IMG/VR virus record: IMGVR_UViG_3300025435_000010
Span: 32,001 to 96,000 of that record
Source of the DNA: a virus
DNA length: 64,000 bases
Reading direction: 5' to 3' (one strand)
Shown here: positions 1 through 64,000 of the stretch, one piece after another
How positions within the stretch are numbered: the stretch's first letter is position 1
Layout of the letters: every line of letters begins with the position of its first letter
Program-made: the position numbers and the translations under genes
Notes under the pieces: model-generated
Seen by the model: only the letters and a program-made list of their open reading frames with translations
The model's database searches: none
What the model was told of the DNA's origin: nothing

Positions 1-1
1 T

Positions 2-256
2 ACCACTGTTGACCCTGTATCGCTTTTTAAGCAGATTGTATCATTGCGTGAAGTTAACGAATTCCATGAGTTCTGCGCTGAAAAGCTTCTTACTAGTATT
101 ATGGAGCATAAAGAAGTTGTTGATTGCGTTGTAACACTTCTTTATTCACGCCGTGGTTCGTTAGATATTAACCCGTCTCGTGCTACCAATCGTCATCTTC
201 TTCCAGTATTGCTTAGTGATACAAACGCTTATACCGAAAAAGCAATGGGTCAATAG
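2..256 (+). CDS. queF: NADPH-dependent preQ0 reductase QueF, C-terminal part (5' truncated by window edge)
   Basis: Frame open from position 2: VSLFKQIVSLREVNEFHEFCAEKL...LLYSRRGSLDINPSR matches the bimodular QueF C-terminal pattern SFRxHNEFHEQCVERI...YTRRGGLDINP. Confidence 0.85.
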   Translation, partial: TTVDPVSLFKQIVSLREVNEFHEFCAEKLLTSIMEHKEVVDCVVTLLYSRRGSLDINPSRATNRHLLPVLLSDTNAYTEKAMGQ

Positions 257-279
257 TTTAGTTCGTTAGTTGTTGTTAC

Positions 280-312
280 AAAAAAAAAGCCTCGACTATG
301 TCGAGGCTTTTT
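280..312. terminator. Bidirectional intrinsic terminator
   Basis: A9-GCCTCGAC-TAT-GTCGAGGC-T5 between convergent genes. Confidence 0.9.
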
Positions 313-331
313 AAATTTATTTATATAGATA

Positions 332-856
332 TTAACCGAGGTATGATACGAGTCTTGAATTGCCGAATGTTGTACGGACTTGATGATTAACATCAGGGCT
401 ACCTGTAAGATAGAAGAAATTGTCAAGGTTTGATGTCTTTGTAGGATCAAGGACAATTGTCGATGCGTTTGAAGAAAGACTAATAACAGTATTCCATAAG
501 CTACTTGCAACACCAGCAGCAGGTGGCCAATAAACAGTGAAAGTACTACTAACAGCACTCTTATATGTTGAACCGGGTTGAATCTGTCCGGGCCAGACTT
601 GTGGTGTCGTTAATACTGAAGGTGAACTAAGGGTAAGGTTAATACTTGTATTACCAGCGGTAGCGCTAAGACCTGTACCTGTACTATCAGGATCAGTATT
701 AATTGTAAGTTTTGCAACTAAGTCGCTGTACTTTGCACCAAGTGTTGTATTTGCTGCACTGAGTACAAGAACCACATCTACGCCTGCGTTAGCGACAAAG
801 CCAATAGGTGTACCGGAAAGAATTGGAGTAACTGTTAAAGCTGTTTCGTATGCCAT
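332..856 (-). CDS. Putative virion structural (capsid decoration-like) protein
   Basis: 174 aa, Thr/Ser/Val/Gly-rich; directly downstream of the major capsid gene; TAAATA late-type box 7 nt before ATG. Confidence 0.5.
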   Translation of the reverse strand: MAYETALTVTPILSGTPIGFVANAGVDVVLVLSAANTTLGAKYSDLVAKLTINTDPDSTGTGLSATAGNTSINLTLSSPSVLTTPQVWPGQIQPGSTYKSAVSSTFTVYWPPAAGVASSLWNTVISLSSNASTIVLDPTKTSNLDNFFYLTGSPDVNHQVRTTFGNSRLVSYLG

Positions 857-899
857 ATACTATTATTTATTCATCATGACATCTTTTTTTATAACATTA

Positions 900-937
900 T
901 AAAAGGGAAAACCCGGTCTTTCGACCGGGTTTTCTTT
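900..937 (-). terminator. Intrinsic terminator after major capsid gene
   Basis: 12-bp stem GAAAACCCGGTC/GACCGGGTTTTC, GAAA loop on minus strand, T-rich flanks. Confidence 0.85.
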
Positions 938-965
938 ATTGATCTTTTGCGGATCGTTATACTTC

Positions 966-2513
966 TTAGAAGTAAACAGACTGAGTAGCCGGTGTGAAGG
1001 CAGTACTGAGACCCTGGAGAACGATAACGTGATAATAAAGGTTTGCACCAAAGATATTATCAACGACACCGTAACGGGTGAGTAAGCCAACACGGGGACT
1101 GAAGTCGTTAGGACCGATAGTACGCTGAACCATAACAGGGATGTATGGGCAGTAGATGATACCGGTGTCGTAGAATTCAGGTCCCTTGTAACCGAGAAGC
1201 GCGTAGTCAAGGCGAGTTGAGCGAGTTGAGGCGGATGCACCACCGGTTGCACCGGGGAAACCACCTTTACCGCCGAAGTTACCTCCAGCGTTTGCTTCGA
1301 ACTGAGCCTCTGTACGTGTATCACGATAAACATTGAAGCGACCAGCTAAGGAGCCTACTTTTGCAACACCGACGGGCTGTGTATTGACAGAGCCTTGAAC
1401 GGGTACCCACTGGAATTCAGGGAGCATTTCAAGGATCGCGCAAACGCGAGGTGTACCAACAACGAAGTTGGCGGAACCACGGCGGTTACGGACGGCAATA
1501 CGATTAGCCTCAACGATGAGTCTCTGATAGAAGTCACGATTACGCTCAACGAGCCAGCGACCATCGGCTGAAGCAGGATTCCAGATGGAGTACCCAACGC
1601 CGTAACCGGCATTGAGAGCTGTCTGGATCATACGAATGATCATTTCACGGTCGATTTCGGCCTGAAGCTCATACGACATAGCGTTAGTGAGCTCAGTATC
1701 GATATCGATACCGTTCATGTTCTTAAGATCCTGTTCAAGTTCAACGGACCAGCGAGCTGCAAGACGGCGGGTACCGGCTTCAACTGCTGTCTTTTCAAAC
1801 GAAACGACGATCTGAGGAATATTGCTGGACAACTCAAACTGGCTGAGAAGTGCGGCAACACCCTGATCTTCAGGAACGAATGTAAAGGCTGAACCTGCGC
1901 CGAGACCGGAGAGAGCTGAAGAGCTAGCACCGGTGAAGGCTGTGTTGAGGTACTGATAACCTAATTCAGGGTTACCGGAGAGAGTGGATACACCAGTGGT
2001 GGCTCCACCGAGAGCGCCGCCAGGGTACTGTGTAGTACCGGAAGCGTCGAGACCGGTTGTCTGGTTCTGATAACCAAGAGCGGTAGGTTCGTACTTATAA
2101 CGGAGAGCAAAAGCAAGACCGACTGGACCACTCATAGGCTGAACGCCAACGATTTCGTTGGTGATCAACTCAGGGAATGTACGTCTGATCATCGGAATGA
2201 GGATCTTAGGAAGACGAGCATCACCAGCAGCATAAGCGGAGTCGTTCTGTGAAGGGAACTGGTTACCATAAGCACCAGCACCAGCAGCAGGACCACCGAA
2301 TACACCACCTGTACCACCTTCGGAGTTTGAGGCTTCGAAGCACCACTTCTCTTGGTTTTCAAGGAGGATGGCTGTGTTTAAACGGGTGTGATCATCTTCA
2401 ATCGGGCGGACGTTGTTGGAGGTGTAATCCAAAACTGGATTCCACTTTTCAAGCAATGTCTTTGCGCTTCTCTCATCGATGTAAGACTGTGAAGGACGGA
2501 TTGATTTTGACAT
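966..2513 (-). CDS. gp23: Major capsid protein (T4 gp23-like)
   Basis: LLEKW..TAILLENQ, ILIPMIRR..GVQPMSGPVGLAFALR, RRLAARWSVELEQDLK, YCPYIP, FSPRVGLLTRYG. Confidence 0.98.
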   Translation of the reverse strand: MSKSIRPSQSYIDERSAKTLLEKWNPVLDYTSNNVRPIEDDHTRLNTAILLENQEKWCFEASNSEGGTGGVFGGPAAGAGAYGNQFPSQNDSAYAAGDARLPKILIPMIRRTFPELITNEIVGVQPMSGPVGLAFALRYKYEPTALGYQNQTTGLDASGTTQYPGGALGGATTGVSTLSGNPELGYQYLNTAFTGASSSALSGLGAGSAFTFVPEDQGVAALLSQFELSSNIPQIVVSFEKTAVEAGTRRLAARWSVELEQDLKNMNGIDIDTELTNAMSYELQAEIDREMIIRMIQTALNAGYGVGYSIWNPASADGRWLVERNRDFYQRLIVEANRIAVRNRRGSANFVVGTPRVCAILEMLPEFQWVPVQGSVNTQPVGVAKVGSLAGRFNVYRDTRTEAQFEANAGGNFGGKGGFPGATGGASASTRSTRLDYALLGYKGPEFYDTGIIYCPYIPVMVQRTIGPNDFSPRVGLLTRYGVVDNIFGANLYYHVIVLQGLSTAFTPATQSVYF

Positions 2514-2609
2514 AGTTTTAAAAAATTTCTTTCTTTGTGTCGACCTTAATTTCTATTCAGGGGAAATCCCTCAACAATAAATCTTCTATTCTTTAGAAGA
2601 AAATAAAAC

Positions 2610-3488
2610 TTAGTACTTATGAAGCTCGTTCAAGTAAAGATTGAATGTACGATCTCCACTTGCAGGTGTCTCAACGGACTCCTCGATTACAGGACGGTCA
2701 ATTGCTGTTGCAATTGTTTCTTCCCTAGCTTCGGTAACAAGATTGTTGAACCGCTCTTCTTCGGATTTTTCAAAAAGACCGAGTGTATAATCAAAGTTTT
2801 CTGCGATGAATTTAGCGGACTTAGAACCAAGCATCTTTTTCATATACTTCTTCTTGTCCTCATCAAGAGAAGAAACCTTCTTCTCGAGAATTAAACTCGC
2901 ATTGACATTGTTTAGTTGCTCGGTCAATGTGGCAACCCGCTTATTGGCGGTTTCAAGCTGCTGTGCAGCTTCATCAATCTTTGTTTTACCGTCAATAACG
3001 GCATCACGAATACTCTCTTGTGCGAGAGCCATGTCAACTGAGAGCATGTTGCGCATATCGGTTAAGACGTTTGCAGCACGCTTGTTGTTAACAGCTTCTT
3101 GAATATCGGCTACGGGGAGCTTCTCTTCAAGATAAAGTTCAAGGTAATTGCTTACCTGGTCAATCATTTGATTTTTAAAATTAGCAGCTTCAGTTGTAAG
3201 AGCATTTTCATACTTCTCAATAACAACTCTAAGCTTATTAGCACGATCAGCATCAATAGCGGCTACAACCTTATTGAGCTTACCGACATGATCAGCATCA
3301 ACAGCCTCTAAGAGAGTCTCAAGTTTCTTAGCATAATCTTCATCCTGTTCGTTAAGAGCCTTTTCTACATGAAGTCTTACTTTAGCGTCAACTGAAGCTT
3401 CGTAAGCTGATTCAATTTCCTTAAGAACGTCTTCTGTGAGAATGTCCTTTGTGGCGGCCTTGAGGAGTTCGGAGATATTGTTTTGCAT
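2610..3488 (-). CDS. gp22: Prohead core scaffold protein (T4 gp22-like)
   Basis: Acidic coiled-coil 292 aa with VSNYLE motif, immediately upstream of gp23. Confidence 0.85.
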   Translation of the reverse strand: MQNNISELLKAATKDILTEDVLKEIESAYEASVDAKVRLHVEKALNEQDEDYAKKLETLLEAVDADHVGKLNKVVAAIDADRANKLRVVIEKYENALTTEAANFKNQMIDQVSNYLELYLEEKLPVADIQEAVNNKRAANVLTDMRNMLSVDMALAQESIRDAVIDGKTKIDEAAQQLETANKRVATLTEQLNNVNASLILEKKVSSLDEDKKKYMKKMLGSKSAKFIAENFDYTLGLFEKSEEERFNNLVTEAREETIATAIDRPVIEESVETPASGDRTFNLYLNELHKY

Positions 3489-3493
3489 ATAAA

Positions 3494-3997
3494 TTATTTA
3501 GAATTTTGGATGGCTTTGTTAATAGCAGCTTTGAGCTTGCTTTCGACTGTACCCTGTAAATACTTATCGGCCTGGGCATAATTTTTCTGAGAAATGGCCT
3601 TTAAAAAGTTAGCAATGTTTGTTGATTCTTTACGTATATCTGATGTAGTTTTACTTGTACCTCTTGACTGAAGATAGGATTGAATAACATTTTTGATCTC
3701 GTCATAGTAATGCTCAAAAAGTGATTTAGCATTACTTCCGCCTTGAGCATGGAGGGTACGATCTGGCTCTTCTAAGATAACTATAACTTTACCGTTAATA
3801 TTAACCTCAAAATGTTCATTATCATCCTGATCGTAACCAAGACTATTAACAACAAAAATACCATGCTTTGTTTCAGCATCTTCCTCTTCAACGGGTTGAT
3901 TACTTTGAAGCTTCTTAAGCTTATCCTGAGCAGCTTGAATTTTTAATTTCGTAATATCCTGCTCTTTAGCTCTAATAGTCTGTGTGAGATCGGCCAT
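3494..3997 (-). CDS. Hypothetical head-associated protein
   Basis: 167 aa between gp21 and gp22; TAAATA box upstream. Confidence 0.5.
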   Translation of the reverse strand: MADLTQTIRAKEQDITKLKIQAAQDKLKKLQSNQPVEEEDAETKHGIFVVNSLGYDQDDNEHFEVNINGKVIVILEEPDRTLHAQGGSNAKSLFEHYYDEIKNVIQSYLQSRGTSKTTSDIRKESTNIANFLKAISQKNYAQADKYLQGTVESKLKAAINKAIQNSK

Positions 3998-4013
3998 ATA
4001 TAATTTATTTATG

Positions 4014-4676
4014 TTAGAGTTTAGATAAAAACGTTAAAATCTGTTCCTTTAAAAAGCTAGCAACATCATGTTTAGGTAAGCCACGAATACTCTTTTCAAA
4101 AGATTCGTATACTTCTTCAAACTTTCCATCCATACCGAGGACATATTGTTTGGATTCAAGAATACCATTGACAAATGCCTTAGGGCAACTTGGATCAGCT
4201 ACACAGTCAACAGCAATAAGACGCATTTCATTGACGCGGTTAATACCATCAGATTGCTCTTCAAGTTGACCAAGGGCACGACTCGACATACCAACCTTAA
4301 CACCGTCATTAATAAGTGAGCGGACAATTTGACCAACAGGAGTGGAAAGAACAATTGATTCACCGATAATAATATTACCATCCTTGCGTAAAGAGGTTAC
4401 CATGTGACAGGCTCTTTCGAGGTCAACTTCAGCTGAAGCAGGGTGATTTAATTCACCTAAAGCACGCTTTGGAATAACCATTTCTTGAACATAACGGTTA
4501 ACCTCGCGCTCCATGTCACTCTCTGTATAGATTCTTTTGTTCTTATTAACCTCTTCGCACGCCATATAAGGGCCACGAATTTTCATTACTGATTGACCTT
4601 TGAGGTTTTTTTGTTCTTCGATATATTCGAATTGCTCTTCTGAAGCTGGTGTTTCAACTAGTAATCTAAGTGACAT
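4014..4676 (-). CDS. gp21: Prohead protease (T4 gp21-like)
   Basis: NKNKRIY, RALGELNHP, VGMSSRALG, DCVADPSCPKAFVNGILE. Confidence 0.96.
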   Translation of the reverse strand: MSLRLLVETPASEEQFEYIEEQKNLKGQSVMKIRGPYMACEEVNKNKRIYTESDMEREVNRYVQEMVIPKRALGELNHPASAEVDLERACHMVTSLRKDGNIIIGESIVLSTPVGQIVRSLINDGVKVGMSSRALGQLEEQSDGINRVNEMRLIAVDCVADPSCPKAFVNGILESKQYVLGMDGKFEEVYESFEKSIRGLPKHDVASFLKEQILTFLSKL

Positions 4677-4699
4677 ACAGATATTTATTGTCCGAATAG

Positions 4700-5158
4700 T
4701 TATTTATCTATACCTAATTCTTTTTCTGTTAAAATTAAGAAGTTATAACCATACTTCTGACACCACTTTCTAGCTGCTTCCCACTTTGCTTGATTTTGAG
4801 CAAAGCGAGCGGTTTCATAAACCATTGTCGACATACGCTTTCTACCTTTTACCGGTAATACGGTTTGAGCACTCGGCTTAATCTCAATGATATATTTTTT
4901 TATTATATTGCCCTCTTTTATTGCAACAACACCATCGGTGTGGTAGCGGTGTACCTTGCGATCTAGTGGACTGACATAAGGTATAATTACAGCTTCTGAC
5001 GCCCATTCAACAACGTTATCGTTATCATCACACCATCTAAAAAATTTCAACTCCCAGCCTGAACGATATACAGGATCTTCTTTACCGATATATTTTGCTT
5101 GGTTCTTTGGCTTAAAGACACCTTGTTTAAATTTACCCTTACCGTTGAGAGGGATCAT
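4700..5158 (-). CDS. gp4: Head completion nuclease (T4 gp4-like, TnsA-like fold)
   Basis: FKPKNQAKY..YRSGWELKFFRWCD..WASE..IEIKP..NQAKWEAA..FLILTE. Confidence 0.93.
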   Translation of the reverse strand: MIPLNGKGKFKQGVFKPKNQAKYIGKEDPVYRSGWELKFFRWCDDNDNVVEWASEAVIIPYVSPLDRKVHRYHTDGVVAIKEGNIIKKYIIEIKPSAQTVLPVKGRKRMSTMVYETARFAQNQAKWEAARKWCQKYGYNFLILTEKELGIDK

Positions 5159-5160
5159 AA

Positions 5161-6243
5161 TTAACCAACGAAGAACATCGGAGGCATAGCATCGCCCATA
5201 CCGGGAGAGGCACCTGTAAAGAGTTGATCTTCGAGTTTTTTCTTCTCTTCTAAACCTTGATTTAAAATATCGTTGTAGTTAATTGAGCCACCTCCAAAGA
5301 GAGTCGTGCCGGTATACTTGCCTCTAACATTACTAATGGCAATCTTACTCAATGCTAGAGCATATTGGTATACCCACGGCTCCTTAATAACATCCCTTAA
5401 AGGTCTTTCAACATAACATGCAACAGTGCCCCAGAATTGACCACTTGATCCAGAGATATGCGGTGGTGGATAGAAAGTAAGAAGTTGTGTACGCGGATCA
5501 AAAGTAAACGCACGACGTGTAGCTAATAATTTATCTCTTACCTCAAGCCAGTTTTTTAATGTATACCAACTAATAAGATCGAATCCATAATTACCCATCG
5601 CGTAGCTAAAATATGTCTGCTGGGCAAGAGTCTGTTCAATAGTAAATAACGAATTAATACCATCTGATGTACCTTCTTCAAAATTATAGATATCAATGAC
5701 TTTTCTATAATCCATTGTATCATAATCAAAACTGTTTACGTATTTGGTCTGATCAGTTGTCGATGGGTTGAAATATTGAGTTAATGTACTGTTAAAGTTT
5801 AATACGCTAAGATATGCTGATGTTGTTAAGAGTTGATTCTGAAATATTCCTGTCGCGTAAATGCTTGAAAGTGTTGACGACGTGCTAAATGTTGCTGCAG
5901 GTATTGTTGATGTTGCGGCGTAAACAGTCGATGCAATAGGTGGATTAGTACGTGAGAAGTTTGGTGTTATGCTGAATAAGTCGTCAAGCTTAATACCAAC
6001 ACCATCAACATATAAATTAGAATTAAAGACGATATACTCCTCTGTATAACCGGCGTACTTAGTGAATAATTCACAGGCTTGTGATATAAATTCAAATAAT
6101 TGATCTTGATGAATTTCTATATTAATCATTGGTGCTCCAAGAGCACGTGTAATACGATCACCTAATCTACTAAAAGAATTAATTCTACTAGTTAAATTAG
6201 TACTTTGAAAAGCAGAAATTGGTGTTACGGCAGAGCAATCCAT
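5161..6243 (-). CDS. gp13: Neck protein (T4 gp13-like)
   Basis: RALGAPMINIEI..Q and C-terminal WVYQYALAL..KYTGTTLFGGGSIN..PPMFFVG; S/T-rich insertion. Confidence 0.88.
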   Translation of the reverse strand: MDCSAVTPISAFQSTNLTSRINSFSRLGDRITRALGAPMINIEIHQDQLFEFISQACELFTKYAGYTEEYIVFNSNLYVDGVGIKLDDLFSITPNFSRTNPPIASTVYAATSTIPAATFSTSSTLSSIYATGIFQNQLLTTSAYLSVLNFNSTLTQYFNPSTTDQTKYVNSFDYDTMDYRKVIDIYNFEEGTSDGINSLFTIEQTLAQQTYFSYAMGNYGFDLISWYTLKNWLEVRDKLLATRRAFTFDPRTQLLTFYPPPHISGSSGQFWGTVACYVERPLRDVIKEPWVYQYALALSKIAISNVRGKYTGTTLFGGGSINYNDILNQGLEEKKKLEDQLFTGASPGMGDAMPPMFFVG

Positions 6244-6254
6244 AACATTATTTA

Positions 6255-8018
6255 TTAAGCAGGAGGCGCCTCAGCGGCAGGAGCTGCAGCGCCAGCTTCA
6301 GGTGCTGCCCCAGCTTCAGGAGGTGCTTCCTCGCCACCTGTCGGACCTGGACCGAATGCTGGTGGTGTACCGGAGGGGGCACTTCCTCCTCCACCAGCGG
6401 TAGCTCCAGTTCCGGGAGCTGCAAGAGATCCAGCTTCACGCCAATCAGGCCCGGTATTTTCAATTTGAGCTAATTCCCACATAAGTTCTTTATCCTTACG
6501 TAAGAACTCTCTATTTGCCATAACTTCGGAATCTGACCAACCGAGATATTTCTTTTGAGCGTACGTCTTTGAAACAAAATCACTCTGAGTGATAGTATTA
6601 AAATTTTCAGCTCTAAGTTGAAATTTTTGTTGCTCTCTTAATTCGTAAAAATTTGTTGGGACGTTAAAGGTGAGGTCAATATGAACATCTCTCAACTTCA
6701 TCTCCTCATAAATGCCTTTAAGCTTGAGATGAGTTACAAATCCATTCTTTAAACCTGATGCAAATCGTTGTTGTTGACGAATAACAAAGCGTGCGAATTT
6801 AAGCTCTTCTCTTAAAATATCAGCTCCATCTTTGTATGGATCCTCTGGATTAAGACGAGAGGAAGGTACTTTAAGAGACTTATAAAGCTTCTTAACAAAG
6901 TACATTAAATCAGTAAGCTCACCAAGGTTAGCACCACCGGCAAGTTGTGTAACTGATGTCCCCTCTGAGCCTGCACGCTTGGCAAACCAAAAGCTATCAA
7001 GCATGGATTGGGGATTAAACTTCTGTACTGTAGCTCCTTGATTAGCATCATACGTTCTCTTTGACCAGTAGTTGGTCATGAGTTTGCGTAGATAAGCCTC
7101 GGCCTTAGGGGGAGCCATATTACCAACATCAACATTAAAGACAAGACGTTCAGGCGCCCTGACCAAGCGATAGATTACAATTGAATCTTCAATTAAGCTT
7201 AGCTGACGATAAGCACGTCTTGCATTTTCAATAAATGGTAGTCTTAAATTTTTATTTTCATTCCAGATACCAGAATTGACATATGTAACCTGATTGATAT
7301 CCATTGGTACGAGCTCTGTTCTCGCTATTTTGCCAGGATTTTTAGCATCATAAATAGGCTTTCTAAGAAGATAGCCTTTTACGATCATATTCTGTACATT
7401 TTCAAATACCGGATCAATTACGTCTGACGGAATCGAGACAACACCTAGAATACCTTCTTTTGTATGTTGTTTGTGAATGATATGCTCCCAATAAATCTCA
7501 GCATCAACAAGCATTTGACGGACATATTCCCAGCCTTTATGTTCAAGATCAAAATAACCAATATACTTTTGAAATTCTCTTTTAACTTTTGCTTTTTGTG
7601 TTTCAGATAATCCAGAATCAACAAAATTAAGCTTAACTATTTCGCCCTGATCGTCTTTATTAATAAATTCATCGCAGATTTCATCTAATGCGTCAGCAAC
7701 CTCTGAATAGGCAGCCATAACACGGTAATCCATGAGTCGACGACCTTTATCCGGTTGGATATTGGCGTACATGAAGTCATGATAATCCTTATTCTGTAGA
7801 ATACTTGCATACTGATCATCTGTCATCGAGATCGATGACGAGACAGACTGGCGTGTGAGAGCGCCTATCCTATCAGTACCTTTACCGTAGAAGTTTTCAT
7901 ACTTTGGGTTAAGAGATTTAATCTTATCGTTTATATCATAAGACTGGTATGGGAGTTTTGAAGAAACATACTTCATTAACTCCCTTCCAAATGTACTTTC
8001 TCTATTAGAATCTACCAT
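6255..8018 (-). CDS. gp20: Portal protein (T4 gp20-like)
   Basis: YRVMAAYSEVADALDEI, QLSLIEDSIVIYRLVRAPERLVFNVDVGNMAPPKAEAYL, LYKSLKVPSSRL, REELKF. Confidence 0.97.
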   Translation of the reverse strand: MVDSNRESTFGRELMKYVSSKLPYQSYDINDKIKSLNPKYENFYGKGTDRIGALTRQSVSSSISMTDDQYASILQNKDYHDFMYANIQPDKGRRLMDYRVMAAYSEVADALDEICDEFINKDDQGEIVKLNFVDSGLSETQKAKVKREFQKYIGYFDLEHKGWEYVRQMLVDAEIYWEHIIHKQHTKEGILGVVSIPSDVIDPVFENVQNMIVKGYLLRKPIYDAKNPGKIARTELVPMDINQVTYVNSGIWNENKNLRLPFIENARRAYRQLSLIEDSIVIYRLVRAPERLVFNVDVGNMAPPKAEAYLRKLMTNYWSKRTYDANQGATVQKFNPQSMLDSFWFAKRAGSEGTSVTQLAGGANLGELTDLMYFVKKLYKSLKVPSSRLNPEDPYKDGADILREELKFARFVIRQQQRFASGLKNGFVTHLKLKGIYEEMKLRDVHIDLTFNVPTNFYELREQQKFQLRAENFNTITQSDFVSKTYAQKKYLGWSDSEVMANREFLRKDKELMWELAQIENTGPDWREAGSLAAPGTGATAGGGGSAPSGTPPAFGPGPTGGEEAPPEAGAAPEAGAAAPAAEAPPA

Positions 8019-8062
8019 AGGTCAACACGATTACTTAATGAGTATTTAGTAGAATATCAAAT

Positions 8063-8893
8063 TTATAAATATAAATTTGCATTCGCATTTGATGTTGTGT
8101 ATGTTACACTTGGTGTTATTTGCGGATACGCGTATGTTGATAGCTTCTCCACCTCTGTAACCAGTCCTGAGCTAGTATAAGTGAAGTTAGTAGCTGTAAG
8201 TTGATTAACAGATGTAAGCACATCTACAGCATAGAAATTACTATCAATATAAAAGATATTACCAACGGGATCTTGAGCTGCGGGGAACAACCACCCTTTA
8301 ATAGTAAATGAAGTATCACCGGAAATTTTATATTTTTCATTTGCTGTTATATCTGTAGGGTAGTTTAAATTAACGGATCCACTCCAGAGTACCTCACTAC
8401 GAATTTCTTGCGGAATAGCAAAGCCGGATGATGATAAGTCAAGAGGTACTTTCCACGATATAATAATATATGGATTATTGTAGGGGATAAAATTAGATAA
8501 AATTTGATCCATGTCAGTCTGAAATTTTGTCAAAATAGACATATTAACAGTAATATTGACTGGTACGGGACTGTTATAATGAATAGAAGTACTACCGTCA
8601 GTAGCTTCGCTTGTTCCACTTGAAAAGTAATAACCGTTTATCTTGTTAAAAACACGTGTTTCATCTCTCGAGACATTGCTAATGCTGACAGAAACGACAG
8701 GTACAGTAATATTTTGAGCTAAATTGACAAGATCGTAAAGCACACGTTGCTTTGGTGCATATACGTATCGAACTTGTACTTTATTCTGAGCTACACGGTT
8801 TTTATCATACCTATTAATAATGATATTATCAAACGCAGTGACGAACTGCGTTAAGAGGTCCTTAATTTCAAAATGATAGGTCTGAAGCTTCAC
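8063..8893 (-). CDS. gp15: Tail sheath stabilizer/terminator (T4 gp15-like)
   Basis: FVTAFDNIIINR..VRYVYAPKQ..PVPVNI..DMDQILSNFIPY..FTIKGWLFP. Confidence 0.88.
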   Translation of the reverse strand: MKLQTYHFEIKDLLTQFVTAFDNIIINRYDKNRVAQNKVQVRYVYAPKQRVLYDLVNLAQNITVPVVSVSISNVSRDETRVFNKINGYYFSSGTSEATDGSTSIHYNSPVPVNITVNMSILTKFQTDMDQILSNFIPYNNPYIIISWKVPLDLSSSGFAIPQEIRSEVLWSGSVNLNYPTDITANEKYKISGDTSFTIKGWLFPAAQDPVGNIFYIDSNFYAVDVLTSVNQLTATNFTYTSSGLVTEVEKLSTYAYPQITPSVTYTTSNANANLYL

Positions 8894-8905
8894 TATAGAT
8901 ATTTA

Positions 8906-10528
8906 TCAATGAATACGCTCGATAAAATATTTTGGTAACTTAGACTTGGCTCTTTTAACAGTATTAATAAAATTACCATCAAGTATATATGTACTCGAGT
9001 AATCATCTTTATTACGTGTAGCACGGCCTGAGGCTTGAACCACGGCATTAAGCATTTTGTTTTCGTACCAGTCCTTATCTAATTCAAATAACTTTTTAAT
9101 ACGCTTTGACGAGAGAGGTAAGAAAGGTGATTTAACAATAATTTGAAATCTAGCTAGATTATCTTTAAGATCGATACCATACACCAGGGAAGGTGAAACG
9201 AGAATAGTGGGGTCATTATTCTCAGTATGTATCTTCAATATATCTTCATTAGTATTATTTGTATCTCTGCAGAGTAAACGGTCATTCTTTATTCTTTCCT
9301 TAATGAAGGATGTTATATCGTTAGAGTGTGTATGTATAATGCCTTTGTCAGCTTTATGATGCTCAATAATAGTTTTAATTTGATCGCAAATACCAGGTAA
9401 TGCATTAGCTAGAGTTTTGTAATTAAGTTTATATTTTGAAGAAATATAAATTGGTGACTTTGCTGGTTCAAATGTACTATCTACTTCAATATACTCATAG
9501 TCAGTAATACCGAGAGATTTTGCAAAATGCTTGTGATCAATAATAGTCGCAGACATTAATACAACTCTTTCTCCGTGATTGAAAATATATTTTGATAGAG
9601 AGTAAGCTCTAAGCGGGGTAAGAATAACACGCTTTGAATCAATATCGATTACAAATTCACAATCCTGCCAGTGAGAATTTATAATCGTAAGGGACCGGTG
9701 TATGTTCTTAAGAAATTGATACTTTATTTTTTCGGTCTGCGTTATTAACTTTTTATTTGACCTATTCAAGAAAATATTAAGCTCGTCAGATATTTTTTCA
9801 ATTAAATTACTAGTCCAAATATGAGCACGGTCTCTGTTATCAGTTACCAGTACTTCATAGGGTATGTTATAATTGCTTAGCTTTTCATAACTAATTTCTG
9901 CAGAAAATTGACGAATGAGCTCATCTTCAAGTTCTGACGCTTCATCGCATATCAAAAAATTCTTTTGCTTAATATGAGATGGTAGTGATAAGAACATTTT
10001 ATAATTAAGAACGGCAAACTGCGATAACATCGCTTCATTACGTGCATTATAATAAGGACATCTATTTTCCACCCAACAACTATCACGCAACGTAGGTGCA
10101 AACGTGCAGGGAGCTAACTCCGCATCGTAGTTCTTATCAATATCGCAGATGTAATTTGTCTTTCCCTTTAGTGCATCTGTACCCTTAAACAGTTCTTGAT
10201 ATTGATCTTGTAATGATTTGGTTATAGTTAAAGCAAATGTACCAAAAGCGGGTTCATCTTTACATTCTTTTTCATAAGAATAATTCCCGTCAAAGTCGAC
10301 CCTATATGCATCGTAATTGCGAATTAATTGCTTAAACGTTTCACTAGGTAAATCGCTTGTATTAGCAAGAGTCTTAGCTAAAAAGCTCTTGCCCGAGCCT
10401 GTAGGGGCACAGCAAATAACAAACTTCTTACCCCCGCTAAAAGCTTTCTCTATCTTATTAATTAAATTTACCTGAAGCTTACTCGGGGTAAAATCACTAG
10501 GAAACTGCGATATATAACTAGTCGTCAC
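8906..10528 (-). CDS. DinG/XPD-family SF2 helicase with Fe-S cluster
   Basis: APTGSGKS, KGKTNYIC..C..C..CPYY, DEAS, MSATI, GIDL, QASGRATR. Confidence 0.88.
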   Translation of the reverse strand: MTTSYISQFPSDFTPSKLQVNLINKIEKAFSGGKKFVICCAPTGSGKSFLAKTLANTSDLPSETFKQLIRNYDAYRVDFDGNYSYEKECKDEPAFGTFALTITKSLQDQYQELFKGTDALKGKTNYICDIDKNYDAELAPCTFAPTLRDSCWVENRCPYYNARNEAMLSQFAVLNYKMFLSLPSHIKQKNFLICDEASELEDELIRQFSAEISYEKLSNYNIPYEVLVTDNRDRAHIWTSNLIEKISDELNIFLNRSNKKLITQTEKIKYQFLKNIHRSLTIINSHWQDCEFVIDIDSKRVILTPLRAYSLSKYIFNHGERVVLMSATIIDHKHFAKSLGITDYEYIEVDSTFEPAKSPIYISSKYKLNYKTLANALPGICDQIKTIIEHHKADKGIIHTHSNDITSFIKERIKNDRLLCRDTNNTNEDILKIHTENNDPTILVSPSLVYGIDLKDNLARFQIIVKSPFLPLSSKRIKKLFELDKDWYENKMLNAVVQASGRATRNKDDYSSTYILDGNFINTVKRAKSKLPKYFIERIH

Positions 10529-10534
10529 GACTTG

Positions 10535-10562
10535 ATTATACTATATCAATTAAAATTAGCAA
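10535..10562 (-). promoter_or_regulatory. sigma70-like promoter, likely leaderless (DinG-like gene)
   Basis: TTGCTA-16-TATAAT-6 nt-GTG. Confidence 0.65.
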
Positions 10563-10893
10563 TTACCTTTTTATTAAAAAATTTAGATGTCTTGAGTAAT
10601 TTAATTTTGTTTGTCTGCTCTCTTATTGCGCTATTAGATAAGCAGAATGCATCTAAAGTATAATCAAATTCAATGCTAGTATCTGTACTTGAGATAGCAA
10701 AAGGATACGGGAGTTCATATAAAACTTTTTTATTTTCTTTCTCTAAGCCAAGAAGAGTGAAAATACAAAAGAAATCTTTAATACAAAAAAGTTGCAATTT
10801 CCCTTGCTTTACTGTCTTATTATCAACAGTAAACGAAGCCTTTAGTAAGAGAAAGGGCTTTATAATTTGTTCGATTTCTTCTATAGATGTCAT
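10546..10893 (-). CDS. Hypothetical protein
   Basis: 115-aa ORF overlapping the stop of the upstream gene. Confidence 0.6.
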   Translation of the reverse strand: MTSIEEIEQIIKPFLLLKASFTVDNKTVKQGKLQLFCIKDFFCIFTLLGLEKENKKVLYELPYPFAISSTDTSIEFDYTLDAFCLSNSAIREQTNKIKLLKTSKFFNKKVIANFN

Positions 10894-11267
10894 GAGTTCA
10901 TAAAGCTTACTTTTTGTGGAGCTGAAAGTCCAGCAAGCTTTTCATTAAAAAAATTCCAAAATGTCTTATTTGCAGGTATAACCTGTATAAGATCGCAAGC
11001 TATCATATTAATACATCGATAGTCTTGCATAAAAATGTCCCAAGTGATAATGAGATCTTTCATATTAGGGTCAAACTTAGGTATATTAATGGCACGTTTA
11101 TAGTTTAACGCTAATCTACCCTCAGGGCTATTAAGCAAAGTTAAAGAATTCGTACAAAGCATTCGTCTTGTTAATCCAGCGCCCGGTTTCAGACGGCGGC
11201 GATTAAACTTTATTTCGACGACGTTGTTTAGCAGCAGACTTTTTAAGGTGGGCAGCGACGCTTTCAT
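10890..11267 (-). CDS. SH3/WYL-like small protein (DUF2693-like)
   Basis: LLNNVVEIKF..RRMLCT..IITWDIFMQDYRCI resembles this T4-like family; start moved to MKASL. Confidence 0.6.
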   Translation of the reverse strand: MKASLPTLKSLLLNNVVEIKFNRRRLKPGAGLTRRMLCTNSLTLLNSPEGRLALNYKRAINIPKFDPNMKDLIITWDIFMQDYRCINMIACDLIQVIPANKTFWNFFNEKLAGLSAPQKVSFMNS

Positions 11268-11676
11268 TATCATCTCCTCGTAGTGAACAGATACCAAAGA
11301 TACGTTGCTCGTTTAAGAAAATACCTTTCTTAAGAGTGCCGTAACCCTCAATATCGATATTAGCAACCGGGACACCTAGATTGTTAGGAAAACAGACATA
11401 TTCACCTTTCTTTGCATATCTAACATTAGGCCCTGCGAGGATTACCTCGCCAATTCTCCACGCTTTTGTATCAGTATTAACGGGAACATGTAGACCATTT
11501 CTAATAATACTAGATCCGTCTTCTGTTTCGTCAACAAAAGTACAGAGTAAAATATCATCAAGAACTGTCTTGAGGTTATACCCGTAAAACACAGAATTAA
11601 AAGAGTTTTTTGGGAGTGAAGAAAAGTCAATTAAACTCTTCGGGAGAGGTCCAAGCATGTCGATATCGGCTACCAT
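11203..11676 (-). CDS. groES: GroES-like co-chaperonin (gp31 analogue)
   Basis: LKTVLDDILL..NGLHVP..IGEVILAGPNV..KKGEYV..FLNEQRIFG. Confidence 0.8.
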   Translation of the reverse strand: MVADIDMLGPLPKSLIDFSSLPKNSFNSVFYGYNLKTVLDDILLCTFVDETEDGSSIIRNGLHVPVNTDTKAWRIGEVILAGPNVRYAKKGEYVCFPNNLGVPVANIDIEGYGTLKKGIFLNEQRIFGICSLRGDDNESVAAHLKKSAAKQRRRNKV

Positions 11677-11682
11677 ATACGT

Positions 11683-12054
11683 TTAATTAGATAGGTTTTC
11701 TGAAAATGCAATGTATTGATTTATTTCTCTCTTTGAAAGCTCAAGATTATTAGCAAGCATTTCAATGTCATTATTTTCTTCTTTTTTTTCTTCTTTAACT
11801 TTCTTTATATAAGATATTCGCTTTGAGGTGACTCTTGGCATTACCGCGACAAATAAGCTATACAGATCTTTTTTGTCGTTAAAAACGCCAATGTATTTGT
11901 TTAGTATATTGCTAAATGTAGCAATAGATGGCGAGTACATGCTACACCATCTATTGAGCATATAGGGCGAAAAGTTGCTCTCTTCGTCTACAGAGTTAAA
12001 ACAAGTTTTCTTTTTAGAAAAGAGTGTACTCGATATAAAATCAAATATCGTCAT
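11683..12054 (-). CDS. gp62: Clamp loader small subunit (T4 gp62-like)
   Basis: FSPYMLNRWCS..YIKK..LANNLELSKREINQY. Confidence 0.8.
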   Translation of the reverse strand: MTIFDFISSTLFSKKKTCFNSVDEESNFSPYMLNRWCSMYSPSIATFSNILNKYIGVFNDKKDLYSLFVAVMPRVTSKRISYIKKVKEEKKEENNDIEMLANNLELSKREINQYIAFSENLSN

Positions 12055-12638
12055 TAACTAATGACTTTTGTAGTTGCAAGAAAGATATCTTCTACCATTG
12101 CATAGAAGATTTCGATAATATCTCTCATAAACTGCTCAGCTTCTGTATCACCTAACTTAGTCGAAAAAGCAAATGCTGGGGCTTTCTTACCAGCTTCTAT
12201 ATTAATACCGGTATGACCGAGTGCTACATTATTCTTCGAATAGGTAATACTAACACTACACTTACCCTTCATCTGTGTAACGCCGCCTTGGTTATGCTCC
12301 TTATGAACCATGAGGTCGTCTCCGTCAACTTCAATAGGTGCTCTAAGATACTTGCTACTAAGGATATTAGCAATCTGCGTATTAAGAAGACGTTGAAACG
12401 CTACAGCGCCAAAAGGGTCTAAGTTAGGGATCTCCCAACAGAAGTTAATTGCATCGTCACTGTAGATATAATCAGCATTAAGGATATCTTCATTGTCAAT
12501 CATACCTTCAGCCTCCACTTTCATAGGAGCTCTAAAAGCTACAATGTTACCAATGGGCAATGTATTCTTACGAAAATATTTGTAAGCAAAGCGATTGTGA
12601 ATGAGATCTCCGTCGTATAATGGTACGTTAATAATCAT
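12054..12638 (-). CDS. DUF366-family protein (BPL/LplA-like fold)
   Basis: YDGDLI..FAY..IVAFRAPMKV..MIDNED..IYSDDAINF..AFQRLL..DGDDL..KCSVSI..HTGIN. Confidence 0.75.
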   Translation of the reverse strand: MIINVPLYDGDLIHNRFAYKYFRKNTLPIGNIVAFRAPMKVEAEGMIDNEDILNADYIYSDDAINFCWEIPNLDPFGAVAFQRLLNTQIANILSSKYLRAPIEVDGDDLMVHKEHNQGGVTQMKGKCSVSITYSKNNVALGHTGINIEAGKKAPAFAFSTKLGDTEAEQFMRDIIEIFYAMVEDIFLATTKVIS

Positions 12639-12670
12639 ATGCTATAATAATAACTGGTTAACTTGATTAA

Positions 12671-14272
12671 TCAAGAGGTATATGGATGCCACTCACACTT
12701 TTTAAAGAAATCACGCCAGTAGTTATACACACGGTAATCGTTAGGTGTTCCCCAGCAGATATAATTCTTTACTTCAAATACTTTTACATTGAGACCTGCT
12801 TCTATATTCTGGTTAATAACATCATCAACGTAAAATTCTTCGTTCGTACGAATATCTTTACTATAGCAACCTTGCAAGCCACTTATAAAATATTCTGCTT
12901 TTCTATAAAACATTGTACCGATAATAGCGTGCGTTTTAAGAGGATCGTCAAAGACAAACTTTTTACAATATACATGTTTTATATTATTATCATCATCAAC
13001 GTCTAACCAAGAATACATATTAGGATTAACTTTACTCGTTTGATTATTTCTAAACGACCAAACAATAACATCAACACTCTGATCGTCTAATAATTTCTTA
13101 TATTCTTCGGTATCATAAAATACACCGTTATCGCAAGCAGAAATTAATATAGGCTTATCTAAGTCTATATTTCCGTCACGTACTCCGATTTCGCAGGTAC
13201 AGGCTTGACCAGAGGTAACACCTGTTAAACAAACGATACTTGTACCACTAAAATACTTCGGTAGTATTGAGTCCAGCTTAAATTGCTGTACATGATCATC
13301 CTGAGCGACGAATATATTGTGCCTAGATTGCGGTAAGCACTTCACTGCCTGTACTATCATAGGCAAACCGTCTACATCTAAAAGAGGTTTTGGAGTTGTA
13401 TAACCTTCATCAGCAAAACGGCTACCTCGACCTGCCATAGGCAGTATAAGCGTTACGTCGTTATCATGCTCAAGTATAGGTTGTTTAACGGATATATTTT
13501 TAAAATAATTTGACCAGCCTTTATAAATCTCTAAATCGTACGGTGTACCCCATTGTAGCATTTTCTCAATTTCAAATATACCAACCTTTAAACCATCTTC
13601 TACAAGTAGGTTATATACAAGGCTGACATAATACTCACCTTTCAAGTTAATATCACGATCTATAAGCTCTTGAAAATATTTCTTTAGAATAGCGCCGTTC
13701 TTAAAATAATATGTACCGTTCGATGCATACTCGTTCATCTTGTTATCGGTAAATGATTCTTTTTCCTTTATCTGAAGAAGTGTTTTATTCTCTTCTTTGC
13801 AGAAAGCGTAATTGTCACCGCCAAGCATATGGGGATGAAATCCGGTGTAACACGGTATCATGCCGTCGTATATACCATTAGCTGTCTGTTTTAAGAATTG
13901 GTTAAAATTCCAAACTGTACTGTAATCACAATAGCTTACAATAATCTCTGCGTCGTCGTTTATATGGTCTTTTATTTGATATATAGCATCAACAGGACCT
14001 TTTCTATTTTCATTCGAAACACTTATAATTTTACCGGTAGGAGCAATATTTGTAAGAATATTACGCATATCCGTTTCAGCTAAATGTCTTTCATTACAGA
14101 TAAACGTAATATCCTTAATGCCGGAAAACATATTTACCACATGTTCGATAATTGGTTTTCCATCAACGTTTATTAGAGGCTTCGGATCCGTGTAACCGGC
14201 TTCAATAAATCTTCGACCAATACCTGACATCGGTATTATTAATTGTATGTTTCTACCCTGCATATTATACAT
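12671..14272 (-). CDS. Tandem two-domain sugar-phosphate nucleotidyltransferase
   Basis: Two NTP-transferase starts (IIPMSGIGRRF..PKPLI and ILPMAGRGSRF..PKPLL), each domain ending in WGTP. Confidence 0.85.
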   Translation of the reverse strand: MYNMQGRNIQLIIPMSGIGRRFIEAGYTDPKPLINVDGKPIIEHVVNMFSGIKDITFICNERHLAETDMRNILTNIAPTGKIISVSNENRKGPVDAIYQIKDHINDDAEIIVSYCDYSTVWNFNQFLKQTANGIYDGMIPCYTGFHPHMLGGDNYAFCKEENKTLLQIKEKESFTDNKMNEYASNGTYYFKNGAILKKYFQELIDRDINLKGEYYVSLVYNLLVEDGLKVGIFEIEKMLQWGTPYDLEIYKGWSNYFKNISVKQPILEHDNDVTLILPMAGRGSRFADEGYTTPKPLLDVDGLPMIVQAVKCLPQSRHNIFVAQDDHVQQFKLDSILPKYFSGTSIVCLTGVTSGQACTCEIGVRDGNIDLDKPILISACDNGVFYDTEEYKKLLDDQSVDVIVWSFRNNQTSKVNPNMYSWLDVDDDNNIKHVYCKKFVFDDPLKTHAIIGTMFYRKAEYFISGLQGCYSKDIRTNEEFYVDDVINQNIEAGLNVKVFEVKNYICWGTPNDYRVYNYWRDFFKKCEWHPYTS

Positions 14273-14276
14273 CTAC

Positions 14277-14738
14277 TTAAATTTTACACTTATATTTGCA
14301 ATATGTGACATAGTCAGTGCAAATACCATGAACAATATCGCCAGGATATGTATCAATATCTTCTTTTGATAAAAGCGGTATTATACAGCTTTCAGTCAAC
14401 GGTAATGTTAAATCATGTACCCAAAGATGTCGAGTACTAGTAAGTACGTATGTATCTATTGAATGGCAGAAATATTTTGCTGCTGTAAATTCTTTTAATT
14501 TGTAAGCCGCAGCAACATCCTTACAGTGGAGCCAGAGATACTTTAACCGTGGTTCTAACCACTCACGATTAATTTTATAGTCGGGTGTATCGTGACCTAA
14601 CCAGAACTGATTATTGATATAGCGTATATCGATTTCAACTTCATATCCTAGCTGTATTGCGCAATCAATATACGACGGTCTGTTTTCCTTATCAGGTATA
14701 GGTCCGATAATATTACCTCTATGTGATATTAATTTCAT
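14277..14738 (-). CDS. GDPD/PLC-like phosphodiesterase
   Basis: ISHRGN..EN..GYEVEIDI..LGHD..WLHCK..GICTDY. Confidence 0.75.
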   Translation of the reverse strand: MKLISHRGNIIGPIPDKENRPSYIDCAIQLGYEVEIDIRYINNQFWLGHDTPDYKINREWLEPRLKYLWLHCKDVAAAYKLKEFTAAKYFCHSIDTYVLTSTRHLWVHDLTLPLTESCIIPLLSKEDIDTYPGDIVHGICTDYVTYCKYKCKI

Positions 14739-15028
14739 AGTTCTTCAATTCGTAATGTTTTATCATCAATAAAACGGTCATAGTAAGGTTTATCAACACG
14801 AAGTTCGTGATACTTTACGCCCCATTCATCTAATTGATTTTTTGTTAAATCATACCAGTTGATCTGTTTTCTACTACCTCGTGACGTCCAATAAACGATC
14901 GTATTACCTGCTGCATATAGTTTGTTTATTTTTTCTATATTTTCCTTTATAGGAATTGCGTCATGGTAATTTCGAGAAGCTGGCGAAGTGCATATCGTTT
15001 CATCAATATCTACGTAATATATTTTCAT
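14735..15028 (-). CDS. HAD-family capsule-biosynthesis-type phosphatase
   Basis: Start at MKIYYVDIDETI (DxD); YWTSRG; KP..FIDDK. Confidence 0.8.
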   Translation of the reverse strand: MKIYYVDIDETICTSPASRNYHDAIPIKENIEKINKLYAAGNTIVYWTSRGSRKQINWYDLTKNQLDEWGVKYHELRVDKPYYDRFIDDKTLRIEEL

Positions 15029-15042
15029 ACTTAACGTATAAA

Positions 15043-15771
15043 TTAAAAGTCTGTCTTGTAGAGATAGGCGGTAGGCGCAATCCAATCAGTACTCTTGAGT
15101 TCAAATTTTATATTCTTCTCTCTCAAGAATCTCTCGACACCGCAGCTTTCTGTAAACTTACCATACTCAAATTCATCAAAAATAACGACACCACCAGGTA
15201 ATATTCTATCCCAGAGATGTTTGAGTGCAAAATAGGTCGGTCTTTCTAAATCAACATCTATGTACAGCATAGAAATTCTAAAGCCAGGATTTTCCTCTAC
15301 ATAGCCTGGTATTGTCTGCTCCACATCACCCTGTACAAGCTCGTACCGATCTTTGCAAATACCAGCTCCATCGAGCCTCTTTATTACAGACTCGTACGTT
15401 AATTCATCGCTATTAACCCTATTATAAACGATGTTCATACACTCTTTATCGAGTTCACTGTCTTTATTAAGAATCTTGTTTGCATGAGCAGTGTCAAATA
15501 TATCAAACCCGATAATTTTCTTATTAGAATTAGGACAGAATACGTTAACAAATTTTGCAAATGTTGCGATGCCAGAGCCTTTGAAAACACCGATTTCAAC
15601 AATATCGCCAGGGAGATGTCTGGTATTAAGAAAGTGATTAAAGCGATGAAGCAGCTTACCTGTAAGTTTTATATCTTTCGAAAAGATAAAATCATTAAAT
15701 GCTGCGTAATGTTCATCTTTTGGATTGTTTATGGTGTTCTTATTTGTTATATCGTGTATATTGTAATTCAT
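15043..15771 (-). CDS. TylF/MycF-like sugar O-methyltransferase
   Basis: LPGDIVEIGVFKG..GFDIF..LVQGD..LYIDVDL..GGVVIFDE. Confidence 0.85.
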   Translation of the reverse strand: MNYNIHDITNKNTINNPKDEHYAAFNDFIFSKDIKLTGKLLHRFNHFLNTRHLPGDIVEIGVFKGSGIATFAKFVNVFCPNSNKKIIGFDIFDTAHANKILNKDSELDKECMNIVYNRVNSDELTYESVIKRLDGAGICKDRYELVQGDVEQTIPGYVEENPGFRISMLYIDVDLERPTYFALKHLWDRILPGGVVIFDEFEYGKFTESCGVERFLREKNIKFELKSTDWIAPTAYLYKTDF

Positions 15772-15788
15772 AAAACCGTTAAAATACT

Positions 15789-15817
15789 ATTATAAACTAC
15801 ACCATAACAGTAGTCAA
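15789..15817 (-). promoter_or_regulatory. sigma70-like promoter within the glycan island
   Basis: TTGACT-17-TATAAT, 17 nt before ATG of the TylF-like gene. Confidence 0.7.
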
Positions 15818-15826
15818 GTCTACTTC

Positions 15827-16597
15827 TTAACGTTGTGTATTAAACTCTCTGGATGTATTCTTTAAAAAATTTTCGCAGATATACTGATATTCATCTCTCA
15901 GTTCGTTAGTAAAATTAGTTTCTTGTACGGGGAGATACTTTCCACCATGTGTGAGATGTAGGAATTGAAAGAACTTATGACAGCAGTAATATCCGCAGAC
16001 AAGCTGCTCAGTACCGTGTATCTTGTACATCGATAATTTACTACAGGTGTTTTGTATTGAAGATGTTTCTATCGAACGATATGTTTCACCACTATGAAGC
16101 CCCATAACGTTAAGTAACGTACTCACTTTCCATATAGATGGATTAACGTTGTAGATGTAGGTGCTTGGATCCTCGGCCTTATAGAGAGATGCGGTGCAAT
16201 CATCTGTTATACGGATATTATTTTCGTTATCTGATGTATAGTTAAGATTACTCTGTAAATCTATTCGATCAATAGAATTATTAACGGCTATAGAATGAAG
16301 ACAGTCCATAATGATAGCATCTTGTGACACTAAAATATCCATATCATGGAGAAGCAGCATGTAGTCGTCTTTTAATTCACTGAGTGCTAACAACCTACTT
16401 GCATACGGTAAACTGTCATCATAAAAAATTATTTGCGTGTAATTCGTGGATAAATTGTTTAAAATTTCACTCTCTATATTTTTATTAATAAGGAGAATTT
16501 TCCTCTCATATTCAGCTATGTAGCTAGTTTGTACGTTGAGAATATCAATGTATTCGGAATGAGAATACACAACAATAGGTAATATACTTTTATTCAT
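15827..16597 (-). CDS. Putative GT-A glycosyltransferase
   Basis: VVYSHSEY..YMLLLHDMD..NVNPSIW; glycan island context. Confidence 0.5.
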   Translation of the reverse strand: MNKSILPIVVYSHSEYIDILNVQTSYIAEYERKILLINKNIESEILNNLSTNYTQIIFYDDSLPYASRLLALSELKDDYMLLLHDMDILVSQDAIIMDCLHSIAVNNSIDRIDLQSNLNYTSDNENNIRITDDCTASLYKAEDPSTYIYNVNPSIWKVSTLLNVMGLHSGETYRSIETSSIQNTCSKLSMYKIHGTEQLVCGYYCCHKFFQFLHLTHGGKYLPVQETNFTNELRDEYQYICENFLKNTSREFNTQR

Positions 16598-18024
16598 TTT
16601 TTATAGAGCGATAATATGAAGAACATAATATAGTCGTAATAATTGTTATGACATATATTATATTTTTCAAGCAATTTTGTTCGCTGGTATTGTTTAAATG
16701 TAATACTATTAAATGTCGGCTCACACTCGTAATTTACTTCATAAGATATATTATGACGTGTAAATTCATTAAGCATTTCCGCTATGTTGTATTTTTTATT
16801 AATTAAAATAGATAACTGTAAATCGTCGTTTCCTTCGATAGATGAAAAACTAATTACTATATCTGATAATTCACGTTGAGGGTATATGTATTTTTCGTAA
16901 TCTTTTTTTCGCCCATCTATTTGCTTTTGTATTTGCTCTGGTGTATAGTTTCTCGACGCTGTATCTCTAGCTATCTTCCATCTTGTTTTTAATTCTATAT
17001 CAGTATCAATAAAGATCTTTAAATTGTATAATTCGTTGTTGTGATGATAAAGACTATGTAACCCGCAAACAATAACATTATCAGAATTATTAATTTGCTC
17101 GGTTTCAGTAAATTTACCATTCTTGTGATCATAGTTAACGTGATACACCTTCTTACCAACTTTAAGATCGAAGATGTCTTTGTTCATCTTCGCAATATAA
17201 TTCGCATCCGGGTTTAAATGAGTGTATTTTTTCCAATTTTCGTCACCACGTTCCCATTTATGATACCTATCACATTCAAGTGTAAAGGAATTAGAAAAAT
17301 ACTGTTTTAATATATTACTGAGAGTTGTTTTACCTGATCCAGAGTCACCACAAATAGCGAATACGTTGCATGAAGATAATATTACGTTGTATTCGATATT
17401 AAGTGATTTGTATTTTATTTTATTATCGTTTAAATGATGAAATAGTAATGTTTCTGATACATGGCCGTGTTGTGAAATGAGATCTTCAATCTTTGTAAAT
17501 ATATCAAAATACGAATCCATTACAGCTGATTGACCGTAAGCAAAAATATCGCATAAAACAGGATCGTTGGGATTTTCTAATCTCGATGTATCGATAACGC
17601 TTTCTTCTGGAATGTAAATTATATCTTCCTCAATTTTTGCGCTAAAGATGTCATTAGTTATGATGTTAAGATCAGGTCGATATTTTATAACGAGATCGTA
17701 TTTTTTATTATTAATATCTTCGTTTATTTTTTTTATTTTATTAAGCTTATAATATTTTTGCCAAGTATTGATGATATCATCTCTTACATCACCATATTTT
17801 ATAATATTGCTTTCCTTTAAAGTTGCAATAGGGGAGAGTATTTTTTCAATATTATCAATTGCATTGTCATATGAATTTAGATATCTATCATCTTGGTATT
17901 CATTTTCTGTTATATGCAAATATACATCTACATTTTCAAACGCATCAAGTATCTTCTCTTTAATGAGAGGTATATTGTCGCCGAAAGATCTAAAATAACC
18001 TGATATGAGAAGAGCGACGTTCAT
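16594..18024 (-). CDS. Fusion of a glycosyltransferase-like N-terminal domain and a phosphoribulokinase/uridine kinase-like domain
   Basis: N-term VALLISGYFR..YDLVIKYRPD..CDIFAYG; C-term ICGDSGSGKTT..ECDRYHKWER..VCGLH..WKIARD..YIYPQ. Confidence 0.75.
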   Translation of the reverse strand: MNVALLISGYFRSFGDNIPLIKEKILDAFENVDVYLHITENEYQDDRYLNSYDNAIDNIEKILSPIATLKESNIIKYGDVRDDIINTWQKYYKLNKIKKINEDINNKKYDLVIKYRPDLNIITNDIFSAKIEEDIIYIPEESVIDTSRLENPNDPVLCDIFAYGQSAVMDSYFDIFTKIEDLISQHGHVSETLLFHHLNDNKIKYKSLNIEYNVILSSCNVFAICGDSGSGKTTLSNILKQYFSNSFTLECDRYHKWERGDENWKKYTHLNPDANYIAKMNKDIFDLKVGKKVYHVNYDHKNGKFTETEQINNSDNVIVCGLHSLYHHNNELYNLKIFIDTDIELKTRWKIARDTASRNYTPEQIQKQIDGRKKDYEKYIYPQRELSDIVISFSSIEGNDDLQLSILINKKYNIAEMLNEFTRHNISYEVNYECEPTFNSITFKQYQRTKLLEKYNICHNNYYDYIMFFILSLYKK

Positions 18025-18848
18025 ACGTTAGACTTCAAATGCTCTTCAACCATATGTAAGAAATGTGTAGGGTCGAAGCTCTTTTTAAAAAAGTTTTTAT
18101 TATTCATAAAATGAAATAAGTGTATATCTACAGTTGTAAGTGAAAGTAAATTGTTACATAGTGCGAAAATTTTTAATCCTCCGCCCTCTCCTATATGAAT
18201 ATTAAAGTTAGATTTTCTCAGTATATTGAGGTTTCTTGTTATTATTTCTTTACTATATAATTTTATAGTATCATCAACAGTCAAGTCAATAATGTTTGTT
18301 AGTCGACTGTTTATAATGTCTTCATATATACAAAAGGTATTATGTATTCTATATTCATGACAGTCAGAATAGTTCTTTTCGCCAATTAGAATGACTCTTG
18401 TGTTGTAGCGATGTAGTAAATCGATTAAATTGTTTTTAATATGTTCATTCCAAGGTGTACGTATATCACCGTCGTTTCCAGATATAACTTTTGTATTAAT
18501 TACAATATAGTTATTGTATAATGCTGCTTCGTCATTAAACGAGTCAACTATATCCATAGAGTGCGGAGCGACTTCAAGTGCTGCAGCGATGACATGTGGT
18601 AAAACGTGTGGTAGATCGTCTCCCGGTATAACTCTTACGTTATTCATACTTGCAATCGAGGTTAACAAGTAGTCTCGAAGCAATTCGTAGTATTCTTCAC
18701 TATATTCGTTTCTCAATTCTTTAATTAACTTATCATTAAACTGAATCTCGAAATCAACGTGCTTGTTATTAGCAAATATGGTAACATACTCCCAGAGCAA
18801 CGAAAGTCCGAAAAGTAATGATATTCTCACTGTTGGTCTTGTTGTCAT
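18021..18848 (-). CDS. Hypothetical protein (GT-B-like C-terminus)
   Basis: YIVINTK..VILIGE..IDLT..IGEGG; translationally coupled within the island. Confidence 0.45.
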   Translation of the reverse strand: MTTRPTVRISLLFGLSLLWEYVTIFANNKHVDFEIQFNDKLIKELRNEYSEEYYELLRDYLLTSIASMNNVRVIPGDDLPHVLPHVIAAALEVAPHSMDIVDSFNDEAALYNNYIVINTKVISGNDGDIRTPWNEHIKNNLIDLLHRYNTRVILIGEKNYSDCHEYRIHNTFCIYEDIINSRLTNIIDLTVDDTIKLYSKEIITRNLNILRKSNFNIHIGEGGGLKIFALCNNLLSLTTVDIHLFHFMNNKNFFKKSFDPTHFLHMVEEHLKSNV

Positions 18849-19648
18849 ATCAATATGTGCCAGTTAGAAGGCTGTTGAGGCTCGATGTTTTGTATACGTC
18901 TATCACGTAAACAACCACCGCTTCTATGATCAGGTAAAAATGGATGTAGATAAATTGAACGGTTCTCTAGTAGACCGGTTCTACAATCTAATAGATAACA
19001 AAGCGAGCACCATACAGAGTCTATTACATGTATATCTCCTGTCGAGTGTTCTATGACCTTTATCATCTCTAGCATATTAGGTGTGCTCAAGTTAAGATTT
19101 ATATAGGGTGTATTATTTTGCTTATTGAAAGTAATCTCCCTATGAGAGATACCAGGTGTCGGGTTGTCGTGATATACTGCGTAGTTTGACCCGTGCTTTG
19201 TAACAAATTCGTCATATATTTTTTGCTCGTGTACATCATCTCTCTTAAAATCAAAGCAGTCTATTCGGGTATTGTAAGGTATATCGTATGCTGTATAAAA
19301 AAGCTCTATAAAATGGTCACGGCAAGGGTCATATAATTTACCGAAAGCTTCTCTGTAAGGGTCACTGGGAGGACGATAGTAATCGAGGTGACCATGAAAA
19401 AGAAAATCATACTCGCTAGATGAAAAGGATTTAAGTATGTTTTCAAAATTATGTGTCAATTCACTTAAACTATAAAACACACCTTTCACCCCTTGCTTAT
19501 CAGCGACGTAATAATCAAAAAGATCCTTTGAATCTGTTCTCATTATCACAGTCATGTCACTGTATCGAGGTAAGTAAAAATTAATTAAGGGTAGACAGTT
19601 CATTATATCTGTCATTCCTTGATGGAAATATAGTAACCCTTTTTTCAT
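18845..19648 (-). CDS. Putative glycosyltransferase (GT-B-like)
   Basis: YFHQGMTDIMNCLPLI..IHVIDS; island context. Confidence 0.5.
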   Translation of the reverse strand: MKKGLLYFHQGMTDIMNCLPLINFYLPRYSDMTVIMRTDSKDLFDYYVADKQGVKGVFYSLSELTHNFENILKSFSSSEYDFLFHGHLDYYRPPSDPYREAFGKLYDPCRDHFIELFYTAYDIPYNTRIDCFDFKRDDVHEQKIYDEFVTKHGSNYAVYHDNPTPGISHREITFNKQNNTPYINLNLSTPNMLEMIKVIEHSTGDIHVIDSVWCSLCYLLDCRTGLLENRSIYLHPFLPDHRSGGCLRDRRIQNIEPQQPSNWHILI

Positions 19649-19653
19649 TTTCG

Positions 19654-20877
19654 TTATTTAAATCGGTTCAAGTTAATTTTCCAGGCACTGTTCAAACCGT
19701 TATCGATTAAAACGCATTCGCTTTTGTTAAAGTTTTTAGTAGTAAATCCCATTTCACTATTCCATCCCGCTACACTTTTATCGGAATATGATACATCAAT
19801 AGTATCATCATACGTCTCAACTATTTCGCCAATTATACCTTCCGATGGTACTTTAACGCGTATATATTTTTTCCAAGGCGATGCTTCAACGTGTTCCGTT
19901 TTTGTAAAAAACGTGACATTTTTATTAAAAAAGCTATATTCAAATCGCTTATTAATATCGAGAAATGTTGGCGATACTATTACCGTTATCGGAGTGTCAT
20001 TTTGCGCAAATAATACATTGCACATCCCACCGCCGATGGCACCGGTAATTTGTTTTGCATTGTAGAACAATAGTATCTTCTCTTTTGTTGTGAGAGTTTC
20101 GGTAAAAACTTCTTTATATCCAGATGCTATTAGCTTGTCAACAAGACAATCTTCATTAACTAAAAGTCTACGTGTTGTGTAATTCGTCCCTATGTTCTCT
20201 AGGTTATTATGCTTCCACGTCCTCCTGGATATGTATATCTGCTCTGGTGTGCTTGTAACTGAACTCGATGAAACAACGGTCTCAACTATATTACGGTAAA
20301 AGTCGTATATTTCTTTTCTCGGCGGTAAGTTAGAATCGATATCATGGGTAAAGGAGTTTGAAATATATACGTCGCGATAAAGTACATCCTCACGTGTAAG
20401 AATAATATCCTTATCAACATCGATTCCTGCAATTTGCAGGAATTCCTTTACAAAAGTATAAAAATCGTGCTTAACAGCGTTAGGATAATTCATTAGTAAT
20501 TTTAAATTACTAATACGTTTTTTAAGGTAAAAAAAGGAAAGTAAAATAGGTAGAGTGTCGTATATAAAATGATAATAATTATCCGTATTGTAAACAAAGA
20601 AAAATACCGGTGTATCTTCTATCGTACTATATGAACTAGAAAAAATTTGATCATACTCACTGACTATATCTTCGTTCTTAAGAGACATTGCTCTTTCTTT
20701 CAATGGGGTATAGAGCTGTTTATCCTTTATACTATACAAAAGGAGATTCGGATAAACAAGAGATTTACCAACAATGACACTGTCATCTAAATGATAGATG
20801 TTAATTATGCGCCCGTTTTCATCTACAGGTAAAAACGTCTCCTTATCTTGAATGAGATTAAAATCGTTTATTTTCAT
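19654..20877 (-). CDS. GT61 (DUF563)-like glycosyltransferase
   Basis: NYYHFIYDTLP..IYISRR..RLLVNE..LFYNA..GAIGGGMCNVLF. Confidence 0.8.
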   Translation of the reverse strand: MKINDFNLIQDKETFLPVDENGRIINIYHLDDSVIVGKSLVYPNLLLYSIKDKQLYTPLKERAMSLKNEDIVSEYDQIFSSSYSTIEDTPVFFFVYNTDNYYHFIYDTLPILLSFFYLKKRISNLKLLMNYPNAVKHDFYTFVKEFLQIAGIDVDKDIILTREDVLYRDVYISNSFTHDIDSNLPPRKEIYDFYRNIVETVVSSSSVTSTPEQIYISRRTWKHNNLENIGTNYTTRRLLVNEDCLVDKLIASGYKEVFTETLTTKEKILLFYNAKQITGAIGGGMCNVLFAQNDTPITVIVSPTFLDINKRFEYSFFNKNVTFFTKTEHVEASPWKKYIRVKVPSEGIIGEIVETYDDTIDVSYSDKSVAGWNSEMGFTTKNFNKSECVLIDNGLNSAWKINLNRFK

Positions 20878-21692
20878 ATACTAGTGATCCAAGATACATG
20901 CACGTCGTTATGTCTGAGAAACTGATACACGCCTCTCGCGTGACCTCTTAATAAAACAGCCCACATACCGCAATTACCTGAGTGTGTGACTATATATTTA
21001 GCCTTTGAGAGACAATATGTCATACCAAGCATCCGTATACCAAATTTCGGTCTATCTGTCTTATCAATTACATGATGCATAACGAGACCTTGATTTCGAT
21101 TTATTAAAGGCATTTCTCGTACTGCAAAACTGTTTGTAAATGTTGCACAAAAAGCTTCTTTAAATTCTAATTCGTCTGTCTGTACTAAAAATTGTATGGA
21201 AGGGTTTTGCGATTGTATTTCGCTACATTTTTCAAAAAAATCATTATATGAAGCAATGCCCGTCTCTGTACATTTATCATTACCTCTATAAAATACAGCA
21301 GCGGTGTTATTATAGTCGATATCATATTTTTGCTCAATTTTATTTACAAATTCTTCTACCACATCGCCTATAGTAAAGTATTGCTTTATAAAAGCATTTA
21401 TATTATTAAAATCGAGATCCTTGTAGGGTGCAAATTGATAATCATGATGAAAATCTATCGGCGGTACCGGTAGCATTACCTCGCCTTGCTGCATAGCTTC
21501 TTTAAAGAAGAGGTTATTTACATCTTCATTAAGATCTAATGGATCGATCTTGTAATTATAAAATTGTTTCGAGGCGTCAATCTTTACAGGTAATTGCTTA
21601 TACCGGTTATAATACTGAATTATATCAAATAGCTTGACCGAGCAGCAAGAAAAAAAACCAGCATTATGATCTACTACAAGAGTATCTGTCAT
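20874..21692 (-). CDS. NodZ/GT23-like fucosyltransferase
   Basis: AGFFS..AVFYRGNDK..LVQTDE..LSK..SGN. Confidence 0.65.
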   Translation of the reverse strand: MTDTLVVDHNAGFFSCCSVKLFDIIQYYNRYKQLPVKIDASKQFYNYKIDPLDLNEDVNNLFFKEAMQQGEVMLPVPPIDFHHDYQFAPYKDLDFNNINAFIKQYFTIGDVVEEFVNKIEQKYDIDYNNTAAVFYRGNDKCTETGIASYNDFFEKCSEIQSQNPSIQFLVQTDELEFKEAFCATFTNSFAVREMPLINRNQGLVMHHVIDKTDRPKFGIRMLGMTYCLSKAKYIVTHSGNCGMWAVLLRGHARGVYQFLRHNDVHVSWITSI

Positions 21693-22555
21693 ACATCAAT
21701 TGTATTAAAATATCTTGCAACCGCCACATAAAAGTTATATTTTGTCAAAAGTAATTTTTTATTATTTGTCTGTAGGGCTGATTTGCTCTGTAAGAATTGT
21801 TTAAGTTCATCGACATTATCTAATGTCGTAAGCTGATAGACATTATCAAAGAAGCGAGACACATCAGGGCATCCATAATAGATAGGTGTCGTGTCTGTTA
21901 AGATACAGTCAGTGAGTTTTTCTGAGAAGTAATCCGATTCAACAGAATTTTCAATAGCTATAGAAAATTCATAATCTAACAATCCATCCTTTTTATTAAT
22001 TAATGTACCCTTAATGCGTTCATCATTAATACCACTCTTCTCCCATTCATTACCGTAGATATCTATATCTAAATCTGTATCGAGTATCTGTTTTACAAAA
22101 TTAACTCGTTTTGAGTATATAGCCTGTGGATAAGAATCAACACTATTATAGGAAGTTATAATGCTACACTTTTTTGTTTTTGTAAAACTATTATTAATAT
22201 AATAATCTAAATTTTCACCGTTATAATAATCGAAGTGAGGAGCTAGTAGCCCGGGATAATATATATATTGCGGGTTATCGTGCTTTACATGGTGAATAAT
22301 ATGTTGACAACGAGCTTGTAAGTATTGCTCAAAATAACAAGCCCAGGTTGGTTCAAGCATTACCCCTAGTGTCTTTTCACGAGGAAAATCAAGATGTTTT
22401 TGCGAAAAATTTACAACAACAAGAAAATCAAAATTATCTTCAATAGTAAATTGAAAGTCTTTATTTTGATTTTCACTTGTAATAAAGACTCTACTAAATC
22501 GCTCAAAAATTTGCTCGTCTGTGCACCAGTTACAGGTTAGTCTTATCTTTTTCAT
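21689..22555 (-). CDS. GT10-like alpha-1,3-fucosyltransferase
   Basis: IDIYG..KKDGLLDYEFSIAIENS..DYFSEKLTDC..PIYYGCP. Confidence 0.85.
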   Translation of the reverse strand: MKKIRLTCNWCTDEQIFERFSRVFITSENQNKDFQFTIEDNFDFLVVVNFSQKHLDFPREKTLGVMLEPTWACYFEQYLQARCQHIIHHVKHDNPQYIYYPGLLAPHFDYYNGENLDYYINNSFTKTKKCSIITSYNSVDSYPQAIYSKRVNFVKQILDTDLDIDIYGNEWEKSGINDERIKGTLINKKDGLLDYEFSIAIENSVESDYFSEKLTDCILTDTTPIYYGCPDVSRFFDNVYQLTTLDNVDELKQFLQSKSALQTNNKKLLLTKYNFYVAVARYFNTIDV

Positions 22556-23390
22556 TTATAAAAGGACTCCATGTAGTAATATACTGCTCAAGTTCGGATT
22601 TATTCATTTTATCTACCTTGTCAGCTTCAATAAAATTATGGTTGTAATAAGGGTGATTATTTCTTACAGCATTCTGGTGAAAGAGATGAAAACAAATCGA
22701 ATAGTCTTTTGTATCTCTATAATCTTTTAATTCAAGTTTGAGAATTCTGTTAATAATTTCGTTGTCTTCAGCTCCCCAAGCAATAAAATTTGGATTATAT
22801 CCGCCTATTTTATAGAAGAGCTCACGATTAAACATAGCAATACCACCGACACTTGTATGTCTTGTAGGTGTACATCTTACCCCGAAATAATCATCACCGT
22901 AGCCGAGTTCAAGTTTTTCAAGTGGTGGTAATTCTTCAAGAAGTGAATTATAGTTATATACTGCATCAATAAATTTTTGATGTAATTGATATGAGGTATC
23001 GATGAAGAAGCCGTTATACGGGAACGCAATTACACAATCTTTCTGCGTTATAAGCGCATTATAACACTCGTCAATAGATTCCTTTGGTACAATTGCATCT
23101 GTATCAATTTGTATCAATACATCTGTTGTAGCAAATTTTGCGGCTGTATTGAGCCCCCAAGGCTTACGGTAGTAACTATTATTTGATATAAAATAAAAAC
23201 TTGTATTCTTTGGCCACTTTATATTATTAAGTTTTAGACAATGTACCACGTCATCTTCAACAATAATAAATTTAGCACCTATATACAAATTACTATAGTA
23301 ATTGAGAATTGTTTGGAGATTACGTACACGATCATCACTATCGTAACGAAAATGCATTATGAATGTAATGTTTGTATTAATATCGTTCAT
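22530..23390 (-). CDS. GT2/GT7-like glycosyltransferase
   Basis: DRVRNL..IDTD..VGGIAMF..GGYNPNFIAWGAEDNE..HLFH. Confidence 0.85.
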   Translation of the reverse strand: MNDINTNITFIMHFRYDSDDRVRNLQTILNYYSNLYIGAKFIIVEDDVVHCLKLNNIKWPKNTSFYFISNNSYYRKPWGLNTAAKFATTDVLIQIDTDAIVPKESIDECYNALITQKDCVIAFPYNGFFIDTSYQLHQKFIDAVYNYNSLLEELPPLEKLELGYGDDYFGVRCTPTRHTSVGGIAMFNRELFYKIGGYNPNFIAWGAEDNEIINRILKLELKDYRDTKDYSICFHLFHQNAVRNNHPYYNHNFIEADKVDKMNKSELEQYITTWSPFINEKDKTNL

Positions 23391-23983
23391 TTTATTATAA
23401 CTCCAATACCTTTCTCTTGATTTTGTTCAAATAAAAATTCTTTATACTCAGCAAACTCGCCTTGTTGCTTAATTTCTTGCCATAAATCATGTACCCCGCC
23501 TTCCTCATTTTTGCCAATATCATGAAAAGCAACAATACCACCCTTACGAACAAGTGAGCCATACATTTCGTAATCTCTCTTTACACCATGATAAGTATGG
23601 TCACCATCGATAAAAAGAAAATCAATTTGTTCATTCTTAAATATATCTTTTGCTTTATCAAAGGTAGATTGTTTTTGTGAAGCATCAGGAATTAGATATA
23701 ATTTTGTTTTTTTTGCTTTTGCCCAAGCCGGCCAAGCATTTTTATAATTATCTTCCTGCTTAGCTACACGCCAATCATGAGGCCCTACGAAATTACGTAC
23801 TGGTAAATCGATTGATAAAACCGTAGAGCCTTCTTGACTATAATGAATAAAGTGTTGCAATGTCCATCCATATAGAGATCCAATCTCTATAATTTTAGAT
23901 GGGTTGAGGTTTTTATACTCATTAAGTAAACCTTCAAATTCTTGAAAATTTTGACTGTTAAGTTCATTTTCTGCTATAATCAT
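23387..23983 (-). CDS. Class I SAM-dependent methyltransferase (Methyltransf_24-like)
   Basis: IIEIGSLYG..SIDL..FLFIDGDHTY..GGIVAFHD. Confidence 0.85.
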   Translation of the reverse strand: MIIAENELNSQNFQEFEGLLNEYKNLNPSKIIEIGSLYGWTLQHFIHYSQEGSTVLSIDLPVRNFVGPHDWRVAKQEDNYKNAWPAWAKAKKTKLYLIPDASQKQSTFDKAKDIFKNEQIDFLFIDGDHTYHGVKRDYEMYGSLVRKGGIVAFHDIGKNEEGGVHDLWQEIKQQGEFAEYKEFLFEQNQEKGIGVIIK

Positions 23984-24812
23984 TTTTTATTTGTTTTAGG
24001 GTTTTTATTACTTGCTCTTGACTAATATATGGTGGTTGATTTGGATAATGACCGTGTTTTTTAAGATATAACTCCCGGCCACCGTATACATTTTTCTCCC
24101 ACTGTTCAGATTTATTTGCAATTGAAGAATTATCAATAGCACCTGGTGCCTCAGTTAATAGCTCATGACTATTTGCAAGATCTGCAAACCACCAAAAAGG
24201 AGGATGATAGCCTGCCTTAATGATGCAATATGTATGATCTACGTGCTCCCAAGCGTTGTAAAATTGCTCGTCAATATACCCGACTTCTTCAATTACTTTT
24301 CTTGTAAAGAAAGAAAACATAGCCACTGTATGCTCATATAATGCAATCTTAACCGTCTTATAATCAATTATAAGTTTAGGATTTGGCTCTGTATCTTGAC
24401 TTAGAAGATGTCGATTATGCAGATCAAAATTCTGAATTGATTGCTTACGATTAAAAGGTGAACCAGGTCCATAGTTGAAATGCTGTATTCCTGATACTTT
24501 ACTCGCTTCAATATATTGCTTAAAAATTGAAGAATCTTTAATAAGCATATCATCTTCAATAATAAAAATATAATCGCATCCTTTTTCAAAAAGATCTTGT
24601 ATTGCTAGGTTTTTTGCTTTACCGACACCTATTCTCCCACTAGTGTGTTTTACAAAATTGACTTTTGGATGCGTATGTATAGTTTTCTTATCACCATCGT
24701 CAATAATGATGAGTTCGCTAATATTGGCGCTTACTCTATCAATGGTATCTAGTAAATTATTAAGATACTCAGGCCTTTCACATGTAATTATACCAACTCC
24801 TATTTTATCCAT
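23964..24812 (-). CDS. GT2 glycosyltransferase
   Basis: Start at MDKIGVGIITCER; IIIDDG; FIIEDDM; VGYIDE..WEH. Confidence 0.85.
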   Translation of the reverse strand: MDKIGVGIITCERPEYLNNLLDTIDRVSANISELIIIDDGDKKTIHTHPKVNFVKHTSGRIGVGKAKNLAIQDLFEKGCDYIFIIEDDMLIKDSSIFKQYIEASKVSGIQHFNYGPGSPFNRKQSIQNFDLHNRHLLSQDTEPNPKLIIDYKTVKIALYEHTVAMFSFFTRKVIEEVGYIDEQFYNAWEHVDHTYCIIKAGYHPPFWWFADLANSHELLTEAPGAIDNSSIANKSEQWEKNVYGGRELYLKKHGHYPNQPPYISQEQVIKTLKQIKNDYSRK

Positions 24813-24846
24813 GGTTAATTTATATATTGTATCATAAATATAATCA

Positions 24847-25827
24847 ATGGCAACAAATCCATCCAATAGTACTTCAGTTAGTATAGTTAATTTACCGCAA
24901 GCGCAGCTTGCTACTGCTACAGATTATTTGATCTTACAAACATCAAATGGTACACAAATCATTCCTTTTGGTAATTTTAATGTCGTACGTACAGATATTA
25001 ACGGAAATGCGACTATTGTAGGTAATGTTACTGGTTCAAATGCATATTTTACGGGTAATGTTGGTGTTAATTCGTTGACAGCATCAAGCTTTTATACATC
25101 GAATCCATCATATGGCGTTGATATCGGTTGGACGGATTTAGCTCCAATATTAGGTATTAATAGCAATAATTATTATGACAGTTTTACTGTTGTTAATGGA
25201 CTGGTAATAAGCGCTACACCAACGAGTGTTGATTATTTTAATAACCCTATTTATACATCTTTAAATGTACAGCTCACTGCTCTTTCTGCACAAACTGTTG
25301 GTGTTGGTGGTACTGTATACTCAGCATTAACAAGCTTATCATCAACAACAAGTACAAATCTTTATAATACGTCAGCAGCACTTACAACACAAACACAAGC
25401 AGGTACAGCATATGCCTATGCACTTAATAATACAAACCTGCAGTTAATGACTGCTTATGCTACAGCTTTTTATGATAGCACGACCACTGGTACCATCTAC
25501 CAATTAGTAGGTAACCCAGCTGGTGCCGTTGGTGCCGCGACAATAACTTTTCCAAACTTTTTTGTAAATAGTGCTCTTAAAGCAAATAATATTCAAGCAT
25601 CAAATTTCATTATAACACCTAATGCAACAACGTATGCACAGGCTTCAGCGTTTTCAGTTATTTCACCGTTTGTATCAGCAGGTACAATTAATACAGATCC
25701 GAGCGGAAAGAATTTATTAGTTACTATTGCTGCTATTTCTAATACGAGTACGTGGCCTGCCGGATTTACAAGTAATCCAATTCCCATTAACGTGCGCATA
25801 CTCGCAACGTATAATGGTTATTATTAA
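24847..25827 (+). CDS. Putative virion fibre/structural protein
   Basis: 326 aa very rich in T/S/N/A/G, few charged residues; SIVNLPQA..TDYLIL fibre-type N-terminus; TAAATA 6 nt before ATG. Confidence 0.55.
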   Translation: MATNPSNSTSVSIVNLPQAQLATATDYLILQTSNGTQIIPFGNFNVVRTDINGNATIVGNVTGSNAYFTGNVGVNSLTASSFYTSNPSYGVDIGWTDLAPILGINSNNYYDSFTVVNGLVISATPTSVDYFNNPIYTSLNVQLTALSAQTVGVGGTVYSALTSLSSTTSTNLYNTSAALTTQTQAGTAYAYALNNTNLQLMTAYATAFYDSTTTGTIYQLVGNPAGAVGAATITFPNFFVNSALKANNIQASNFIITPNATTYAQASAFSVISPFVSAGTINTDPSGKNLLVTIAAISNTSTWPAGFTSNPIPINVRILATYNGYY

Positions 25828-25828
25828 T

Positions 25829-26578
25829 TTATTCGCCTAAATTTTTAGCACGAATAATTCCAGTACGGAATTTCTCTTCATTAACTTCAGCCTGTTGCGT
25901 ATCTTTCTGATCAGTTATCAACTTAGCCATTAAATCTAAATTTTTTTCATCAAGAATACTTGTCTCATCAACAACTGCATTACCTTCGCTATTAATATAA
26001 AGTTCGATCATCGCAATACGTTCTTCTCTTGATCCAAATACTTCAATGACAGGCGGACGATCTTCATCAGGAAAGAACGGTGATGTACCGGTGCGTGTAT
26101 AAGTATGCTCGATAGCTTTAAATAGATTATCAATTTCCTTAATATACTCTTCGTTAATATTTCGCGATTCGCGAGCTTCTTTAGGAATAGGTGAAAACTT
26201 AGTAATAGGTGTAAAGAAAATAATATCAAGTGAATGCATTGTTTCTTTTATAAGAGGTATACACTTCTTAATAAATTCATCACTTATTTGTGATGAATTT
26301 TTGCTATTAGCCCAGAGCGAATATACAAGATTATCTAATGGGCATCGATCGAAGAGTACATAATCATCTTTTGATGTTTTCTGAATATCATTAAGAAGAC
26401 AATTGAGAATGCGCCATTGACCGTCTTCTGTTACTTGATCGTTAAGTGGTATATTTTCTTCTTTAATTATTTTACGATACGATTCATCCGACCTCTTGTA
26501 CATTGGCCATTTTTTAATAATATCATCAATTAGTGTACTTTTACCTTGACAGGCTGAACCGGAAATCGCAATACGCAT
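25829..26578 (-). CDS. P-loop nucleotide kinase-like protein (AAA_28/dNMP kinase type)
   Basis: RIAISGSACQGKSTL..LFDRCPLDNLVY. Confidence 0.7.
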   Translation of the reverse strand: MRIAISGSACQGKSTLIDDIIKKWPMYKRSDESYRKIIKEENIPLNDQVTEDGQWRILNCLLNDIQKTSKDDYVLFDRCPLDNLVYSLWANSKNSSQISDEFIKKCIPLIKETMHSLDIIFFTPITKFSPIPKEARESRNINEEYIKEIDNLFKAIEHTYTRTGTSPFFPDEDRPPVIEVFGSREERIAMIELYINSEGNAVVDETSILDEKNLDLMAKLITDQKDTQQAEVNEEKFRTGIIRAKNLGE

Positions 26579-26613
26579 ATAGTCTATTTAATAATAAATT
26601 TTATTTTATCAAA

Positions 26614-27366
26614 TTACACACGCAGTGCTTTATCCCAAATTACCAATTGCAAACGAGGACTAAAATTCACGCAGAGCGCTTTTGCATACTCTGCTACTGC
26701 TACACTACGCTCAACGTGCTCGTTTCGCGACCCGCAACACGGCATAAACCAAATATGACTCTTCGGTATATTAATACCGTGCTTATCATCAACATACTTC
26801 TCCCAAATCTCATTAATATCCTCAGCAACATTAATAACAAACTTAAAACCCGAATGGTGAGCTTTATGCCATTTAAGAACTTCAGGCTTATAAGTTTTTT
26901 CCTCTGGATCGCCATTAGAGCGAAGCTTAGGGGATGTAGTAAACGTTGCCTTAAATTCTGTTACCCAACGTTCGTCTGGTAAAATTGTCGCGTTTGTCTC
27001 AAAGTCGATACGCGGTATAAAACCATAACGCTCTCTAAATGCTTCCATAAAGCGTAAAAGTGGTTCTTGTCTAAGCATCGGTTCACCGCCGGTGATTTTT
27101 AAAATAGCTCTGTCCTTAAGATGTTTAATAAAGTTATTTTTTTCATAAAATTCAAACATATCCTCGAAACTCCATTTATTTCTTTTCGACCATGAGATAT
27201 ATGAGTCACAGCCATGAGGCGAGTCTGGGCTTGCAAACGCTTTACAGGTTAAGTTACAACCGAAAAGTCTCAAGAATACTGATGGTTGACCTATAAACAT
27301 ACCTTCACCTTCGATAGTAAGGAATCCGGGCCCATCGTCACTGATTAGCAAATAATTTTCATCCAT
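26614..27366 (-). CDS. queE: 7-carboxy-7-deazaguanine synthase QueE (radical SAM)
   Basis: FLTIEGEG..PSVFLRLFGCNLTC..GCDS..ITGGEPML..ETN..SPK..SPRLQ. Confidence 0.92.
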   Translation of the reverse strand: MDENYLLISDDGPGFLTIEGEGMFIGQPSVFLRLFGCNLTCKAFASPDSPHGCDSYISWSKRNKWSFEDMFEFYEKNNFIKHLKDRAILKITGGEPMLRQEPLLRFMEAFRERYGFIPRIDFETNATILPDERWVTEFKATFTTSPKLRSNGDPEEKTYKPEVLKWHKAHHSGFKFVINVAEDINEIWEKYVDDKHGINIPKSHIWFMPCCGSRNEHVERSVAVAEYAKALCVNFSPRLQLVIWDKALRV

Positions 27367-27427
27367 AAAAATATTATGTATGCTATTATAGCGATTTCAA
27401 CTTTTTACTTAAATCCATTACAAATTA

Positions 27428-27435
27428 TATAAATA
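27428..27435 (+). promoter_or_regulatory. T4-type late promoter
   Basis: TATAAATA 5 nt before ATG of the GIY-YIG gene. Confidence 0.65.
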
Positions 27436-27440
27436 TTAAT

Positions 27441-28112
27441 ATGACATATAACGGCTTTGTTTATATATGGTTTGATACTTATAGAAAGATGTTTTATATT
27501 GGTTCGCATAAAGGTAGCGTTGATGACAAATATATTTGCTCGAGTAGACGGATGTATCGTGCTTATAAAGCGCGATCGATGGATTTTAAGCGTCGTATTT
27601 TGAAATATGTAGAAGATAAAAGTGATATAATATACTGGGAGCAATATTATCTAAATATGATTAAGGATACCGAGCTACTATATAAGGGTGGTAAGTATTA
27701 TAACGTAAAACGAATTGCTGCTGGCGGTGATACAACCGCTCATTTACCGGATCGCGAGGAAGTTATTAAGCGAAGGTACGGTAAAAAGCACAGTGAATCA
27801 ATAAAACGTGCTATAAAAAATAGAAGTATTGAGATTAAAACATTGCATCAACAACGACGAAAAATATCTTTACAAAAAACCTTTTCTAATCCTTGCTATA
27901 GTAACTATCAAGATAAGCCGTTTGACGTTTTTTTGAATAACGTATTTTATAAAAGATACAGAAATAAAGAGCAGTTTATATGCGAGCAACAATGCGAACG
28001 AACGAACTTTAATCAAAATTTTCGTAAGGGTATCTGGATAATTAAGCAAAAGCGTAAGCATAACTTTGTACCTGGTGATGTTCTTACATTTAAGTATGTT
28101 GTGTTTGATTAA
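27441..28112 (+). CDS. GIY-YIG homing endonuclease (Seg-like)
   Basis: GFVYIW..FYIGSH..YICSS..EQYYL..YYN; free-standing between queE and phoH. Confidence 0.85.
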   Translation: MTYNGFVYIWFDTYRKMFYIGSHKGSVDDKYICSSRRMYRAYKARSMDFKRRILKYVEDKSDIIYWEQYYLNMIKDTELLYKGGKYYNVKRIAAGGDTTAHLPDREEVIKRRYGKKHSESIKRAIKNRSIEIKTLHQQRRKISLQKTFSNPCYSNYQDKPFDVFLNNVFYKRYRNKEQFICEQQCERTNFNQNFRKGIWIIKQKRKHNFVPGDVLTFKYVVFD

Positions 28113-28122
28113 ATATTAATAG

Positions 28123-28959
28123 ATGAAAAAAACAAAACGCACTGCGAAAGCAGCCGCCGTTGTAACATCTAAAATTAATGATAATACATTAGTTAAGGAT
28201 AATTCACCCTATGTAGCCCAGAGAGAAAAAATTGATTTTACTCTTAATGTTCGAGAGCTTCCTTGGACAGATAAACAGAAAGAGATTATAAGTCTTTTTC
28301 TTGATAAGAATACAAAACTTATGATTCTCAAGGGACCAGCTGGTACATCGAAAACTATTCTGTCGATGTATCTCGGTTTACAGCTTCTGAATTTAAAGAA
28401 AGTATCTGATATTGTTCTTGTGCGTTCAGCGGTAGAGAGTTCAGATTCAAAGCTTGGTTATCTACCTGGTGATATTAATGAAAAGGTTAATGTTTATATG
28501 ACGCCATTTAATGAAAAATTTTCTGAACTCGTCACAGAGCCTCAAATTCATCGCTTACATAAAGATAATCGCATTACAATTTGCCCTATTAATTTTGCAC
28601 GCGGTCTTCACTTTGCTGTAAAGTTTGTATGTTGCGATGAGAGTCAAAATCTTACAATTCGTGAACTTCAGACACTCTTCACCCGTATGGGTGAATTCAG
28701 TAAAATGATTATATGCGGTGACCCAGATCAATCCGATTTACCATATGGTAAATCAGGCTTTAATACTGTATATAAGGCTTTTGATAATGACGATGCTAAA
28801 GCTCATGGTGTACATTGCGTAGAATTAACAGAGGACCATATTGTTCGCTCTGAGCTCTGCCGTTATGTTACCCATGTATTCAAGGGAATTATACCTATAA
28901 CAAATACAAAAGAAATAAATTCTAAAGAATACAGACCATCAGAGTTTAAATCTCATTAA
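28123..28959 (+). CDS. phoH: PhoH-like ATPase
   Basis: GPAGTSKT..LGYLPGD..FARG..DESQN..TRMGEFSK..GDPDQSD..IVRS. Confidence 0.93.
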   Translation: MKKTKRTAKAAAVVTSKINDNTLVKDNSPYVAQREKIDFTLNVRELPWTDKQKEIISLFLDKNTKLMILKGPAGTSKTILSMYLGLQLLNLKKVSDIVLVRSAVESSDSKLGYLPGDINEKVNVYMTPFNEKFSELVTEPQIHRLHKDNRITICPINFARGLHFAVKFVCCDESQNLTIRELQTLFTRMGEFSKMIICGDPDQSDLPYGKSGFNTVYKAFDNDDAKAHGVHCVELTEDHIVRSELCRYVTHVFKGIIPITNTKEINSKEYRPSEFKSH

Positions 28960-29350
28960 GAGCTTTTAGTTCTGCAAGTGCTCTAATAACTGCATCATTA
29001 GCTTGTTGTATATCGCTTGCAGATTGATCTTTTAATGTTGGTTTAAAATTAATATTTGTTTGACTATCAGACGTAAGTCCGTATTCTTGAGCTATTTTTG
29101 ACAATGTTATTTGTAATTGATCTACAAGGGGATCTGGCTGTCTCTCAATAAGAGCATCCATGCTTATATTAGCCGGTGATGCTGTTACTGCTACATGCCC
29201 GATTGGCTTAACTTGTGTATTATATATAGTTTCAAGTTTTTGATCATTATTAAAAAAAGAATCAACAAAATCAGGAGCTAACTTACCTTGAATTTTTAAA
29301 TGGTCTGATATTTCACCGCCATAAAGCTGGTGAGTAAACTCTGCGTTCAC
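28946..29350 (-). CDS. Hypothetical protein
   Basis: 134-aa ORF coupled to the queD stop. Confidence 0.55.
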   Translation of the reverse strand: MNAEFTHQLYGGEISDHLKIQGKLAPDFVDSFFNNDQKLETIYNTQVKPIGHVAVTASPANISMDALIERQPDPLVDQLQITLSKIAQEYGLTSDSQTNINFKPTLKDQSASDIQQANDAVIRALAELKALNEI

Positions 29351-30024
29351 CGACTTCCCCAGCTAATGTTATCAAATAACCCTGAATAACCATTTGTTAC
29401 ATTATTACGTAGTGGGACAGGCTGATTATTAGGTGTAGGGTTAGTTGTTGTTACAGTAGTTTGTGTGATTTGTTCAAGTTCCTCAACAGGGATATGTGTC
29501 GAAGCAGCTTGTTCGTTGACAGTTGTCGGTGTTTCGGTTATCTGTTTGTCAGAACTATTAACAATCGACCAAGCTGTTGTTCTGACTGATTCAGAATAAA
29601 TTGCTGAATTCGCTTCATGCTCAAATACTTCTACTTTTTCTACCCAACAACGATCACCATACTTTTCATTAAGATATGTTTGAGCTGCTTTGTAGCACCA
29701 TTCAGCTGTTTTTTCAATTCCAACAGCATCCATGACACGTAGATCGCATCCACCAGCATCATGTAATTGATGAAATAATGGTAATAATGGATCATCTTTT
29801 GAGATGCAAAGTGTATGATCGAATTGTTTATTAAGAATAGCTTTAAGGTCCTTTAATCCACCGAAATCAACTGACCAGTTATTACTGTCGAGTTCGCGAC
29901 ATTCAAAATGGAATTTTGCCTTAAGTTGATAACCGTGAACTAGATGACAATGACTATGGGTAGCTCCAAATTGTCTGAAGGCACAAGATCCAAGATCGAT
30001 AAGTTTAGTACTCTGATAACTCAT
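29347..30024 (-). CDS. queD: 6-carboxytetrahydropterin synthase QueD with low-complexity C-terminal extension
   Basis: SCAFRQ..SHCHLVHGY..VDFGGLK..FDHT..GIE..VEVFEHEANSAIY. Confidence 0.92.
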   Translation of the reverse strand: MSYQSTKLIDLGSCAFRQFGATHSHCHLVHGYQLKAKFHFECRELDSNNWSVDFGGLKDLKAILNKQFDHTLCISKDDPLLPLFHQLHDAGGCDLRVMDAVGIEKTAEWCYKAAQTYLNEKYGDRCWVEKVEVFEHEANSAIYSESVRTTAWSIVNSSDKQITETPTTVNEQAASTHIPVEELEQITQTTVTTTNPTPNNQPVPLRNNVTNGYSGLFDNISWGSR

Positions 30025-30030
30025 AAAGAT

Positions 30031-30058
30031 AGTATGACACGGAAAAGTTGAAAATCAA
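30031..30058 (-). promoter_or_regulatory. sigma70-like promoter, likely leaderless (queD)
   Basis: TTGATT-16-CATACT-6 nt-ATG. Confidence 0.6.
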
Positions 30059-30140
30059 CAGAAAAAGTTATTATTTGTCCACCGTTCCTCTTCTCAACTC
30101 CATATTCTCTATTAGTTATTCCGCGTGAAAAATAAATCAA

Positions 30141-30338
30141 CTAGGAGAGTAGCGTTTTCAATAAATTATTTACCCTCTGATTAAAACTTTCATGAGCGTG
30201 TTTGCTTATCTCAATGGCTGCAATACGTTTTTGAGCTTTTTCCTTAGATGATGAAGCCCCGGGTACTGTATGCATCTTACCGTTTTTCTTATAACGTACC
30301 TTATAACCTGCTTTGGATTTTTGTATATTATATGGCAT
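30141..30338 (-). CDS. Small basic hypothetical protein
   Basis: 65 aa, Lys-rich, at the end of a late-type transcription unit. Confidence 0.55.
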   Translation of the reverse strand: MPYNIQKSKAGYKVRYKKNGKMHTVPGASSSKEKAQKRIAAIEISKHAHESFNQRVNNLLKTLLS

Positions 30339-30341
30339 AAT

Positions 30342-31196
30342 TTATCGTCTTCTGTTAGGTGGTGTCCTATTAGTTAATGGATGAGATGGTAGTTTCATTT
30401 CTAATTCATCCTTTCTTGTTGGTGGTTTAACAGGTACACCTGTCTTTGTATGTGTAGCACCTTTTGTTACCGGTACAGCAGGGGTCATAACTTTAGGTGC
30501 CTGTTGTGTGGTATTAGTTGTTGATGCTGATTGTTGAGTAGCAGTAGTTTTTTGTACTTCAGGTGTTTTACCGGCTAAAAGATCTTGAACTACAGGGTCT
30601 TCTTTCTTACTATCCGCTTGTCGATAAAATAATGTAGAGTTTCTGCTAATATCTCTATCTGTAAGCCCTGGTACTGCTTTTTTGAGTGCCTTGTTGACAC
30701 CATTCATATCATTAGCAATGTCAATCTCACGCCTTTGATTTGCTGATAGCTTTGGATATTTTGTTTTAATAAATTCGCGGTACGGGTTTAAATATTTTTG
30801 TTTGAATTCATAGCTTTGACCGTATCTTCTAATAGCATTATCAATTCTTTCAGGTGTAGCAGCGATTGTCTTTCCTACACTTGCAACAGCTCCACCAATA
30901 TTCGTCACCGCACCACCAACTCTATTAGCTATAGCAGCACCTTGCGTACCTCCTAACGCGCCATAAACCTTCCCAGCACCTTGTATTGCTTTACCTGCTA
31001 GTTGTCCTAATTTACCTAATCCTTGAACTGCTCGACCTGGAGCCTGAGCAGCACCCTTTATAATACCTTTAGCTATTTTCTTACCGATGGGCTTTTTTGA
31101 AGCTGCATCAGATGCGCGCTTTGCAGCATTCATATAATCGGATAACGTACCTTCATTTAAAGCAAGTTTTGCTAAATTATTAAAATTATTATTCAT
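30342..31196 (-). CDS. Putative internal head protein (basic, Ala/Gly-rich)
   Basis: Start likely MNNNFNNLAKLALNE|G, resembling a prohead-protease-cleaved leader. Confidence 0.5.
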   Translation of the reverse strand: MNNNFNNLAKLALNEGTLSDYMNAAKRASDAASKKPIGKKIAKGIIKGAAQAPGRAVQGLGKLGQLAGKAIQGAGKVYGALGGTQGAAIANRVGGAVTNIGGAVASVGKTIAATPERIDNAIRRYGQSYEFKQKYLNPYREFIKTKYPKLSANQRREIDIANDMNGVNKALKKAVPGLTDRDISRNSTLFYRQADSKKEDPVVQDLLAGKTPEVQKTTATQQSASTTNTTQQAPKVMTPAVPVTKGATHTKTGVPVKPPTRKDELEMKLPSHPLTNRTPPNRRR

Positions 31197-31617
31197 TGGC
31201 AATATAATATTTATAGAGATTTGTAATATCTTCATCCGTTAAACCTCTATCTTTTAGAAAGACCTCTACGTCATCAATGGATTCAGCTGCTTGAAGAATT
31301 TGTAATAAAGGATCATCTATTGTTACATCAAGAGCTAGTAAGATAAATTCCTTTAAACCGTTGAGATTATTATTAATATTGGCAAGTCTTTCAAGATGCT
31401 CATTCGGAATATCCATTACTGACATATTACCTTCATGATCTGGTACTACAACGAGTACTTTTGTAAATTCTTGATCTTCAGCTAAAACATATCCTTCATA
31501 ACCATTACAGTTTGAAAGATCAGCACTTTGACTGACGCTAATAGGGTCAACTTTGATACGTACTTTTTTTAAAGTTACCTTCTGTAAACTCTCTAAAATG
31601 ACTTGATTATACTTCAT
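31189..31617 (-). CDS. Hypothetical late protein
   Basis: MKYNQVILE|S leader; TAAATA 6 nt before ATG. Confidence 0.55.
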   Translation of the reverse strand: MKYNQVILESLQKVTLKKVRIKVDPISVSQSADLSNCNGYEGYVLAEDQEFTKVLVVVPDHEGNMSVMDIPNEHLERLANINNNLNGLKEFILLALDVTIDDPLLQILQAAESIDDVEVFLKDRGLTDEDITNLYKYYIANE

Positions 31618-31631
31618 CCTTATTATTTATG

Positions 31632-31659
31632 TTGAATTAAGCTAAGTCGCTAGTATAAT
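31632..31659 (+). promoter_or_regulatory. sigma70-like promoter, likely leaderless (folE)
   Basis: TTGAAT-16-TATAAT-6 nt-ATG. Confidence 0.7.
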
Positions 31660-31665
31660 AAGCAT

Positions 31666-32316
31666 ATGTCTGAATATACAAAAGAGTATAAACTTAAATT
31701 TGCTAACGGAAATCATCCTCATTCATCTGAAGAGAGACAAGCTATTATCGATAACGCTTCAAAAGCATATGAAGCCTATCTAGACGCTCTTGGCTTTGAT
31801 TGGCGTAACGATCCAAACAGTACCGGTACACCATTGAGAGTAGCTAAAGCATTCGTCAATGATCTTGCAAGTGGTTGTTATGATAACCCTCCGAAGATTA
31901 CATCATTTCCTAGTAATGGATATGATGGAATGGTGTTTCAAGGTGGTATCCCTGTAAAGTCACTCTGTAGCCATCATCACCTTGCTTTTACCGGTGTCGC
32001 ACACGTTGCTTATATACCCTCTGCTGAGGGTCGAGTAATCGGGCTATCGAAGCTTAATCGAATTGTAGAATTTTATGCCCGTCGTCCACAAATTCAGGAA
32101 GGTCTCACAGTGCAGATTCATGATGCTATTAATGGCGTATGTGAGTTGAATAAGGGTGTTGCTGTCATGGTTAGCGCTACGCATACCTGTGCATGTCTTC
32201 GTGGTGTAAAACACGATGGATGTGAAATGAAGACCTCAAAACTTAGTGGAGACTTCTTAGAGGATGGTGCTACAAGAGCTGAATTTTATAACTTTGTAGC
32301 TAATATGAAGAGCTAA
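31666..32316 (+). CDS. folE: GTP cyclohydrolase I FolE
   Basis: TPLRVAK..SLCSHH..GLSKLNRIV..RPQIQE..HTCACLRGV. Confidence 0.96.
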   Translation: MSEYTKEYKLKFANGNHPHSSEERQAIIDNASKAYEAYLDALGFDWRNDPNSTGTPLRVAKAFVNDLASGCYDNPPKITSFPSNGYDGMVFQGGIPVKSLCSHHHLAFTGVAHVAYIPSAEGRVIGLSKLNRIVEFYARRPQIQEGLTVQIHDAINGVCELNKGVAVMVSATHTCACLRGVKHDGCEMKTSKLSGDFLEDGATRAEFYNFVANMKS

Positions 32317-32723
32317 ACGCCTCTCTTAACATCTACCAAAGCGTTGAGCCGTCTAATAAACGGCTCTCCTATTAATACTTGCTGTTCATTCTCAGCACGA
32401 TCAGCAATACTAAATGTTACATCATTGTAACTTTTGTTGTTTAAAACAATATTAAGTACAACCGTTGGGCGGCTTTCGATGTTACCGCTACCAATATTAA
32501 TATCAATACTGCCAGTACGAGGGAGTGTAATTTTTTTATCATTGATGGTGGTAAAGGTTATGGTATCATCACCATTGTCATCAATATCTACACCGTGTAG
32601 TACATTGTAGGCTTCATTTCCACTATCTATTTTTGCGACAACAGATCCAATCCCATCTATTGTTATATATTCTGTAACACCGAGAATAGGTCTATTTTGT
32701 GTAAAATCTTTAAATGTTTTCAT
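32313..32723 (-). CDS. Retropepsin-like aspartic protease (RimK-associated type)
   Basis: ILGVTE..AKIDSG..RPTV..FSIADR..VLIG; leader MKTFKDF. Confidence 0.75.
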   Translation of the reverse strand: MKTFKDFTQNRPILGVTEYITIDGIGSVVAKIDSGNEAYNVLHGVDIDDNGDDTITFTTINDKKITLPRTGSIDINIGSGNIESRPTVVLNIVLNNKSYNDVTFSIADRAENEQQVLIGEPFIRRLNALVDVKRGV

Positions 32724-32727
32724 AAAA

Positions 32728-32976
32728 TTATTTTTTCTTCCAAGATATTCGTTTAGAACTTCTTTTAAGTCTCTTCCTACTATTACACATGCTCATTGTC
32801 GGTCTACAGGCTGGGTAACCTCTACGTTTTTCTCCTTTTTGTCTACCACACGCCTTACCTGTCTTACAGTCAACCCATCCTTTACCGTGATTACGTGTGA
32901 ACCATCCATGAAGACCTTGTTTTTTCTCTTTCTCAAATCCTTCTAGGATAAAATTAACTAAAGAGTCAAATTTCAT
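32728..32976 (-). CDS. Small basic Cys-containing phage protein
   Basis: GLHGWF..WVDCKTGKACGR..YPACRP; leader MKFDSLVNFILE|G. Confidence 0.65.
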   Translation of the reverse strand: MKFDSLVNFILEGFEKEKKQGLHGWFTRNHGKGWVDCKTGKACGRQKGEKRRGYPACRPTMSMCNSRKRLKRSSKRISWKKK

Positions 32977-33125
32977 TTTTTCTTCCAGATTTTACCTTGA
33001 CGGCACTTTACTACTGCTCCAGATTTATAAGCAGATGTCTTTTTACCATATACAGAATCAGCTCTGCGTAAGCAGCGATCGCGTTTAACTTTTTCTTCAG
33101 TTAAGAATTGCTTAAAGGTTAACAT
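32973..33125 (-). CDS. Small basic protein, 50 aa (below ORF-track cutoff)
   Basis: Manual translation MLTFKQFLTEEKVKRDRCLRRADSVYGKKTSAYKSGAVVKCRQGKIWKKK; overlaps both neighbours (ATGA overlap with the downstream gene). Confidence 0.75.
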   Translation of the reverse strand: MLTFKQFLTEEKVKRDRCLRRADSVYGKKTSAYKSGAVVKCRQGKIWKKK

Positions 33126-33427
33126 TTCCATCTCCTTCTTGCAGCGCATCCTCTTGTCTTTTTACCAGCGCATCCGCCAGCAGGAATCCAAGCAGAACTT
33201 CTAGCACAAAAGCTTTTTCTACGTTTTGCAGCCTTGGATCCCTTCTTCGCCTTCCCAGTGACTGGCGCTTTAAGATGAGAGCCTGTAGCGCGATTGTACT
33301 TAGCTCTACCCTTAGCTGTTAGACCACCCCCGCGACTAACAGGCAGTTTTTCACCGCGCTTAATAGATAAGCTAGGTCCACCTTCTTCAAGTACTTGTAT
33401 AAAACGTGATTCGAACAAACATTGCAT
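33119..33427 (-). CDS. Small basic phage protein (DUF6321-like)
   Basis: GGLTAKGRAKYNRATGSHLKAPV..RRKSFCARS..RRWKC; TAAATA 5 nt before ATG. Confidence 0.7.
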   Translation of the reverse strand: MQCLFESRFIQVLEEGGPSLSIKRGEKLPVSRGGGLTAKGRAKYNRATGSHLKAPVTGKAKKGSKAAKRRKSFCARSSAWIPAGGCAGKKTRGCAARRRWKC

Positions 33428-33462
33428 AATAATATTTAATGTGAGAGAATAAATATTTACGT

Positions 33463-34104
33463 ATGCGTAGCTATATTGACGATCTTAATGCACTTTATAA
33501 CACAAAAATTTTCTTAAAGGAAAGTGCTGACCTTGGACCAGAAGGTATTGGACTGCCTTACGGTGAATATTCAGAGGAATGCGATGATTGTAAGAATGGC
33601 GCGCCGATGAGAAAGTGTTTAAAGTGTAAGATGCCTGCAACAGAGTGCGATTGCGATGAGGAAGAAGTTGCAAGTGAGGATGAAATCATCTTTTCAAGAG
33701 AACATCCGCACGGTGAAGAGGATGATTTTGCAGAAACAGGTGAACATCCTGAACATAAAGCTTCTAATATGGTAAAGCAGAATTTATATAGAATCACAAA
33801 AATGGCTGCTATGTTATATGATATTATTCCTGATGATGAAAATATCGAACCATGGGTGGCAGATAAGCTAAGTAAAGCGACAGACAATATTAATAGTGTT
33901 CTTGGTTTTAAGGACTACGAAGAATATAAGAGACGCGTAGATCATGATATTGAAATTGAAGAAAAGACAGAACAGGATCTCTATAAAAGCATAGATGACG
34001 GCGGTGAATCTTTAATTAGTAAAATTAAAGAAATTATGCGTGGACAGCCAAGAGATAGAGTTGAAGATGCTGTCTACGGTATGATCAAAACACTTGAAGC
34101 TTAA
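33463..34104 (+). CDS. Acidic hypothetical late protein (putative internal head protein)
   Basis: Acidic, Cys cluster, IEPWVADKL; TAAATA 7 nt before ATG. Confidence 0.6.
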   Translation: MRSYIDDLNALYNTKIFLKESADLGPEGIGLPYGEYSEECDDCKNGAPMRKCLKCKMPATECDCDEEEVASEDEIIFSREHPHGEEDDFAETGEHPEHKASNMVKQNLYRITKMAAMLYDIIPDDENIEPWVADKLSKATDNINSVLGFKDYEEYKRRVDHDIEIEEKTEQDLYKSIDDGGESLISKIKEIMRGQPRDRVEDAVYGMIKTLEA

Positions 34105-34745
34105 GGTTTCTTTTTGCGCGGTATAGCAGGTTTATAATTCTGCTTAATGTCGTTGAATAAAATTTGTGCCTGATCATCAGGCATACCCGTCGGTAATATT
34201 TTTCTAAAATTTACAAAATCGTTATTTAAAACATACTCACGAGCCTTTGTACCGCTAATACCTGATACATCATCACTATCAGGATCGCGTTCACCAGCAG
34301 ACTCAACTCTAAGGCTTGTATATCCAAGACGTTTTTCTAAATCTGGATGATCTTTATATGGCTCAAACAGTGATGTATAATTAGCAACGCGATCGCTTCC
34401 GCATACAAGCACTAGATCTGTGTATCCCTTACCTACAAGATATTTAACAGCATCAAATATTGATATAATTGATTCGTCATCAATAAAGTTAATTTTTGGT
34501 AGAGCTTTATCTAAAGCTGTTAATTTATTATTATAAGAAATTGGATTTTTTTTAGGATCGTTACTTCTCGATAAAATAATAAAACTCTCTCTGTGTTCAG
34601 CTCTTGCTATCTCTATAACTTTTGAAATTAACTTTTCATGACCCAGTGTAGGTGGATTCATTCTACCAAAAGTAAAGACTGCACGTCCATTGTTTGTAGG
34701 CTTAATATCTCTAATAATATTTTCTACGACAATATTAAATTTCAT
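34101..34745 (-). CDS. HxGH-class nucleotidyltransferase (NMNAT/PPAT/cytidyltransferase-like)
   Basis: VFTFGRMNPPTLGHEKLI..KNP..VCGSDR..SAGERDPD..ISGTKAR. Confidence 0.85.
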   Translation of the reverse strand: MKFNIVVENIIRDIKPTNNGRAVFTFGRMNPPTLGHEKLISKVIEIARAEHRESFIILSRSNDPKKNPISYNNKLTALDKALPKINFIDDESIISIFDAVKYLVGKGYTDLVLVCGSDRVANYTSLFEPYKDHPDLEKRLGYTSLRVESAGERDPDSDDVSGISGTKAREYVLNNDFVNFRKILPTGMPDDQAQILFNDIKQNYKPAIPRKKKP

Positions 34746-34746
34746 A

Positions 34747-35856
34747 TTACATTCCTTGGTAATCTAAATGTCTGCCGCCCTGGTCGCCCATAACAGTGTT
34801 AATATAACTATGACCATTTTTTTCATTATCGTAGTTCATATTATCATTATCAAAATACCATTCAGCATCATTAATATTGCTAGCACCCTCTAGCTCTTCT
34901 TCATCTTCTTTATGTGCACCAAATTTTGCGCCCATAAAGTGAGGACTATTAACCTTAAACATTAAATTACCAGCCTTTATAACATACCCTTCAATATCAC
35001 CAAGCAGTCCTTCAGTCTTAAGAAGATTATTAACAATCTTGGTATATATTTCCTTTTGTATGGGTAATAATCTTTCTTGAATTTGAGCAGTAAGTGTACG
35101 TCTATGGCTTACAAGTGCATTTCTACCAGCACCGCCTGCTGTAATTTTTTCCTTAACTTGTTCTAATTCTTGTTCAATTTTTAAAATCTGATTGAATGCT
35201 TTTTGTGCCTTGAGAACCTCTGGTCTAAGATCAATTGAATGAAATAAATCAACATTTGGTAAAATAAATTTTACTTCTTTATCATTGATAGCAATTAATT
35301 TTTTTCTAATAGAGTCGACATTAACACCTTCTTCTGCTTGAATGCTAATGACAATAAATGTTGACCATGCACCGAGTTTTTCTTTATTATACTGAGCTAC
35401 AACAAAGCTTACTTTACCCGATGTTGGATCTGCCTCTAAAGCATTAGGTGAATAAAGCCATTCAAGCTGTACAGTGACATTATGTTTACCTATAATAGGT
35501 AATACAAGGTGCTTGATACGGTCAAAGCTATTTACAAACGCCTCTCTTGCAGGTAGATATTTTATGGCAGTTGCAAAGCCTTCAGGTTCATATACTTTAC
35601 CAGAATAGCTAGAACGTACAAAGAAGCCGTGTTCATCGTTACCCACTTTAAGAGCCATTCCATCAACTTTTTCTGTTACTGTTGAATTTTCAGGAGTAAT
35701 TTGACCTTTGTTTTGCTGTAAAAAGGTAATAAATTGCTTAAAATTTTCCGGTGACATCGAATAAAGTTCTGGTTTATTCTGTGAATAGAGATGCTGTATA
35801 CCAATACGATCACCTTCTTTAGTAGCTTCTGTAATAAATTGTTTAAACGTTATCAT
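34747..35856 (-). CDS. ATP-dependent ligase-superfamily nucleotidyltransferase (RNA ligase-like)
   Basis: Motif I TEKVDG, III QLEW, IIIa TFIV, IV IEGYVIK, V MFKV; leader MITFKQFITE|A. Confidence 0.65.
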   Translation of the reverse strand: MITFKQFITEATKEGDRIGIQHLYSQNKPELYSMSPENFKQFITFLQQNKGQITPENSTVTEKVDGMALKVGNDEHGFFVRSSYSGKVYEPEGFATAIKYLPAREAFVNSFDRIKHLVLPIIGKHNVTVQLEWLYSPNALEADPTSGKVSFVVAQYNKEKLGAWSTFIVISIQAEEGVNVDSIRKKLIAINDKEVKFILPNVDLFHSIDLRPEVLKAQKAFNQILKIEQELEQVKEKITAGGAGRNALVSHRRTLTAQIQERLLPIQKEIYTKIVNNLLKTEGLLGDIEGYVIKAGNLMFKVNSPHFMGAKFGAHKEDEEELEGASNINDAEWYFDNDNMNYDNEKNGHSYINTVMGDQGGRHLDYQGM

Positions 35857-36548
35857 ATAAATGTATGCCCGGTTGTAGCTTCAGCATCTTGAACAATTTC
35901 TTTTGCCTTTTCAGCTCCGTATATCCAAATAAGCTTTCGAACTATTGCCTGTACATTATTTAGATCATTAGCTGTTGCTTTCTTGTTAAAAATAGTTTTA
36001 GCAATAGTATCAGGATCTTTTGTAATAATTTGTTTTGTATTCCTATCTACTAAACCATTTATTGATAATGAATAACCCTTATTCTTTGCTACAGCTGAGA
36101 GAAGTATATTGCGGTCCTTACCTTTAAACGGTGCCGTTTCATTTGAAGCATAGAACCATTTTAGGTAATCAGGATCATCACTAAACATAAAATCAACCTG
36201 AACATGTTTTTTTGTAACATTACCTTGTTTATCCCAGATAGGTGAAAGAAAATGTACAGATATTCCCGACTTTTTTGTACCAATAGTATCTACACTATGT
36301 TGTTTCCAATAAGCTTGTAATTTATTTTCAAGTTCTGTTTTATTTACTGTTTTTGAATCAACTACAAGATCAATATCACCTGAATCAGCCGCTTTACCTG
36401 TTGAACCTAACATATTATCTTTAAGAGGCAGACCTGTAATTTCCTCGAGCTTGTGTACAGTAGACGCAACATCCTCACGTGTAATACGACATGTATTACT
36501 AAAAACATTACCCCCCTCTTTAAGAAAATATTCTTTAAATGTTAGCAT
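35853..36548 (-). CDS. Pol-beta-superfamily nucleotidyltransferase
   Basis: LGSTGK..SGDIDLVV (GS + DxD), third acidic residue in VQVDFM; leader MLTFKEYFLKE|G. Confidence 0.75.
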   Translation of the reverse strand: MLTFKEYFLKEGGNVFSNTCRITREDVASTVHKLEEITGLPLKDNMLGSTGKAADSGDIDLVVDSKTVNKTELENKLQAYWKQHSVDTIGTKKSGISVHFLSPIWDKQGNVTKKHVQVDFMFSDDPDYLKWFYASNETAPFKGKDRNILLSAVAKNKGYSLSINGLVDRNTKQIITKDPDTIAKTIFNKKATANDLNNVQAIVRKLIWIYGAEKAKEIVQDAEATTGHTFI

Positions 36549-36984
36549 CTTTGATATATGGATCTTGCTTTTTCATTGCAGCAAGTATATGTTTATATTT
36601 GTTAATAAAGTTACTCGTATTAATACTGCTAATGTATTGCTTAACGTTTATATTATCTAAACGCTCAGGATTATCAGCGTACATTTCATTCTGTTTAATA
36701 GCAGCTTCTAAAGCTGTTTGTACAGGAAAAGCATTCTCAGCAGTAATTTCTGTTCTAAAAATTTCATCTAAAGCACCTGCCGGAAAAGACATCGCAGTCG
36801 CTTTCGCAAGTAACTTTACAAGACCAACATACCCTTCAGGTGCAACTGGAGCAAGTTCATTAGCTACCGGTTCAGGTGTTGCGTTAGGATCCGGAGCAGT
36901 GGCATCTTGTGTTGTATCTGGCGCTGTTTCTCCATCTTCGCTTATTATACTCCACTGCTCATTAATTTTATCAAGAAATTTCAT
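36535..36984 (-). CDS. Hypothetical late protein
   Basis: First gene of the NTase operon; TAAATA 6 nt before ATG. Confidence 0.6.
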   Translation of the reverse strand: MKFLDKINEQWSIISEDGETAPDTTQDATAPDPNATPEPVANELAPVAPEGYVGLVKLLAKATAMSFPAGALDEIFRTEITAENAFPVQTALEAAIKQNEMYADNPERLDNINVKQYISSINTSNFINKYKHILAAMKKQDPYIKDANI

Positions 36985-37000
36985 TGTAAGTATTTAATAC

Positions 37001-37615
37001 TTATATGAAGAGAAGTTGCTTTGTTTTGAGTTGATTAAAATACTTCTCACTAAGAAATGTAAGATTATTTCGCTTAGCAAAGCTTTTTACCCTAGCAAAA
37101 GTGTAGTGTGATCTCATAAAGTCTTTATTCCATAAAAAATTACGTAACCGTTCAATAAGTTCAACAGCATTACCGTCACGCTTATCATATGCTTCTTTAA
37201 GTTGACTAAATTTAATATCATGCTTATTGTATAATTTACGTAGCATCTCAAAATTTGAATCCTTTGTATAACCATAAATGCTTATAGGTAATAATTTTGC
37301 AATTTGTATAACTACTTGATCGATATGTTTTTGTATATCGTTTTCTTTAAAATATTGCAGCATTAATAATGCATCTGTACAATTTGTTTTAAGTATAATT
37401 ACTCTTTCTTTTGTTTTAAGAGCTAAAAGATATTCACAAAGACCGTGAAAGATATGATGATATAAGAGTTTCTTTATATCTCTGTTAATTATTTTGGAAT
37501 TTAAAAGCTGATATTTTGAAAGATCATTAATCAGATCAATTTCTATAGATCTATAGATAGAAGTAAAATCTATAAGTTGTAAATTAAACTGTTTAAAGGT
37601 ACAACTCTCAATCAC
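37001..37615 (-). CDS. Hypothetical protein
   Basis: 204 aa, GTG start with own sigma70-like promoter. Confidence 0.55.
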   Translation of the reverse strand: MIESCTFKQFNLQLIDFTSIYRSIEIDLINDLSKYQLLNSKIINRDIKKLLYHHIFHGLCEYLLALKTKERVIILKTNCTDALLMLQYFKENDIQKHIDQVVIQIAKLLPISIYGYTKDSNFEMLRKLYNKHDIKFSQLKEAYDKRDGNAVELIERLRNFLWNKDFMRSHYTFARVKSFAKRNNLTFLSEKYFNQLKTKQLLFI

Positions 37616-37621
37616 TAATTC

Positions 37622-37650
37622 ATTATAACCTCATAATTTAAATTTTGCAA
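37622..37650 (-). promoter_or_regulatory. sigma70-like promoter, likely leaderless
   Basis: TTGCAA-17-TATAAT-6 nt-GTG. Confidence 0.65.
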
Positions 37651-38056
37651 GCTCTTGTTTTGGAGCCTTACCAATCCTCACATTGCATATACCGTTATAA
37701 TAATCATCTCTTAGGAGTACATCCTCACCTAACTGTTCTTTAATTTCATAATAAGCTAACGCCCACTTTGAATCACAGGTACGTAAGATTTTAAAAATAA
37801 ATTTATCCTTTCCATACTTCTTGATATCTGCATTAAGTTCATTTGATGAGCTTGTATATGATTTCCAGTCAGACTCCTTATAATCAATTCGATTATTCTT
37901 TTTACCCTTTAATGGCTTACGCTTAATACGACTTGTACATTGCTTTTTACCAATATATTTTTTATTGCTTATTGTATTGATAATCAAATAAATGAACCCG
38001 AACGTATTCTCGCTAACATTTACACCATCATTTAAGATCCAATGTCCACTATCCAT
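37631..38056 (-). CDS. Short GIY-YIG nuclease (Seg-like)
   Basis: FGFIYLI..KYIGKK..ESDWKSYTSSS..YYE..YYN. Confidence 0.85.
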   Translation of the reverse strand: MDSGHWILNDGVNVSENTFGFIYLIINTISNKKYIGKKQCTSRIKRKPLKGKKNNRIDYKESDWKSYTSSSNELNADIKKYGKDKFIFKILRTCDSKWALAYYEIKEQLGEDVLLRDDYYNGICNVRIGKAPKQELAKFKL

Positions 38057-38067
38057 ATAGATAGTTA

Positions 38068-38316
38068 TTACATTCCCGTTGAATATATACCTCTACGCTG
38101 TACAGGTACTTTTCTTTTCTTCTTCCTACCTATCTTCTTACCACCTAAAATTGATGGAATTCGTGCATCACCTGGTGCATATGCTGCATCGTTTTGGGAG
38201 GGAAATTGATTTCCGTAATTACCTGAAGTAGCTGGACCAGTAACAGCACCTGTTCCCCCTACAACATTTGCGAGTTCTGTTAATAATTGATCTACAAGTT
38301 TATTAAAATTGCTCAT
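38068..38316 (-). CDS. Small protein with a capsid N-arm-like motif and a basic tail
   Basis: YGNQFPSQNDAAYAPGDARIPSIL is nearly identical to a gp23 segment; tail KKIGRKKKRK. Confidence 0.75.
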   Translation of the reverse strand: MSNFNKLVDQLLTELANVVGGTGAVTGPATSGNYGNQFPSQNDAAYAPGDARIPSILGGKKIGRKKKRKVPVQRRGIYSTGM

Positions 38317-38351
38317 TGATTTTTACTTACCTTATACTATATTTAAGTTTA

Positions 38352-38741
38352 ATGCTTGAAGAATATATAAAAGAACTTGAAGAAGATCTTAAGATTAATG
38401 AGTTAAATCTTAAAGACTATCAACTTCGCTTACCTGCTATTAAACATAAATGGACAGGTAGATGTATTCGTCTTAAATCCCAGATTAACTCTCTCAAGAA
38501 ACAAAGAGATAAAGTCAAATCTGATATAATGTCTGAAATTGACCATACAAGTAACGTAAAGCTAACACAGCCTATTATAGCCGCAACAGCAGACAAGCAT
38601 AGTCGAATTCAAGATATTAATTTAAAAATACAAGACGCGGAATTAATTGTTGAACTCTTAGAACGCTCAGAAAAAACTTTAAGCAGCTGTAGTTATGATA
38701 TAAGCAATATAATAAAGATAATGCAGCTTGAAACAACATGA
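38352..38741 (+). CDS. uvsY: Recombination mediator UvsY-like
   Basis: EEDLKINELNL..LPAIKHKW..SYDISNII; upstream of uvsW; start placed at ATG after TTGATT-16-TATATT (38316-38343). Confidence 0.7.
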   Translation: MLEEYIKELEEDLKINELNLKDYQLRLPAIKHKWTGRCIRLKSQINSLKKQRDKVKSDIMSEIDHTSNVKLTQPIIAATADKHSRIQDINLKIQDAELIVELLERSEKTLSSCSYDISNIIKIMQLETT

Positions 38742-40201
38742 TAAAGTTTGATTATGACGAGAAAAAAAGATTAGGTATTATATCGGGTGATTTATTCGAC
38801 GAAATACGAGAATATTTTTCTGTAAAAAATGAAGCAGCACACTTTATGCGTAGACGTGGTAGGTTTATGCCTGCTAGGACATATGCTATAACACCTACAG
38901 GTAGATTTGAACCTTGTTTGTATACGGAAATTAAAAAGTTTATAACGAGTCAGCAATATGTAGGTGAGATTGAATATAGTAAAGAATTATTCGAACAAGT
39001 TGTACCTGCAAGACATGGCTGGCATCAGCAATTAGATTTTAAAAGCGAAATTTATCCTCTTAAGTTAAATTTAAGAGACTATCAAGAAGATATAGTTAAG
39101 GAATGTATGTTTAATGGCAGAGGTACAATTATCTTAGCAACAGCAGGTGGTAAAACCCTAACATCAGCCTCTTTAATATCGAAAATTTACAGCTTGTACA
39201 TGTCTGCATATAATAAAAAAAGCTTTAAATGTCTTTTTATTGTACCGGATAGAGGTCTTGCATCACAGACTTATCAAGATTTTATTGATTATGGTGTACC
39301 GTTTAGTGTCTCAAAATGGACTGGGGATGATGACTTAAATCTATCTACTAATGTTGTTGTATCTAATCTTGGTATCCTACAAAGTAAAAATAGTAATTTA
39401 GATTGGCTTGAAGATATTGATCTTCTTATCGTTGATGAAGTACATAAAATTCGTAAAGGCAATAAAATAAATGATATTCTTAAGAAGATTAAAACACCAT
39501 ATAAATTTGGATTTACAGGTACAATGCCTGAAGAGAATCTCGATCAATGGAATATTATAGGTAAGATAGGTCCTATAATTTATGAGAAAAATAGCTACGA
39601 CTTAAGACAGGAAAGCTACGTTAGTAATGCATCTATTCAAATTATAAAATTAATTCATAAAAACGAACCAAAGAAAAGCGATAACGGTAACGCGTATAGA
39701 GAAGAAATAGAATATCTTACTACCTCTATTTTTCGTAATGAACTCATAGCAAGACTTGCTAAGGGATTAAACCAGAATTCACTTATTATGGTTGATTATA
39801 TTCAACACGGGGAGCTGTTATTTGATATTATTCAACGAATGATGCCTGAAAAACAATGTTTCTTTATTCGTGGAGAAGTAGAAGTTGAAGAAAGAGATCG
39901 TGTCAGACAACTTATGGAGACTAATAGTAATGTTGTTGTAGTTGCTATATCGAAAATATTCTCAACTGGTATTAATATTAAAAACCTACACTATATTATT
40001 TTTGCATGTGGCGGTAAAGCTAAGATAAAAATCGTACAATCTATTGGTCGAGGTCTTAGGTTGCATAAGGATAAATCTAAGCTTATAATATTTGATATTA
40101 CTGATGATCTGCGCTATAGCGCAGCCCATGCATTAAAAAGACAAGCACTTTATGAAAAAGAACACATCCCGTTTGCAATCAAAAACATCGAAGAAAAGTA
40201 A
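38738..40201 (+). CDS. uvsW: UvsW DNA helicase
   Basis: LRDYQ, ATAGGKT, DEVH, FGFTGT, FSTGINIKNLH, VQSIGRGLR. Confidence 0.94.
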   Translation: MIKFDYDEKKRLGIISGDLFDEIREYFSVKNEAAHFMRRRGRFMPARTYAITPTGRFEPCLYTEIKKFITSQQYVGEIEYSKELFEQVVPARHGWHQQLDFKSEIYPLKLNLRDYQEDIVKECMFNGRGTIILATAGGKTLTSASLISKIYSLYMSAYNKKSFKCLFIVPDRGLASQTYQDFIDYGVPFSVSKWTGDDDLNLSTNVVVSNLGILQSKNSNLDWLEDIDLLIVDEVHKIRKGNKINDILKKIKTPYKFGFTGTMPEENLDQWNIIGKIGPIIYEKNSYDLRQESYVSNASIQIIKLIHKNEPKKSDNGNAYREEIEYLTTSIFRNELIARLAKGLNQNSLIMVDYIQHGELLFDIIQRMMPEKQCFFIRGEVEVEERDRVRQLMETNSNVVVVAISKIFSTGINIKNLHYIIFACGGKAKIKIVQSIGRGLRLHKDKSKLIIFDITDDLRYSAAHALKRQALYEKEHIPFAIKNIEEK

Positions 40202-40763
40202 GCCGAAGAAAGAGCCTAAAATTCTTGATCTTAATCTTATTGGTAATGAGACAGAGGATATTGTTGATGTCTTACCTATTGAAGTTATTGAATCATTACC
40301 TATTGTCGATGAAGCAAGTCCTCCTAAAAAAGTAAAACCCAAGGATAAGGTTCATTATGTTAATAGTAGAGAATTTGAAGATGAAATTAAAAGTTACTAT
40401 AATACAGATGTAATGACAGATAAGTTATGCGAAAGTATTAACAAAATTGCTAACGGTTTATCTTATGCTCCAAACTTCTTAAATTATTCTTATAAAGAGG
40501 ACATGGTCGGTGACGCTGTTGTTAAGATGTTTTCAGCTTTAAAGAATAAAAAATTTAAGATTGATTGTGGATTTAGCCCATTTTCGTATTTTACTACGAT
40601 TGCTTTTCATGCTTTTATTAATAGAATTAAGAAAGAAAAAAAACATCACGAAGCTATTAATGAGTACCGGGATAAGGTGTACACAGAATTAATGTTGAAT
40701 CCTGAAGAGAATAACGGTGCACATATTTACGTTGAGCCAACCGGTGACGATCCAGAAGAATAA
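40152..40763 (+). CDS. gp55: Late transcription sigma factor (T4 gp55-like)
   Basis: HYVNSREF..KIANGLS..NFLNYSYKEDMVGDA..PFSYFTTIAFHAFINRIKKEKK. Confidence 0.93.
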   Translation: MKKNTSRLQSKTSKKSKPKKEPKILDLNLIGNETEDIVDVLPIEVIESLPIVDEASPPKKVKPKDKVHYVNSREFEDEIKSYYNTDVMTDKLCESINKIANGLSYAPNFLNYSYKEDMVGDAVVKMFSALKNKKFKIDCGFSPFSYFTTIAFHAFINRIKKEKKHHEAINEYRDKVYTELMLNPEENNGAHIYVEPTGDDPEE

Positions 40764-40765
40764 TT

Positions 40766-41824
40766 GTGGATATATTTTTAAATAAATCTAAAGTAGCTAT
40801 ATTTTCTGATTTGCACTTAGGTGTACATCTTGATTCAGTAACCTGGCATCAAGTGGCACTAGACTGGTGTGATTGGTTTGTATCTGAAATAACAAAACAA
40901 GATATTAAAGATGTTTTATTCTTAGGTGATTTTTTTCACCATAGAAGTGATATCTCGGTTGCTACGCTACATGTAGCGAGTTTAATACTCGATAAGTTAA
41001 ATGATTTTAATATTGTAATGATTGTTGGTAATCATGATGCGTATTATAAAGATAGAGCTGATGTAAATTCGCTATCCATTTTAAATGGTCGTAAAAATAT
41101 AACAGTTATTAGTGAAACAGTAACAACAACATTGTTCGGTAGATCTTTTTCTTTTATACCTTGGGGAGGTGATATAGATAAATTACCAAAATCTGATGCA
41201 ATCTTTGGTCATTTAGAGATTGAGAGTTTTAAGATGAATAGTTATAAGACCTGTGAACATGGTACAAAGACACGTGATCTTTTAACAAAATCAAATTTAG
41301 TAATGTCCGGTCACTTTCATCTCAGAGATGAACGAGTTTATGATAACGGTACTATAGTATATGTTGGGAATCCGTTTGAAATGGACTTTGGTGATCTTGG
41401 AGGCATTAAAGGTTATTATTTGCTTAATTTAGAAACGCTAAAATATGAATTTTATGAAAATAAAATATCACCAAAGCATAAAAAAATTACATTAACTGAA
41501 CTCACAAACGCAAAATCATTAACAGGTAGTGATATTAACGAAATGGTAAATGGGCATTTTGTTAAGTTTATTGTTGATAAAAAGGTAAAGAGTGATATTA
41601 TTGATACACTTATTCAAAAATTTTCCGTTTATAAGCCGCTAGCATTTACAACAGATTATACATATACAGAAAATAATTATAATGTTGAAGATAAGGGATA
41701 TGAATCAACCGGCGTCAACATGCAAGCCACAATTGAGGAGTTTATAGATGTGCTAGAAATTGATAATAAAGAGAGTATAATCAAGTATTGCACCGATCTC
41801 TATAAACGTGCTTGTGAAGTATGA
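40766..41824 (+). CDS. gp47: Recombination endonuclease subunit (gp47/Mre11-like)
   Basis: SDLHLG, LGDFF, VGNHD, FGHLE, SGHFH. Confidence 0.93.
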   Translation: MDIFLNKSKVAIFSDLHLGVHLDSVTWHQVALDWCDWFVSEITKQDIKDVLFLGDFFHHRSDISVATLHVASLILDKLNDFNIVMIVGNHDAYYKDRADVNSLSILNGRKNITVISETVTTTLFGRSFSFIPWGGDIDKLPKSDAIFGHLEIESFKMNSYKTCEHGTKTRDLLTKSNLVMSGHFHLRDERVYDNGTIVYVGNPFEMDFGDLGGIKGYYLLNLETLKYEFYENKISPKHKKITLTELTNAKSLTGSDINEMVNGHFVKFIVDKKVKSDIIDTLIQKFSVYKPLAFTTDYTYTENNYNVEDKGYESTGVNMQATIEEFIDVLEIDNKESIIKYCTDLYKRACEV

Positions 41825-43632
41825 AATATATAAATTTTAAAACAATAACTATAAAGAACTTTCTTTCTGTTGGTAATGAGCCTGTATCTGTAGATTTTAA
41901 GCGAGGCTTGCACATTATTACAGGTATTAATAAAGACAAAGAAGATAGACAAAACGGTGTTGGTAAGTCTACTGTTGCTGATGCCATTAATTTTGCCGTT
42001 TTTGGTGAAACTCTTAGAGACCTTAAAAAGGAATTTATTGTAAATAGTATTAACAAGAAGAATTGCGAGGTTGTGTTAGAGGCTTCAATTAATCAATTTG
42101 ATACTATTGAGAACATTAAAATTGTAAGAACATTAGAACCATCAAAGTGTTATATCCATATTAATGGTGAAGACAAAACACGCGACAGTATCTCAAATAC
42201 AAACGACTTCATTATGAAGAAGTTTAATTGTACCCCGGAGATATTTCAGAATTGTGTCATTATGACCATAAACAATACTACACCGTTTATGGCAAAGAAG
42301 AAGCAGGAGAAAAGAAAGTTTATTGAAGATATTTTTAATCTCGGTGTATTTAGTAATATGTCGACATTACTAAAAGCTGACGTCACAGATAATAAGAAAG
42401 CTCTTGATATTGAAGGTACAAGATATGAGGAAGTGGATAAAGTTCTTGGAAGCTATATTCGTCAGCGCGATAATACTCTTGAAGAGCGTAAACAAAAGCA
42501 CGAAAAGTATACACAACGTAAGCTCAATAACGCTGATGAAATTATTGAAGTATCAAAAAAAATTAACTCTTTTAAGGAAAAAAGTATTGACAATATTAAC
42601 GAAGCAATCATTAAATTAAAGGATGCAAATACTAAAGTTGATGATAAAATACAAGCTTGTCGCCATACAAGAAGTGAGAGCCAGACGTTAATCACACAAA
42701 TTCAAAAACAATTAAATGCTGTAGGAACTGATAAAGATAAATGCCCTACATGTTTACGTTCAATTGAAGAGAGCGATAAAAATCATATTAAGAATGAAAA
42801 ACAAAAGCTTAACAATGAAATCGATAGCCATAAAAGTACTATTGATAAAGAAACAGATAACGAAACAACGTTAGTATCTAAACGCACAGATATTAATAAT
42901 AAGATAAAAACTTTAGAAAATAGTATTCACGCATATAATCTTGAAATAAAAGATCAGCAAAATCAACAAGCGCGTTTAGATCAATTAAATGAATGGCAGA
43001 CAATGCTTGACCAAGATTTAAAAGATCTCGAGCAAGCGTCTACGCAGTTTGATAAATTAATTGAAGAGAAACAAGACGAACTCAATAAGTTAATGGAAGG
43101 GCTTGATGTTATTAAAGAAACAACTAATGTTTTAGATGTTGTTAAATTTGTAGTATCAGAGGAGGGTGTTAAATCGTACATTGTCAAGAAAATTCTTCAG
43201 CTCTTTAATAGTAAACTTTCGTATTATCTTCAAAAAATGGACGCTAACTGTATTTGTACATTTAATGAGTATTTTGAAGAAGAGATTGTTGATACAAAAG
43301 GCAATGAACGTTCTTATTTTAATTTTAGTGGAGCTGAAAGAAAGAATATGGATCTTGCTTGCCTCTTTACATTCATGGATATGCGTAGGTTACAGGGTGA
43401 TGTATGCTTTAATTTTAGTATTTACGATGAATTATTTGATTCGAGTCTTGATGCTAAAGGTATTGAGCTTGTAATTGGTGTACTTAAGGAACGTGTTGAA
43501 AAATATGATGAGAGTATTATGGTAATTAGCCATCGTAAGGAAAGTGTTAAAGCTGCGACAGGTGATGTTATTTTCTTAGAAAAATTAAATGGTATAACAA
43601 AACGTGTTGATTACAAGGAGTACACATCATAA
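41821..43632 (+). CDS. gp46: Recombination ATPase subunit (gp46/Rad50-like)
   Basis: KNFLSVGN, NGVGKS, CPTC zinc hook, FSGAER, DELFDSSLD, ISH. Confidence 0.95.
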   Translation: MKYINFKTITIKNFLSVGNEPVSVDFKRGLHIITGINKDKEDRQNGVGKSTVADAINFAVFGETLRDLKKEFIVNSINKKNCEVVLEASINQFDTIENIKIVRTLEPSKCYIHINGEDKTRDSISNTNDFIMKKFNCTPEIFQNCVIMTINNTTPFMAKKKQEKRKFIEDIFNLGVFSNMSTLLKADVTDNKKALDIEGTRYEEVDKVLGSYIRQRDNTLEERKQKHEKYTQRKLNNADEIIEVSKKINSFKEKSIDNINEAIIKLKDANTKVDDKIQACRHTRSESQTLITQIQKQLNAVGTDKDKCPTCLRSIEESDKNHIKNEKQKLNNEIDSHKSTIDKETDNETTLVSKRTDINNKIKTLENSIHAYNLEIKDQQNQQARLDQLNEWQTMLDQDLKDLEQASTQFDKLIEEKQDELNKLMEGLDVIKETTNVLDVVKFVVSEEGVKSYIVKKILQLFNSKLSYYLQKMDANCICTFNEYFEEEIVDTKGNERSYFNFSGAERKNMDLACLFTFMDMRRLQGDVCFNFSIYDELFDSSLDAKGIELVIGVLKERVEKYDESIMVISHRKESVKAATGDVIFLEKLNGITKRVDYKEYTS

Positions 43633-43635
43633 AAT
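43607..43635 (+). promoter_or_regulatory. sigma70-like promoter, likely leaderless
   Basis: TTGATT-17-TAAAAT-7 nt-ATG (43643). Confidence 0.6.
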
Positions 43636-43642
43636 ATATCAC

Positions 43643-44860
43643 ATGATCTCTAGTCCTTTTGTATCTCCGTTTGTATCTCCTTTCGTACAGCCATACGGGT
43701 TAATTCCACAACAACCAATGCAACAGGAGATACCTCAGCCTCCTGAGATGAATTTAAAGCGTGTAATGAATTATTATGCCGATTATTCAGGCTGCGGTTT
43801 TTGGCGAATGATTTGGCCTGAACATATTTTAAATGCACATCAAAAAATGGTTGTACATGGTAGTACGATGATGTGCTTTGATCCAAATTATTTTAGAGGA
43901 GCTGAAGTTGTACGTATTCAGCGTCAGGCAACGGTACATCAATTAGAATTCATTAAGTTCTTAAAAAACTTAAGTAAGGATCTTGGATTTAGAATTATTT
44001 ACGAAATTGACGATCTCGTCTTTAGTGAAGATATTCCTGATTATAATAAATTTAAACCCGCCTTTACAGATCCTAATATTCGTAGAACAGCTCAGGAAAT
44101 CATGGAGCTTTGCGATGAAGTTACTGTAACATGCGATTTCATGAAGGATTATTATATGGGTAAGACAGCTAATAAAAATGTTACTGTTATTCCGAATTAT
44201 CCTCCTAAGTTCTGGATGGGTAACTTTTATAATGAAAAGAAAATTTCAGATAATTTTGACAAATATCGCAAGAAGCCTCGTATTCTATATGCAGGTTCCG
44301 GTGCACATTTTGATGTAGATAATCGTGTTGGACAGAACGATGACTTTGCGCATGTTAACCGTGTAATTCGCGCAACAAAAGACAAATATCAATGGGTGTT
44401 CCTTGGTGCATATCCCTTACCGTTACATGATCTTATTCAGAGCAAGGAATTCGAATTCCACCCTTGGGAGACACTTTACCGTTACCCCGAGCGTATTGCT
44501 AATCTTAATGTCCAGATGATGGTTGCACCTCTTCAAGACAATACTTTCAATAAAGCAAAGTCTGATCTGAAGTTTGTAGAAGCATGTTGCTACGGATTAC
44601 CGATCGCTTGTCAAAATCTTGTAACGTATCAAGATGCACCGTATAAATTTGATACAGGTGAAGAAATGATCGATATTGTTGATGATGTTCTTTCAAAGAA
44701 AGGCCGTTATATGAACATTTCATCTTCCATGCGCCGTCGTGCAAATGATCGTTGGTTAGAGAATGATAATAATATTGATAAGTACGTTGAACTACATACT
44801 CTACCATTCGGTCATAAAGATCGTAAGCTCCTAAATGCTATTAATGGTATTAAGGCTTGA
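43643..44860 (+). CDS. GT-B glycosyltransferase
   Basis: ADYSGCGFWRM..IQRQ..YEIDD..VIPN..VAPLQDNTFNKAKSDLKFVE; N-terminal (SPFV)x3. Confidence 0.8.
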   Translation: MISSPFVSPFVSPFVQPYGLIPQQPMQQEIPQPPEMNLKRVMNYYADYSGCGFWRMIWPEHILNAHQKMVVHGSTMMCFDPNYFRGAEVVRIQRQATVHQLEFIKFLKNLSKDLGFRIIYEIDDLVFSEDIPDYNKFKPAFTDPNIRRTAQEIMELCDEVTVTCDFMKDYYMGKTANKNVTVIPNYPPKFWMGNFYNEKKISDNFDKYRKKPRILYAGSGAHFDVDNRVGQNDDFAHVNRVIRATKDKYQWVFLGAYPLPLHDLIQSKEFEFHPWETLYRYPERIANLNVQMMVAPLQDNTFNKAKSDLKFVEACCYGLPIACQNLVTYQDAPYKFDTGEEMIDIVDDVLSKKGRYMNISSSMRRRANDRWLENDNNIDKYVELHTLPFGHKDRKLLNAINGIKA

Positions 44861-44885
44861 TTGTAGTATTAGGTTGTAATATACT
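44857..44885 (+). promoter_or_regulatory. sigma70-like promoter, likely leaderless (DNA polymerase)
   Basis: TTGATT-17-TATACT-6 nt-GTG. Confidence 0.7.
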
Positions 44886-44891
44886 TATTGG

Positions 44892-47480
44892 GTGTACAGG
44901 AACGTATCATATCTACCGCGGGAACAAACAATTAACCTTTATACGTGGGACGAGAACGGTAAACGTATAACCATCCCTTCAACGTTTGAGCCGTACATTT
45001 ATTTGGAAACAAATAATGCACCGGATGCAATGAGTATCTTTGATACGAAGTTGAAGAAGAAGAGATTTAAAAATCAATACGATCGTTCTAGATATCTTAA
45101 AGATAATAAGGTCACTAGGGTATTTGAAAACTTTAACGTTAATCAACAATTCCTAATTGATACATATTGGCAGGATAATGAAAAGTCGGATTTTACTAAA
45201 AATCAGTTAAAGGTACATTTTATTGATATCGAAACATATTCACCTGATGCGTTTCCTAATCCTCAAGATCCTAACGATACAATTAACATTATCACTATCT
45301 ACGATACTCTATCAAAGAAGTTTTATTCCTGGGGACTCAAACCATATACAGCTAAATCAGCTGATGTGATTTATGTTGCATGTAAGACGGAAGATGAACT
45401 ATTGCGCAGGTTTGTAGATTTCTTTAGTAAAGATTATCCTGATATTCTTTCTGGTTGGAACTCAGAGTTTTTTGATGTACCGTATGTAATTAATCGTGTT
45501 AAAAAGGTATTAGGCGAAGAAGCTATGCAGAAGCTTTCACCTGACCGTTCTTTACGCTCTAGGACGTTTATGGGTAAGTATGGACGAGAGCAGACAAAGT
45601 GGCATATTGAAGGACTATCGTGTGTTGATTATCTCGATATCTATAGACGTTTTTGTCAGACACTTCGTGAGTCATATAAGCTCGACGCTATTGGTGAAAT
45701 AGAGCTTCAAGAGCGTAAGATTGATTATGGTGATCAGAATTTGACTGAACTTGCTGATGATAACTGGGAGTTATTTGTAGACTATAATATTCAGGACGTT
45801 AACCTTCTTGTAAGACTTGAACAGAAATTGCAGTATATACAGTTATTGAGAATGATTGCATATGCCGGTCTAACAACGTTTGAAGGTGCTCTTGGCTCTC
45901 TCTCGGTTATTACAGGGCTATGTTCTATCCGAGCTCGGTTAAAAGACAAACGTATTCCTACTTTTGTTAAGGATGTTAAAGAAGGTGAGCAGAACGCAGG
46001 AGCTTACGTAGCAGATCCACAACAAGGCTTTCAAGAACACGTCGTCTCTTTTGACGCTAATAGTCTATATCCAAATACGATGATCACCTTAAATCTATCT
46101 CCTGAGACAAAGGTAGGTAAGATTATCAATAAGACTGAAACAGATATAACTATTAAACATGTTAATGGGCAAACGTTTAATCTAACACATGAAAAATTCG
46201 CTGCATTTGTTAAGCAGGAAGAAATAGCAGTATCACGAGCAAAGATTCTTTTTACTCAAAAAGAAAAAGGAATTATCCCTGATACAATCGATTATTATTA
46301 TAATAAACGAGTTGAAGTAAAAAAGCTTCTAACAAAAGCCAAGAAGAAAGCTCTTACTCTACAAGAAGGTACGGAAGAATACGAGGATAATCAAATTGAA
46401 ATCGACCGACTCAACATTCGACAGCATACGATTAAGATTCTAATGAATACAGTGTATGGGTACTTTGGGAATAAACACAGTCCGCTTGGTGACGATGAAC
46501 TAGCTGAATCAATCACCCTTACAGGTCAAGCAGTTATTAAAGAGTCAAATAGAATTCTCACTGAGTATATTAAGAATAAGGCTCATCTTACAGATAATGA
46601 TATTAAGGAAAGTGATCCTATCATCTATAATGATACAGATTCGAGTTACATCTCTATCAAGCATCTAGTGAAGGCGCTGAAGATACCTGTCTTTGATAAT
46701 GCCGGTAATGTAGCATCGGAGTATTATAAGACAGTAACAGATATTGAAGATCATCTTAATAGAGAAATTACTATTTGGGGTAAGAGTGCTCTCGGATCAA
46801 AGGATTGTCGATTAGTGTTTAAACGTGAGGCTATTGCTGATGTAGGCTTGTTTCTTAGAAAGAAACGATACGTATTGCATACTCTTGATGTTGAGGGTAT
46901 ACCTGGTAAGAAGTTTAAGTATACAGGTGTTGAGGTTGTACGCACTACGATGCCAACACCAATTAAACCTTATGTAAAGAAAATTATTGAGACAATGCTT
47001 CTTACAAAAGATTACGCTACTACAAATAAGATCTTTAATGAAACATATGAAATCTTCAAAGGCCTGCCCTTAGAAGATATAGCATTTGTAATGGGAGTTA
47101 AGGGATACGAAAAGTACGCCAATCATTGTAATGGATTCGAGACAGTAAAGAGAATGCCGAAGCATGTGAAAGCAGCTTACTACCATAATATTCTCCTTGA
47201 TAGATTTGGTATTGAACGAAAGTACGAAAAGATGACATCGGGCGATAAGGTGAGATTCTTTGAAGTAAAGAAACCAAACAGTTTTGGATTGTCTGTTATT
47301 GGTTACAAGTACTACTATCCGAAAGAGTTTCAAAGTGTATTTGAAATTGATCATGAAAAGATGTTTGAAAAGATTATCTACTCTGTCATTGAACGGTTTT
47401 ATGAAGCTGTAAATTGGACTGTTAAAAAGCCTGGTAATGATGCACAAATAGACCTTTTTGACCTTTTGGGTATGAACTAG
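44892..47480 (+). CDS. gp43: Family B DNA polymerase (T4 gp43-like)
   Basis: DIET, GWNSEFFD, YNIQD, FDANSLYP, KILMNTVYG, YNDTDS, KKRY. Confidence 0.97.
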   Translation: MYRNVSYLPREQTINLYTWDENGKRITIPSTFEPYIYLETNNAPDAMSIFDTKLKKKRFKNQYDRSRYLKDNKVTRVFENFNVNQQFLIDTYWQDNEKSDFTKNQLKVHFIDIETYSPDAFPNPQDPNDTINIITIYDTLSKKFYSWGLKPYTAKSADVIYVACKTEDELLRRFVDFFSKDYPDILSGWNSEFFDVPYVINRVKKVLGEEAMQKLSPDRSLRSRTFMGKYGREQTKWHIEGLSCVDYLDIYRRFCQTLRESYKLDAIGEIELQERKIDYGDQNLTELADDNWELFVDYNIQDVNLLVRLEQKLQYIQLLRMIAYAGLTTFEGALGSLSVITGLCSIRARLKDKRIPTFVKDVKEGEQNAGAYVADPQQGFQEHVVSFDANSLYPNTMITLNLSPETKVGKIINKTETDITIKHVNGQTFNLTHEKFAAFVKQEEIAVSRAKILFTQKEKGIIPDTIDYYYNKRVEVKKLLTKAKKKALTLQEGTEEYEDNQIEIDRLNIRQHTIKILMNTVYGYFGNKHSPLGDDELAESITLTGQAVIKESNRILTEYIKNKAHLTDNDIKESDPIIYNDTDSSYISIKHLVKALKIPVFDNAGNVASEYYKTVTDIEDHLNREITIWGKSALGSKDCRLVFKREAIADVGLFLRKKRYVLHTLDVEGIPGKKFKYTGVEVVRTTMPTPIKPYVKKIIETMLLTKDYATTNKIFNETYEIFKGLPLEDIAFVMGVKGYEKYANHCNGFETVKRMPKHVKAAYYHNILLDRFGIERKYEKMTSGDKVRFFEVKKPNSFGLSVIGYKYYYPKEFQSVFEIDHEKMFEKIIYSVIERFYEAVNWTVKKPGNDAQIDLFDLLGMN

Positions 47481-47517
47481 TTGATTTTAAAAAAATACAT
47501 TATAATATATTAAACAT

Positions 47518-47871
47518 ATGAGCAATCTTATTACCTTCATTGATCACATCGGACGCACCATCATCGGCGAAAATGCTGGTGATACCGATAACGGAGCTTC
47601 TTTCCTTGTAAAGAACCCAGCCATCATTCACGTTCAGCCAACCCAGACCGGGCAGCTTAACGTTCAGACTATTCCCCTTTATTTCCGTGAGTTTATCGGA
47701 GAGAAGTCTAAGGAGAACGGTACAACTTGGAAGTATCATTACGCTAATGTTGTTGTTGGTACAGACGTTGATAATGATCCTCGTCTTACTGACCAGTATG
47801 AGAAGCTTTGGTCAGCTCCCGTTGCAGCTCCCACTGCCGAACCTTCCGTAGTTAAGCTTTTTGATGAGTAA
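47518..47871 (+). CDS. Hypothetical protein (small, probably highly expressed)
   Basis: 117 aa, C/T-ending codon bias, followed by a strong terminator. Confidence 0.7.
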   Translation: MSNLITFIDHIGRTIIGENAGDTDNGASFLVKNPAIIHVQPTQTGQLNVQTIPLYFREFIGEKSKENGTTWKYHYANVVVGTDVDNDPRLTDQYEKLWSAPVAAPTAEPSVVKLFDE

Positions 47872-47901
47872 ATCGTAATCTGCTCTCAAAGAAACCAGAT
47901 T

Positions 47902-47932
47902 AAATACCCGACTTCGGTCGGGTATTTTTTTT
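47902..47932 (+). terminator. Intrinsic terminator with cUUCGg loop
   Basis: AAATACCCGAC-TTCG-GTCGGGTATTT followed by a T-run. Confidence 0.92.
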
Positions 47933-47933
47933 C

Positions 47934-47961
47934 TTGATTAGGTGAAATGTGATAGTATAAT
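47934..47961 (+). promoter_or_regulatory. sigma70-like promoter, likely leaderless (uvsX)
   Basis: TTGATT-16-TATAAT-7 nt-ATG (47969). Confidence 0.7.
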
Positions 47962-47968
47962 AAGAAAT

Positions 47969-49099
47969 ATGGATAAAGATTTACTTAAAACCCTTTCTGT
48001 TATTGACGAGCATAATTCAGATGCTTGTTTTCTTTCTGAAAATGCACTTTCAAATTTTACTGAGTGTTATGATACCGGTTGTTATGCTCTTAATGCTATT
48101 TTAACTGGTGATTTAAGGAATGGTGGTGTACCGCAAGGTCGTATTATTGGCTTTAGTGGTGAGTCAGGAACAGGTAAAACTCTCATTACCGGTAAAATTT
48201 TAGCTAACGCTCAGAAGAAAGGTGTTATCCCGGTTATTTTTGATTCCGAAATTGCTGTAGATAAAAACTCCGTCCGTGGCGTCGGACTCGATCCTGCTAA
48301 CGTTAAGTACGTACCAATTGATACTATTGAGAAGTGTCGTAACCAAGTTAGTGCCTTACTTGACAAGGTCATTGCTAATAATCAGCATGGTAAGATTATT
48401 ATCTGTATTGATAGTTTAGGTAATCTTGCATCACAGAAAGAGCTTGACGATGCTCTTAAGGATAAGTCAGCTGTTGATATGGGTATGCGCGCTAAGGCTC
48501 TTAAGTCTATGCTTAGAACCTTAACTTATAAGGCCGCTAAAGCTCAGGTTTCTATTATCTTTGTCAATCATACATATTCAGATCCTGCTGCTATGTATCC
48601 ATCTTTGATCAAGTCACAAGCTGGTGGGTCTGGTCCAGTTTATATGGCGAGTATTCTCGTTCAGCTTGCTAAGAGAAATGAAAAAGCAGGCGAAGGTGAG
48701 TTTGGCGGTGTTGAAGATAATAAGCTTTCTGAAGCTAACAAATATAGCGGTGTAACGCTTCGAGCACTTACTGCGAAGAATCGTTTTATTCCTCAATTCC
48801 TTGAGATTGAGATGTATCTATCATTTAAGTCAGGACTAAACAAATACAGTGGCTTGCTTGCCATGGCTACAGCAAGAGGTATTGTAGAGCAGAACGGCGC
48901 TACTTATACTGTCGGAGTCGATGGCGGTAAGTATAAAAAAGGTGATAAGCTTGGTTATGCAAAGAACTTTACTAAGGACGCATCGTTTTATGAAGATTTT
49001 ATTATACCGGCCTTAGACGAAGCGCTTAAAACAGATTATCGTTATCATCAAGCCTCTGATGATCTTATTGATGATGTGGTAGAGCAAAACGCAGAATAA
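47969..49099 (+). CDS. uvsX: RecA-like recombinase UvsX
   Basis: DTGCYALN..GESGTGKT..FDSE..IDSLGNL..DMGMRAK..NHTY..GGSG. Confidence 0.94.
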   Translation: MDKDLLKTLSVIDEHNSDACFLSENALSNFTECYDTGCYALNAILTGDLRNGGVPQGRIIGFSGESGTGKTLITGKILANAQKKGVIPVIFDSEIAVDKNSVRGVGLDPANVKYVPIDTIEKCRNQVSALLDKVIANNQHGKIIICIDSLGNLASQKELDDALKDKSAVDMGMRAKALKSMLRTLTYKAAKAQVSIIFVNHTYSDPAAMYPSLIKSQAGGSGPVYMASILVQLAKRNEKAGEGEFGGVEDNKLSEANKYSGVTLRALTAKNRFIPQFLEIEMYLSFKSGLNKYSGLLAMATARGIVEQNGATYTVGVDGGKYKKGDKLGYAKNFTKDASFYEDFIIPALDEALKTDYRYHQASDDLIDDVVEQNAE

Positions 49100-49812
49100 T
49101 GAGCGGCGTTATTGTACCTATCAGTGGTGGAATGGATTCAACCGTTCTTCTCCATCATGCAGCAGCTAATTTTGATAAAGTATATGCTATATCTTTTGAT
49201 TATGGTCAAAGGCATATAAAAGAGTTAGAGTGTGCTGATTGGCAGATTAATAATATACGCGAAAGTGATGATGACAAAAATATATGCTTTAACACAACAG
49301 TTAAATTGCCATTTTTTAATCTCATTAAAAATTCTGCTCTACTGAATAGAGAAATTAATGTAGCTAAAGCAAAGGACGTAATGGGCGACCCGCAAACGGT
49401 TAATTATGTTCCGTTTAGAAATATGATGCTCTTGAGTATTGCATGTTCATTTGCTGAACAATTTGAAGCTAGCGTTGTATATCACGGTGCAGCTCAGGCG
49501 GACTCCGTTGCAGGATACTGGGACGGATCCCCTGAGTTTCTTGCATCTATTAATAACGTAACATCGCTTAATAGAAGAAATAAAGTTGAAATTGAAGCGC
49601 CATTGATTAATAAATCAAAAGCTGAAATTATTCAAATGGGTATTGATCTCGGTGTTGATTTTAGCCGTACTTGGACTTGCTATGAAGGTGTTGAAGAGGC
49701 GTGCGGTGAATGTACAGCTTGTAGTTTGAGATTGCAGGGCTTTATTCAAGCAGGAATTAAAGATCCAATAAACTATTCAAAAAATATTCCTTGGGATAAG
49801 CTTTTAGCTTAA
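49099..49812 (+). CDS. queC: 7-cyano-7-deazaguanine synthase QueC
   Basis: SGGMDS, FDYGQRH..E, YVPFRN, TWTCY..CGECTACSLR. Confidence 0.95.
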   Translation: MSGVIVPISGGMDSTVLLHHAAANFDKVYAISFDYGQRHIKELECADWQINNIRESDDDKNICFNTTVKLPFFNLIKNSALLNREINVAKAKDVMGDPQTVNYVPFRNMMLLSIACSFAEQFEASVVYHGAAQADSVAGYWDGSPEFLASINNVTSLNRRNKVEIEAPLINKSKAEIIQMGIDLGVDFSRTWTCYEGVEEACGECTACSLRLQGFIQAGIKDPINYSKNIPWDKLLA

Positions 49813-50723
49813 CCAAAGTCGACACCGTAGCGACCACCTTCTCCACCAAATACCTCACGACCGGTGGTAGGTCTGGCATTGACGCCAAATTGACGTTGAG
49901 CGTATTCGTCTGGAGTAAGATCTGCTAAATCAGCTTCACCACTTGTAAATTCATCAGCATTATCACCGAATTCGATAATATTACCTCTCTTAGAGAGAAC
50001 ACCAGCCTTTAAGAGTCTATTAATGACACCTTTTGCTTGTCCAATAGCTCTACCTTCGCTAATATCCATATTACCCTGTACAATATGAGCCTTTATTGTA
50101 TTGATTAATTCTTGCTCATTAGTACCATCTCCGACATTATTAACAGCAAAATGCTCTAATTTATCGACACCACTTTCAGCGGCAGGCTCTTCCTGTTGAG
50201 TAGCCGTCGGTGTTGTGTGTTGTGCAGGAGCTGCTCTAAGTGCATGTTCAGACTCATCATCTTTATGCTCAATTGAGCTAGTAACTGCATCCTCAACGTC
50301 ACTATGATCGATATCTTCACCTTCTGAGGCCTTATCATTAAGAAATTTGACAGCAGGCGCTACAGCGTTCTTAATAATACGTGCCGTGTACCCAGCACGA
50401 GCCTTAGGATAGCCTAAATGAACAAGCTCACTATGAATAGCATCTTGAAGACTTGCAAGTTGTTCTTTCTCTGAACCTTCTGCATCAAAACGGCCACCAG
50501 GAAATAATGCATCATAGACAGGCTTAACGATCATTTCGATAACCTCTTCTGCAGATTTACCAGTCTTTTTCATTAAATCGGAAAAAAGATATGTATCACC
50601 TCCGCGTGTTGTAACAGCTTGTGTTGTTGCACTATGAATATCTGCATAATCAGCACCGATTGGTGCTTCCTTAATAAGGCGATTACGATAAGCTTCGAAA
50701 ATTAAATGTGAATCCTTGTTCAT
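49809..50723 (-). CDS. Hypothetical late protein (putative internal head protein)
   Basis: Leader MNKDSHLIFE|A..LIKE|A; TAAATA 9 nt before ATG. Confidence 0.6.
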   Translation of the reverse strand: MNKDSHLIFEAYRNRLIKEAPIGADYADIHSATTQAVTTRGGDTYLFSDLMKKTGKSAEEVIEMIVKPVYDALFPGGRFDAEGSEKEQLASLQDAIHSELVHLGYPKARAGYTARIIKNAVAPAVKFLNDKASEGEDIDHSDVEDAVTSSIEHKDDESEHALRAAPAQHTTPTATQQEEPAAESGVDKLEHFAVNNVGDGTNEQELINTIKAHIVQGNMDISEGRAIGQAKGVINRLLKAGVLSKRGNIIEFGDNADEFTSGEADLADLTPDEYAQRQFGVNARPTTGREVFGGEGGRYGVDFG

Positions 50724-50726
50724 GTC

Positions 50727-50754
50727 TTGAATTATTTATTCTTGAAGGTATAAT
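50727..50754 (+). promoter_or_regulatory. sigma70-like promoter (gat), overlapping a divergent late promoter
   Basis: TTGAAT-16-TATAAT-9 nt-ATG; the spacer contains TATTTA (TAAATA on the minus strand). Confidence 0.65.
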
Positions 50755-50763
50755 ATATTCATA

Positions 50764-51447
50764 ATGTGTGGAATTTTCGCTGCTGCTGATTTTAACAAAT
50801 ATATAAAACTTTATCTTAAAAATAAAGAAAGAGGTACATTTGCCTATGGAGCTTTGTTTTTGAGTCATACCTATGATGCAGCTATGAAAACAGAGGGTAC
50901 AGTTGAATTATCAAAAAATATGATAATCAATAATATAGACATGCAGATGAAGCCATCAGAGTTTTATTATTTTATGGGCCATACCCAAGCTCCAACTAGT
51001 TCAAAGCGCATATATGACGAATCAACATCGCATCCGTTTCATTGTGGTAATTGGGTAGTGGCGCATAATGGTGTTCTTACAAACGATAAGAAGCTTAAAA
51101 GTAAAATTAAAAATATGAGTCACTATAATGAAGTAGATACTTCTGTAATACCTGCTCTTTTAAATCAATATTCTGAAGAGATGGACAATGAGGTAGGATT
51201 AATTTGTGAAGTCTTATCAAAGCTTGAAGGTACATTCGGTCTTTGGATTTATAATAAACAATCTCACAACGTATATTTTGTACGATCAGGTAGCACTCTT
51301 TACGCAAATATCTTAGATAATACTGTCTCATCTCTTCCTGATAATGATCTTGTACCTCTCGAAGAAGGAGTGCTATATCTCGTAACACTGGAGGGTTTAA
51401 CCTCTGTCGGAGGCTTTACAAATAACTCACCATTTTTTATTCTATGA
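50764..51447 (+). CDS. Stand-alone class II (Ntn) glutamine amidotransferase domain
   Basis: MCGIF N-terminal Cys, ERG, GHTQAPT, HPF, AHNGVL, VDTSVI. Confidence 0.88.
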   Translation: MCGIFAAADFNKYIKLYLKNKERGTFAYGALFLSHTYDAAMKTEGTVELSKNMIINNIDMQMKPSEFYYFMGHTQAPTSSKRIYDESTSHPFHCGNWVVAHNGVLTNDKKLKSKIKNMSHYNEVDTSVIPALLNQYSEEMDNEVGLICEVLSKLEGTFGLWIYNKQSHNVYFVRSGSTLYANILDNTVSSLPDNDLVPLEEGVLYLVTLEGLTSVGGFTNNSPFFIL

Positions 51448-52136
51448 CATTCGCAATCGTATCCTGTACACAACAAGCTGATTATAAACAAACACTTCTC
51501 TATAAGAGCTTAGCTAAATTAGAAAAAACAAATAATTTGCAACTTTTAGATAAAGTTCAATTTCATACGCAAAATAAAAAAGGACTAAGCGAGGCTTATA
51601 ACGATTCGTTATCACGCAACCCTCTCAACGTTGATAAAGATATTATTATTTTTGCACATGATGATATCTGTATTGACGATGCAGGGTTTATATCAAAACT
51701 TGAAGAGGGGCACAAGACATATGATATTATCGGTGTCGCAGGAGGACTTAATCCAAAACTTAAAGCACCAGCTCTTTGGCATATTATGTGTGGTGGGTTT
51801 CAGGGAGGTGATTTACGTGGATTTGCCGGCCACTATCTACCAGATGGAACTACATCTATTACAAATTTTGGCCCATCACCAGCTCGTGTAGCAGTTATAG
51901 ATGGTGCGTTTATGTCAGTTAATACGAAGAAAGTTTTAGATGCTAAATGGTCGTTTAACGAAAACCACACGTTTCATCACTATGATTTATCTAGCTGTAT
52001 TGATGCTAATAAGAAGAAGCTTAAAATAGGTGTTGTACCTATTTTGACATATCATAATTCACCAGGGTTAAGGGATATTAACGATAAAACGTTTGTTAAA
52101 AACCAAGCAAAGTTTTTACAAGAATATGCTAGCTAA
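51444..52136 (+). CDS. GT2-like glycosyltransferase
   Basis: GLSEAYN..FAHDD..IIGVAG..VIDGAFM..FHHYDL..HNSPG. Confidence 0.8.
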   Translation: MTFAIVSCTQQADYKQTLLYKSLAKLEKTNNLQLLDKVQFHTQNKKGLSEAYNDSLSRNPLNVDKDIIIFAHDDICIDDAGFISKLEEGHKTYDIIGVAGGLNPKLKAPALWHIMCGGFQGGDLRGFAGHYLPDGTTSITNFGPSPARVAVIDGAFMSVNTKKVLDAKWSFNENHTFHHYDLSSCIDANKKKLKIGVVPILTYHNSPGLRDINDKTFVKNQAKFLQEYAS

Positions 52137-52166
52137 TAATAGCATTAGACAGTATTATAGATAGGA

Positions 52167-53480
52167 ATGGCATCAATAGATCACGATTATTTTGAAAGAA
52201 TAATGGTATGCAAGGCTTTAACAGATGAGATCTACCTTGCCTCCATTGTTGATTACGTAAAGCCTATCTTCTTTAAAGATAAAGATATTAAACCTATCTT
52301 TAATATTATAAAAGACTACTTCAATCGCCGTAACACATGCCCGACTAATACAGAGATTAAAGCTCTTCTTACTACTAGAGAATTAAAAGATTCTTATGTA
52401 AAGACAGTTGAGAAATTTAAAGATCTTGATTTAAATTTAAATGCAGAAGAACTTTATAAGAATACAGAGATTTTCTTAAAAGAAAAGGCTGTCTATCATA
52501 CAATGCTAGAGGTTGTCGAGAAGCCTGATATGGATACAGCAAAAATTTTAGAGATGTTTGAAGAGTCGTGTAATATTTCTTTAACTACAGAAATCGGACT
52601 AGACTTACTTGAGAATGTTGATAAGCTCGTTGAAAATTTGAGTTCGCAAATCAACTATATTCCTACAGGTTGGACGTGGTTAGATGAAAAAATTGGAGGA
52701 GGTTTTCTACAAGAAGGTAGAGCTCTATATGTGTTTACAGGTGAAACAAATATCGGTAAAAGTATCTTCCTTGGTAATGTGGCAATTAATATTGCCGAGC
52801 AAGGTAAAAACGTACTGCTCATCTCACTTGAAATGCCCGAGGTAATTTACGCACAGAGAATTAGTTCAAATCTTACTAAAATTCCGTTGAGTAAGCTAAG
52901 AACGGAACTACCTACTCTTAAGCAGTCTTTAGAAGAATATGCAGGTAATAACCCTGGAGCTAAGATTCTTATTAAAGAGTTTCCGCCTTCCACAATTACT
53001 GTTGGTTATTTGCAATCCTATATTAAGAAGCTCCGTGATAAGGGTCTAAAATTTGATGCTATTGTATTAGATTATGTGAATCTCCTTACATATCCCGGTG
53101 AAGGTAATAGTTATGAGAAGGTAAAAAAGATTACCGAACAGCTCCGGGCTTTAACGTATATCTTTAATTGTCCTATTATTACAGCTACTCAGGTTAATAG
53201 GAGTGGGTTTGGTGTTTCGGATCCTGGTATGGAGACGATTTCAGAGAGTTCAGGTCTTGCAATGACCGCGGATGTTATTATGAGTATTTGGCAAGAAACT
53301 ACAGATAGAGAGCTTGGTGTGATTAAGATGGGTATGATGAAGAATCGTTTTGGACAAAACTTCGGCCAATGTGTTTTACGTATTGACTACTCTACTTTAA
53401 CTCTTACTGAAGATGAACATCTAAACGATACCGAAGCGAGTACTAGTACTATTAACGCTCTTGCAGCGCTATCCAATTAA
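52167..53480 (+). CDS. gp41: Replicative helicase (T4 gp41/DnaB-like)
   Basis: GETNIGKS, ISLEM, IKEFP, LDYVNL, TATQVNR, SESSGL, KNRFG. Confidence 0.95.
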   Translation: MASIDHDYFERIMVCKALTDEIYLASIVDYVKPIFFKDKDIKPIFNIIKDYFNRRNTCPTNTEIKALLTTRELKDSYVKTVEKFKDLDLNLNAEELYKNTEIFLKEKAVYHTMLEVVEKPDMDTAKILEMFEESCNISLTTEIGLDLLENVDKLVENLSSQINYIPTGWTWLDEKIGGGFLQEGRALYVFTGETNIGKSIFLGNVAINIAEQGKNVLLISLEMPEVIYAQRISSNLTKIPLSKLRTELPTLKQSLEEYAGNNPGAKILIKEFPPSTITVGYLQSYIKKLRDKGLKFDAIVLDYVNLLTYPGEGNSYEKVKKITEQLRALTYIFNCPIITATQVNRSGFGVSDPGMETISESSGLAMTADVIMSIWQETTDRELGVIKMGMMKNRFGQNFGQCVLRIDYSTLTLTEDEHLNDTEASTSTINALAALSN

Positions 53481-53520
53481 ACATTGATTTAATTAACTTT
53501 GTTGATAATTAGTTAGATCA

Positions 53521-53808
53521 ATGAAGCATCGAGATGATCACGTATCTCTTATAACATACGAACAGGAGCATTTATTTCTTGCTTTCTGTTCTTTCGTTAC
53601 ACTCATGCACGCTAAAAAATTAAATCTAGCAAATGTCTTTCTTTTAGTATTACAGAACAAAGCTTTACGTGATTTGTTTAAGTTGTATTGTGATGCAAAT
53701 AGTGATTACGCTGTTGTACAAGCCTTTCTTTCATTTGATCCTAGCTTACATAAAAGCAAATATGTAATGAAATACTTGAATAATAGTAAAAATAAGATTA
53801 CAATCTAG
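53521..53808 (+). CDS. Hypothetical protein
   Basis: 95-aa ORF in the replication cluster. Confidence 0.6.
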   Translation: MKHRDDHVSLITYEQEHLFLAFCSFVTLMHAKKLNLANVFLLVLQNKALRDLFKLYCDANSDYAVVQAFLSFDPSLHKSKYVMKYLNNSKNKITI

Positions 53809-53810
53809 AG

Positions 53811-54467
53811 ATGGAGCTATCTCTTACGGAGTTTGAAAAACACATCTACAATACCCATTTAAGAATCTCCCGTAGTAAAAAGGGATTACCATTTAAGTAT
53901 AGAAAAGATTTCAGCTATTTGCTTGATATTATTGTTATCAATTTAAAGAAAATATCAATTTTTCTAGCTAAGTTTCCGCATATTAAACTTGAAGACTTCA
54001 TTAAAGCTCCCTATGAAATCTATCCAGATGAGCAGCATTTTGAATTAGATTATTATACAACACTCAAAGCAACGAAAGCTTATACGTTATATCAAAAGAA
54101 ACTTGAGTCAATGGACCCTGACGCAGAAGAACAACTTAAAAATATTATCGAATCATTAAAATTTATTTCCCTATTTTGCAGAGAACAAAAAATATCTATT
54201 GATGAATATATCAATCATATCACCGGCAACAATCTCTCCTATGTCTTGCATCTGAAGGAACATAGAATAAATGCTTATACATTATTTGGATTTCCTAGCT
54301 TTGAGCGAAGTATAAGAGCTCTTGATAGCCAACTTATTAAATTCGTTCTAGGTGAAGACTTTTATAATAATCTTTCAAGCTTTCGGTTAAAGTTTTTTGC
54401 TTCTAAAAAAGCGAAAACATTAGTTGAACTTGGAATAAAAAAAATAAAAATACAAAAAACTACTTGA
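53811..54467 (+). CDS. Hypothetical protein (possible gp59-like helicase loader by position)
   Basis: 218 aa, basic and aromatic, directly upstream of gp32 as T4 gene 59 is; sequence similarity not established. Confidence 0.4.
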   Translation: MELSLTEFEKHIYNTHLRISRSKKGLPFKYRKDFSYLLDIIVINLKKISIFLAKFPHIKLEDFIKAPYEIYPDEQHFELDYYTTLKATKAYTLYQKKLESMDPDAEEQLKNIIESLKFISLFCREQKISIDEYINHITGNNLSYVLHLKEHRINAYTLFGFPSFERSIRALDSQLIKFVLGEDFYNNLSSFRLKFFASKKAKTLVELGIKKIKIQKTT

Positions 54468-54506
54468 TTAAACAAAAACCACAAACTATACTAAACAAAA
54501 TTAATT

Positions 54507-55376
54507 ATGAGCTCCACATTCACATCATCAATGTTCGATAGCATTAAGTCCGCCCTTACTAAAAATACTGAGGGCAGCAACAACAAGTTTAAGGATTACC
54601 TTAAAACAGAGGTCGGTAATACCTACACTGTCCGTATCCTTCCTAATATTAAGGACCCTAATAAGACATTTCTCCATTACTATTCTTATGCTTGGAATAG
54701 CTTTGCTGATGGTAAGCTTATCAACGTAATAAGTCCTACTACTTGGGGCCAGCGTGACCCAATTGCTGAAGAGGGATACCGTATTCGCCGTAACGGTACA
54801 GAGGAAGAGAAGGACAAGGCTCGTGCTCTTAACCGTAAGGAGAGTTGGCTAGTTAATGTATATGTAGAAAACGATCCTGTTCGTCCAGAGAATAATGGTA
54901 CGATCAAGGTTCTTCGCTTTGGTCGTCAACTTAATAAGATTGTTATGGATGCTATTGAGGGGGACGATGCAGCTGATTTCGGACCTCGTATTTTTGATCT
55001 ATCACCTAACGGTTGTAGCTTCCGTATTAAGGTTGAGAAGCAAGGCGATTTCCCGACTTATGTTTCTTCTAAGTTTGCACTTCCTAAGGCTGCTGTTGGT
55101 CTTGATGCCGATTCCTACGAAGAGATCTATAATAATATTTTTGATCTTGAGTCCTACTTAACAGTTAAGAGTTACGATGAACTTAAAGATATTCTTAATG
55201 CACATTACCACTGCACAGCTGACGTAGTTGAGGACGCTGCAGAGGCTCCGGTAGTTGCTCCTAAGATTACCACAACACCTAAACCGGTATCAGCTCCAGT
55301 TGCTGAAAAGAAGGCAACCCCTGCTAGCCTTGATGATGACTCTATTGCTGATCTTCTTAAGGGACTTGAAGACTAA
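54507..55376 (+). CDS. gp32: Single-stranded DNA-binding protein (T4 gp32-like)
   Basis: VRILP..NVYVENDP..PENNGTIKVLRFG..IFDL..YVSSKF; acidic C-terminal tail. Confidence 0.92.
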   Translation: MSSTFTSSMFDSIKSALTKNTEGSNNKFKDYLKTEVGNTYTVRILPNIKDPNKTFLHYYSYAWNSFADGKLINVISPTTWGQRDPIAEEGYRIRRNGTEEEKDKARALNRKESWLVNVYVENDPVRPENNGTIKVLRFGRQLNKIVMDAIEGDDAADFGPRIFDLSPNGCSFRIKVEKQGDFPTYVSSKFALPKAAVGLDADSYEEIYNNIFDLESYLTVKSYDELKDILNAHYHCTADVVEDAAEAPVVAPKITTTPKPVSAPVAEKKATPASLDDDSIADLLKGLED

Positions 55377-55831
55377 TGGATACCTTTAACGAAGCAGGGC
55401 TTTCGCCAGACGAAATTAAAATGCTGACCCTACAGTTTATGGGTCAGCATTTAACTGGTGACCTTAAAGTATTGGATCAAAATATTATATCAAGAAATAA
55501 TACCCTACAGGGTATGGTGCTTAATCCAACTGCAGTAATAAACAGCATTCCATCTAGTGCTTCACAGCCGTTACCTCAACCTCAAGTACCAGTATTATCA
55601 CAACAGGTACAAGTAACCCCTACACTCGGAGCTGAAACATTTACTTCACCTCAACCAATACTAGCTCCTGTTGAACAAAGTAATAATACAAATCGTGATC
55701 AGCTTGAGTTTAGTTTTGAGACAAGTCCATTATCAGTACGCATTTTTGAATCACTTGAACGTATTGAGAAAAAGCTTTCTCTTATTGAGGACAGACTTTT
55801 TGCTCTTGAAGATTTTAAAAAAAAGGACTAA
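55376..55831 (+). CDS. Hypothetical protein
   Basis: 151 aa, P/Q-rich middle, coiled-coil end; coupled to gp32. Confidence 0.6.
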   Translation: MDTFNEAGLSPDEIKMLTLQFMGQHLTGDLKVLDQNIISRNNTLQGMVLNPTAVINSIPSSASQPLPQPQVPVLSQQVQVTPTLGAETFTSPQPILAPVEQSNNTNRDQLEFSFETSPLSVRIFESLERIEKKLSLIEDRLFALEDFKKKD

Positions 55832-55839
55832 TATATCGC

Positions 55840-55867
55840 TTGTTTAGGCGAATAAAGTGTCTATTAT
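55840..55867 (+). promoter_or_regulatory. sigma70-like promoter, likely leaderless (clamp)
   Basis: TTGTTT-16-TATTAT-6 nt-ATG. Confidence 0.6.
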
Positions 55868-55873
55868 AACAGT

Positions 55874-56608
55874 ATGATTCTTACCATACCAGATAGAGAA
55901 GATTTTCTCAATAGCTTTTTAACACCCTTGAGCCGTGTAGCTGATAGTGCTGTTTTAAAGCTTACCTCTAATGAGATATCAGCAATTATAACTACGAGTG
56001 ATAATACACTTGTCGTTTACGCTACATATAATAATATTCTGTCTGGAGTAGAGAAGAATCTTAATATACCAGATTTAAAGAAGCTTTGCAGAGTAATTTC
56101 ATGTATTGAAGAAAAAGGTTGTGCTTTGGATATTGCTAGTAATTATGTTGGCTTTGAATCATCATCTGTTAGATTTAAGTATTTTCTTTACGAAGATAAT
56201 ATTATCAAGACCCCTAAGCAGATTAATCTTGATAAACTGAAAGAACTGCCTTTTGATGGTGATTTCACTATTCCCTTTACATCGGTAATATCCCTTATTA
56301 AGGGTAGTTCTATTGCTACTGAGACAAATAAGATTTATCTCTCTTTCAAAGAGGGTGATGTATTCGGTGAGTTGACTGACAAGACAAGAGCAAATACCGA
56401 TTCGTATGGTATTAAGATATCTTCAGATTACACAGGAGATGTAATTAATATACATGTACCGTTGAATTTTGAGTTATTTAGAATAATTTCTTGTATGAAA
56501 TACAAAGAGCTCGCGGCGAGTATCTCCTCAAAGCGAGGACTATTAATTCTTAACACAGGCAATGAGACAACGAAAATGAAGTTTATTGTTTCAGCACTAC
56601 AAAACTAA
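55874..56608 (+). CDS. gp45: Sliding clamp (T4 gp45-like)
   Basis: 244 aa, LNIPDLKKL..FKYFL..II, two-domain beta-rich pattern, replication context. Confidence 0.65.
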   Translation: MILTIPDREDFLNSFLTPLSRVADSAVLKLTSNEISAIITTSDNTLVVYATYNNILSGVEKNLNIPDLKKLCRVISCIEEKGCALDIASNYVGFESSSVRFKYFLYEDNIIKTPKQINLDKLKELPFDGDFTIPFTSVISLIKGSSIATETNKIYLSFKEGDVFGELTDKTRANTDSYGIKISSDYTGDVINIHVPLNFELFRIISCMKYKELAASISSKRGLLILNTGNETTKMKFIVSALQN

Positions 56609-56611
56609 TTT

Positions 56612-57013
56612 ATGAGCAACAATAAACTTAAAACACCTAGTTATTTTATTAAACGATTACGCGATAATGGATTCGTTGTTGTTCGGTTATTCTCTGTATA
56701 CGCTAAGCATGACCCACGTAGATGGACGGTTATTGTAAATCCGAGCGAAGCATCAGTCTTAATTACTTGCTATGTAAATAAAACTGAACTCGGTGAAGTT
56801 TTATTTGAACTTAATGATGGCGGTGCACGTATTCCAAAGAATTTTAATCTCCAAACCGATAGTATTGAAGTTATTATTGACTATCTTATTATGCGCGGTA
56901 TCACAAATAACACAGATTATCATGGTCGCTCGAGATATCTTTCCAAGGGAATAAATAATTGTGATGAGCGACAAGCGCCCCAACAACAGGGAGAAGAAAG
57001 TGAAGAAGTCTGA
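56612..57013 (+). CDS. Hypothetical protein
   Basis: 133-aa ORF following the clamp. Confidence 0.6.
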   Translation: MSNNKLKTPSYFIKRLRDNGFVVVRLFSVYAKHDPRRWTVIVNPSEASVLITCYVNKTELGEVLFELNDGGARIPKNFNLQTDSIEVIIDYLIMRGITNNTDYHGRSRYLSKGINNCDERQAPQQQGEESEEV

Positions 57014-57299
57014 AACAAAACTTTCTAATGAAGATAAGGAGGTATTGCGTAAGGCTATGCTTTCCTCTTTACAGGAAAATATACAAACTCATGAAAACGG
57101 TATAAAAAGAGATCTCAAAACTCTTTCTACCCAAGTTGAAGAGTACCTTTCGTCCTTTATTATTCTCGGTTACACGTTTGATGGAGAACCTGTTCATTGT
57201 ATATCTGCACATAACCAACAGGAAGCCGATTCTTTAGTTACGTTAATTAATAAGTTCTTTCACAGTCATATTGAAAATGACAATCCAGAACAAAATTAA
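56964..57299 (+). CDS. Hypothetical protein
   Basis: TAAATA (56952-56957) 6 nt before ATG at 56964. Confidence 0.6.
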   Translation: MSDKRPNNREKKVKKSETKLSNEDKEVLRKAMLSSLQENIQTHENGIKRDLKTLSTQVEEYLSSFIILGYTFDGEPVHCISAHNQQEADSLVTLINKFFHSHIENDNPEQN

Positions 57300-57594
57300 A
57301 TCTCTCTTTAAAAAACCTCAGCACCCAAAGCAGCCGTATATATATGCAGTAACTGCTGGAAAGTATTTGGGCGAACTACTTGTATATATTGAAGGTAATG
57401 CTGATGATTATTCTTTTTTAGCGTTGCCTGAAATGAAGATACGTCATATACCCAGAGAAAAATTTGATATTGGTATACGAGATAAGATTATTGACGTAGT
57501 GGAAAAATTACCTGCATTTGTACATAAGACCTGCATACAGCAGTTTAATAAGAATAAATCTAGTACCCTAGCACTAGAAGATACGGAAGACTAA
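57271..57594 (+). CDS. Hypothetical protein
   Basis: 107-aa ORF. Confidence 0.55.
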   Translation: MKMTIQNKIKSLFKKPQHPKQPYIYAVTAGKYLGELLVYIEGNADDYSFLALPEMKIRHIPREKFDIGIRDKIIDVVEKLPAFVHKTCIQQFNKNKSSTLALEDTED

Positions 57595-57602
57595 ATAAAT
57601 TC

Positions 57603-57791
57603 ATGGACATCATACAACCAAAGGTTATACAGTCTCCTATTAGCGGTGAACCTGTAAGACCGAGATTAAAAACTTATATTCGCGACAATCAAGAAATTGT
57701 TGAAGCTGAATATATTTGCCCTGCCTCTGGTAAGTTCATTCGCAAAGGTGTCGTCTCAGTGAAAGATCTCAGTAAACCTGAGACACAATAA
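57603..57791 (+). CDS. Small hypothetical late protein
   Basis: 62 aa; TAAATA 5 nt before ATG. Confidence 0.6.
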   Translation: MDIIQPKVIQSPISGEPVRPRLKTYIRDNQEIVEAEYICPASGKFIRKGVVSVKDLSKPETQ

Positions 57792-57796
57792 TTATC

Positions 57797-57824
57797 TTGT
57801 TTTTAATATTTTTGGTCATATACT
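57797..57824 (+). promoter_or_regulatory. sigma70-like promoter, likely leaderless (primase)
   Basis: TTGTTT-16-TATACT-6 nt-GTG. Confidence 0.65.
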
Positions 57825-57830
57825 GATGAT

Positions 57831-58865
57831 GTGATACTGCCTCAGGAATATATAATTCAAAAATTTTACCAGTACGCAGGCTACCCTAAGTTTAAGAAGA
57901 TTACGAATACCTACGAGGCAGGTTGTCCAATTTGTCGTGAGGGTACATCGTGGTTAAAGAAAAGCAGATGCTATTATATTGTTGAGAAAAATGCAATTTG
58001 CTGTCATAACTGCGGTTGGTATGGTAAACCGCTAAAGTGGATTCAAGAAGTATCAAATCAAACGTACGATGAAATCTTAAAAGAAGTCAGGACTTACGAT
58101 ATTATACCGACTGATATCTCTCAAGAAGAAGAGTCGTTAGATATATCTAAAATAACGCATAAGCTTCCATTAGATTGCATAAATTTGTTCGATCAGCATC
58201 AAGTTGACTATCATAGGAACAATAGTATTGTTCAAAAAGCTCTTGAATTAATAAAGAACAGAAGGCTCAACACAGCAGTTAATAGACCAAATTCATTGTG
58301 GTTATCCTTGACGGACAGAGTACATAAAAACCGTTTAATTATTCCGTTTTACGATGAAAAAGGGAATATTATCTTTTATCAGTCTAGAACTATTATTAGC
58401 CAACCTAACGATAAATTACCTAAGTATCTCAGCAAAATTAATGGCGAAAAATCATTATTCAATCTTAATAAGATTGATACAGATTATGACTATATTTTTA
58501 TTTTTGAAGGTCCAATTGATGCCTTTTTCGTGCAAAACGGTACCGCAGTAGCCGGTATACAGGAGAACAGTAATAACACATTCTCTTCACTCCAACAGAC
58601 CCAGATTAATAATTTTAAACTATCTAAAATGATATGGGTCTTGGATAGTCAGTGGCTAGATAATGCAAGTAAAACTAAGACTCAACGGTTAATTAACGCA
58701 GGTGAGACAGTTTTTATATGGCCAGAAAAAATAGGTAAGTTATATAAAGATTTTAATGATGCGTGTATTGCAGCAAACATTGACGAAATATCACACAAAT
58801 TTATATTATCAAATTCGTATGAAGGGCTGAAAGCAAAACTACTGCTTTCTGAGATAAGATCTTAG
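57831..58865 (+). CDS. gp61: DNA primase (T4 gp61-like)
   Basis: CPIC..CHNCG zinc finger, RLIIPF..YQSR..KYLS, FEGPIDAFF, KDFND. Confidence 0.94.
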   Translation: MILPQEYIIQKFYQYAGYPKFKKITNTYEAGCPICREGTSWLKKSRCYYIVEKNAICCHNCGWYGKPLKWIQEVSNQTYDEILKEVRTYDIIPTDISQEEESLDISKITHKLPLDCINLFDQHQVDYHRNNSIVQKALELIKNRRLNTAVNRPNSLWLSLTDRVHKNRLIIPFYDEKGNIIFYQSRTIISQPNDKLPKYLSKINGEKSLFNLNKIDTDYDYIFIFEGPIDAFFVQNGTAVAGIQENSNNTFSSLQQTQINNFKLSKMIWVLDSQWLDNASKTKTQRLINAGETVFIWPEKIGKLYKDFNDACIAANIDEISHKFILSNSYEGLKAKLLLSEIRS

Positions 58866-59266
58866 TCGTTAGCTGAAGCTAAGTAGCCTTTAAGTGACTG
58901 ACTTAAACTACCGAGATCTGCAGCAAGGCGTGAAATCTTTTTCTTCTCACTTCTTGCAATGTTTTCAAACATTGTATCGCAAGGAGCAGAGTGGAGTTGA
59001 ATTTGCATTGAATTGCTATTTGTATCGTTTAAAAATATGATAAAATCATCGATTTTATTAATCCATTCATGTAGTGTGTTAATTTGCTCAACCTTTACAT
59101 GGTCAATACGCGTCTGCCTTTCAGCAGCTTTTACATCGAAATCAGAAGGTTTTGCTGTATCAAGACTTTGTGCCATAGCTTCTTGATCATTTGCGGGAGC
59201 AGGCTCAGGGACCGGAGCAACATCTGCTTCAAGAATATAATCAAACCTCGACTTAAAATAACTCAT
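58862..59266 (-). CDS. Hypothetical late protein
   Basis: TATAAATA (59272-59279) 5 nt before ATG; leader ..FDYILE|A. Confidence 0.65.
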   Translation of the reverse strand: MSYFKSRFDYILEADVAPVPEPAPANDQEAMAQSLDTAKPSDFDVKAAERQTRIDHVKVEQINTLHEWINKIDDFIIFLNDTNSNSMQIQLHSAPCDTMFENIARSEKKKISRLAADLGSLSQSLKGYLASAND

Positions 59267-59300
59267 AATAGTATTTATAGCTGAGATTAAATAATTTTAC

Positions 59301-59693
59301 ATGAAAAAGAAGGTTCTATTTGAGGATACAGTTTCATACTATAATAAGTGGGTATCTGGTCAAGCTGCACGTGAATTCGGTGCCATTAAAATGAAATTCA
59401 AGGACCTAACTGGACAGGATAAAGGTAAACTAACACAGAGTCCTAACGATGCTAGAGCGAATAATGTATTACCTTTCCCTCTACCGAACACAGCATCAGT
59501 TCTCGGTGATTTGCTTACAAATACAACAAATTCACTAACTTTGTTTAAAGATGCTCTTAAGCATCCGTTAATTAGAGAAGACGAAAAAGCGAAAAAGGAA
59601 ATTGAATTAATTGTTAACTGCTTAAACAAATCACTATTAGATCTCAAACAGATCTTTGTTGTACTTACAAAAAGCGCTAAAGAAGACGCTTGA
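59301..59693 (+). CDS. Hypothetical late protein
   Basis: TAAATA 7 nt before ATG. Confidence 0.6.
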   Translation: MKKKVLFEDTVSYYNKWVSGQAAREFGAIKMKFKDLTGQDKGKLTQSPNDARANNVLPFPLPNTASVLGDLLTNTTNSLTLFKDALKHPLIREDEKAKKEIELIVNCLNKSLLDLKQIFVVLTKSAKEDA

Positions 59694-59718
59694 TTTTAAG
59701 TGTTTATAGCATTATTAT
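59690..59718 (+). promoter_or_regulatory. sigma70-like promoter, likely leaderless
   Basis: TTGATT-17-TATTAT-6 nt-ATG. Confidence 0.6.
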
Positions 59719-59724
59719 ATAGTA

Positions 59725-60138
59725 ATGCTCGGTAAACTTTTAACACAATTAACAGCGCTAATTATAGTTGCTATATTATTTGGCTTACTATTACAACACT
59801 CTGGTGTTAGCTTATTTATAAGCATTCCACTCGGTATAATTCTTCAATTTGGTGTGTATTATGCGTTTATTACTATTCTCAATGCTTTTGTAGAATTAAG
59901 AAATAAAAAGCTTGAAAACGAACGCATTAAAGAATTTAGCCTTCAAGGTCTTGAGGTAACATGTCCTTGTGCTCTAAAGAAAATAGAGTTTGTTCCTATT
60001 ATTCTCAATACCGACAACAAATATACGTGTAATTTTTGTCAAAAAAATGTTAGCGTATATGTCGTACCCGAAACAGCACTTGTAACAGAACCACTTGCTC
60101 TTACACAGATGCCACCAATAATTCCGCTGCCTGAATAA
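59725..60138 (+). CDS. Two-TM membrane protein with C-terminal zinc ribbon
   Basis: Two hydrophobic helices followed by CPC..CNFC. Confidence 0.65.
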   Translation: MLGKLLTQLTALIIVAILFGLLLQHSGVSLFISIPLGIILQFGVYYAFITILNAFVELRNKKLENERIKEFSLQGLEVTCPCALKKIEFVPIILNTDNKYTCNFCQKNVSVYVVPETALVTEPLALTQMPPIIPLPE

Positions 60139-60142
60139 TATA

Positions 60143-60601
60143 ATGGAAATACCTGAAAGTATAAGCAAATTAACGATAGAAGGTGTCGCAGATCAATTTA
60201 CACTCTCATCTCAAAAACAACAAATACCTATTGAGGATTTTATAATTCTACTAAAACAACAACTAAATTTATCAAACTATAAGTCCTTTGAGGAGGGTTT
60301 AGTATACCACAAGAAAGACCCGAAATCCGAAAAAAACTTTATTAAAAATTTATTTTTTTTATATAACGATACCATGGTTAAAGCTATACAAACCTCGAGT
60401 ATTAGCGATGATATAAAGAATGACGTTGTAACAGCGTTCACAACTATTGTCAGTAATACCATGCAAAATATTGATACAATCTATACTCTTACAAGTACTT
60501 TAAATAACAATAAGAATATTATTGACGTTCAAAAAATTCTATACATAATACTCGGATATGTCATCGACACAATTAAGCGAAATAACAACACAAGTAACTG
60601 A
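60143..60601 (+). CDS. Hypothetical protein
   Basis: 152-aa ORF. Confidence 0.55.
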   Translation: MEIPESISKLTIEGVADQFTLSSQKQQIPIEDFIILLKQQLNLSNYKSFEEGLVYHKKDPKSEKNFIKNLFFLYNDTMVKAIQTSSISDDIKNDVVTAFTTIVSNTMQNIDTIYTLTSTLNNNKNIIDVQKILYIILGYVIDTIKRNNNTSN

Positions 60602-60869
60602 CCACAATCAATTTAACATGTCATACGACGAATATGCACGTTGGCTTTGCTTACTCGAGGGCATTGAAATTGTAGGTAAAAGAGTAGAACAACTCAAGAA
60701 ACGCTCGATTGATAGTAGTATTGATTGGATTAAACCACTGGCTTTTCAAAAATATATTGATGAGCGTTTTCTGTCAATGAAGTCAGATCTTGATGAGATC
60801 GAACGACACGAATCAATTACAGCCCCAAAAATTTCATGCACTACATCATTGGTACCAACTTTAGCGTAA
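60558..60869 (+). CDS. Hypothetical protein
   Basis: 103-aa ORF in an overlapping run. Confidence 0.55.
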   Translation: MSSTQLSEITTQVTDHNQFNMSYDEYARWLCLLEGIEIVGKRVEQLKKRSIDSSIDWIKPLAFQKYIDERFLSMKSDLDEIERHESITAPKISCTTSLVPTLA

Positions 60870-61108
60870 AGCCAGATCCTCGACGCAGCTTCCTTGCAAA
60901 GGAAACAGCATTTAATGTGAATATGCAATATAATCTCATTAATATTAAACCTCAAGACAGCGCTCTTGAATATACATTTTATGGTAGCGATGATTCAAAA
61001 GTGACTTTAAAATTCAATACAAGCAAAGATGCAGATCAATTCATTGCTAAGTTGCGAAACGAGAATTTGCCAGTGTATAACCCTGAAATCGGTAAACTCG
61101 ACGTCTAG
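60836..61108 (+). CDS. Hypothetical protein
   Basis: 90-aa ORF. Confidence 0.55.
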   Translation: MHYIIGTNFSVKPDPRRSFLAKETAFNVNMQYNLINIKPQDSALEYTFYGSDDSKVTLKFNTSKDADQFIAKLRNENLPVYNPEIGKLDV

Positions 61109-61845
61109 GCGTAACCACCATATACACTATCATAATCTGTAAGTGTATAATCAAAAACAGATTTAGATGCAACATCAACACTGTAGCTATAAGGTTTATT
61201 GGCGCCTGATACACCAGGATTAAGCGTGTCATCATATACCTGTTGATTAACAGCTTCACCTGACAGACCTGGCTCAAACGACCATTCAAAACGCTTAGCC
61301 TTTATTAGCCAAACATAATGACCAGCGAGCGGATTAATCTGCGCGATATCCTGATCAAGACGTTCAGTTATCTCATAAAAATTACCATTTCGACCATTTG
61401 GACGATCACTACCATATTCTGAGAGCTGAAAAACATCTCCTGACTTTGGCTCGCGACTCGCACCGAATATGGTATAAAAACCGCTAATATGAATAAACGC
61501 TGTTACTTCATCTTCTGATAATAAACCATACTTACTAAGCATGAGAGCGTTTTCATTTAAATTGATCGCTACAGTAATTGGAAGAGGAGGTGCAAACGTT
61601 TGGGTTGGTTGTTCACCGTAAAGCATGTCTGCAGAAAGAACGCTAAATGTATTCACATAATATAGCGTCTGTTGACCGTAGAGATTTATTTGCTCCCTCC
61701 AATAATTGGAATATAAAACTCTTTCACTCTGATTATTATTCTTATCAGTAAAGCGAATACACGTATTATCGACAAAGTTTAAACTACTCGGATAGATCTG
61801 CGGAGTAGGATTACCTGTATAGAAGTCTTTTTCGTTGACGCTCAT
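61105..61845 (-). CDS. gp14: Neck/head closure protein (T4 gp14-like)
   Basis: EQINLYG..YY..LYGE..LSKYGL..PKSGD..FYEI..FEWS. Confidence 0.82.
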   Translation of the reverse strand: MSVNEKDFYTGNPTPQIYPSSLNFVDNTCIRFTDKNNNQSERVLYSNYWREQINLYGQQTLYYVNTFSVLSADMLYGEQPTQTFAPPLPITVAINLNENALMLSKYGLLSEDEVTAFIHISGFYTIFGASREPKSGDVFQLSEYGSDRPNGRNGNFYEITERLDQDIAQINPLAGHYVWLIKAKRFEWSFEPGLSGEAVNQQVYDDTLNPGVSGANKPYSYSVDVASKSVFDYTLTDYDSVYGGYA

Positions 61846-62192
61846 TATTTAGTTAATGTAAAGAATCCAGGTTCATGATGTGGTGCTAGATATATACCAG
61901 TATTACCGAGAGAGCCTTTAAGTTCTTTAAGATTAAATTTTGTACCCAATTGACGAGCTTTAGCTAAGGTAATTGTCTTTGTACCACTATTCATCGTCTT
62001 AAGGGTTTCAAACTCTTGTACAGCATTATTATCATGCTTACAGTACTCTGGGACAGTCTTACCACCAGTTGCAGAGTGTGAATTGACATCCGGAATAATG
62101 TCAGCCATATGACGATGCTGTCTAGCTTTACCGGTTTTTTTATTAAAATGAGGGTTAAACCTTTCGAAAATAAAGTCTTTAAAGCTCTTCAC
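61845..62192 (-). CDS. Putative internal head protein
   Basis: T4 capsid-targeting-like leader MKSFKDFIFE|R; TATAAATA (62198-62205) 5 nt before GTG. Confidence 0.65.
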   Translation of the reverse strand: MKSFKDFIFERFNPHFNKKTGKARQHRHMADIIPDVNSHSATGGKTVPEYCKHDNNAVQEFETLKTMNSGTKTITLAKARQLGTKFNLKELKGSLGNTGIYLAPHHEPGFFTLTK

Positions 62193-62206
62193 AGATATAT
62201 TTATAC

Positions 62207-62236
62207 AAAAAAAAGGGCCTTATTGCTAAGGCCCTT
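62207..62236 (-). terminator. Intrinsic terminator
   Basis: Minus strand: GGGCCTTA-GCAA-TAAGGCCC followed by T8. Confidence 0.88.
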
Positions 62237-62261
62237 AATTTTAATTTGATCTACTTTATTA

Positions 62262-63230
62262 TTAGAGCTTACGGAAGTCGCGAACTGTACCCTTTGGAGC
62301 CTTATAACCATCCTTACCGGTTGCAAAGAGAACCTTACCAACGTTCTTAGAGACCTTTGAGTCAACAGGAACTGGCTTAGCAGGTACTGGTGTTGTATCA
62401 GCTGTATCAGGTACTCCATCGGCAGCACCGTAGAGATGTACTTTAGCATTCTTAGCGCCGAGACCTTCATCCTGACCATTGATCTCACCTTCGCCGATCT
62501 TACCGTCGACGTGATGTGTTGTCCAGGAATCCTTGACTTGATTGCTCTTAGCACCACCAAGTTCCCAAGGATGCTTGCCACCCTTAGCAACAGAACCGGA
62601 AATCTTGATTTCTTCAAGCTCGGTAGCTTCAGCGCTAAAACCGGCTGATTCTTCATCTTCACCCTCTTCACCTTCAAGCTCACCCTCTTCTTCACCGTGC
62701 TGTTCTTCATCAGAACCAAGTACGGCCATAAGAGCATCGTGAAGCTTACCAGCAAGTTCTTTACTAAGGGTAATTGTAACTTCATCACCTTCACCCTCAG
62801 CACCAGGAAGGTCAAGGGCTAAGGCATCATGCTGGTCAGCATCTTCAGGTGAGTGGATATTATCGGACATAACGTCCTCGAAGAGTTTATCAAAAGTAGA
62901 TTTTGTCATAAAATTATTTATAGGCTCTACTTCCATTTTTTCGGGGGCTAACGATAATTTTTCTACTCCCGTGAAAGTTGACTTGCCCTTAGCGTCCTTA
63001 GCTTCAAGGGGCTTAACGAGAGATTTTCCATTTTCATTGCTCATAGGTCCACGTTTATCAAAGGCCTTTGTTTTAAATCCCTTAGGTAAAACAACGTCAG
63101 ACGTCTTTTTACCTGCTCTGGCGAAAGTGTCTTTACCGATACCTTTAAGGTTGTTCTTCTTGGCTGCCTCAGTAAGTATTGTAGAGGCGTAGAATTCACC
63201 CATTTCAACGAGATTGCGTGCTTTATTCAT
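62262..63230 (-). CDS. Putative abundant prohead core/internal protein (basic N-terminal part, acidic middle)
   Basis: 322 aa; TATAAATA at 63242-63249; E/G-rich tract; own terminator. Confidence 0.65.
   Translation of the reverse strand: MNKARNLVEMGEFYASTILTEAAKKNNLKGIGKDTFARAGKKTSDVVLPKGFKTKAFDKRGPMSNENGKSLVKPLEAKDAKGKSTFTGVEKLSLAPEKMEVEPINNFMTKSTFDKLFEDVMSDNIHSPEDADQHDALALDLPGAEGEGDEVTITLSKELAGKLHDALMAVLGSDEEQHGEEEGELEGEEGEDEESAGFSAEATELEEIKISGSVAKGGKHPWELGGAKSNQVKDSWTTHHVDGKIGEGEINGQDEGLGAKNAKVHLYGAADGVPDTADTTPVPAKPVPVDSKVSKNVGKVLFATGKDGYKAPKGTVRDFRKL
62915..62922 (-). promoter_or_regulatory. Internal T4-type late promoter for an in-frame shorter isoform
   Basis: TATAAATA-5 nt-ATG (62909), in frame with 62262..63230. 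Confidence 0.6.
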
Positions 63231-63253
63231 ATATGCTTAATTATTTATACTAA

Positions 63254-64000
63254 ATGGCTACTAAAAAAGAGAAACAACAGTTTTATCTTGGTAATGAAAA
63301 CTTACCGACACCTGATGCTTTATTTGATTATGAATCAAATCCGGAGTGGATTAAAGATATTGAAAAGTGTAAAAAGAATATTTTGTACTTTGCTGAGAAT
63401 TTCTTTTTTATTACTAACCTCGATGAAGGCAAGATTAAGATCAAGTTACATCTATTCCAAAAGCGTATATTGAGAAGTATGAGAGACAATCGATTTGTCT
63501 GTCTACTTGCCTCTAGACAGATCGGTAAAACGACTCTTATGACAATTTACGCTCTTTGGATTGTCTGCTTTCAAACCGATCAACGTATTCTCATTGTAGC
63601 TAACAAGGAAGCAACGGCTATCAATATTTTTAAGCGTGTTAGAATGGCTTATGAGTTATTGCCAAATTATCTTAAGCCTGGTATTTTAGAGTATGGTAAA
63701 ACCTCAATGGCTTTGGCCAATGGCTCAAGTATTGGTATTAGTACTACAAGTAGTGATGCTGGTCGTGGTGACTCAGTAAACGTTGTTCTTTTAGATGAGT
63801 TAGCCTTTATTGATAACCATCTAGTAGAAGAATTCTGGGCATCTGTCTACCCAATTATATCATCTTCAAAGAAATCTAAGATATTTGTAGCTAGTACACC
63901 AAACGGAACAGGTAACCTATTCCATGAATTATATGAAGGTGCGTTAGAGAGTGACCCTGAAAAACATAATGGATGGAAGGCAGAGCGTGTAGATTGGTGG
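63254..64000 (+). CDS. gp17: Terminase large subunit (T4 gp17-like), 3' truncated by window edge
   Basis: Manual translation MATKKEKQQFYLGNENLP..YFAENF..FQKRIL..ASRQIGKTT..ILIVANK..LLDELAFI..ASTPNG. Confidence 0.95.
   Translation, partial: MATKKEKQQFYLGNENLPTPDALFDYESNPEWIKDIEKCKKNILYFAENFFFITNLDEGKIKIKLHLFQKRILRSMRDNRFVCLLASRQIGKTTLMTIYALWIVCFQTDQRILIVANKEATAINIFKRVRMAYELLPNYLKPGILEYGKTSMALANGSSIGISTTSSDAGRGDSVNVVLLDELAFIDNHLVEEFWASVYPIISSSKKSKIFVASTPNGTGNLFHELYEGALESDPEKHNGWKAERVDWW

Follow-up and report, generated by a model that had tools for sequence, protein, structure and literature searches.

What brings a polymerase-like, a ligase-like and a HIGH-motif nucleotidyltransferase together in one phage operon, and why do two of the three begin with a peptide resembling the capsid-targeting sequence (CTS) of T4? 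We tentatively interpret the set as a head-packaged, protease-processed and injected kit that would fill gaps and seal breaks in nucleic acids, a reading to which we give slightly less than an even chance. The locus lies in a 64,000-nucleotide stretch (the window; positions 32,001 to 96,000 of IMG/VR record IMGVR_UViG_3300025435_000010), and the source is a deep-branching T4-like phage with a gp21-type (S77) prohead protease. The genome record is 131 kb long and about 60% complete, so partner enzymes of the module may be unseen. Four tightly packed minus-strand genes, p1 to p4, span 36984-34101, exactly where a first-pass annotation of the sequence had placed them behind a TAAATA box, and the open reading frames, their overlaps and the box were all confirmed. 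The operon's first gene, p1 (36535..36984, minus strand), encodes an acidic, low-complexity protein of 149 aa to which Pfam assigns no family above threshold and PHROGs and NCBIfam none at all; its best Atlas score (0.76) is uninformative, and it is conserved upstream of the nucleotidyltransferase (NTase) gene in L004 and L005, the loci closest to this one. It overlaps p2 (35853..36548, minus strand; 231 aa) by 14 nt, p2 overlaps p3 (34747..35856, minus strand; 369 aa) by 4 nt, and the gap between p3 and p4 (34101..34745, minus strand; 214 aa) is 1 nt.

The operon looks late-expressed, judging from its promoter context. The late-promoter-like TAAATA box (36991..36996, minus strand) stands 6 nt upstream of the p1 ATG, and throughout the genome many start codons have the same hexamer a short distance ahead of them. 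Among the 53 genes with the box no more than 40 nt upstream of the start, the spacer is mostly 5 nt (16 genes) or 6 nt (12 genes). TAAATA-preceded genes include the gene in scaffold position, the protease gene and neck genes; the spacing in the operon is one of the two commonest, in keeping with its earlier description as a late operon. Of the 40 ATAAATA occurrences in the genome, 30 have a gene start no more than 60 nt downstream, and a gp55-like late sigma factor is encoded at 40152-40763.

The three enzyme classes had been named correctly from their motifs, and structure prediction sharpens the assignment of p2. This protein carries the motif GS..DID and a third Asp; 62 homologues show no variation at G48, G51, S56, G57, D58, D60, Q117 and D119, a set that includes the catalytic residues (D58, D60 and D119). 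Its predicted model (pLDDT 93.7, with the disordered leader, residues 1-11, below 50) was compared with 48,161 PDB representatives, and all nine chains with Z ≥ 8 are family-X polymerases. Pol beta (4jwn_A) aligns over 162 residues (Z 11.2, rmsd 3.3) and African swine fever virus (ASFV) Pol X (5hr9_A) over 148 of 176 (Z 9.7, rmsd 3.1); other Pol-beta NTases align over about 80-100 residues with Z ≤ 7.6. As modelled, p2 is a minimal family-X-polymerase fold of palm plus thumb, like ASFV Pol X, which is likewise without the 8-kDa and fingers subdomains; there is no detectable sequence similarity between the two. The absence of the 8-kDa and HhH subdomains from p2 makes the DNA-gap binding that our reading supposes less certain. 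ASFV Pol X and the ASFV DNA ligase are present in virions. In ASFV, as here, the polymerase is paired with a virus-encoded ligase, but the ASFV partner is a DNA ligase whereas p3 is RNA-ligase-like and has no OB domain; moreover, in contrast to ASFV base-excision repair, no AP endonuclease was seen here and the host is bacterial. One study describes the ASFV system as repairing viral-genome damage (PMC9353306).

Ligase motifs I, III, IIIa, IV and V are all kept in p3, and 72 homologues show little or no variation at KVDG, E132, Y156, E289-G290 and K301. The earlier description of a ligase-superfamily enzyme with no obvious OB domain holds: none is visible in the predicted model (pLDDT 86.4), in which motif V is followed by two short helices and a disordered acidic C-terminal tail (residues 325-369). 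The top structural match is Naegleria RNA ligase (6vtg_A; Z 10.1, rmsd 3.6, 183 residues aligned), with lower Z for REL1 (9.3), T4 Rnl2 (8.4), T4 Rnl1 (8.2) and DNA ligases (about 7). The adenylyltransferase domain is best matched by Naegleria/Deinococcus Rnl5-type and T4 Rnl2-type ligases, but the Rnl5 N-terminal module and the Rnl2 C-terminal domain are both absent, and p3 also differs from both types in a helical hairpin inserted at residues 211-279 and in a further conserved motif, R..GI.H, that precedes motif I. Profile comparison by hhalign relates the p3 family to DUF6267 (probability 96.3%, E 1.8e-9), which identifies p3-type and DUF6267 ligases as distant homologues. The model makes p3 a lysine nucleotidyltransferase whose nearest relatives are nick-sealing RNA ligases; this affinity, and the lack of the OB domain that DNA ligases have, speak for a substrate that is or contains RNA rather than for plain DNA.

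The same affinities would suit a kit for RNA (tRNA) repair, packaged for immediate action against anticodon nucleases or other RNA-cleaving defences, in which an RlaP-type p2 would restore the 1-2 nucleotides lost at a cleaved RNA 3′ end and p3 would religate it. We consider this unlikely, though it is the likeliest of the rivals: the nearest structures of p3 (NgrRnl, REL1, Rnl2 and Rnl1) are RNA ligases, Pfam RNA_ligase is its sole ligase match in Pfam (E 1.2e-3, below cut-off), and an NTase accompanying RNA ligases is a theme known from the literature (PMC7824862). RlaP (PF10127) is, like p2, a Pol-beta-superfamily NTase coupled in the genome to an ATP-dependent ligase, and offers a precedent in its addition of 1-2 NMPs to RNA 3′ ends, as one preprint reports (bioRxiv 10.64898/2025.12.29.696909); where it is coupled to RNA ligases, as in jumbo phages and in operons for RNA repair, nucleotide addition followed by ligation has been proposed, as we propose here. 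However, p2 has no match to PF10127 at E ≤ 1 in Pfam, and no RlaP lies above cut-off in the roughly 60% of the source genome on record. RlaP combines an NTase domain with a helical domain, whereas p2 has a PolX-type thumb, and its whole fold, thumb included, fits templated family-X polymerases; RNA-specific NTases match the palm only. The RlaP partners Rnl1, Rnl2 and RtcB come with kinase or phosphatase healing enzymes, in contrast to the operon studied here and the related fusions, which include no polynucleotide kinase/phosphatase, 2H, RtcB or Hen1 partner. The 131 kb hold only two tRNA genes.

Gene neighbourhoods indicate that the three enzymes are functionally linked, recurring together, sometimes fused, in hundreds of phages. 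A p2 relative is encoded in 585 of 600 pattern matches in IMG/VR, and a polymerase-like gene is paired with a ligase-like gene in 78 of the 80 related viral loci that were kept (a DUF6267-like ORF in 75, a p3-type ligase in 3 more). In Atu_ph07 and Phosso the NTase gene immediately follows the ligase-like gene, which in PA5oct is located two genes upstream of it. Matches to the DUF6267-like ORF include 22 fusions, each of at least 600 aa. NTase and ligase share one protein in 10 of 147 new representatives, ligase and HIGH domains are joined in P0225, P0259 and P0317, and the 789-aa P0178 unites NTase, ligase and HIGH, with the leader MKTFKQHFRLINE ahead of GGS. HIGH and DUF6267 are likewise combined in an Atlas cluster of 78 viral proteins. 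As separate genes, HIGH-like enzymes stand downstream of the ligase in L007 (leader MKTFKHFLIE) and L006 (leader MRTFNQFFKE), and in Syn9 gp183 (DUF6267, E 1e-98) adjoins gp184 (HIGH, leader MKKFSAFLSE). A prokaryote search with one genome each for 185,579 species returned only 11 loci, all in MAG contigs; by this survey the p2-p3 module is virus-restricted. With p2 and p3 at its core, the module takes in the HIGH-motif enzyme p4 as well in T4-like phages. The enzymes, termed unrelated in the first-pass annotation, do have different folds, yet together they make up a single conserved module restricted to viruses; conservation of the catalytic residues and co-occurrence, even fusion, of the genes elsewhere both support its reading. 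We found no literature on a polymerase-ligase-HIGH module.

The leaders of p2, MLTFKEYFLKE (residues 1-11; 36516..36548, minus strand), and p3, MITFKQFITE (residues 1-10; 35827..35856, minus strand), are present as first reported, and compared as sequences they match the T4 CTS position for position. According to one source, residues 4 and 7 of the T4 CTS serve targeting and residues 8 and 10 processing, and cleavage follows L/I-X-E (PMC9026906); p3 has F4, F7, I8 and E10, and in p2 L-K-E is followed by GGN, the conserved start of the mature protein. T4 internal proteins and Alt share with p2 and p3 a leader of about 10 residues with aromatics at 4 and 7, I/L at 8 and E at 10, and with this phage the L/I-X-E motif, a genome-encoded S77 protease, expression late in infection and a nearby cluster of small basic leader-bearing proteins. 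The T4 cargo consists of restriction inhibitors and an ADP-ribosyltransferase, whereas the cargo here would be three nucleic-acid or nucleotide enzymes. The T4 CTS string cited in the first pass occurs in published papers.

A six-frame scan of the 131-kb genome that covered each start codon gave four matches to M.T[FYW][KQREN][DEQKN][FYWL], all within 32313-36548. A stricter leader pattern matched none of 469 internal-Met control positions, and the strict pattern is present in 45 of 54 close ligase homologues. All 110 p2 homologues with an intact N-terminus and a GGN core have [L/I/V]-x-E directly before GGN (L in 83, I in 22, V in 5), as do 78 of the 80 locus copies. Leader length in p2 homologues ranges from 5 to 31 residues, and the leaderless jumbo-phage homologues (starting MSGN or MGG) begin exactly at the S/G-G-N position. 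Because [LIV]-x-E also persists in 626-aa fusions encoded on large contigs and where the leader is only 5-7 residues long, it could belong to the mature enzyme and not mark a cleavage site. The presumed leader-removing enzyme is the prohead protease (Peptidase_S77; 4014..4676, minus strand), a clear match to PF03420 (E 2.5e-33; 115.7 bits against a cut-off of 27) and phrog_207 (E 1.2e-52).

Virion annotations uphold the earlier proposal of a pre-packaged set for homologues of p2 and p4 but not for the ligase. The PA5oct homologue of p2, EST35_0231, is annotated "structural protein, ESI-MS/MS", and the S-CREM2 homologue of p4, gp154 (start MKNFSSFLTE), as a virion protein by mass spectrometry. 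In these two phages with virion proteomics, the ligase-like EST35_0228 of PA5oct and the leaderless DUF6267-like gp87 of S-CREM2 have no virion-protein annotation. Cytidyltransferase or NMNAT-like proteins were detected in several cyanophage virion proteomes, according to a study whose authors caution that detection may be carry-over from abundant proteins (PMC10665884). Overall, a short tag probably directs the enzymes into the head, from which they would be injected together with the DNA.

A late role inside the producing cell, in which gaps would be filled and nicks sealed in replicated concatemers before headful packaging, seems improbable. It assumes phages without a T4 gp30-type DNA ligase, and under it the N-terminal peptide would be a relic or serve some other purpose. 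The late-promoter context would suit it, as would the absence of a PF01068 DNA ligase from the source genome (about 60% complete), Syn9 and S-CREM2, and the cyanophage DUF6267 proteins, which have neither leader nor virion-protein flag. However, the leaders closely resemble the T4 CTS, vary in step with phage type and are retained on enzymes of three different families; PA5oct has a PF01068 ligase as well as its DUF6267-like gene, and the annotation of its NTase homologue records detection in virions.

By sequence, p4 is a HIGH-motif cytidylyltransferase-like enzyme, the same as the cyanophage "cytidyltransferase". It has the motifs TLGH and ISGTKAR (G35, H36, S164 and R169 invariant in 33 homologues), matches PF01467 (23.4 bits, cut-off 21) and phrog_3041 (E 1.2e-46), and has 2127 homologues; the 562 related phage records are mostly cyanophage "cytidyltransferase". 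The cyanophage virion proteins are homologous to p4 (32% identity to S-CREM2 gp154, E 3e-27) and share the leader type, which is weaker on p4 (MKFNIVVE); they differ in being longer, and a PolX-like gene is absent in cyanophages. A role in cofactor or signal metabolism, with p4 an NMNAT rebuilding NAD+ against NADase defences and p2 and p3 making or destroying a nucleotide signal, is very improbable: although p4 belongs to the HIGH nucleotidylyltransferase superfamily, its type is termed NMNAT-like in the cyanophage literature (PMC10665884) and HIGH domains are fused to NT5C and P-loop kinase domains in other viruses, the NMNAT family model falls far below cut-off for p4 (archaeal NMNAT NF002243, 13.7 bits against 127), p2 resembles CD-NTases over the palm alone (Z 5-6.5, against about 10-11 for family-X polymerases), all polynucleotide-ligase motifs are intact in p3, and most NTase-ligase loci have no nearby HIGH gene (3 of 80 have one by HMM).

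In the injected gap-filling and sealing kit that we favour, p1-p4 would be transcribed late, and the 10-11-residue leaders of p2 and p3 would act like a CTS, directing them to the prohead scaffolding core; p4 would be brought there by its shorter, weaker leader. We infer the packaging of p2, p3 and p4 themselves, their cleavage by the S77 protease after [L/I/V]-x-E, and the substrate. The mature enzymes would enter a new cell with the genome, before any phage gene expression. There, p2 would add one or a few nucleotides, possibly ribonucleotides, at the 3′-OH of a gapped or nicked duplex, and p3 would close the resulting 3′-OH/5′-phosphate nick via a lysyl-AMP intermediate, the likeliest target being strand interruptions in the incoming phage DNA. 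At a guess, p4 would make or recycle an adenylate-containing dinucleotide (NAD-like chemistry) in support of sealing. The first-pass interpretation as a whole is partly supported, and its options (tRNA/RNA end repair, NAD+ rebuilding, a nucleotide signal) remain rivals to ours.

Related N-termini occur on neighbouring minus-strand genes. A 50-aa basic protein (32973..33125) has the leader MLTFKQFLTE, and a 136-aa retropepsin-like protein (32313..32723) starts MKTFKDFTQ...GVTE; the latter matches NCBIfam RloA3 (E 3.4e-7) far below cut-off and Pfam Zn_protease (E 5.8e-5) below cut-off. The neighbouring late gene at 33119..33427 encodes a DUF6321 basic protein (PF19846, E 2.8e-18) with a TAAATA box 5 nt upstream, and in other viruses DUF6321 is fused to the HIGH enzyme, as in an Atlas cluster of 93 members that combines CTP_transf_like and DUF6321.

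The four minus-strand genes of the operon, p1 (36984-36535), p2 (36548-35853), p3 (35856-34747) and p4 (34745-34101), are tightly packed behind a TAAATA box, as the first-pass annotation had described. Across 36984-34101, neighbouring genes overlap by 14 nt (p1/p2) and 4 nt (p2/p3) or lie 1 nt apart (p3/p4); the box lies 6 nt ahead of the p1 ATG (GTATTAAATACTTACA-ATG). Neither p2, p3 nor p4 has such a box of its own, in keeping with one late operon. ATAAATA occurs 40 times in the genome, with 30 of the 40 copies within 60 nt upstream of a gene start, and 53 genes have a TAAATA box no more than 40 nt ahead of their start, most often at a distance of 5 nt (16 genes) or 6 nt (12 genes). Boxed genes include a scaffold-position gene, the prohead protease and neck genes, and we consider the box to be the predicted late-promoter-like signal of this genome. 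Because the boxes usually stand only 5-8 nt ahead of start codons genome-wide, late mRNAs may be nearly leaderless, or the box may overlap the ribosome-binding region.

The source viral record (131,144 bp, 36% G+C, ~60% complete according to CheckV) carries a T4-like gene set, recognised by PHROG and Pfam scans. The set includes a gp23-type major head protein (966-2513, minus strand), a Peptidase_S77/gp21-type prohead protease (4014-4676; PF03420, 115.7 bits), a gp55-like late sigma factor (40152-40763), portal, neck and sheath-stabiliser genes, gp43 polymerase, UvsX/Y/W, gp46/47, gp41, gp61 and gp32, and queC/D/E with folE. With only ~32% identity to cyanophage gp23, its head protein marks the source as an uncultured T4-like phage on a deep branch. 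Neither the operon DNA (blastn) nor p3 (tblastn) found a match in a collection of 50,697 phage records. The 131-kb record contains only two tRNA genes, Asn(GTT) and Gln(TTG), located outside the window (genome C1:1934-2100).

The first product, p1, is an acidic, low-complexity protein of 149 aa with no family match in Pfam, PHROGs or NCBIfam and an uninformative best score (0.76) in Atlas, a protein-cluster resource. p2 (231 aa) had been read as a Pol-beta nucleotidyltransferase (NTase) with GS..DID..D motifs, and this is borne out by both sequence conservation and structural modelling. The palm motifs LGSTGKAADSGDIDL and VQVDF correspond to hG[GS]x9-13DxD and the third catalytic Asp; G48, G51, S56, G57, D58, D60, Q117 and D119 are invariant in 62 sequences, and the catalytic triad (D58/D60/D119) and GS loop are kept without variation in all 62 homologues. 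The AlphaFold model made with these homologues (pLDDT 93.7, confident except for residues 1-11) has family-X DNA polymerases throughout its best 50 Foldseek matches. In an exhaustive comparison with 48,161 PDB representatives, nine chains reached Z ≥ 8 and all nine were family X (Pol beta, TdT, Thermus PolX, Pol lambda, Leishmania Pol beta, ASFV Pol X and Pol mu). Family-X chains align over 148-184 residues of the model; TUTases, CD-NTases, MenT and CCA enzymes match the palm only (77-101 residues, Z ≤ 7.6).

The model indicates that p2 is a minimal, palm-plus-thumb PolX-type enzyme, because nearly all of ASFV Pol X superposes on it (148 of 176 residues, Z 9.7, rmsd 3.1). Pol beta (4jwn_A) aligns over 162 residues (Z 11.2, rmsd 3.3). 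The 8-kDa dRP-lyase domain and HhH DNA-binding subdomain of canonical family X are missing from p2: its best-fitting alignments with Pol beta (rmsd 3.2-3.4) begin at about Pol beta residues 142-149, and a few looser ones reach residue 93. ASFV Pol X, which aligned as a whole chain, likewise has no 8-kDa or HhH subdomain. Sequence searches with p2 found no Pfam match at E ≤ 1 apart from noise, no PHROGs family and no match to solved PDB members (a single-sequence search gave noise); some JGI records label its homologues ‘PolX’.

For p3 (369 aa), the ligase-superfamily motifs and the lack of an obvious OB domain that had been noted at first reading both stood up. Across 72 sequences, motifs I (KxDG), III, IIIa, IV (EG) and V (K) are preserved: K63, D65 and G66 are at least 90% conserved, and E132, Y156, E289, G290 and K301 are invariant. 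The model (pLDDT 86.4) has a disordered acidic tail (residues 325-369) and an inserted helical hairpin (residues 211-279); the OB domain of DNA ligases and capping enzymes is missing, and motif V is followed by two short helices and then disorder. Apart from one MPXV polymerase-complex chain, the best 50 structural matches are ligases or ligase domains, and the closest are the adenylyltransferase domains of nick-sealing RNA ligases. Naegleria Rnl (NgrRnl) aligns over 183 residues (Z 10.1), followed by REL1 (Z 9.3), T4 Rnl2 (8.4), Rnl1 (8.2) and DNA ligases (~7). p3 has no PHROGs family, its single-sequence and profile searches of the PDB yielded only noise, and it does not match the DUF6267 (PF19782) HMM. 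Profile-profile comparison (hhalign) aligns it with DUF6267 over 240 columns (96.3% probability, E 1.8e-9), and p3-type ligases are thus best seen as homologous to DUF6267, with p3 in a putative sister family.

The fourth product, p4 (214 aa), was originally called an HxGH-type, NMNAT/PPAT-like enzyme; its HIGH-type motifs hold, and neither NMNAT, PPAT nor any other subfamily can be assigned to it; against the NMNAT model NF002243 it scores only 13.7 bits (cut-off 127). It matches Pfam CTP_transf_like (PF01467; 23.4 bits, cut-off 21) and phage ‘cytidyltransferase’ PHROGs, and carries the motifs TLGH and ISGTKAR, with G35, H36, S164 and R169 invariant. Against the PDB, its profile retrieved only MJ0951 (E 0.002, C-terminal motif) and PPAT (E 0.28), and a single-sequence search gave noise only. 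Its predicted chemistry is the formation of a 5'-5' pyrophosphate-linked adenylate, by which p4 could rebuild NAD+, use NAD+ and PPi to remake ATP, or add adenylate to 5' phosphates.

Comparison of related loci shows that the p2, p3 and p4 families form one module. The p2 family is large and virus-restricted: it gave 351 matches at E ≤ 1e-3 in a set of 5.8 billion proteins and was confirmed in at least 585 IMG/VR proteins (585 of the 600 pattern matches listed), and prokaryotes (185,579 species, one genome each) yielded only 11 loci, every one in MAG contigs. In the 80 viral loci that were kept, a ~377-aa protein with KWDG...GGEGYV...KLV, which is Pfam DUF6267, comes after the NTase or is joined to it as a fusion. 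A DUF6267-like ORF is present in 75 of the 80, including 22 matches of at least 600 aa (fusions), and a p3-type ligase in three more. The NTase and a ligase-like gene, which the first reading had linked in this operon alone, therefore occur together in 78 of 80 loci; the two exceptions are L043 and L004, whose sequence stops at the NTase. A profile run against 1.84 billion representatives drew 229 matches, and 10 of 147 new sequences contain both NTase and ligase domains, in either order. The p4-type HIGH domain joins both in P0178 (789 aa) and the ligase in P0225, P0259 and P0317; several proteins of ~1,000 aa have HIGH-like Pfam matches beside the ligase domain, some below Pfam cut-offs. Viral clusters in Atlas combine HIGH with DUF6267 (78 members) and with DUF6321 (93 members), the latter being also a neighbouring gene of the operon (33119-33427, minus strand).

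The linkage is also seen in cultured phages. The ligase-like gene lies directly upstream of the NTase in Atu_ph07 and Phosso and two genes upstream in PA5oct. In Syn9, gp183 (DUF6267) adjoins the HIGH enzyme gp184, and the PolX-like gene is missing from both Syn9 and S-CREM2. By HMM, the HIGH gene directly follows the ligase in only three of the 80 loci, all T4-like (L005, L006 and L007); a fourth locus, L009, resembles them by eye only. In 69 of the 80 viral loci (e.g., L038:5742-6008), and also in Phosso and Atu_ph07 (L002:1788-2036; L003:1989-2240), the NTase-ligase pair is preceded by a conserved helical protein of ~85 aa (MKK.TRSIL.EL...) without a family; this protein is missing from T4-like loci. 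Other possible partners (Syn9 gp182, PA5oct 0229 and a 485-aa gene ahead of the NTase in L009) were rejected as module members, having no mutual homology by jackhmmer and no Pfam family.

The N-termini of p2 (MLTFKEYFLKE) and p3 (MITFKQFITE) had been likened to the T4 capsid-targeting sequence (CTS), and they fit the published rules. According to a review of T4 head assembly, CTS targeting depends on residues 4 and 7 and processing on residues 8 and 10, gp21 cleaves after L/I-X-E, and the first 10 residues of IPIII are enough for packaging (PMC9026906). The p3 leader has F4, F7, I8 and E10, and that of p2 follows the same pattern with one residue more. The core pattern occurs four times in the whole genome, always within 32313-36548, and its carriers are p2, p3, a retropepsin-like protein and a basic protein of 50 aa. 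With a looser pattern, a basic protein of 115 aa (61845-62192) is picked up as well. The gp21-type protease (PF03420, 115.7 bits), TAAATA box and gp55-like sigma factor are further traits shared with the T4 internal-protein system. Among homologues, the strict pattern is found in 42/119 NTases, 45/54 close ligase homologues, 29/144 ligase representatives and 7/120 HIGH proteins, compared with 0/469 internal-Met controls.

The most telling evidence on the leaders comes from the NTase family. Among the 120 NTase homologues listed, the conserved core starts with GGN and lies within the first 60 residues in 110; in all 110, E directly precedes the core, the residue two positions earlier is L (83), I (22) or V (5), and the leader before GGN spans 5-31 residues. 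The remaining 10 lack part of the N-terminus, possess a longer domain there, or show SGN or VGN in place of the usual core. Homologues from PA5oct, Phosso, Atu_ph07 and two IMG/VR loci begin with M-S/G-G-N/x, exactly at the predicted mature end, and one natural NTase-ligase fusion retains a leader-like ...IKTE just ahead of the ligase core. In a second group of phages (L055, L056, L038, L053 and other IMG/VR loci), the ligase and small neighbouring proteins begin with MRAFEFLTE, MRLVEFKE or MKAKEFIRE, a different leader type that also ends in [LI]-x-E and hence may be a lineage-specific packaging tag. Syn9 gp186 (L084:6515-7243), which is basic and Cys-rich, contains a leader-like motif twice (N-terminal MLTFKQLSE and internal LLTFKQFNE), which suggests a polyprotein cut into two packaged pieces.

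Annotations of cultured phages bear on packaging in both directions. PA5oct EST35_0231, a p2 homologue (phmmer E 9.5e-16, small custom database), is annotated as ‘structural protein, ESI-MS/MS’, and S-CREM2 gp154, a p4 homologue (32% identity, E 3e-27) beginning with MKNFSSFLTE, is listed as a virion protein. In S-CREM2 the DUF6267-like gp87, which has no leader, bears no virion note, and the ligase-like EST35_0228 of PA5oct carries no structural flag, which counts against a packaged set. Several cyanophage virion proteomes are described as containing p4-type (cytidyltransferase/NMNAT-like) proteins, in a study whose authors caution that contamination is possible (PMC10665884).

We read the locus as a putative late set whose products would be directed to the head, cleaved there by the protease and injected; at a gap or nick, the PolX-type enzyme would then extend a 3'-OH, and the RNA-ligase-type enzyme would seal the extended end. 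Nick-sealing RNA ligases (Rnl2, Rnl5) need duplex substrates and accept, or even favour, a ribonucleotide at the 3'-OH, and several family-X enzymes insert ribonucleotides, so that ribonucleotide patching and sealing of incoming DNA would be coherent. Bacterial LigD offers a parallel to such repair, as does the ASFV Pol X/ligase pair (PMC9353306). A bolder reading, which we regard as rather unlikely on present evidence, is that phages have a widespread, hitherto unrecognised family-X-type polymerase of their own, which with a DUF6267-superfamily ligase and a HIGH adenylyltransferase makes up an injected ‘first-aid kit’ that mends breaks in the incoming genome by ribonucleotide patching and RNA-ligase-style sealing. 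In that reading the adenylate donor would come from, or be recycled by, the HIGH enzyme (ATP made from NAD+ and ligase-released pyrophosphate, for instance), or this enzyme would directly adenylylate 5' ends.

The main rival is RNA repair, by analogy with RlaP (PF10127), the Pol-beta NTase of RNA repair operons. p2 shares with RlaP a genomic association with a polynucleotide ligase (78 of 80 loci, plus fusions); p2 itself has no match to the RlaP model at E ≤ 1, and the best hit in a six-frame search of the genome reached only 8.9 bits, elsewhere in the genome. Alternatively, the enzymes could repair nicks late inside the infected cell instead of being injected, for which the failure to find a PF01068 ligase in Syn9, S-CREM2 and the window's genome (~60% complete) speaks, and against which the leaders would have to be set. 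A role for p2 as a CD-NTase or signal synthase was set aside, as CD-NTase families match the palm only (Z 5-6.5).

CTS-mediated packaging and NTase-ligase repair pairs are already known kinds. Open-access full text (main articles) yielded no description of the PolX-like family, the DUF6267-superfamily ligases or their combination with a HIGH enzyme and CTS leaders; DUF6267 is not mentioned there, and PolX, bacteriophage, RNA ligase and virion do not appear together. The same literature gave no characterised function for this enzyme combination, in agreement with the first-pass annotation. For family X, ASFV is the sole virus named in a review on phage DNA polymerases from 2022 (PMC8775771).

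If such an injected repair set is real, two large phage families of uncharacterised proteins, the PolX-like (at least 585 confirmed IMG/VR matches) and DUF6267, would gain a function and a context, as would the long-unexplained ‘cytidyltransferase’ of 562 phage records, mostly from cyanophages. Family X would be a polymerase family not yet credited to phages, and T4-type capsid targeting would widen from inhibitor proteins to a multi-enzyme repair set. It would also suggest that genome integrity at entry is a selected trait in aquatic phages, possibly under pressure from sunlight or oxidative virion damage or from host nicking defences. In practice, the leaders could be used directly as packaging tags, and the enzymes, being small, are candidates for tools that join nucleic-acid ends.

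Other genes in the window merit mention. The run of small late genes at 32313-33427 (minus strand) encodes a 136-aa retropepsin-like protein (MKTFKDFTQ...GVTE), two very basic Cys-rich proteins of 82 aa and 50 aa, and DUF6321; it resembles a T4-style variable internal-protein locus, and its gene order is identical in the related locus L005. The 115-aa basic protein at 61845-62192 (minus strand), which has no Pfam family, begins with the CTS-like MKSFKDFIFE, adjoins a head-closure gene and is preceded, at 5 nt, by a TAAATA box. A different 82-aa protein (38068-38316, minus strand; MSNFNKLVDQLLTE...) has 18 of 22 residues in common with residues 84-105 of the major head protein (966-2513, minus strand; NQFPSQND.AYA.GDAR.P.IL, E 7e-11), is also kept in L005, and resembles an incomplete duplicate of the N-terminal part of the capsid protein joined to a basic tail. 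Between uvsY and the operon sits an inserted gene for a SegE-type GIY-YIG homing endonuclease (37631-38056, minus strand; PF19835, E 4.9e-29), whose family PHROGs mislabels as ‘NAD synthetase’. Several glycosyltransferases and methyltransferases are encoded at 15043-24866, and the QueE-, QueD-, FolE- and QueC-like genes (26614-27366, 29347-30024, 31666-32316 and 49099-49812) suggest 7-deazaguanine modification of the phage DNA.

Follow-up and report, generated by a model that had tools for sequence, protein, structure and literature searches.

In the window, a 64,000-nucleotide stretch forming part of a 131-kb IMG/VR virus record with an estimated completeness of 60%, a small ORF of 82 codons encodes a free-standing copy of the N-terminal element of the phage's own major capsid protein, gp23, combined with a lysine-rich insert and a short leader. 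In relatives of the phage the variable segment of this copy follows the gp23 of the same clade, and the small ORF probably represents an overlooked head component. The source phage is an uncultured, distant T4-like phage of a lake-type clade, whose gp23 is about 32% identical to cyanomyophage major capsid proteins. The parts of the two genes that correspond to each other, and those that do not, are located as follows:

38068..38316, minus strand: small ORF (82 aa), the mobile N-terminal element of gp23 as a separate copy with a Lys-rich insert
38275..38316, minus strand: leader, residues 1-14, ending in LLTE; helical in the AF2 model, similar to T4 capsid-targeting leaders, with a predicted prohead-protease site after Glu14
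38146..38274, minus strand: residues 15-57, copy of the mature gp23 N-terminus (N-fist equivalent), aligning with gp23 and co-varying with it between clades
38146-38217, minus strand: 24-residue motif, small-ORF residues 34-57, matching gp23 residues 82-105 (2199-2270)
38110..38145, minus strand: residues 58-69, Gly/Lys/Arg-rich insert, absent from gp23
38071..38109, minus strand: residues 70-82, arm-like end starting VPVQRR, matching gp23 IPMIRRTFPE
966..2513, minus strand: gp23 major capsid protein, 515 aa, matching T4 gp23 structures (E = 1.6e-29)
2163..2333, minus strand: gp23 residues 61-117, N-terminal element present as a copy in the small ORF; aligns with T4 gp23 residues ~66-108

The original prediction had pointed to 20 identical residues out of 24 between small-ORF residues 34-57 and gp23 residues 82-105, encoded by different codons at 16 of the 20 identical positions. 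Both counts were confirmed exactly, and the nucleotide identity over this segment is 47/72. Independent draws from the codon usage of the genome would give about 11 differing codons; with 16 observed, the synonymous sites look fully randomised. A single BLASTP comparison of the small protein with gp23 gave E = 7e-11, and a search of the phage's own 131-kb record for a third copy of the segment returned only the small ORF and gp23.

The similarity extends beyond the 24-residue motif. Local alignment joins 44 residues, 30 of them identical, from a glutamate onward, and in both proteins the alignment starts at this glutamate, which ends the leader of the small protein (LLTE, Glu14) and the propeptide of gp23 (CFE, Glu60). 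The earlier observation that both copies of the motif follow a glycine linker and a likely prohead-protease site held for both genes, each having a Gly-rich stretch and a Glu that fits an LxE-type site. The small protein had also been described as ending in a basic tail; the basic tract is present, but it is an insert within the gp23-like region rather than a C-terminal tail, since the 12-residue Gly/Lys/Arg insert is followed by a return of the similarity (VPVQRR in the small protein, IPMIRR in gp23) and this arm-like segment, running for seven residues more, ends the protein. Four relatives (L130, L135, L142 and L150) have no insert and run through ...RKFPELIT or ...RKLPELI like gp23 before a C-terminal poly-Lys. 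The extended alignment and the arm-like end identify the small ORF as a stand-alone copy of gp23 residues 61-117 with a Lys tract and its own short leader. On the gp23 side the similarity is confined to residues 58-117, and the HK97-fold body (P, A and I domains) is absent from the 82-residue ORF. The AF2 model of the small protein consists of a single helix (residues 3-19), the remainder being unstructured and of low confidence.

In the HMMER alignment the copied segment corresponds to T4 gp23 residues ~66-108. Residues 66-105 of cleaved T4 gp23 are described as disordered in the unexpanded head, where they face the interior and probably touch the scaffolding core, and as moving to the outer surface on expansion to form the N-fist and the N-arm (PMC9546572). 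According to the same source the gp23 mutations A66D, A94V and G97S alter head length (PMC9546572). The N-fist, residues 66-91, is reported to contact four subunits in two capsomers (PMC9958956, PMC7136217). What the small ORF copies is therefore the only mobile element that the shell protein has. Like the N-fist and N-arm of T4 gp23*, the copy starts at a predicted protease-made N-terminus and ends at the conserved RR...P segment; unlike them, it stands alone, without the HK97-fold body and with a Lys insert. The element preceding the arm comprises about 45 residues in the clade of the window, compared with 25 in T4.

The small ORF is a real gene under purifying selection. A word-indexed search recovered 44 close homologues of 63-96 aa, and a profile search against 1.84 billion representatives recovered 134 cluster representatives at E <= 1e-3, mostly of 65-100 aa. 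Searches of PHROGs and Pfam gave no family for it. Its immediate neighbours in the window are:

37631..38056, minus strand: GIY-YIG protein, 141 aa, immediately downstream of the small ORF and conserved in every syntenic locus
38352..38741, plus strand: uvsY homologue, the divergently transcribed neighbour of the small ORF

The gene order uvsW, uvsY, then divergently the small ORF, the 141-aa GIY-YIG protein and further shared ORFs was found in 35 of the 36 loci compared, the sole exception (L025) having no detectable GIY-YIG gene. The small ORF sits among genes of replication and recombination, outside the head module, a position that counts against reading it as a head component. Across the motif's 24 codons, pS takes values of 0.73 (within the small ORFs), 0.62 (within the gp23 genes) and 0.92 (between both); the corresponding pN values are 0.16, 0.08 and 0.17, and pN/pS over the motif amounts to 0.13-0.22.

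The first set of loci was fished with the pattern GNQFPSQ, and motif conservation in that set is partly there by construction. This ascertainment was corrected by a second, unbiased set of 80 loci found via the neighbouring GIY-YIG gene (54-87% identity). Under strict automated criteria a family-like ORF lies directly upstream of the GIY-YIG gene in 59 of the 80; among the 21 rejected loci, 17 are also members by eye, although they carry no run of three basic residues, and the remaining four (L187, L188, L191 and L193) hold a different ORF at this position. The sequence GNQFPSQND occurs in only 9 to 12 of the 80 loci (12 with the first script, 9 with a stricter one), so what is conserved is the architecture rather than the motif. 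This architecture comprises the leader, the Glu, an N-x-A/S-G-G...F-G start, a variable stretch, an anchor of the Y-A-P-G-D-A-R-x-P type, the Lys tract and the RR segment; in some relatives the Lys tract is found at the C-terminus instead of forming an insert.

The relation between the two genes was examined in 19 virus records containing both the small ORF and gp23. The variable segment of the small protein tracks the gp23 of its own clade, and three distinct motif classes are found. Both genes carry the GNQFPSQND class in 12 of the 19 genomes; in two others (G031 and G049) both carry an unrelated class (...GGSLGTFQTS...NP...GTPG...), and in G035 a third class is common to both. A rare variant, APNDTRLPK, occurs in both genes of G042, while in G037 the match between the small protein and gp23 is weak. 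In Smith-Waterman alignments of the small proteins with gp23 N-regions, pairs from one class score 100-160 and pairs from different classes 30-70. With one representative per clade the observed diagonal sum was reached by 65 of 5040 permutations. Tracking is not universal, since in five of the 19 genomes (G013, G016, G032, G033 and G034) the motif of the small protein has drifted while that of gp23 is intact, and the two proteins remain alike just in the dozen residues that follow the Glu; an exact match is thus dispensable in some lineages. The original prediction had staked its case on orthologues that retain the motif and change together with gp23. This mostly held: the motif is present in orthologues and the two do change together between clades, but in these five genomes the small protein drifted independently of gp23. 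At a finer scale, within the GNQFPSQND clade, the replacement of Gly by Asn in APGD was considered as a further case of co-variation and set aside for want of pairs; the Asn occurs in three of nine gp23s and in two of nine small proteins, and both of these small proteins have a gp23 partner with the Asn. As the small proteins do not keep N-D-S, the idea that the motif contains an N-glycosylation sequon was rejected.

Cognate small ORFs and gp23 genes, compared in 14 pairs, have a nucleotide identity of 50-68%, and of the identical residues roughly one half to three quarters differ in codon. Recent gene conversion is excluded at this level of identity, and the earlier interpretation of the synonymous divergence as selection on the peptide, not a recent duplication, is borne out by it and by the low pN/pS. 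A single patch departs from this pattern: in G042 the five APNDT codons of the two genes match at 14 of 15 bases, with diverged codons on either side, and may record a rare short-patch conversion.

The leader of the small ORF shares the pattern F-x-x-h...L-x-E with the T4 internal proteins IPII, IPIII and IPI, a likeness established by pattern and by eye and carrying no score. In the T4 record IPII and IPIII begin with MKTYQEFIAE, and IPI with MKTFKEF. About ten other ORFs of the window start with similar leaders ending in h-x-E; the leader of one of these (33119-33427) is nearly the same as the leaders of small-ORF orthologues in sister clades, and a Gly directly after the Glu is also found in other leader-bearing ORFs of the window. 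The consensus of prohead-protease sites is L/I-x-E. The leader of the small ORF ends in LLTE (residues 11-14), where the consensus of the family alignment A2 has L-E, and cleavage by the prohead protease after Glu14 is predicted on this basis. The window encodes a scaffold protein at 2610-3488 and a protease of the gp21 type:

4014..4676, minus strand: gp21-type prohead maturation protease (phrog_207, E = 1.2e-52), predicted to cut gp23 and the small protein

In T4, capsid-targeting leaders are described as binding the prohead core and being removed by gp21 (PMC7411985), and the internal proteins as being packaged with the DNA and cut by gp21 (PMC7411985, PMC3012670), their lysines contacting DNA (PMC3012670). 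IPI, IPII and IPIII thus resemble the small protein in the short Glu-ending leader, the basic character and the presence of a gp21-type protease in the same genome. They differ in that the similarity ends at the leader, the T4 internal proteins not being copies of gp23. T4 gp67 and gp68 were rejected as equivalents: the former is acidic, the latter carries a basic tail, and the gp23 arm is unlike either of them.

The module forms part of fusions in 24 longer relatives, with other domains preceding or following it. DUF5661 is present in three of the proteins scanned and absent from the phage's own record. Five of the fusion proteins (P0076, P0089, P0118, P0154 and P0167) contain the module internally and lack its own leader, and in these I/V/L/M-x-E lies 1-3 residues before the start of the module. 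The position of this h-x-E suggests that, as in gp23, it matters that the N-terminus is made by a protease. The fusion proteins were also considered to carry a further protease site following the RR, but the case for it is weakened because the h-x-E there may be the homologue of gp23 RRTFPE.

The upstream region of the small ORF contains a further element:

38340..38345, minus strand: TAAATA box, late-promoter-like, 24-29 nt upstream of the small-ORF ATG, within the 35 nt that separate the small ORF from the divergent uvsY

A TAA[AG]TA box is present within 50 nt upstream of the start at 50 of 55 syntenic loci, compared with 6.9% of background windows. Elsewhere in the window, genes for head and tail proteins and leader-bearing genes are preceded by ATAA[AG]TA at a distance of 12-20 nt, and the box is absent before six replication genes of the window, namely those for uvsY, uvsW, gp55, gp47, gp46 and the polymerase. 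The box of the small ORF itself reads TTAAATA, one base off the ATAA[AG]TA form of the head genes, and this deviation counts against the reading preferred below. Late promoters are given as TATAAATA for the T4 type and NATAAATA for cyanophages (PMC2984593). Judged by its upstream sequence, the small ORF is probably a late gene.

The explanation that best accommodates these features, and to which we give about even chances, is that the small ORF product is a protease-processed, head-internal, DNA-binding peptide that docks by self-mimicry of the capsid arm. What the sequences show is the homology, the purifying selection, the between-clade co-variation, the synteny, the late-type box, the T4-like leader ending in an LxE-type site and a gp21-type protease in the genome; that the peptide is packaged, cleaved and bound to a partner and to DNA is what we infer. 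The small late protein would be carried into the assembling prohead, where the gp21-type prohead protease would trim it after Glu14 and release about 68 residues as a peptide that mimics mature gp23 at its N-terminus. Through the arm copy the peptide may make the contacts of the gp23 arm, be it to the scaffolding core or to adjacent subunits of the shell; the Lys tract would first attach to the acidic core and later to the packaged DNA. The end state would be a capsid-docked, DNA-binding peptide inside the head. Of the three roles originally proposed for the small protein, that of an extra N-arm, which would sit in the capsid and also hold DNA, agrees most closely with its leader and protease site, its late-type box and its Lys tract.

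The DarA-Hdf system of phage P1 is a functional analogue of such a mechanism: the proteins are reported to be protease-processed, with 55 pairs anchored to the inner capsid surface, to bind DNA and to affect head size (PMC12810830). They show no sequence relation to the small protein, being large folded proteins without a copy of a capsid arm. Docking of a free arm has to be reconciled with the situation in T4, where every N-fist site is occupied by gp23's own arm, which counts against it. A gp24-type paralogue that would leave vacant sites was not found in the phage, in a search that could miss one because the relation of T4 gp23 to gp24 is distant. A complex prediction with two copies of gp23 residues 119-515 and small-protein residues 15-82, made from separate alignments and run without controls, scored 0.00 and speaks neither for nor against docking, and the AF2 model of gp23 (31-row alignment) has a mean pLDDT of 35.6, too low for use.

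Alternatively, the small protein could be a soluble, unpackaged regulator of assembly, its free arm binding gp23 subunits or scaffold before or during growth of the shell; it would compete with gp23's own arm, thereby preventing aberrant polymerisation or tuning head size. Self-mimicry and co-variation fit such competition for the same site, and the T4 mutations that change head length (A66D, A94V and G97S) lie in the homologous gp23 segment (PMC9546572). Precedents are also available in SaPI1 CpmB, a competing scaffold-like protein, and, as a proposal, in P1 DarA (PMC12810830). CpmB resembles the small protein in being small, in imitating a capsid-assembly contact segment and in competing for a site on the capsid protein, but it is encoded by a parasite, imitates the scaffold and not a capsid arm, and is removed after maturation, as described in the same source (PMC12810830). 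A regulator of this kind leaves unexplained the Lys tract, the leader ending in a protease site that is common to about ten other ORFs, and the start of internal modules right after h-x-E in the fusion proteins, and we consider it unlikely.

A second of the roles originally proposed is that of a decoy for a host immune sensor of the capsid N-terminal region, which would soak up the sensor before gp23 accumulates. Capsid-triggered defences exist, the Gol/Lit system sensing a segment of gp23 that is reported to be its best conserved one (PMC3014915), and tracking of the phage's own gp23 is what a decoy would need. However, the copy ends at the RR...P segment, before the most conserved gp23 stretch (...GVQPM...), and since it stops where this stretch begins, no more than the initial residues of a Gol-like region are included in it. 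The late-type box would moreover make the decoy simultaneous with gp23 instead of earlier, and a decoy has no role for the leader, the protease site or the Lys tract. This role appears quite improbable.

We assign an equally low probability to the third proposed role, in which the copied segment is a shared recognition tag for one phage factor (an exosite or timing element for the prohead protease, a chaperone or a modifying enzyme) and the small protein acts as a titrator or an additional substrate. What the two proteins share most universally is the dozen residues after the Glu (N-x-A/S-G-G...F-G), kept even where the later motif has drifted, and other leader-bearing ORFs likewise have Gly right after the Glu. 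The co-varying part, on the other hand, lies 20-45 residues past the site and differs greatly between clades, whereas the protease and the capsid body are conserved, gp23 being 66-93% identical to that of the window, and the arm-like end and the Lys tract would remain unexplained. Concerted evolution without shared function, by occasional short-patch conversion from gene 23 and with the real function residing only in the leader and the Lys tract, would account for the nearly identical APNDT codons of G042 between differing flanks and for the drift tolerated in five lineages, but it is very improbable in view of the 50-68% nucleotide identity of the 14 cognate pairs, the many identical residues that differ in codon, and the low pN/pS within the small-ORF family, which places the copied segment itself under purifying selection.

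Among cultured phages no member of the small-ORF family was found, which counts against the preferred reading. No tblastn match to the window protein or to two distant members of the family was found among 50,697 phage records, and a blastn search with the locus gave no match. The small-ORF family profiles A1 and A2 found nothing in T4, Syn9, S-PM2, HTVC008M or Melnitz, an empty answer that is uninformative for these genomes. With each phage's own gp23, the design was seen in two of the five cultured T4-like phages examined, T4 and Syn9.

In T4 it is found in the product of gene 61.1, a 'hypothetical protein' of 54 aa (NC_000866, 18966-19130). Like the small ORF, gp61.1 has a leader of the capsid-targeting type ending in Glu, a copy of its own gp23's mature N-terminus and a Lys run. 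In BLASTP it is identical to T4 gp23 residues 57-93 at 17 of 37 positions (E = 1e-9), in an alignment that spans the gp23 cleavage site. The two genes differ in that 61.1 lies beside the primase gene and not uvsY, and its product is without the arm-like RR segment and has an acidic stretch at the end. In cyanophage Syn9 the counterpart is gp190, a protein of 174 aa named 'major head protein' in NC_008296, which begins with a copy of the mature N-terminus of its own gp23, followed by a basic stretch; 17 of 27 residues are identical to Syn9 gp23 (E = 6e-12), again across the cleavage site. It differs from the small ORF in a 120-residue C-terminal extension and in its location two genes before the primase. 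When compared by hhalign with the window family alignment A2, gp61.1 and gp190 reached probabilities of 12.9% and 4.8%, respectively, too low to indicate common descent with this family, the proteins being short and mostly disordered. Queries with their own gp23 N-regions detected no second copy of the region in S-PM2, Melnitz or HTVC008M, where short arms could hide one.

A broader proposal, which we regard as doubtful, is that a minor component of the head has gone unnoticed in T4-like phages generally: a copy of the mobile capsid arm, set free by the protease, that inserts in trans and whose Lys tract holds DNA. Insertion would take place in the capsid lattice or at the core-shell interface, with self-mimicry serving as a docking tag. 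Since T4 gene 61.1 has the same design, this proposal is directly testable in T4.

The assembly of the T4 head is among the best-studied assembly pathways. No published description of a free-standing capsid-arm copy was found in the literature searched, and none appears in the T4 head reviews PMC9958956, PMC3012670 and PMC9546572. Because the design recurs in coliphage T4, in cyanophage Syn9 and in an uncultured clade, and tracks the phage's own gp23, it is old and selected. The combination of features described here provides an annotation rule by which a widespread 'hypothetical protein' can be named. If the small protein is a head component, it would represent a new mode of cargo loading, in which docking is achieved by imitation of the shell protein's own arm, and it may provide a link between the DNA and the shell, or a means of controlling expansion or head size.

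The small ORF adjoins a gene for a GIY-YIG protein, which PHROGs labels either as a homing endonuclease or as 'NAD synthetase':

37631-38056, minus strand, GIY-YIG protein

Of the 36 small-ORF loci compared, 35 have this protein in the same place, at 54-91% identity. Its nearest match in a cultured phage, Methylophilales phage Melnitz, is 50.8% identical. A mobile homing endonuclease is rejected; the protein is a core gene of the phage group.

Ten proteins of relatives carry the arm-copy module joined to a DUF5661-like domain (…EKEHT…DHL…YY…), which may precede or follow it: P0076, P0111, P0118, P0120, P0143, P0147, P0154, P0158, P0165 and P0167. Four of these were scanned against Pfam; P0118, P0120 and P0165 passed the DUF5661 cut-off and P0143 fell below it, the likeness of the other six (P0076, P0111, P0147, P0154, P0158 and P0167) being assigned by eye only. 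The DUF5661-like domain may represent a co-packaged head protein. One lineage (locus L025, protein P0050) carries a C-terminal extension of the small ORF of about 120 residues, directly after an NLVE site.

In the relative G042 (loci L146 and L200), the small ORF and gp23 agree at 14 of 15 bases over the five APNDT codons but differ in the flanking codons; this patch may be left over from short-patch gene conversion. As for gp23 itself, no gp24-type vertex paralogue was detected in G000 (the window's own record) or the virus records G005, G013, G016 and G017, a set including records estimated to be 88% and 91% complete, and the pentons may therefore consist of gp23. Pentons built of gp23 have been proposed for cyanomyophages.

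A leader of the T4 capsid-targeting type, ending in h-x-E (hydrophobic-x-Glu), opens about ten ORFs of the window, all on the minus strand:

30342-31196, minus strand, leader-bearing ORF
32313-32723, minus strand, leader-bearing ORF
32728-32976, minus strand, leader-bearing ORF
33119-33427, minus strand, leader-bearing ORF
34747-35856, minus strand, leader-bearing ORF
35853-36548, minus strand, leader-bearing ORF
58862-59266, minus strand, leader-bearing ORF
61845-62192, minus strand, leader-bearing ORF
62262-62909, minus strand, leader-bearing ORF

The motif ATAA[AG]TA is rarer than expected across the whole window (9 plus-strand and 23 minus-strand occurrences versus about 35 expected on each), and is probably the late promoter, since it precedes head, tail and leader-bearing genes by 12-20 nt. 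In the T4 record, the end of the gp23 propeptide (…AFGSFLTE) is also similar to the capsid-targeting leader pattern (segments L214, 7946-8380, and L215, 967-1131), and in view of this likeness the leader itself may imitate the propeptide end. The leader-bearing products include ligase-like, Pol-beta-type nucleotidyltransferase-like and DUF6321 proteins, and a Zn_protease-like protein sharing seven of its first eight residues with the T4 internal protein IPI. The presence of some ten such leaders suggests that the phage encodes a large group of packaged, injected proteins.
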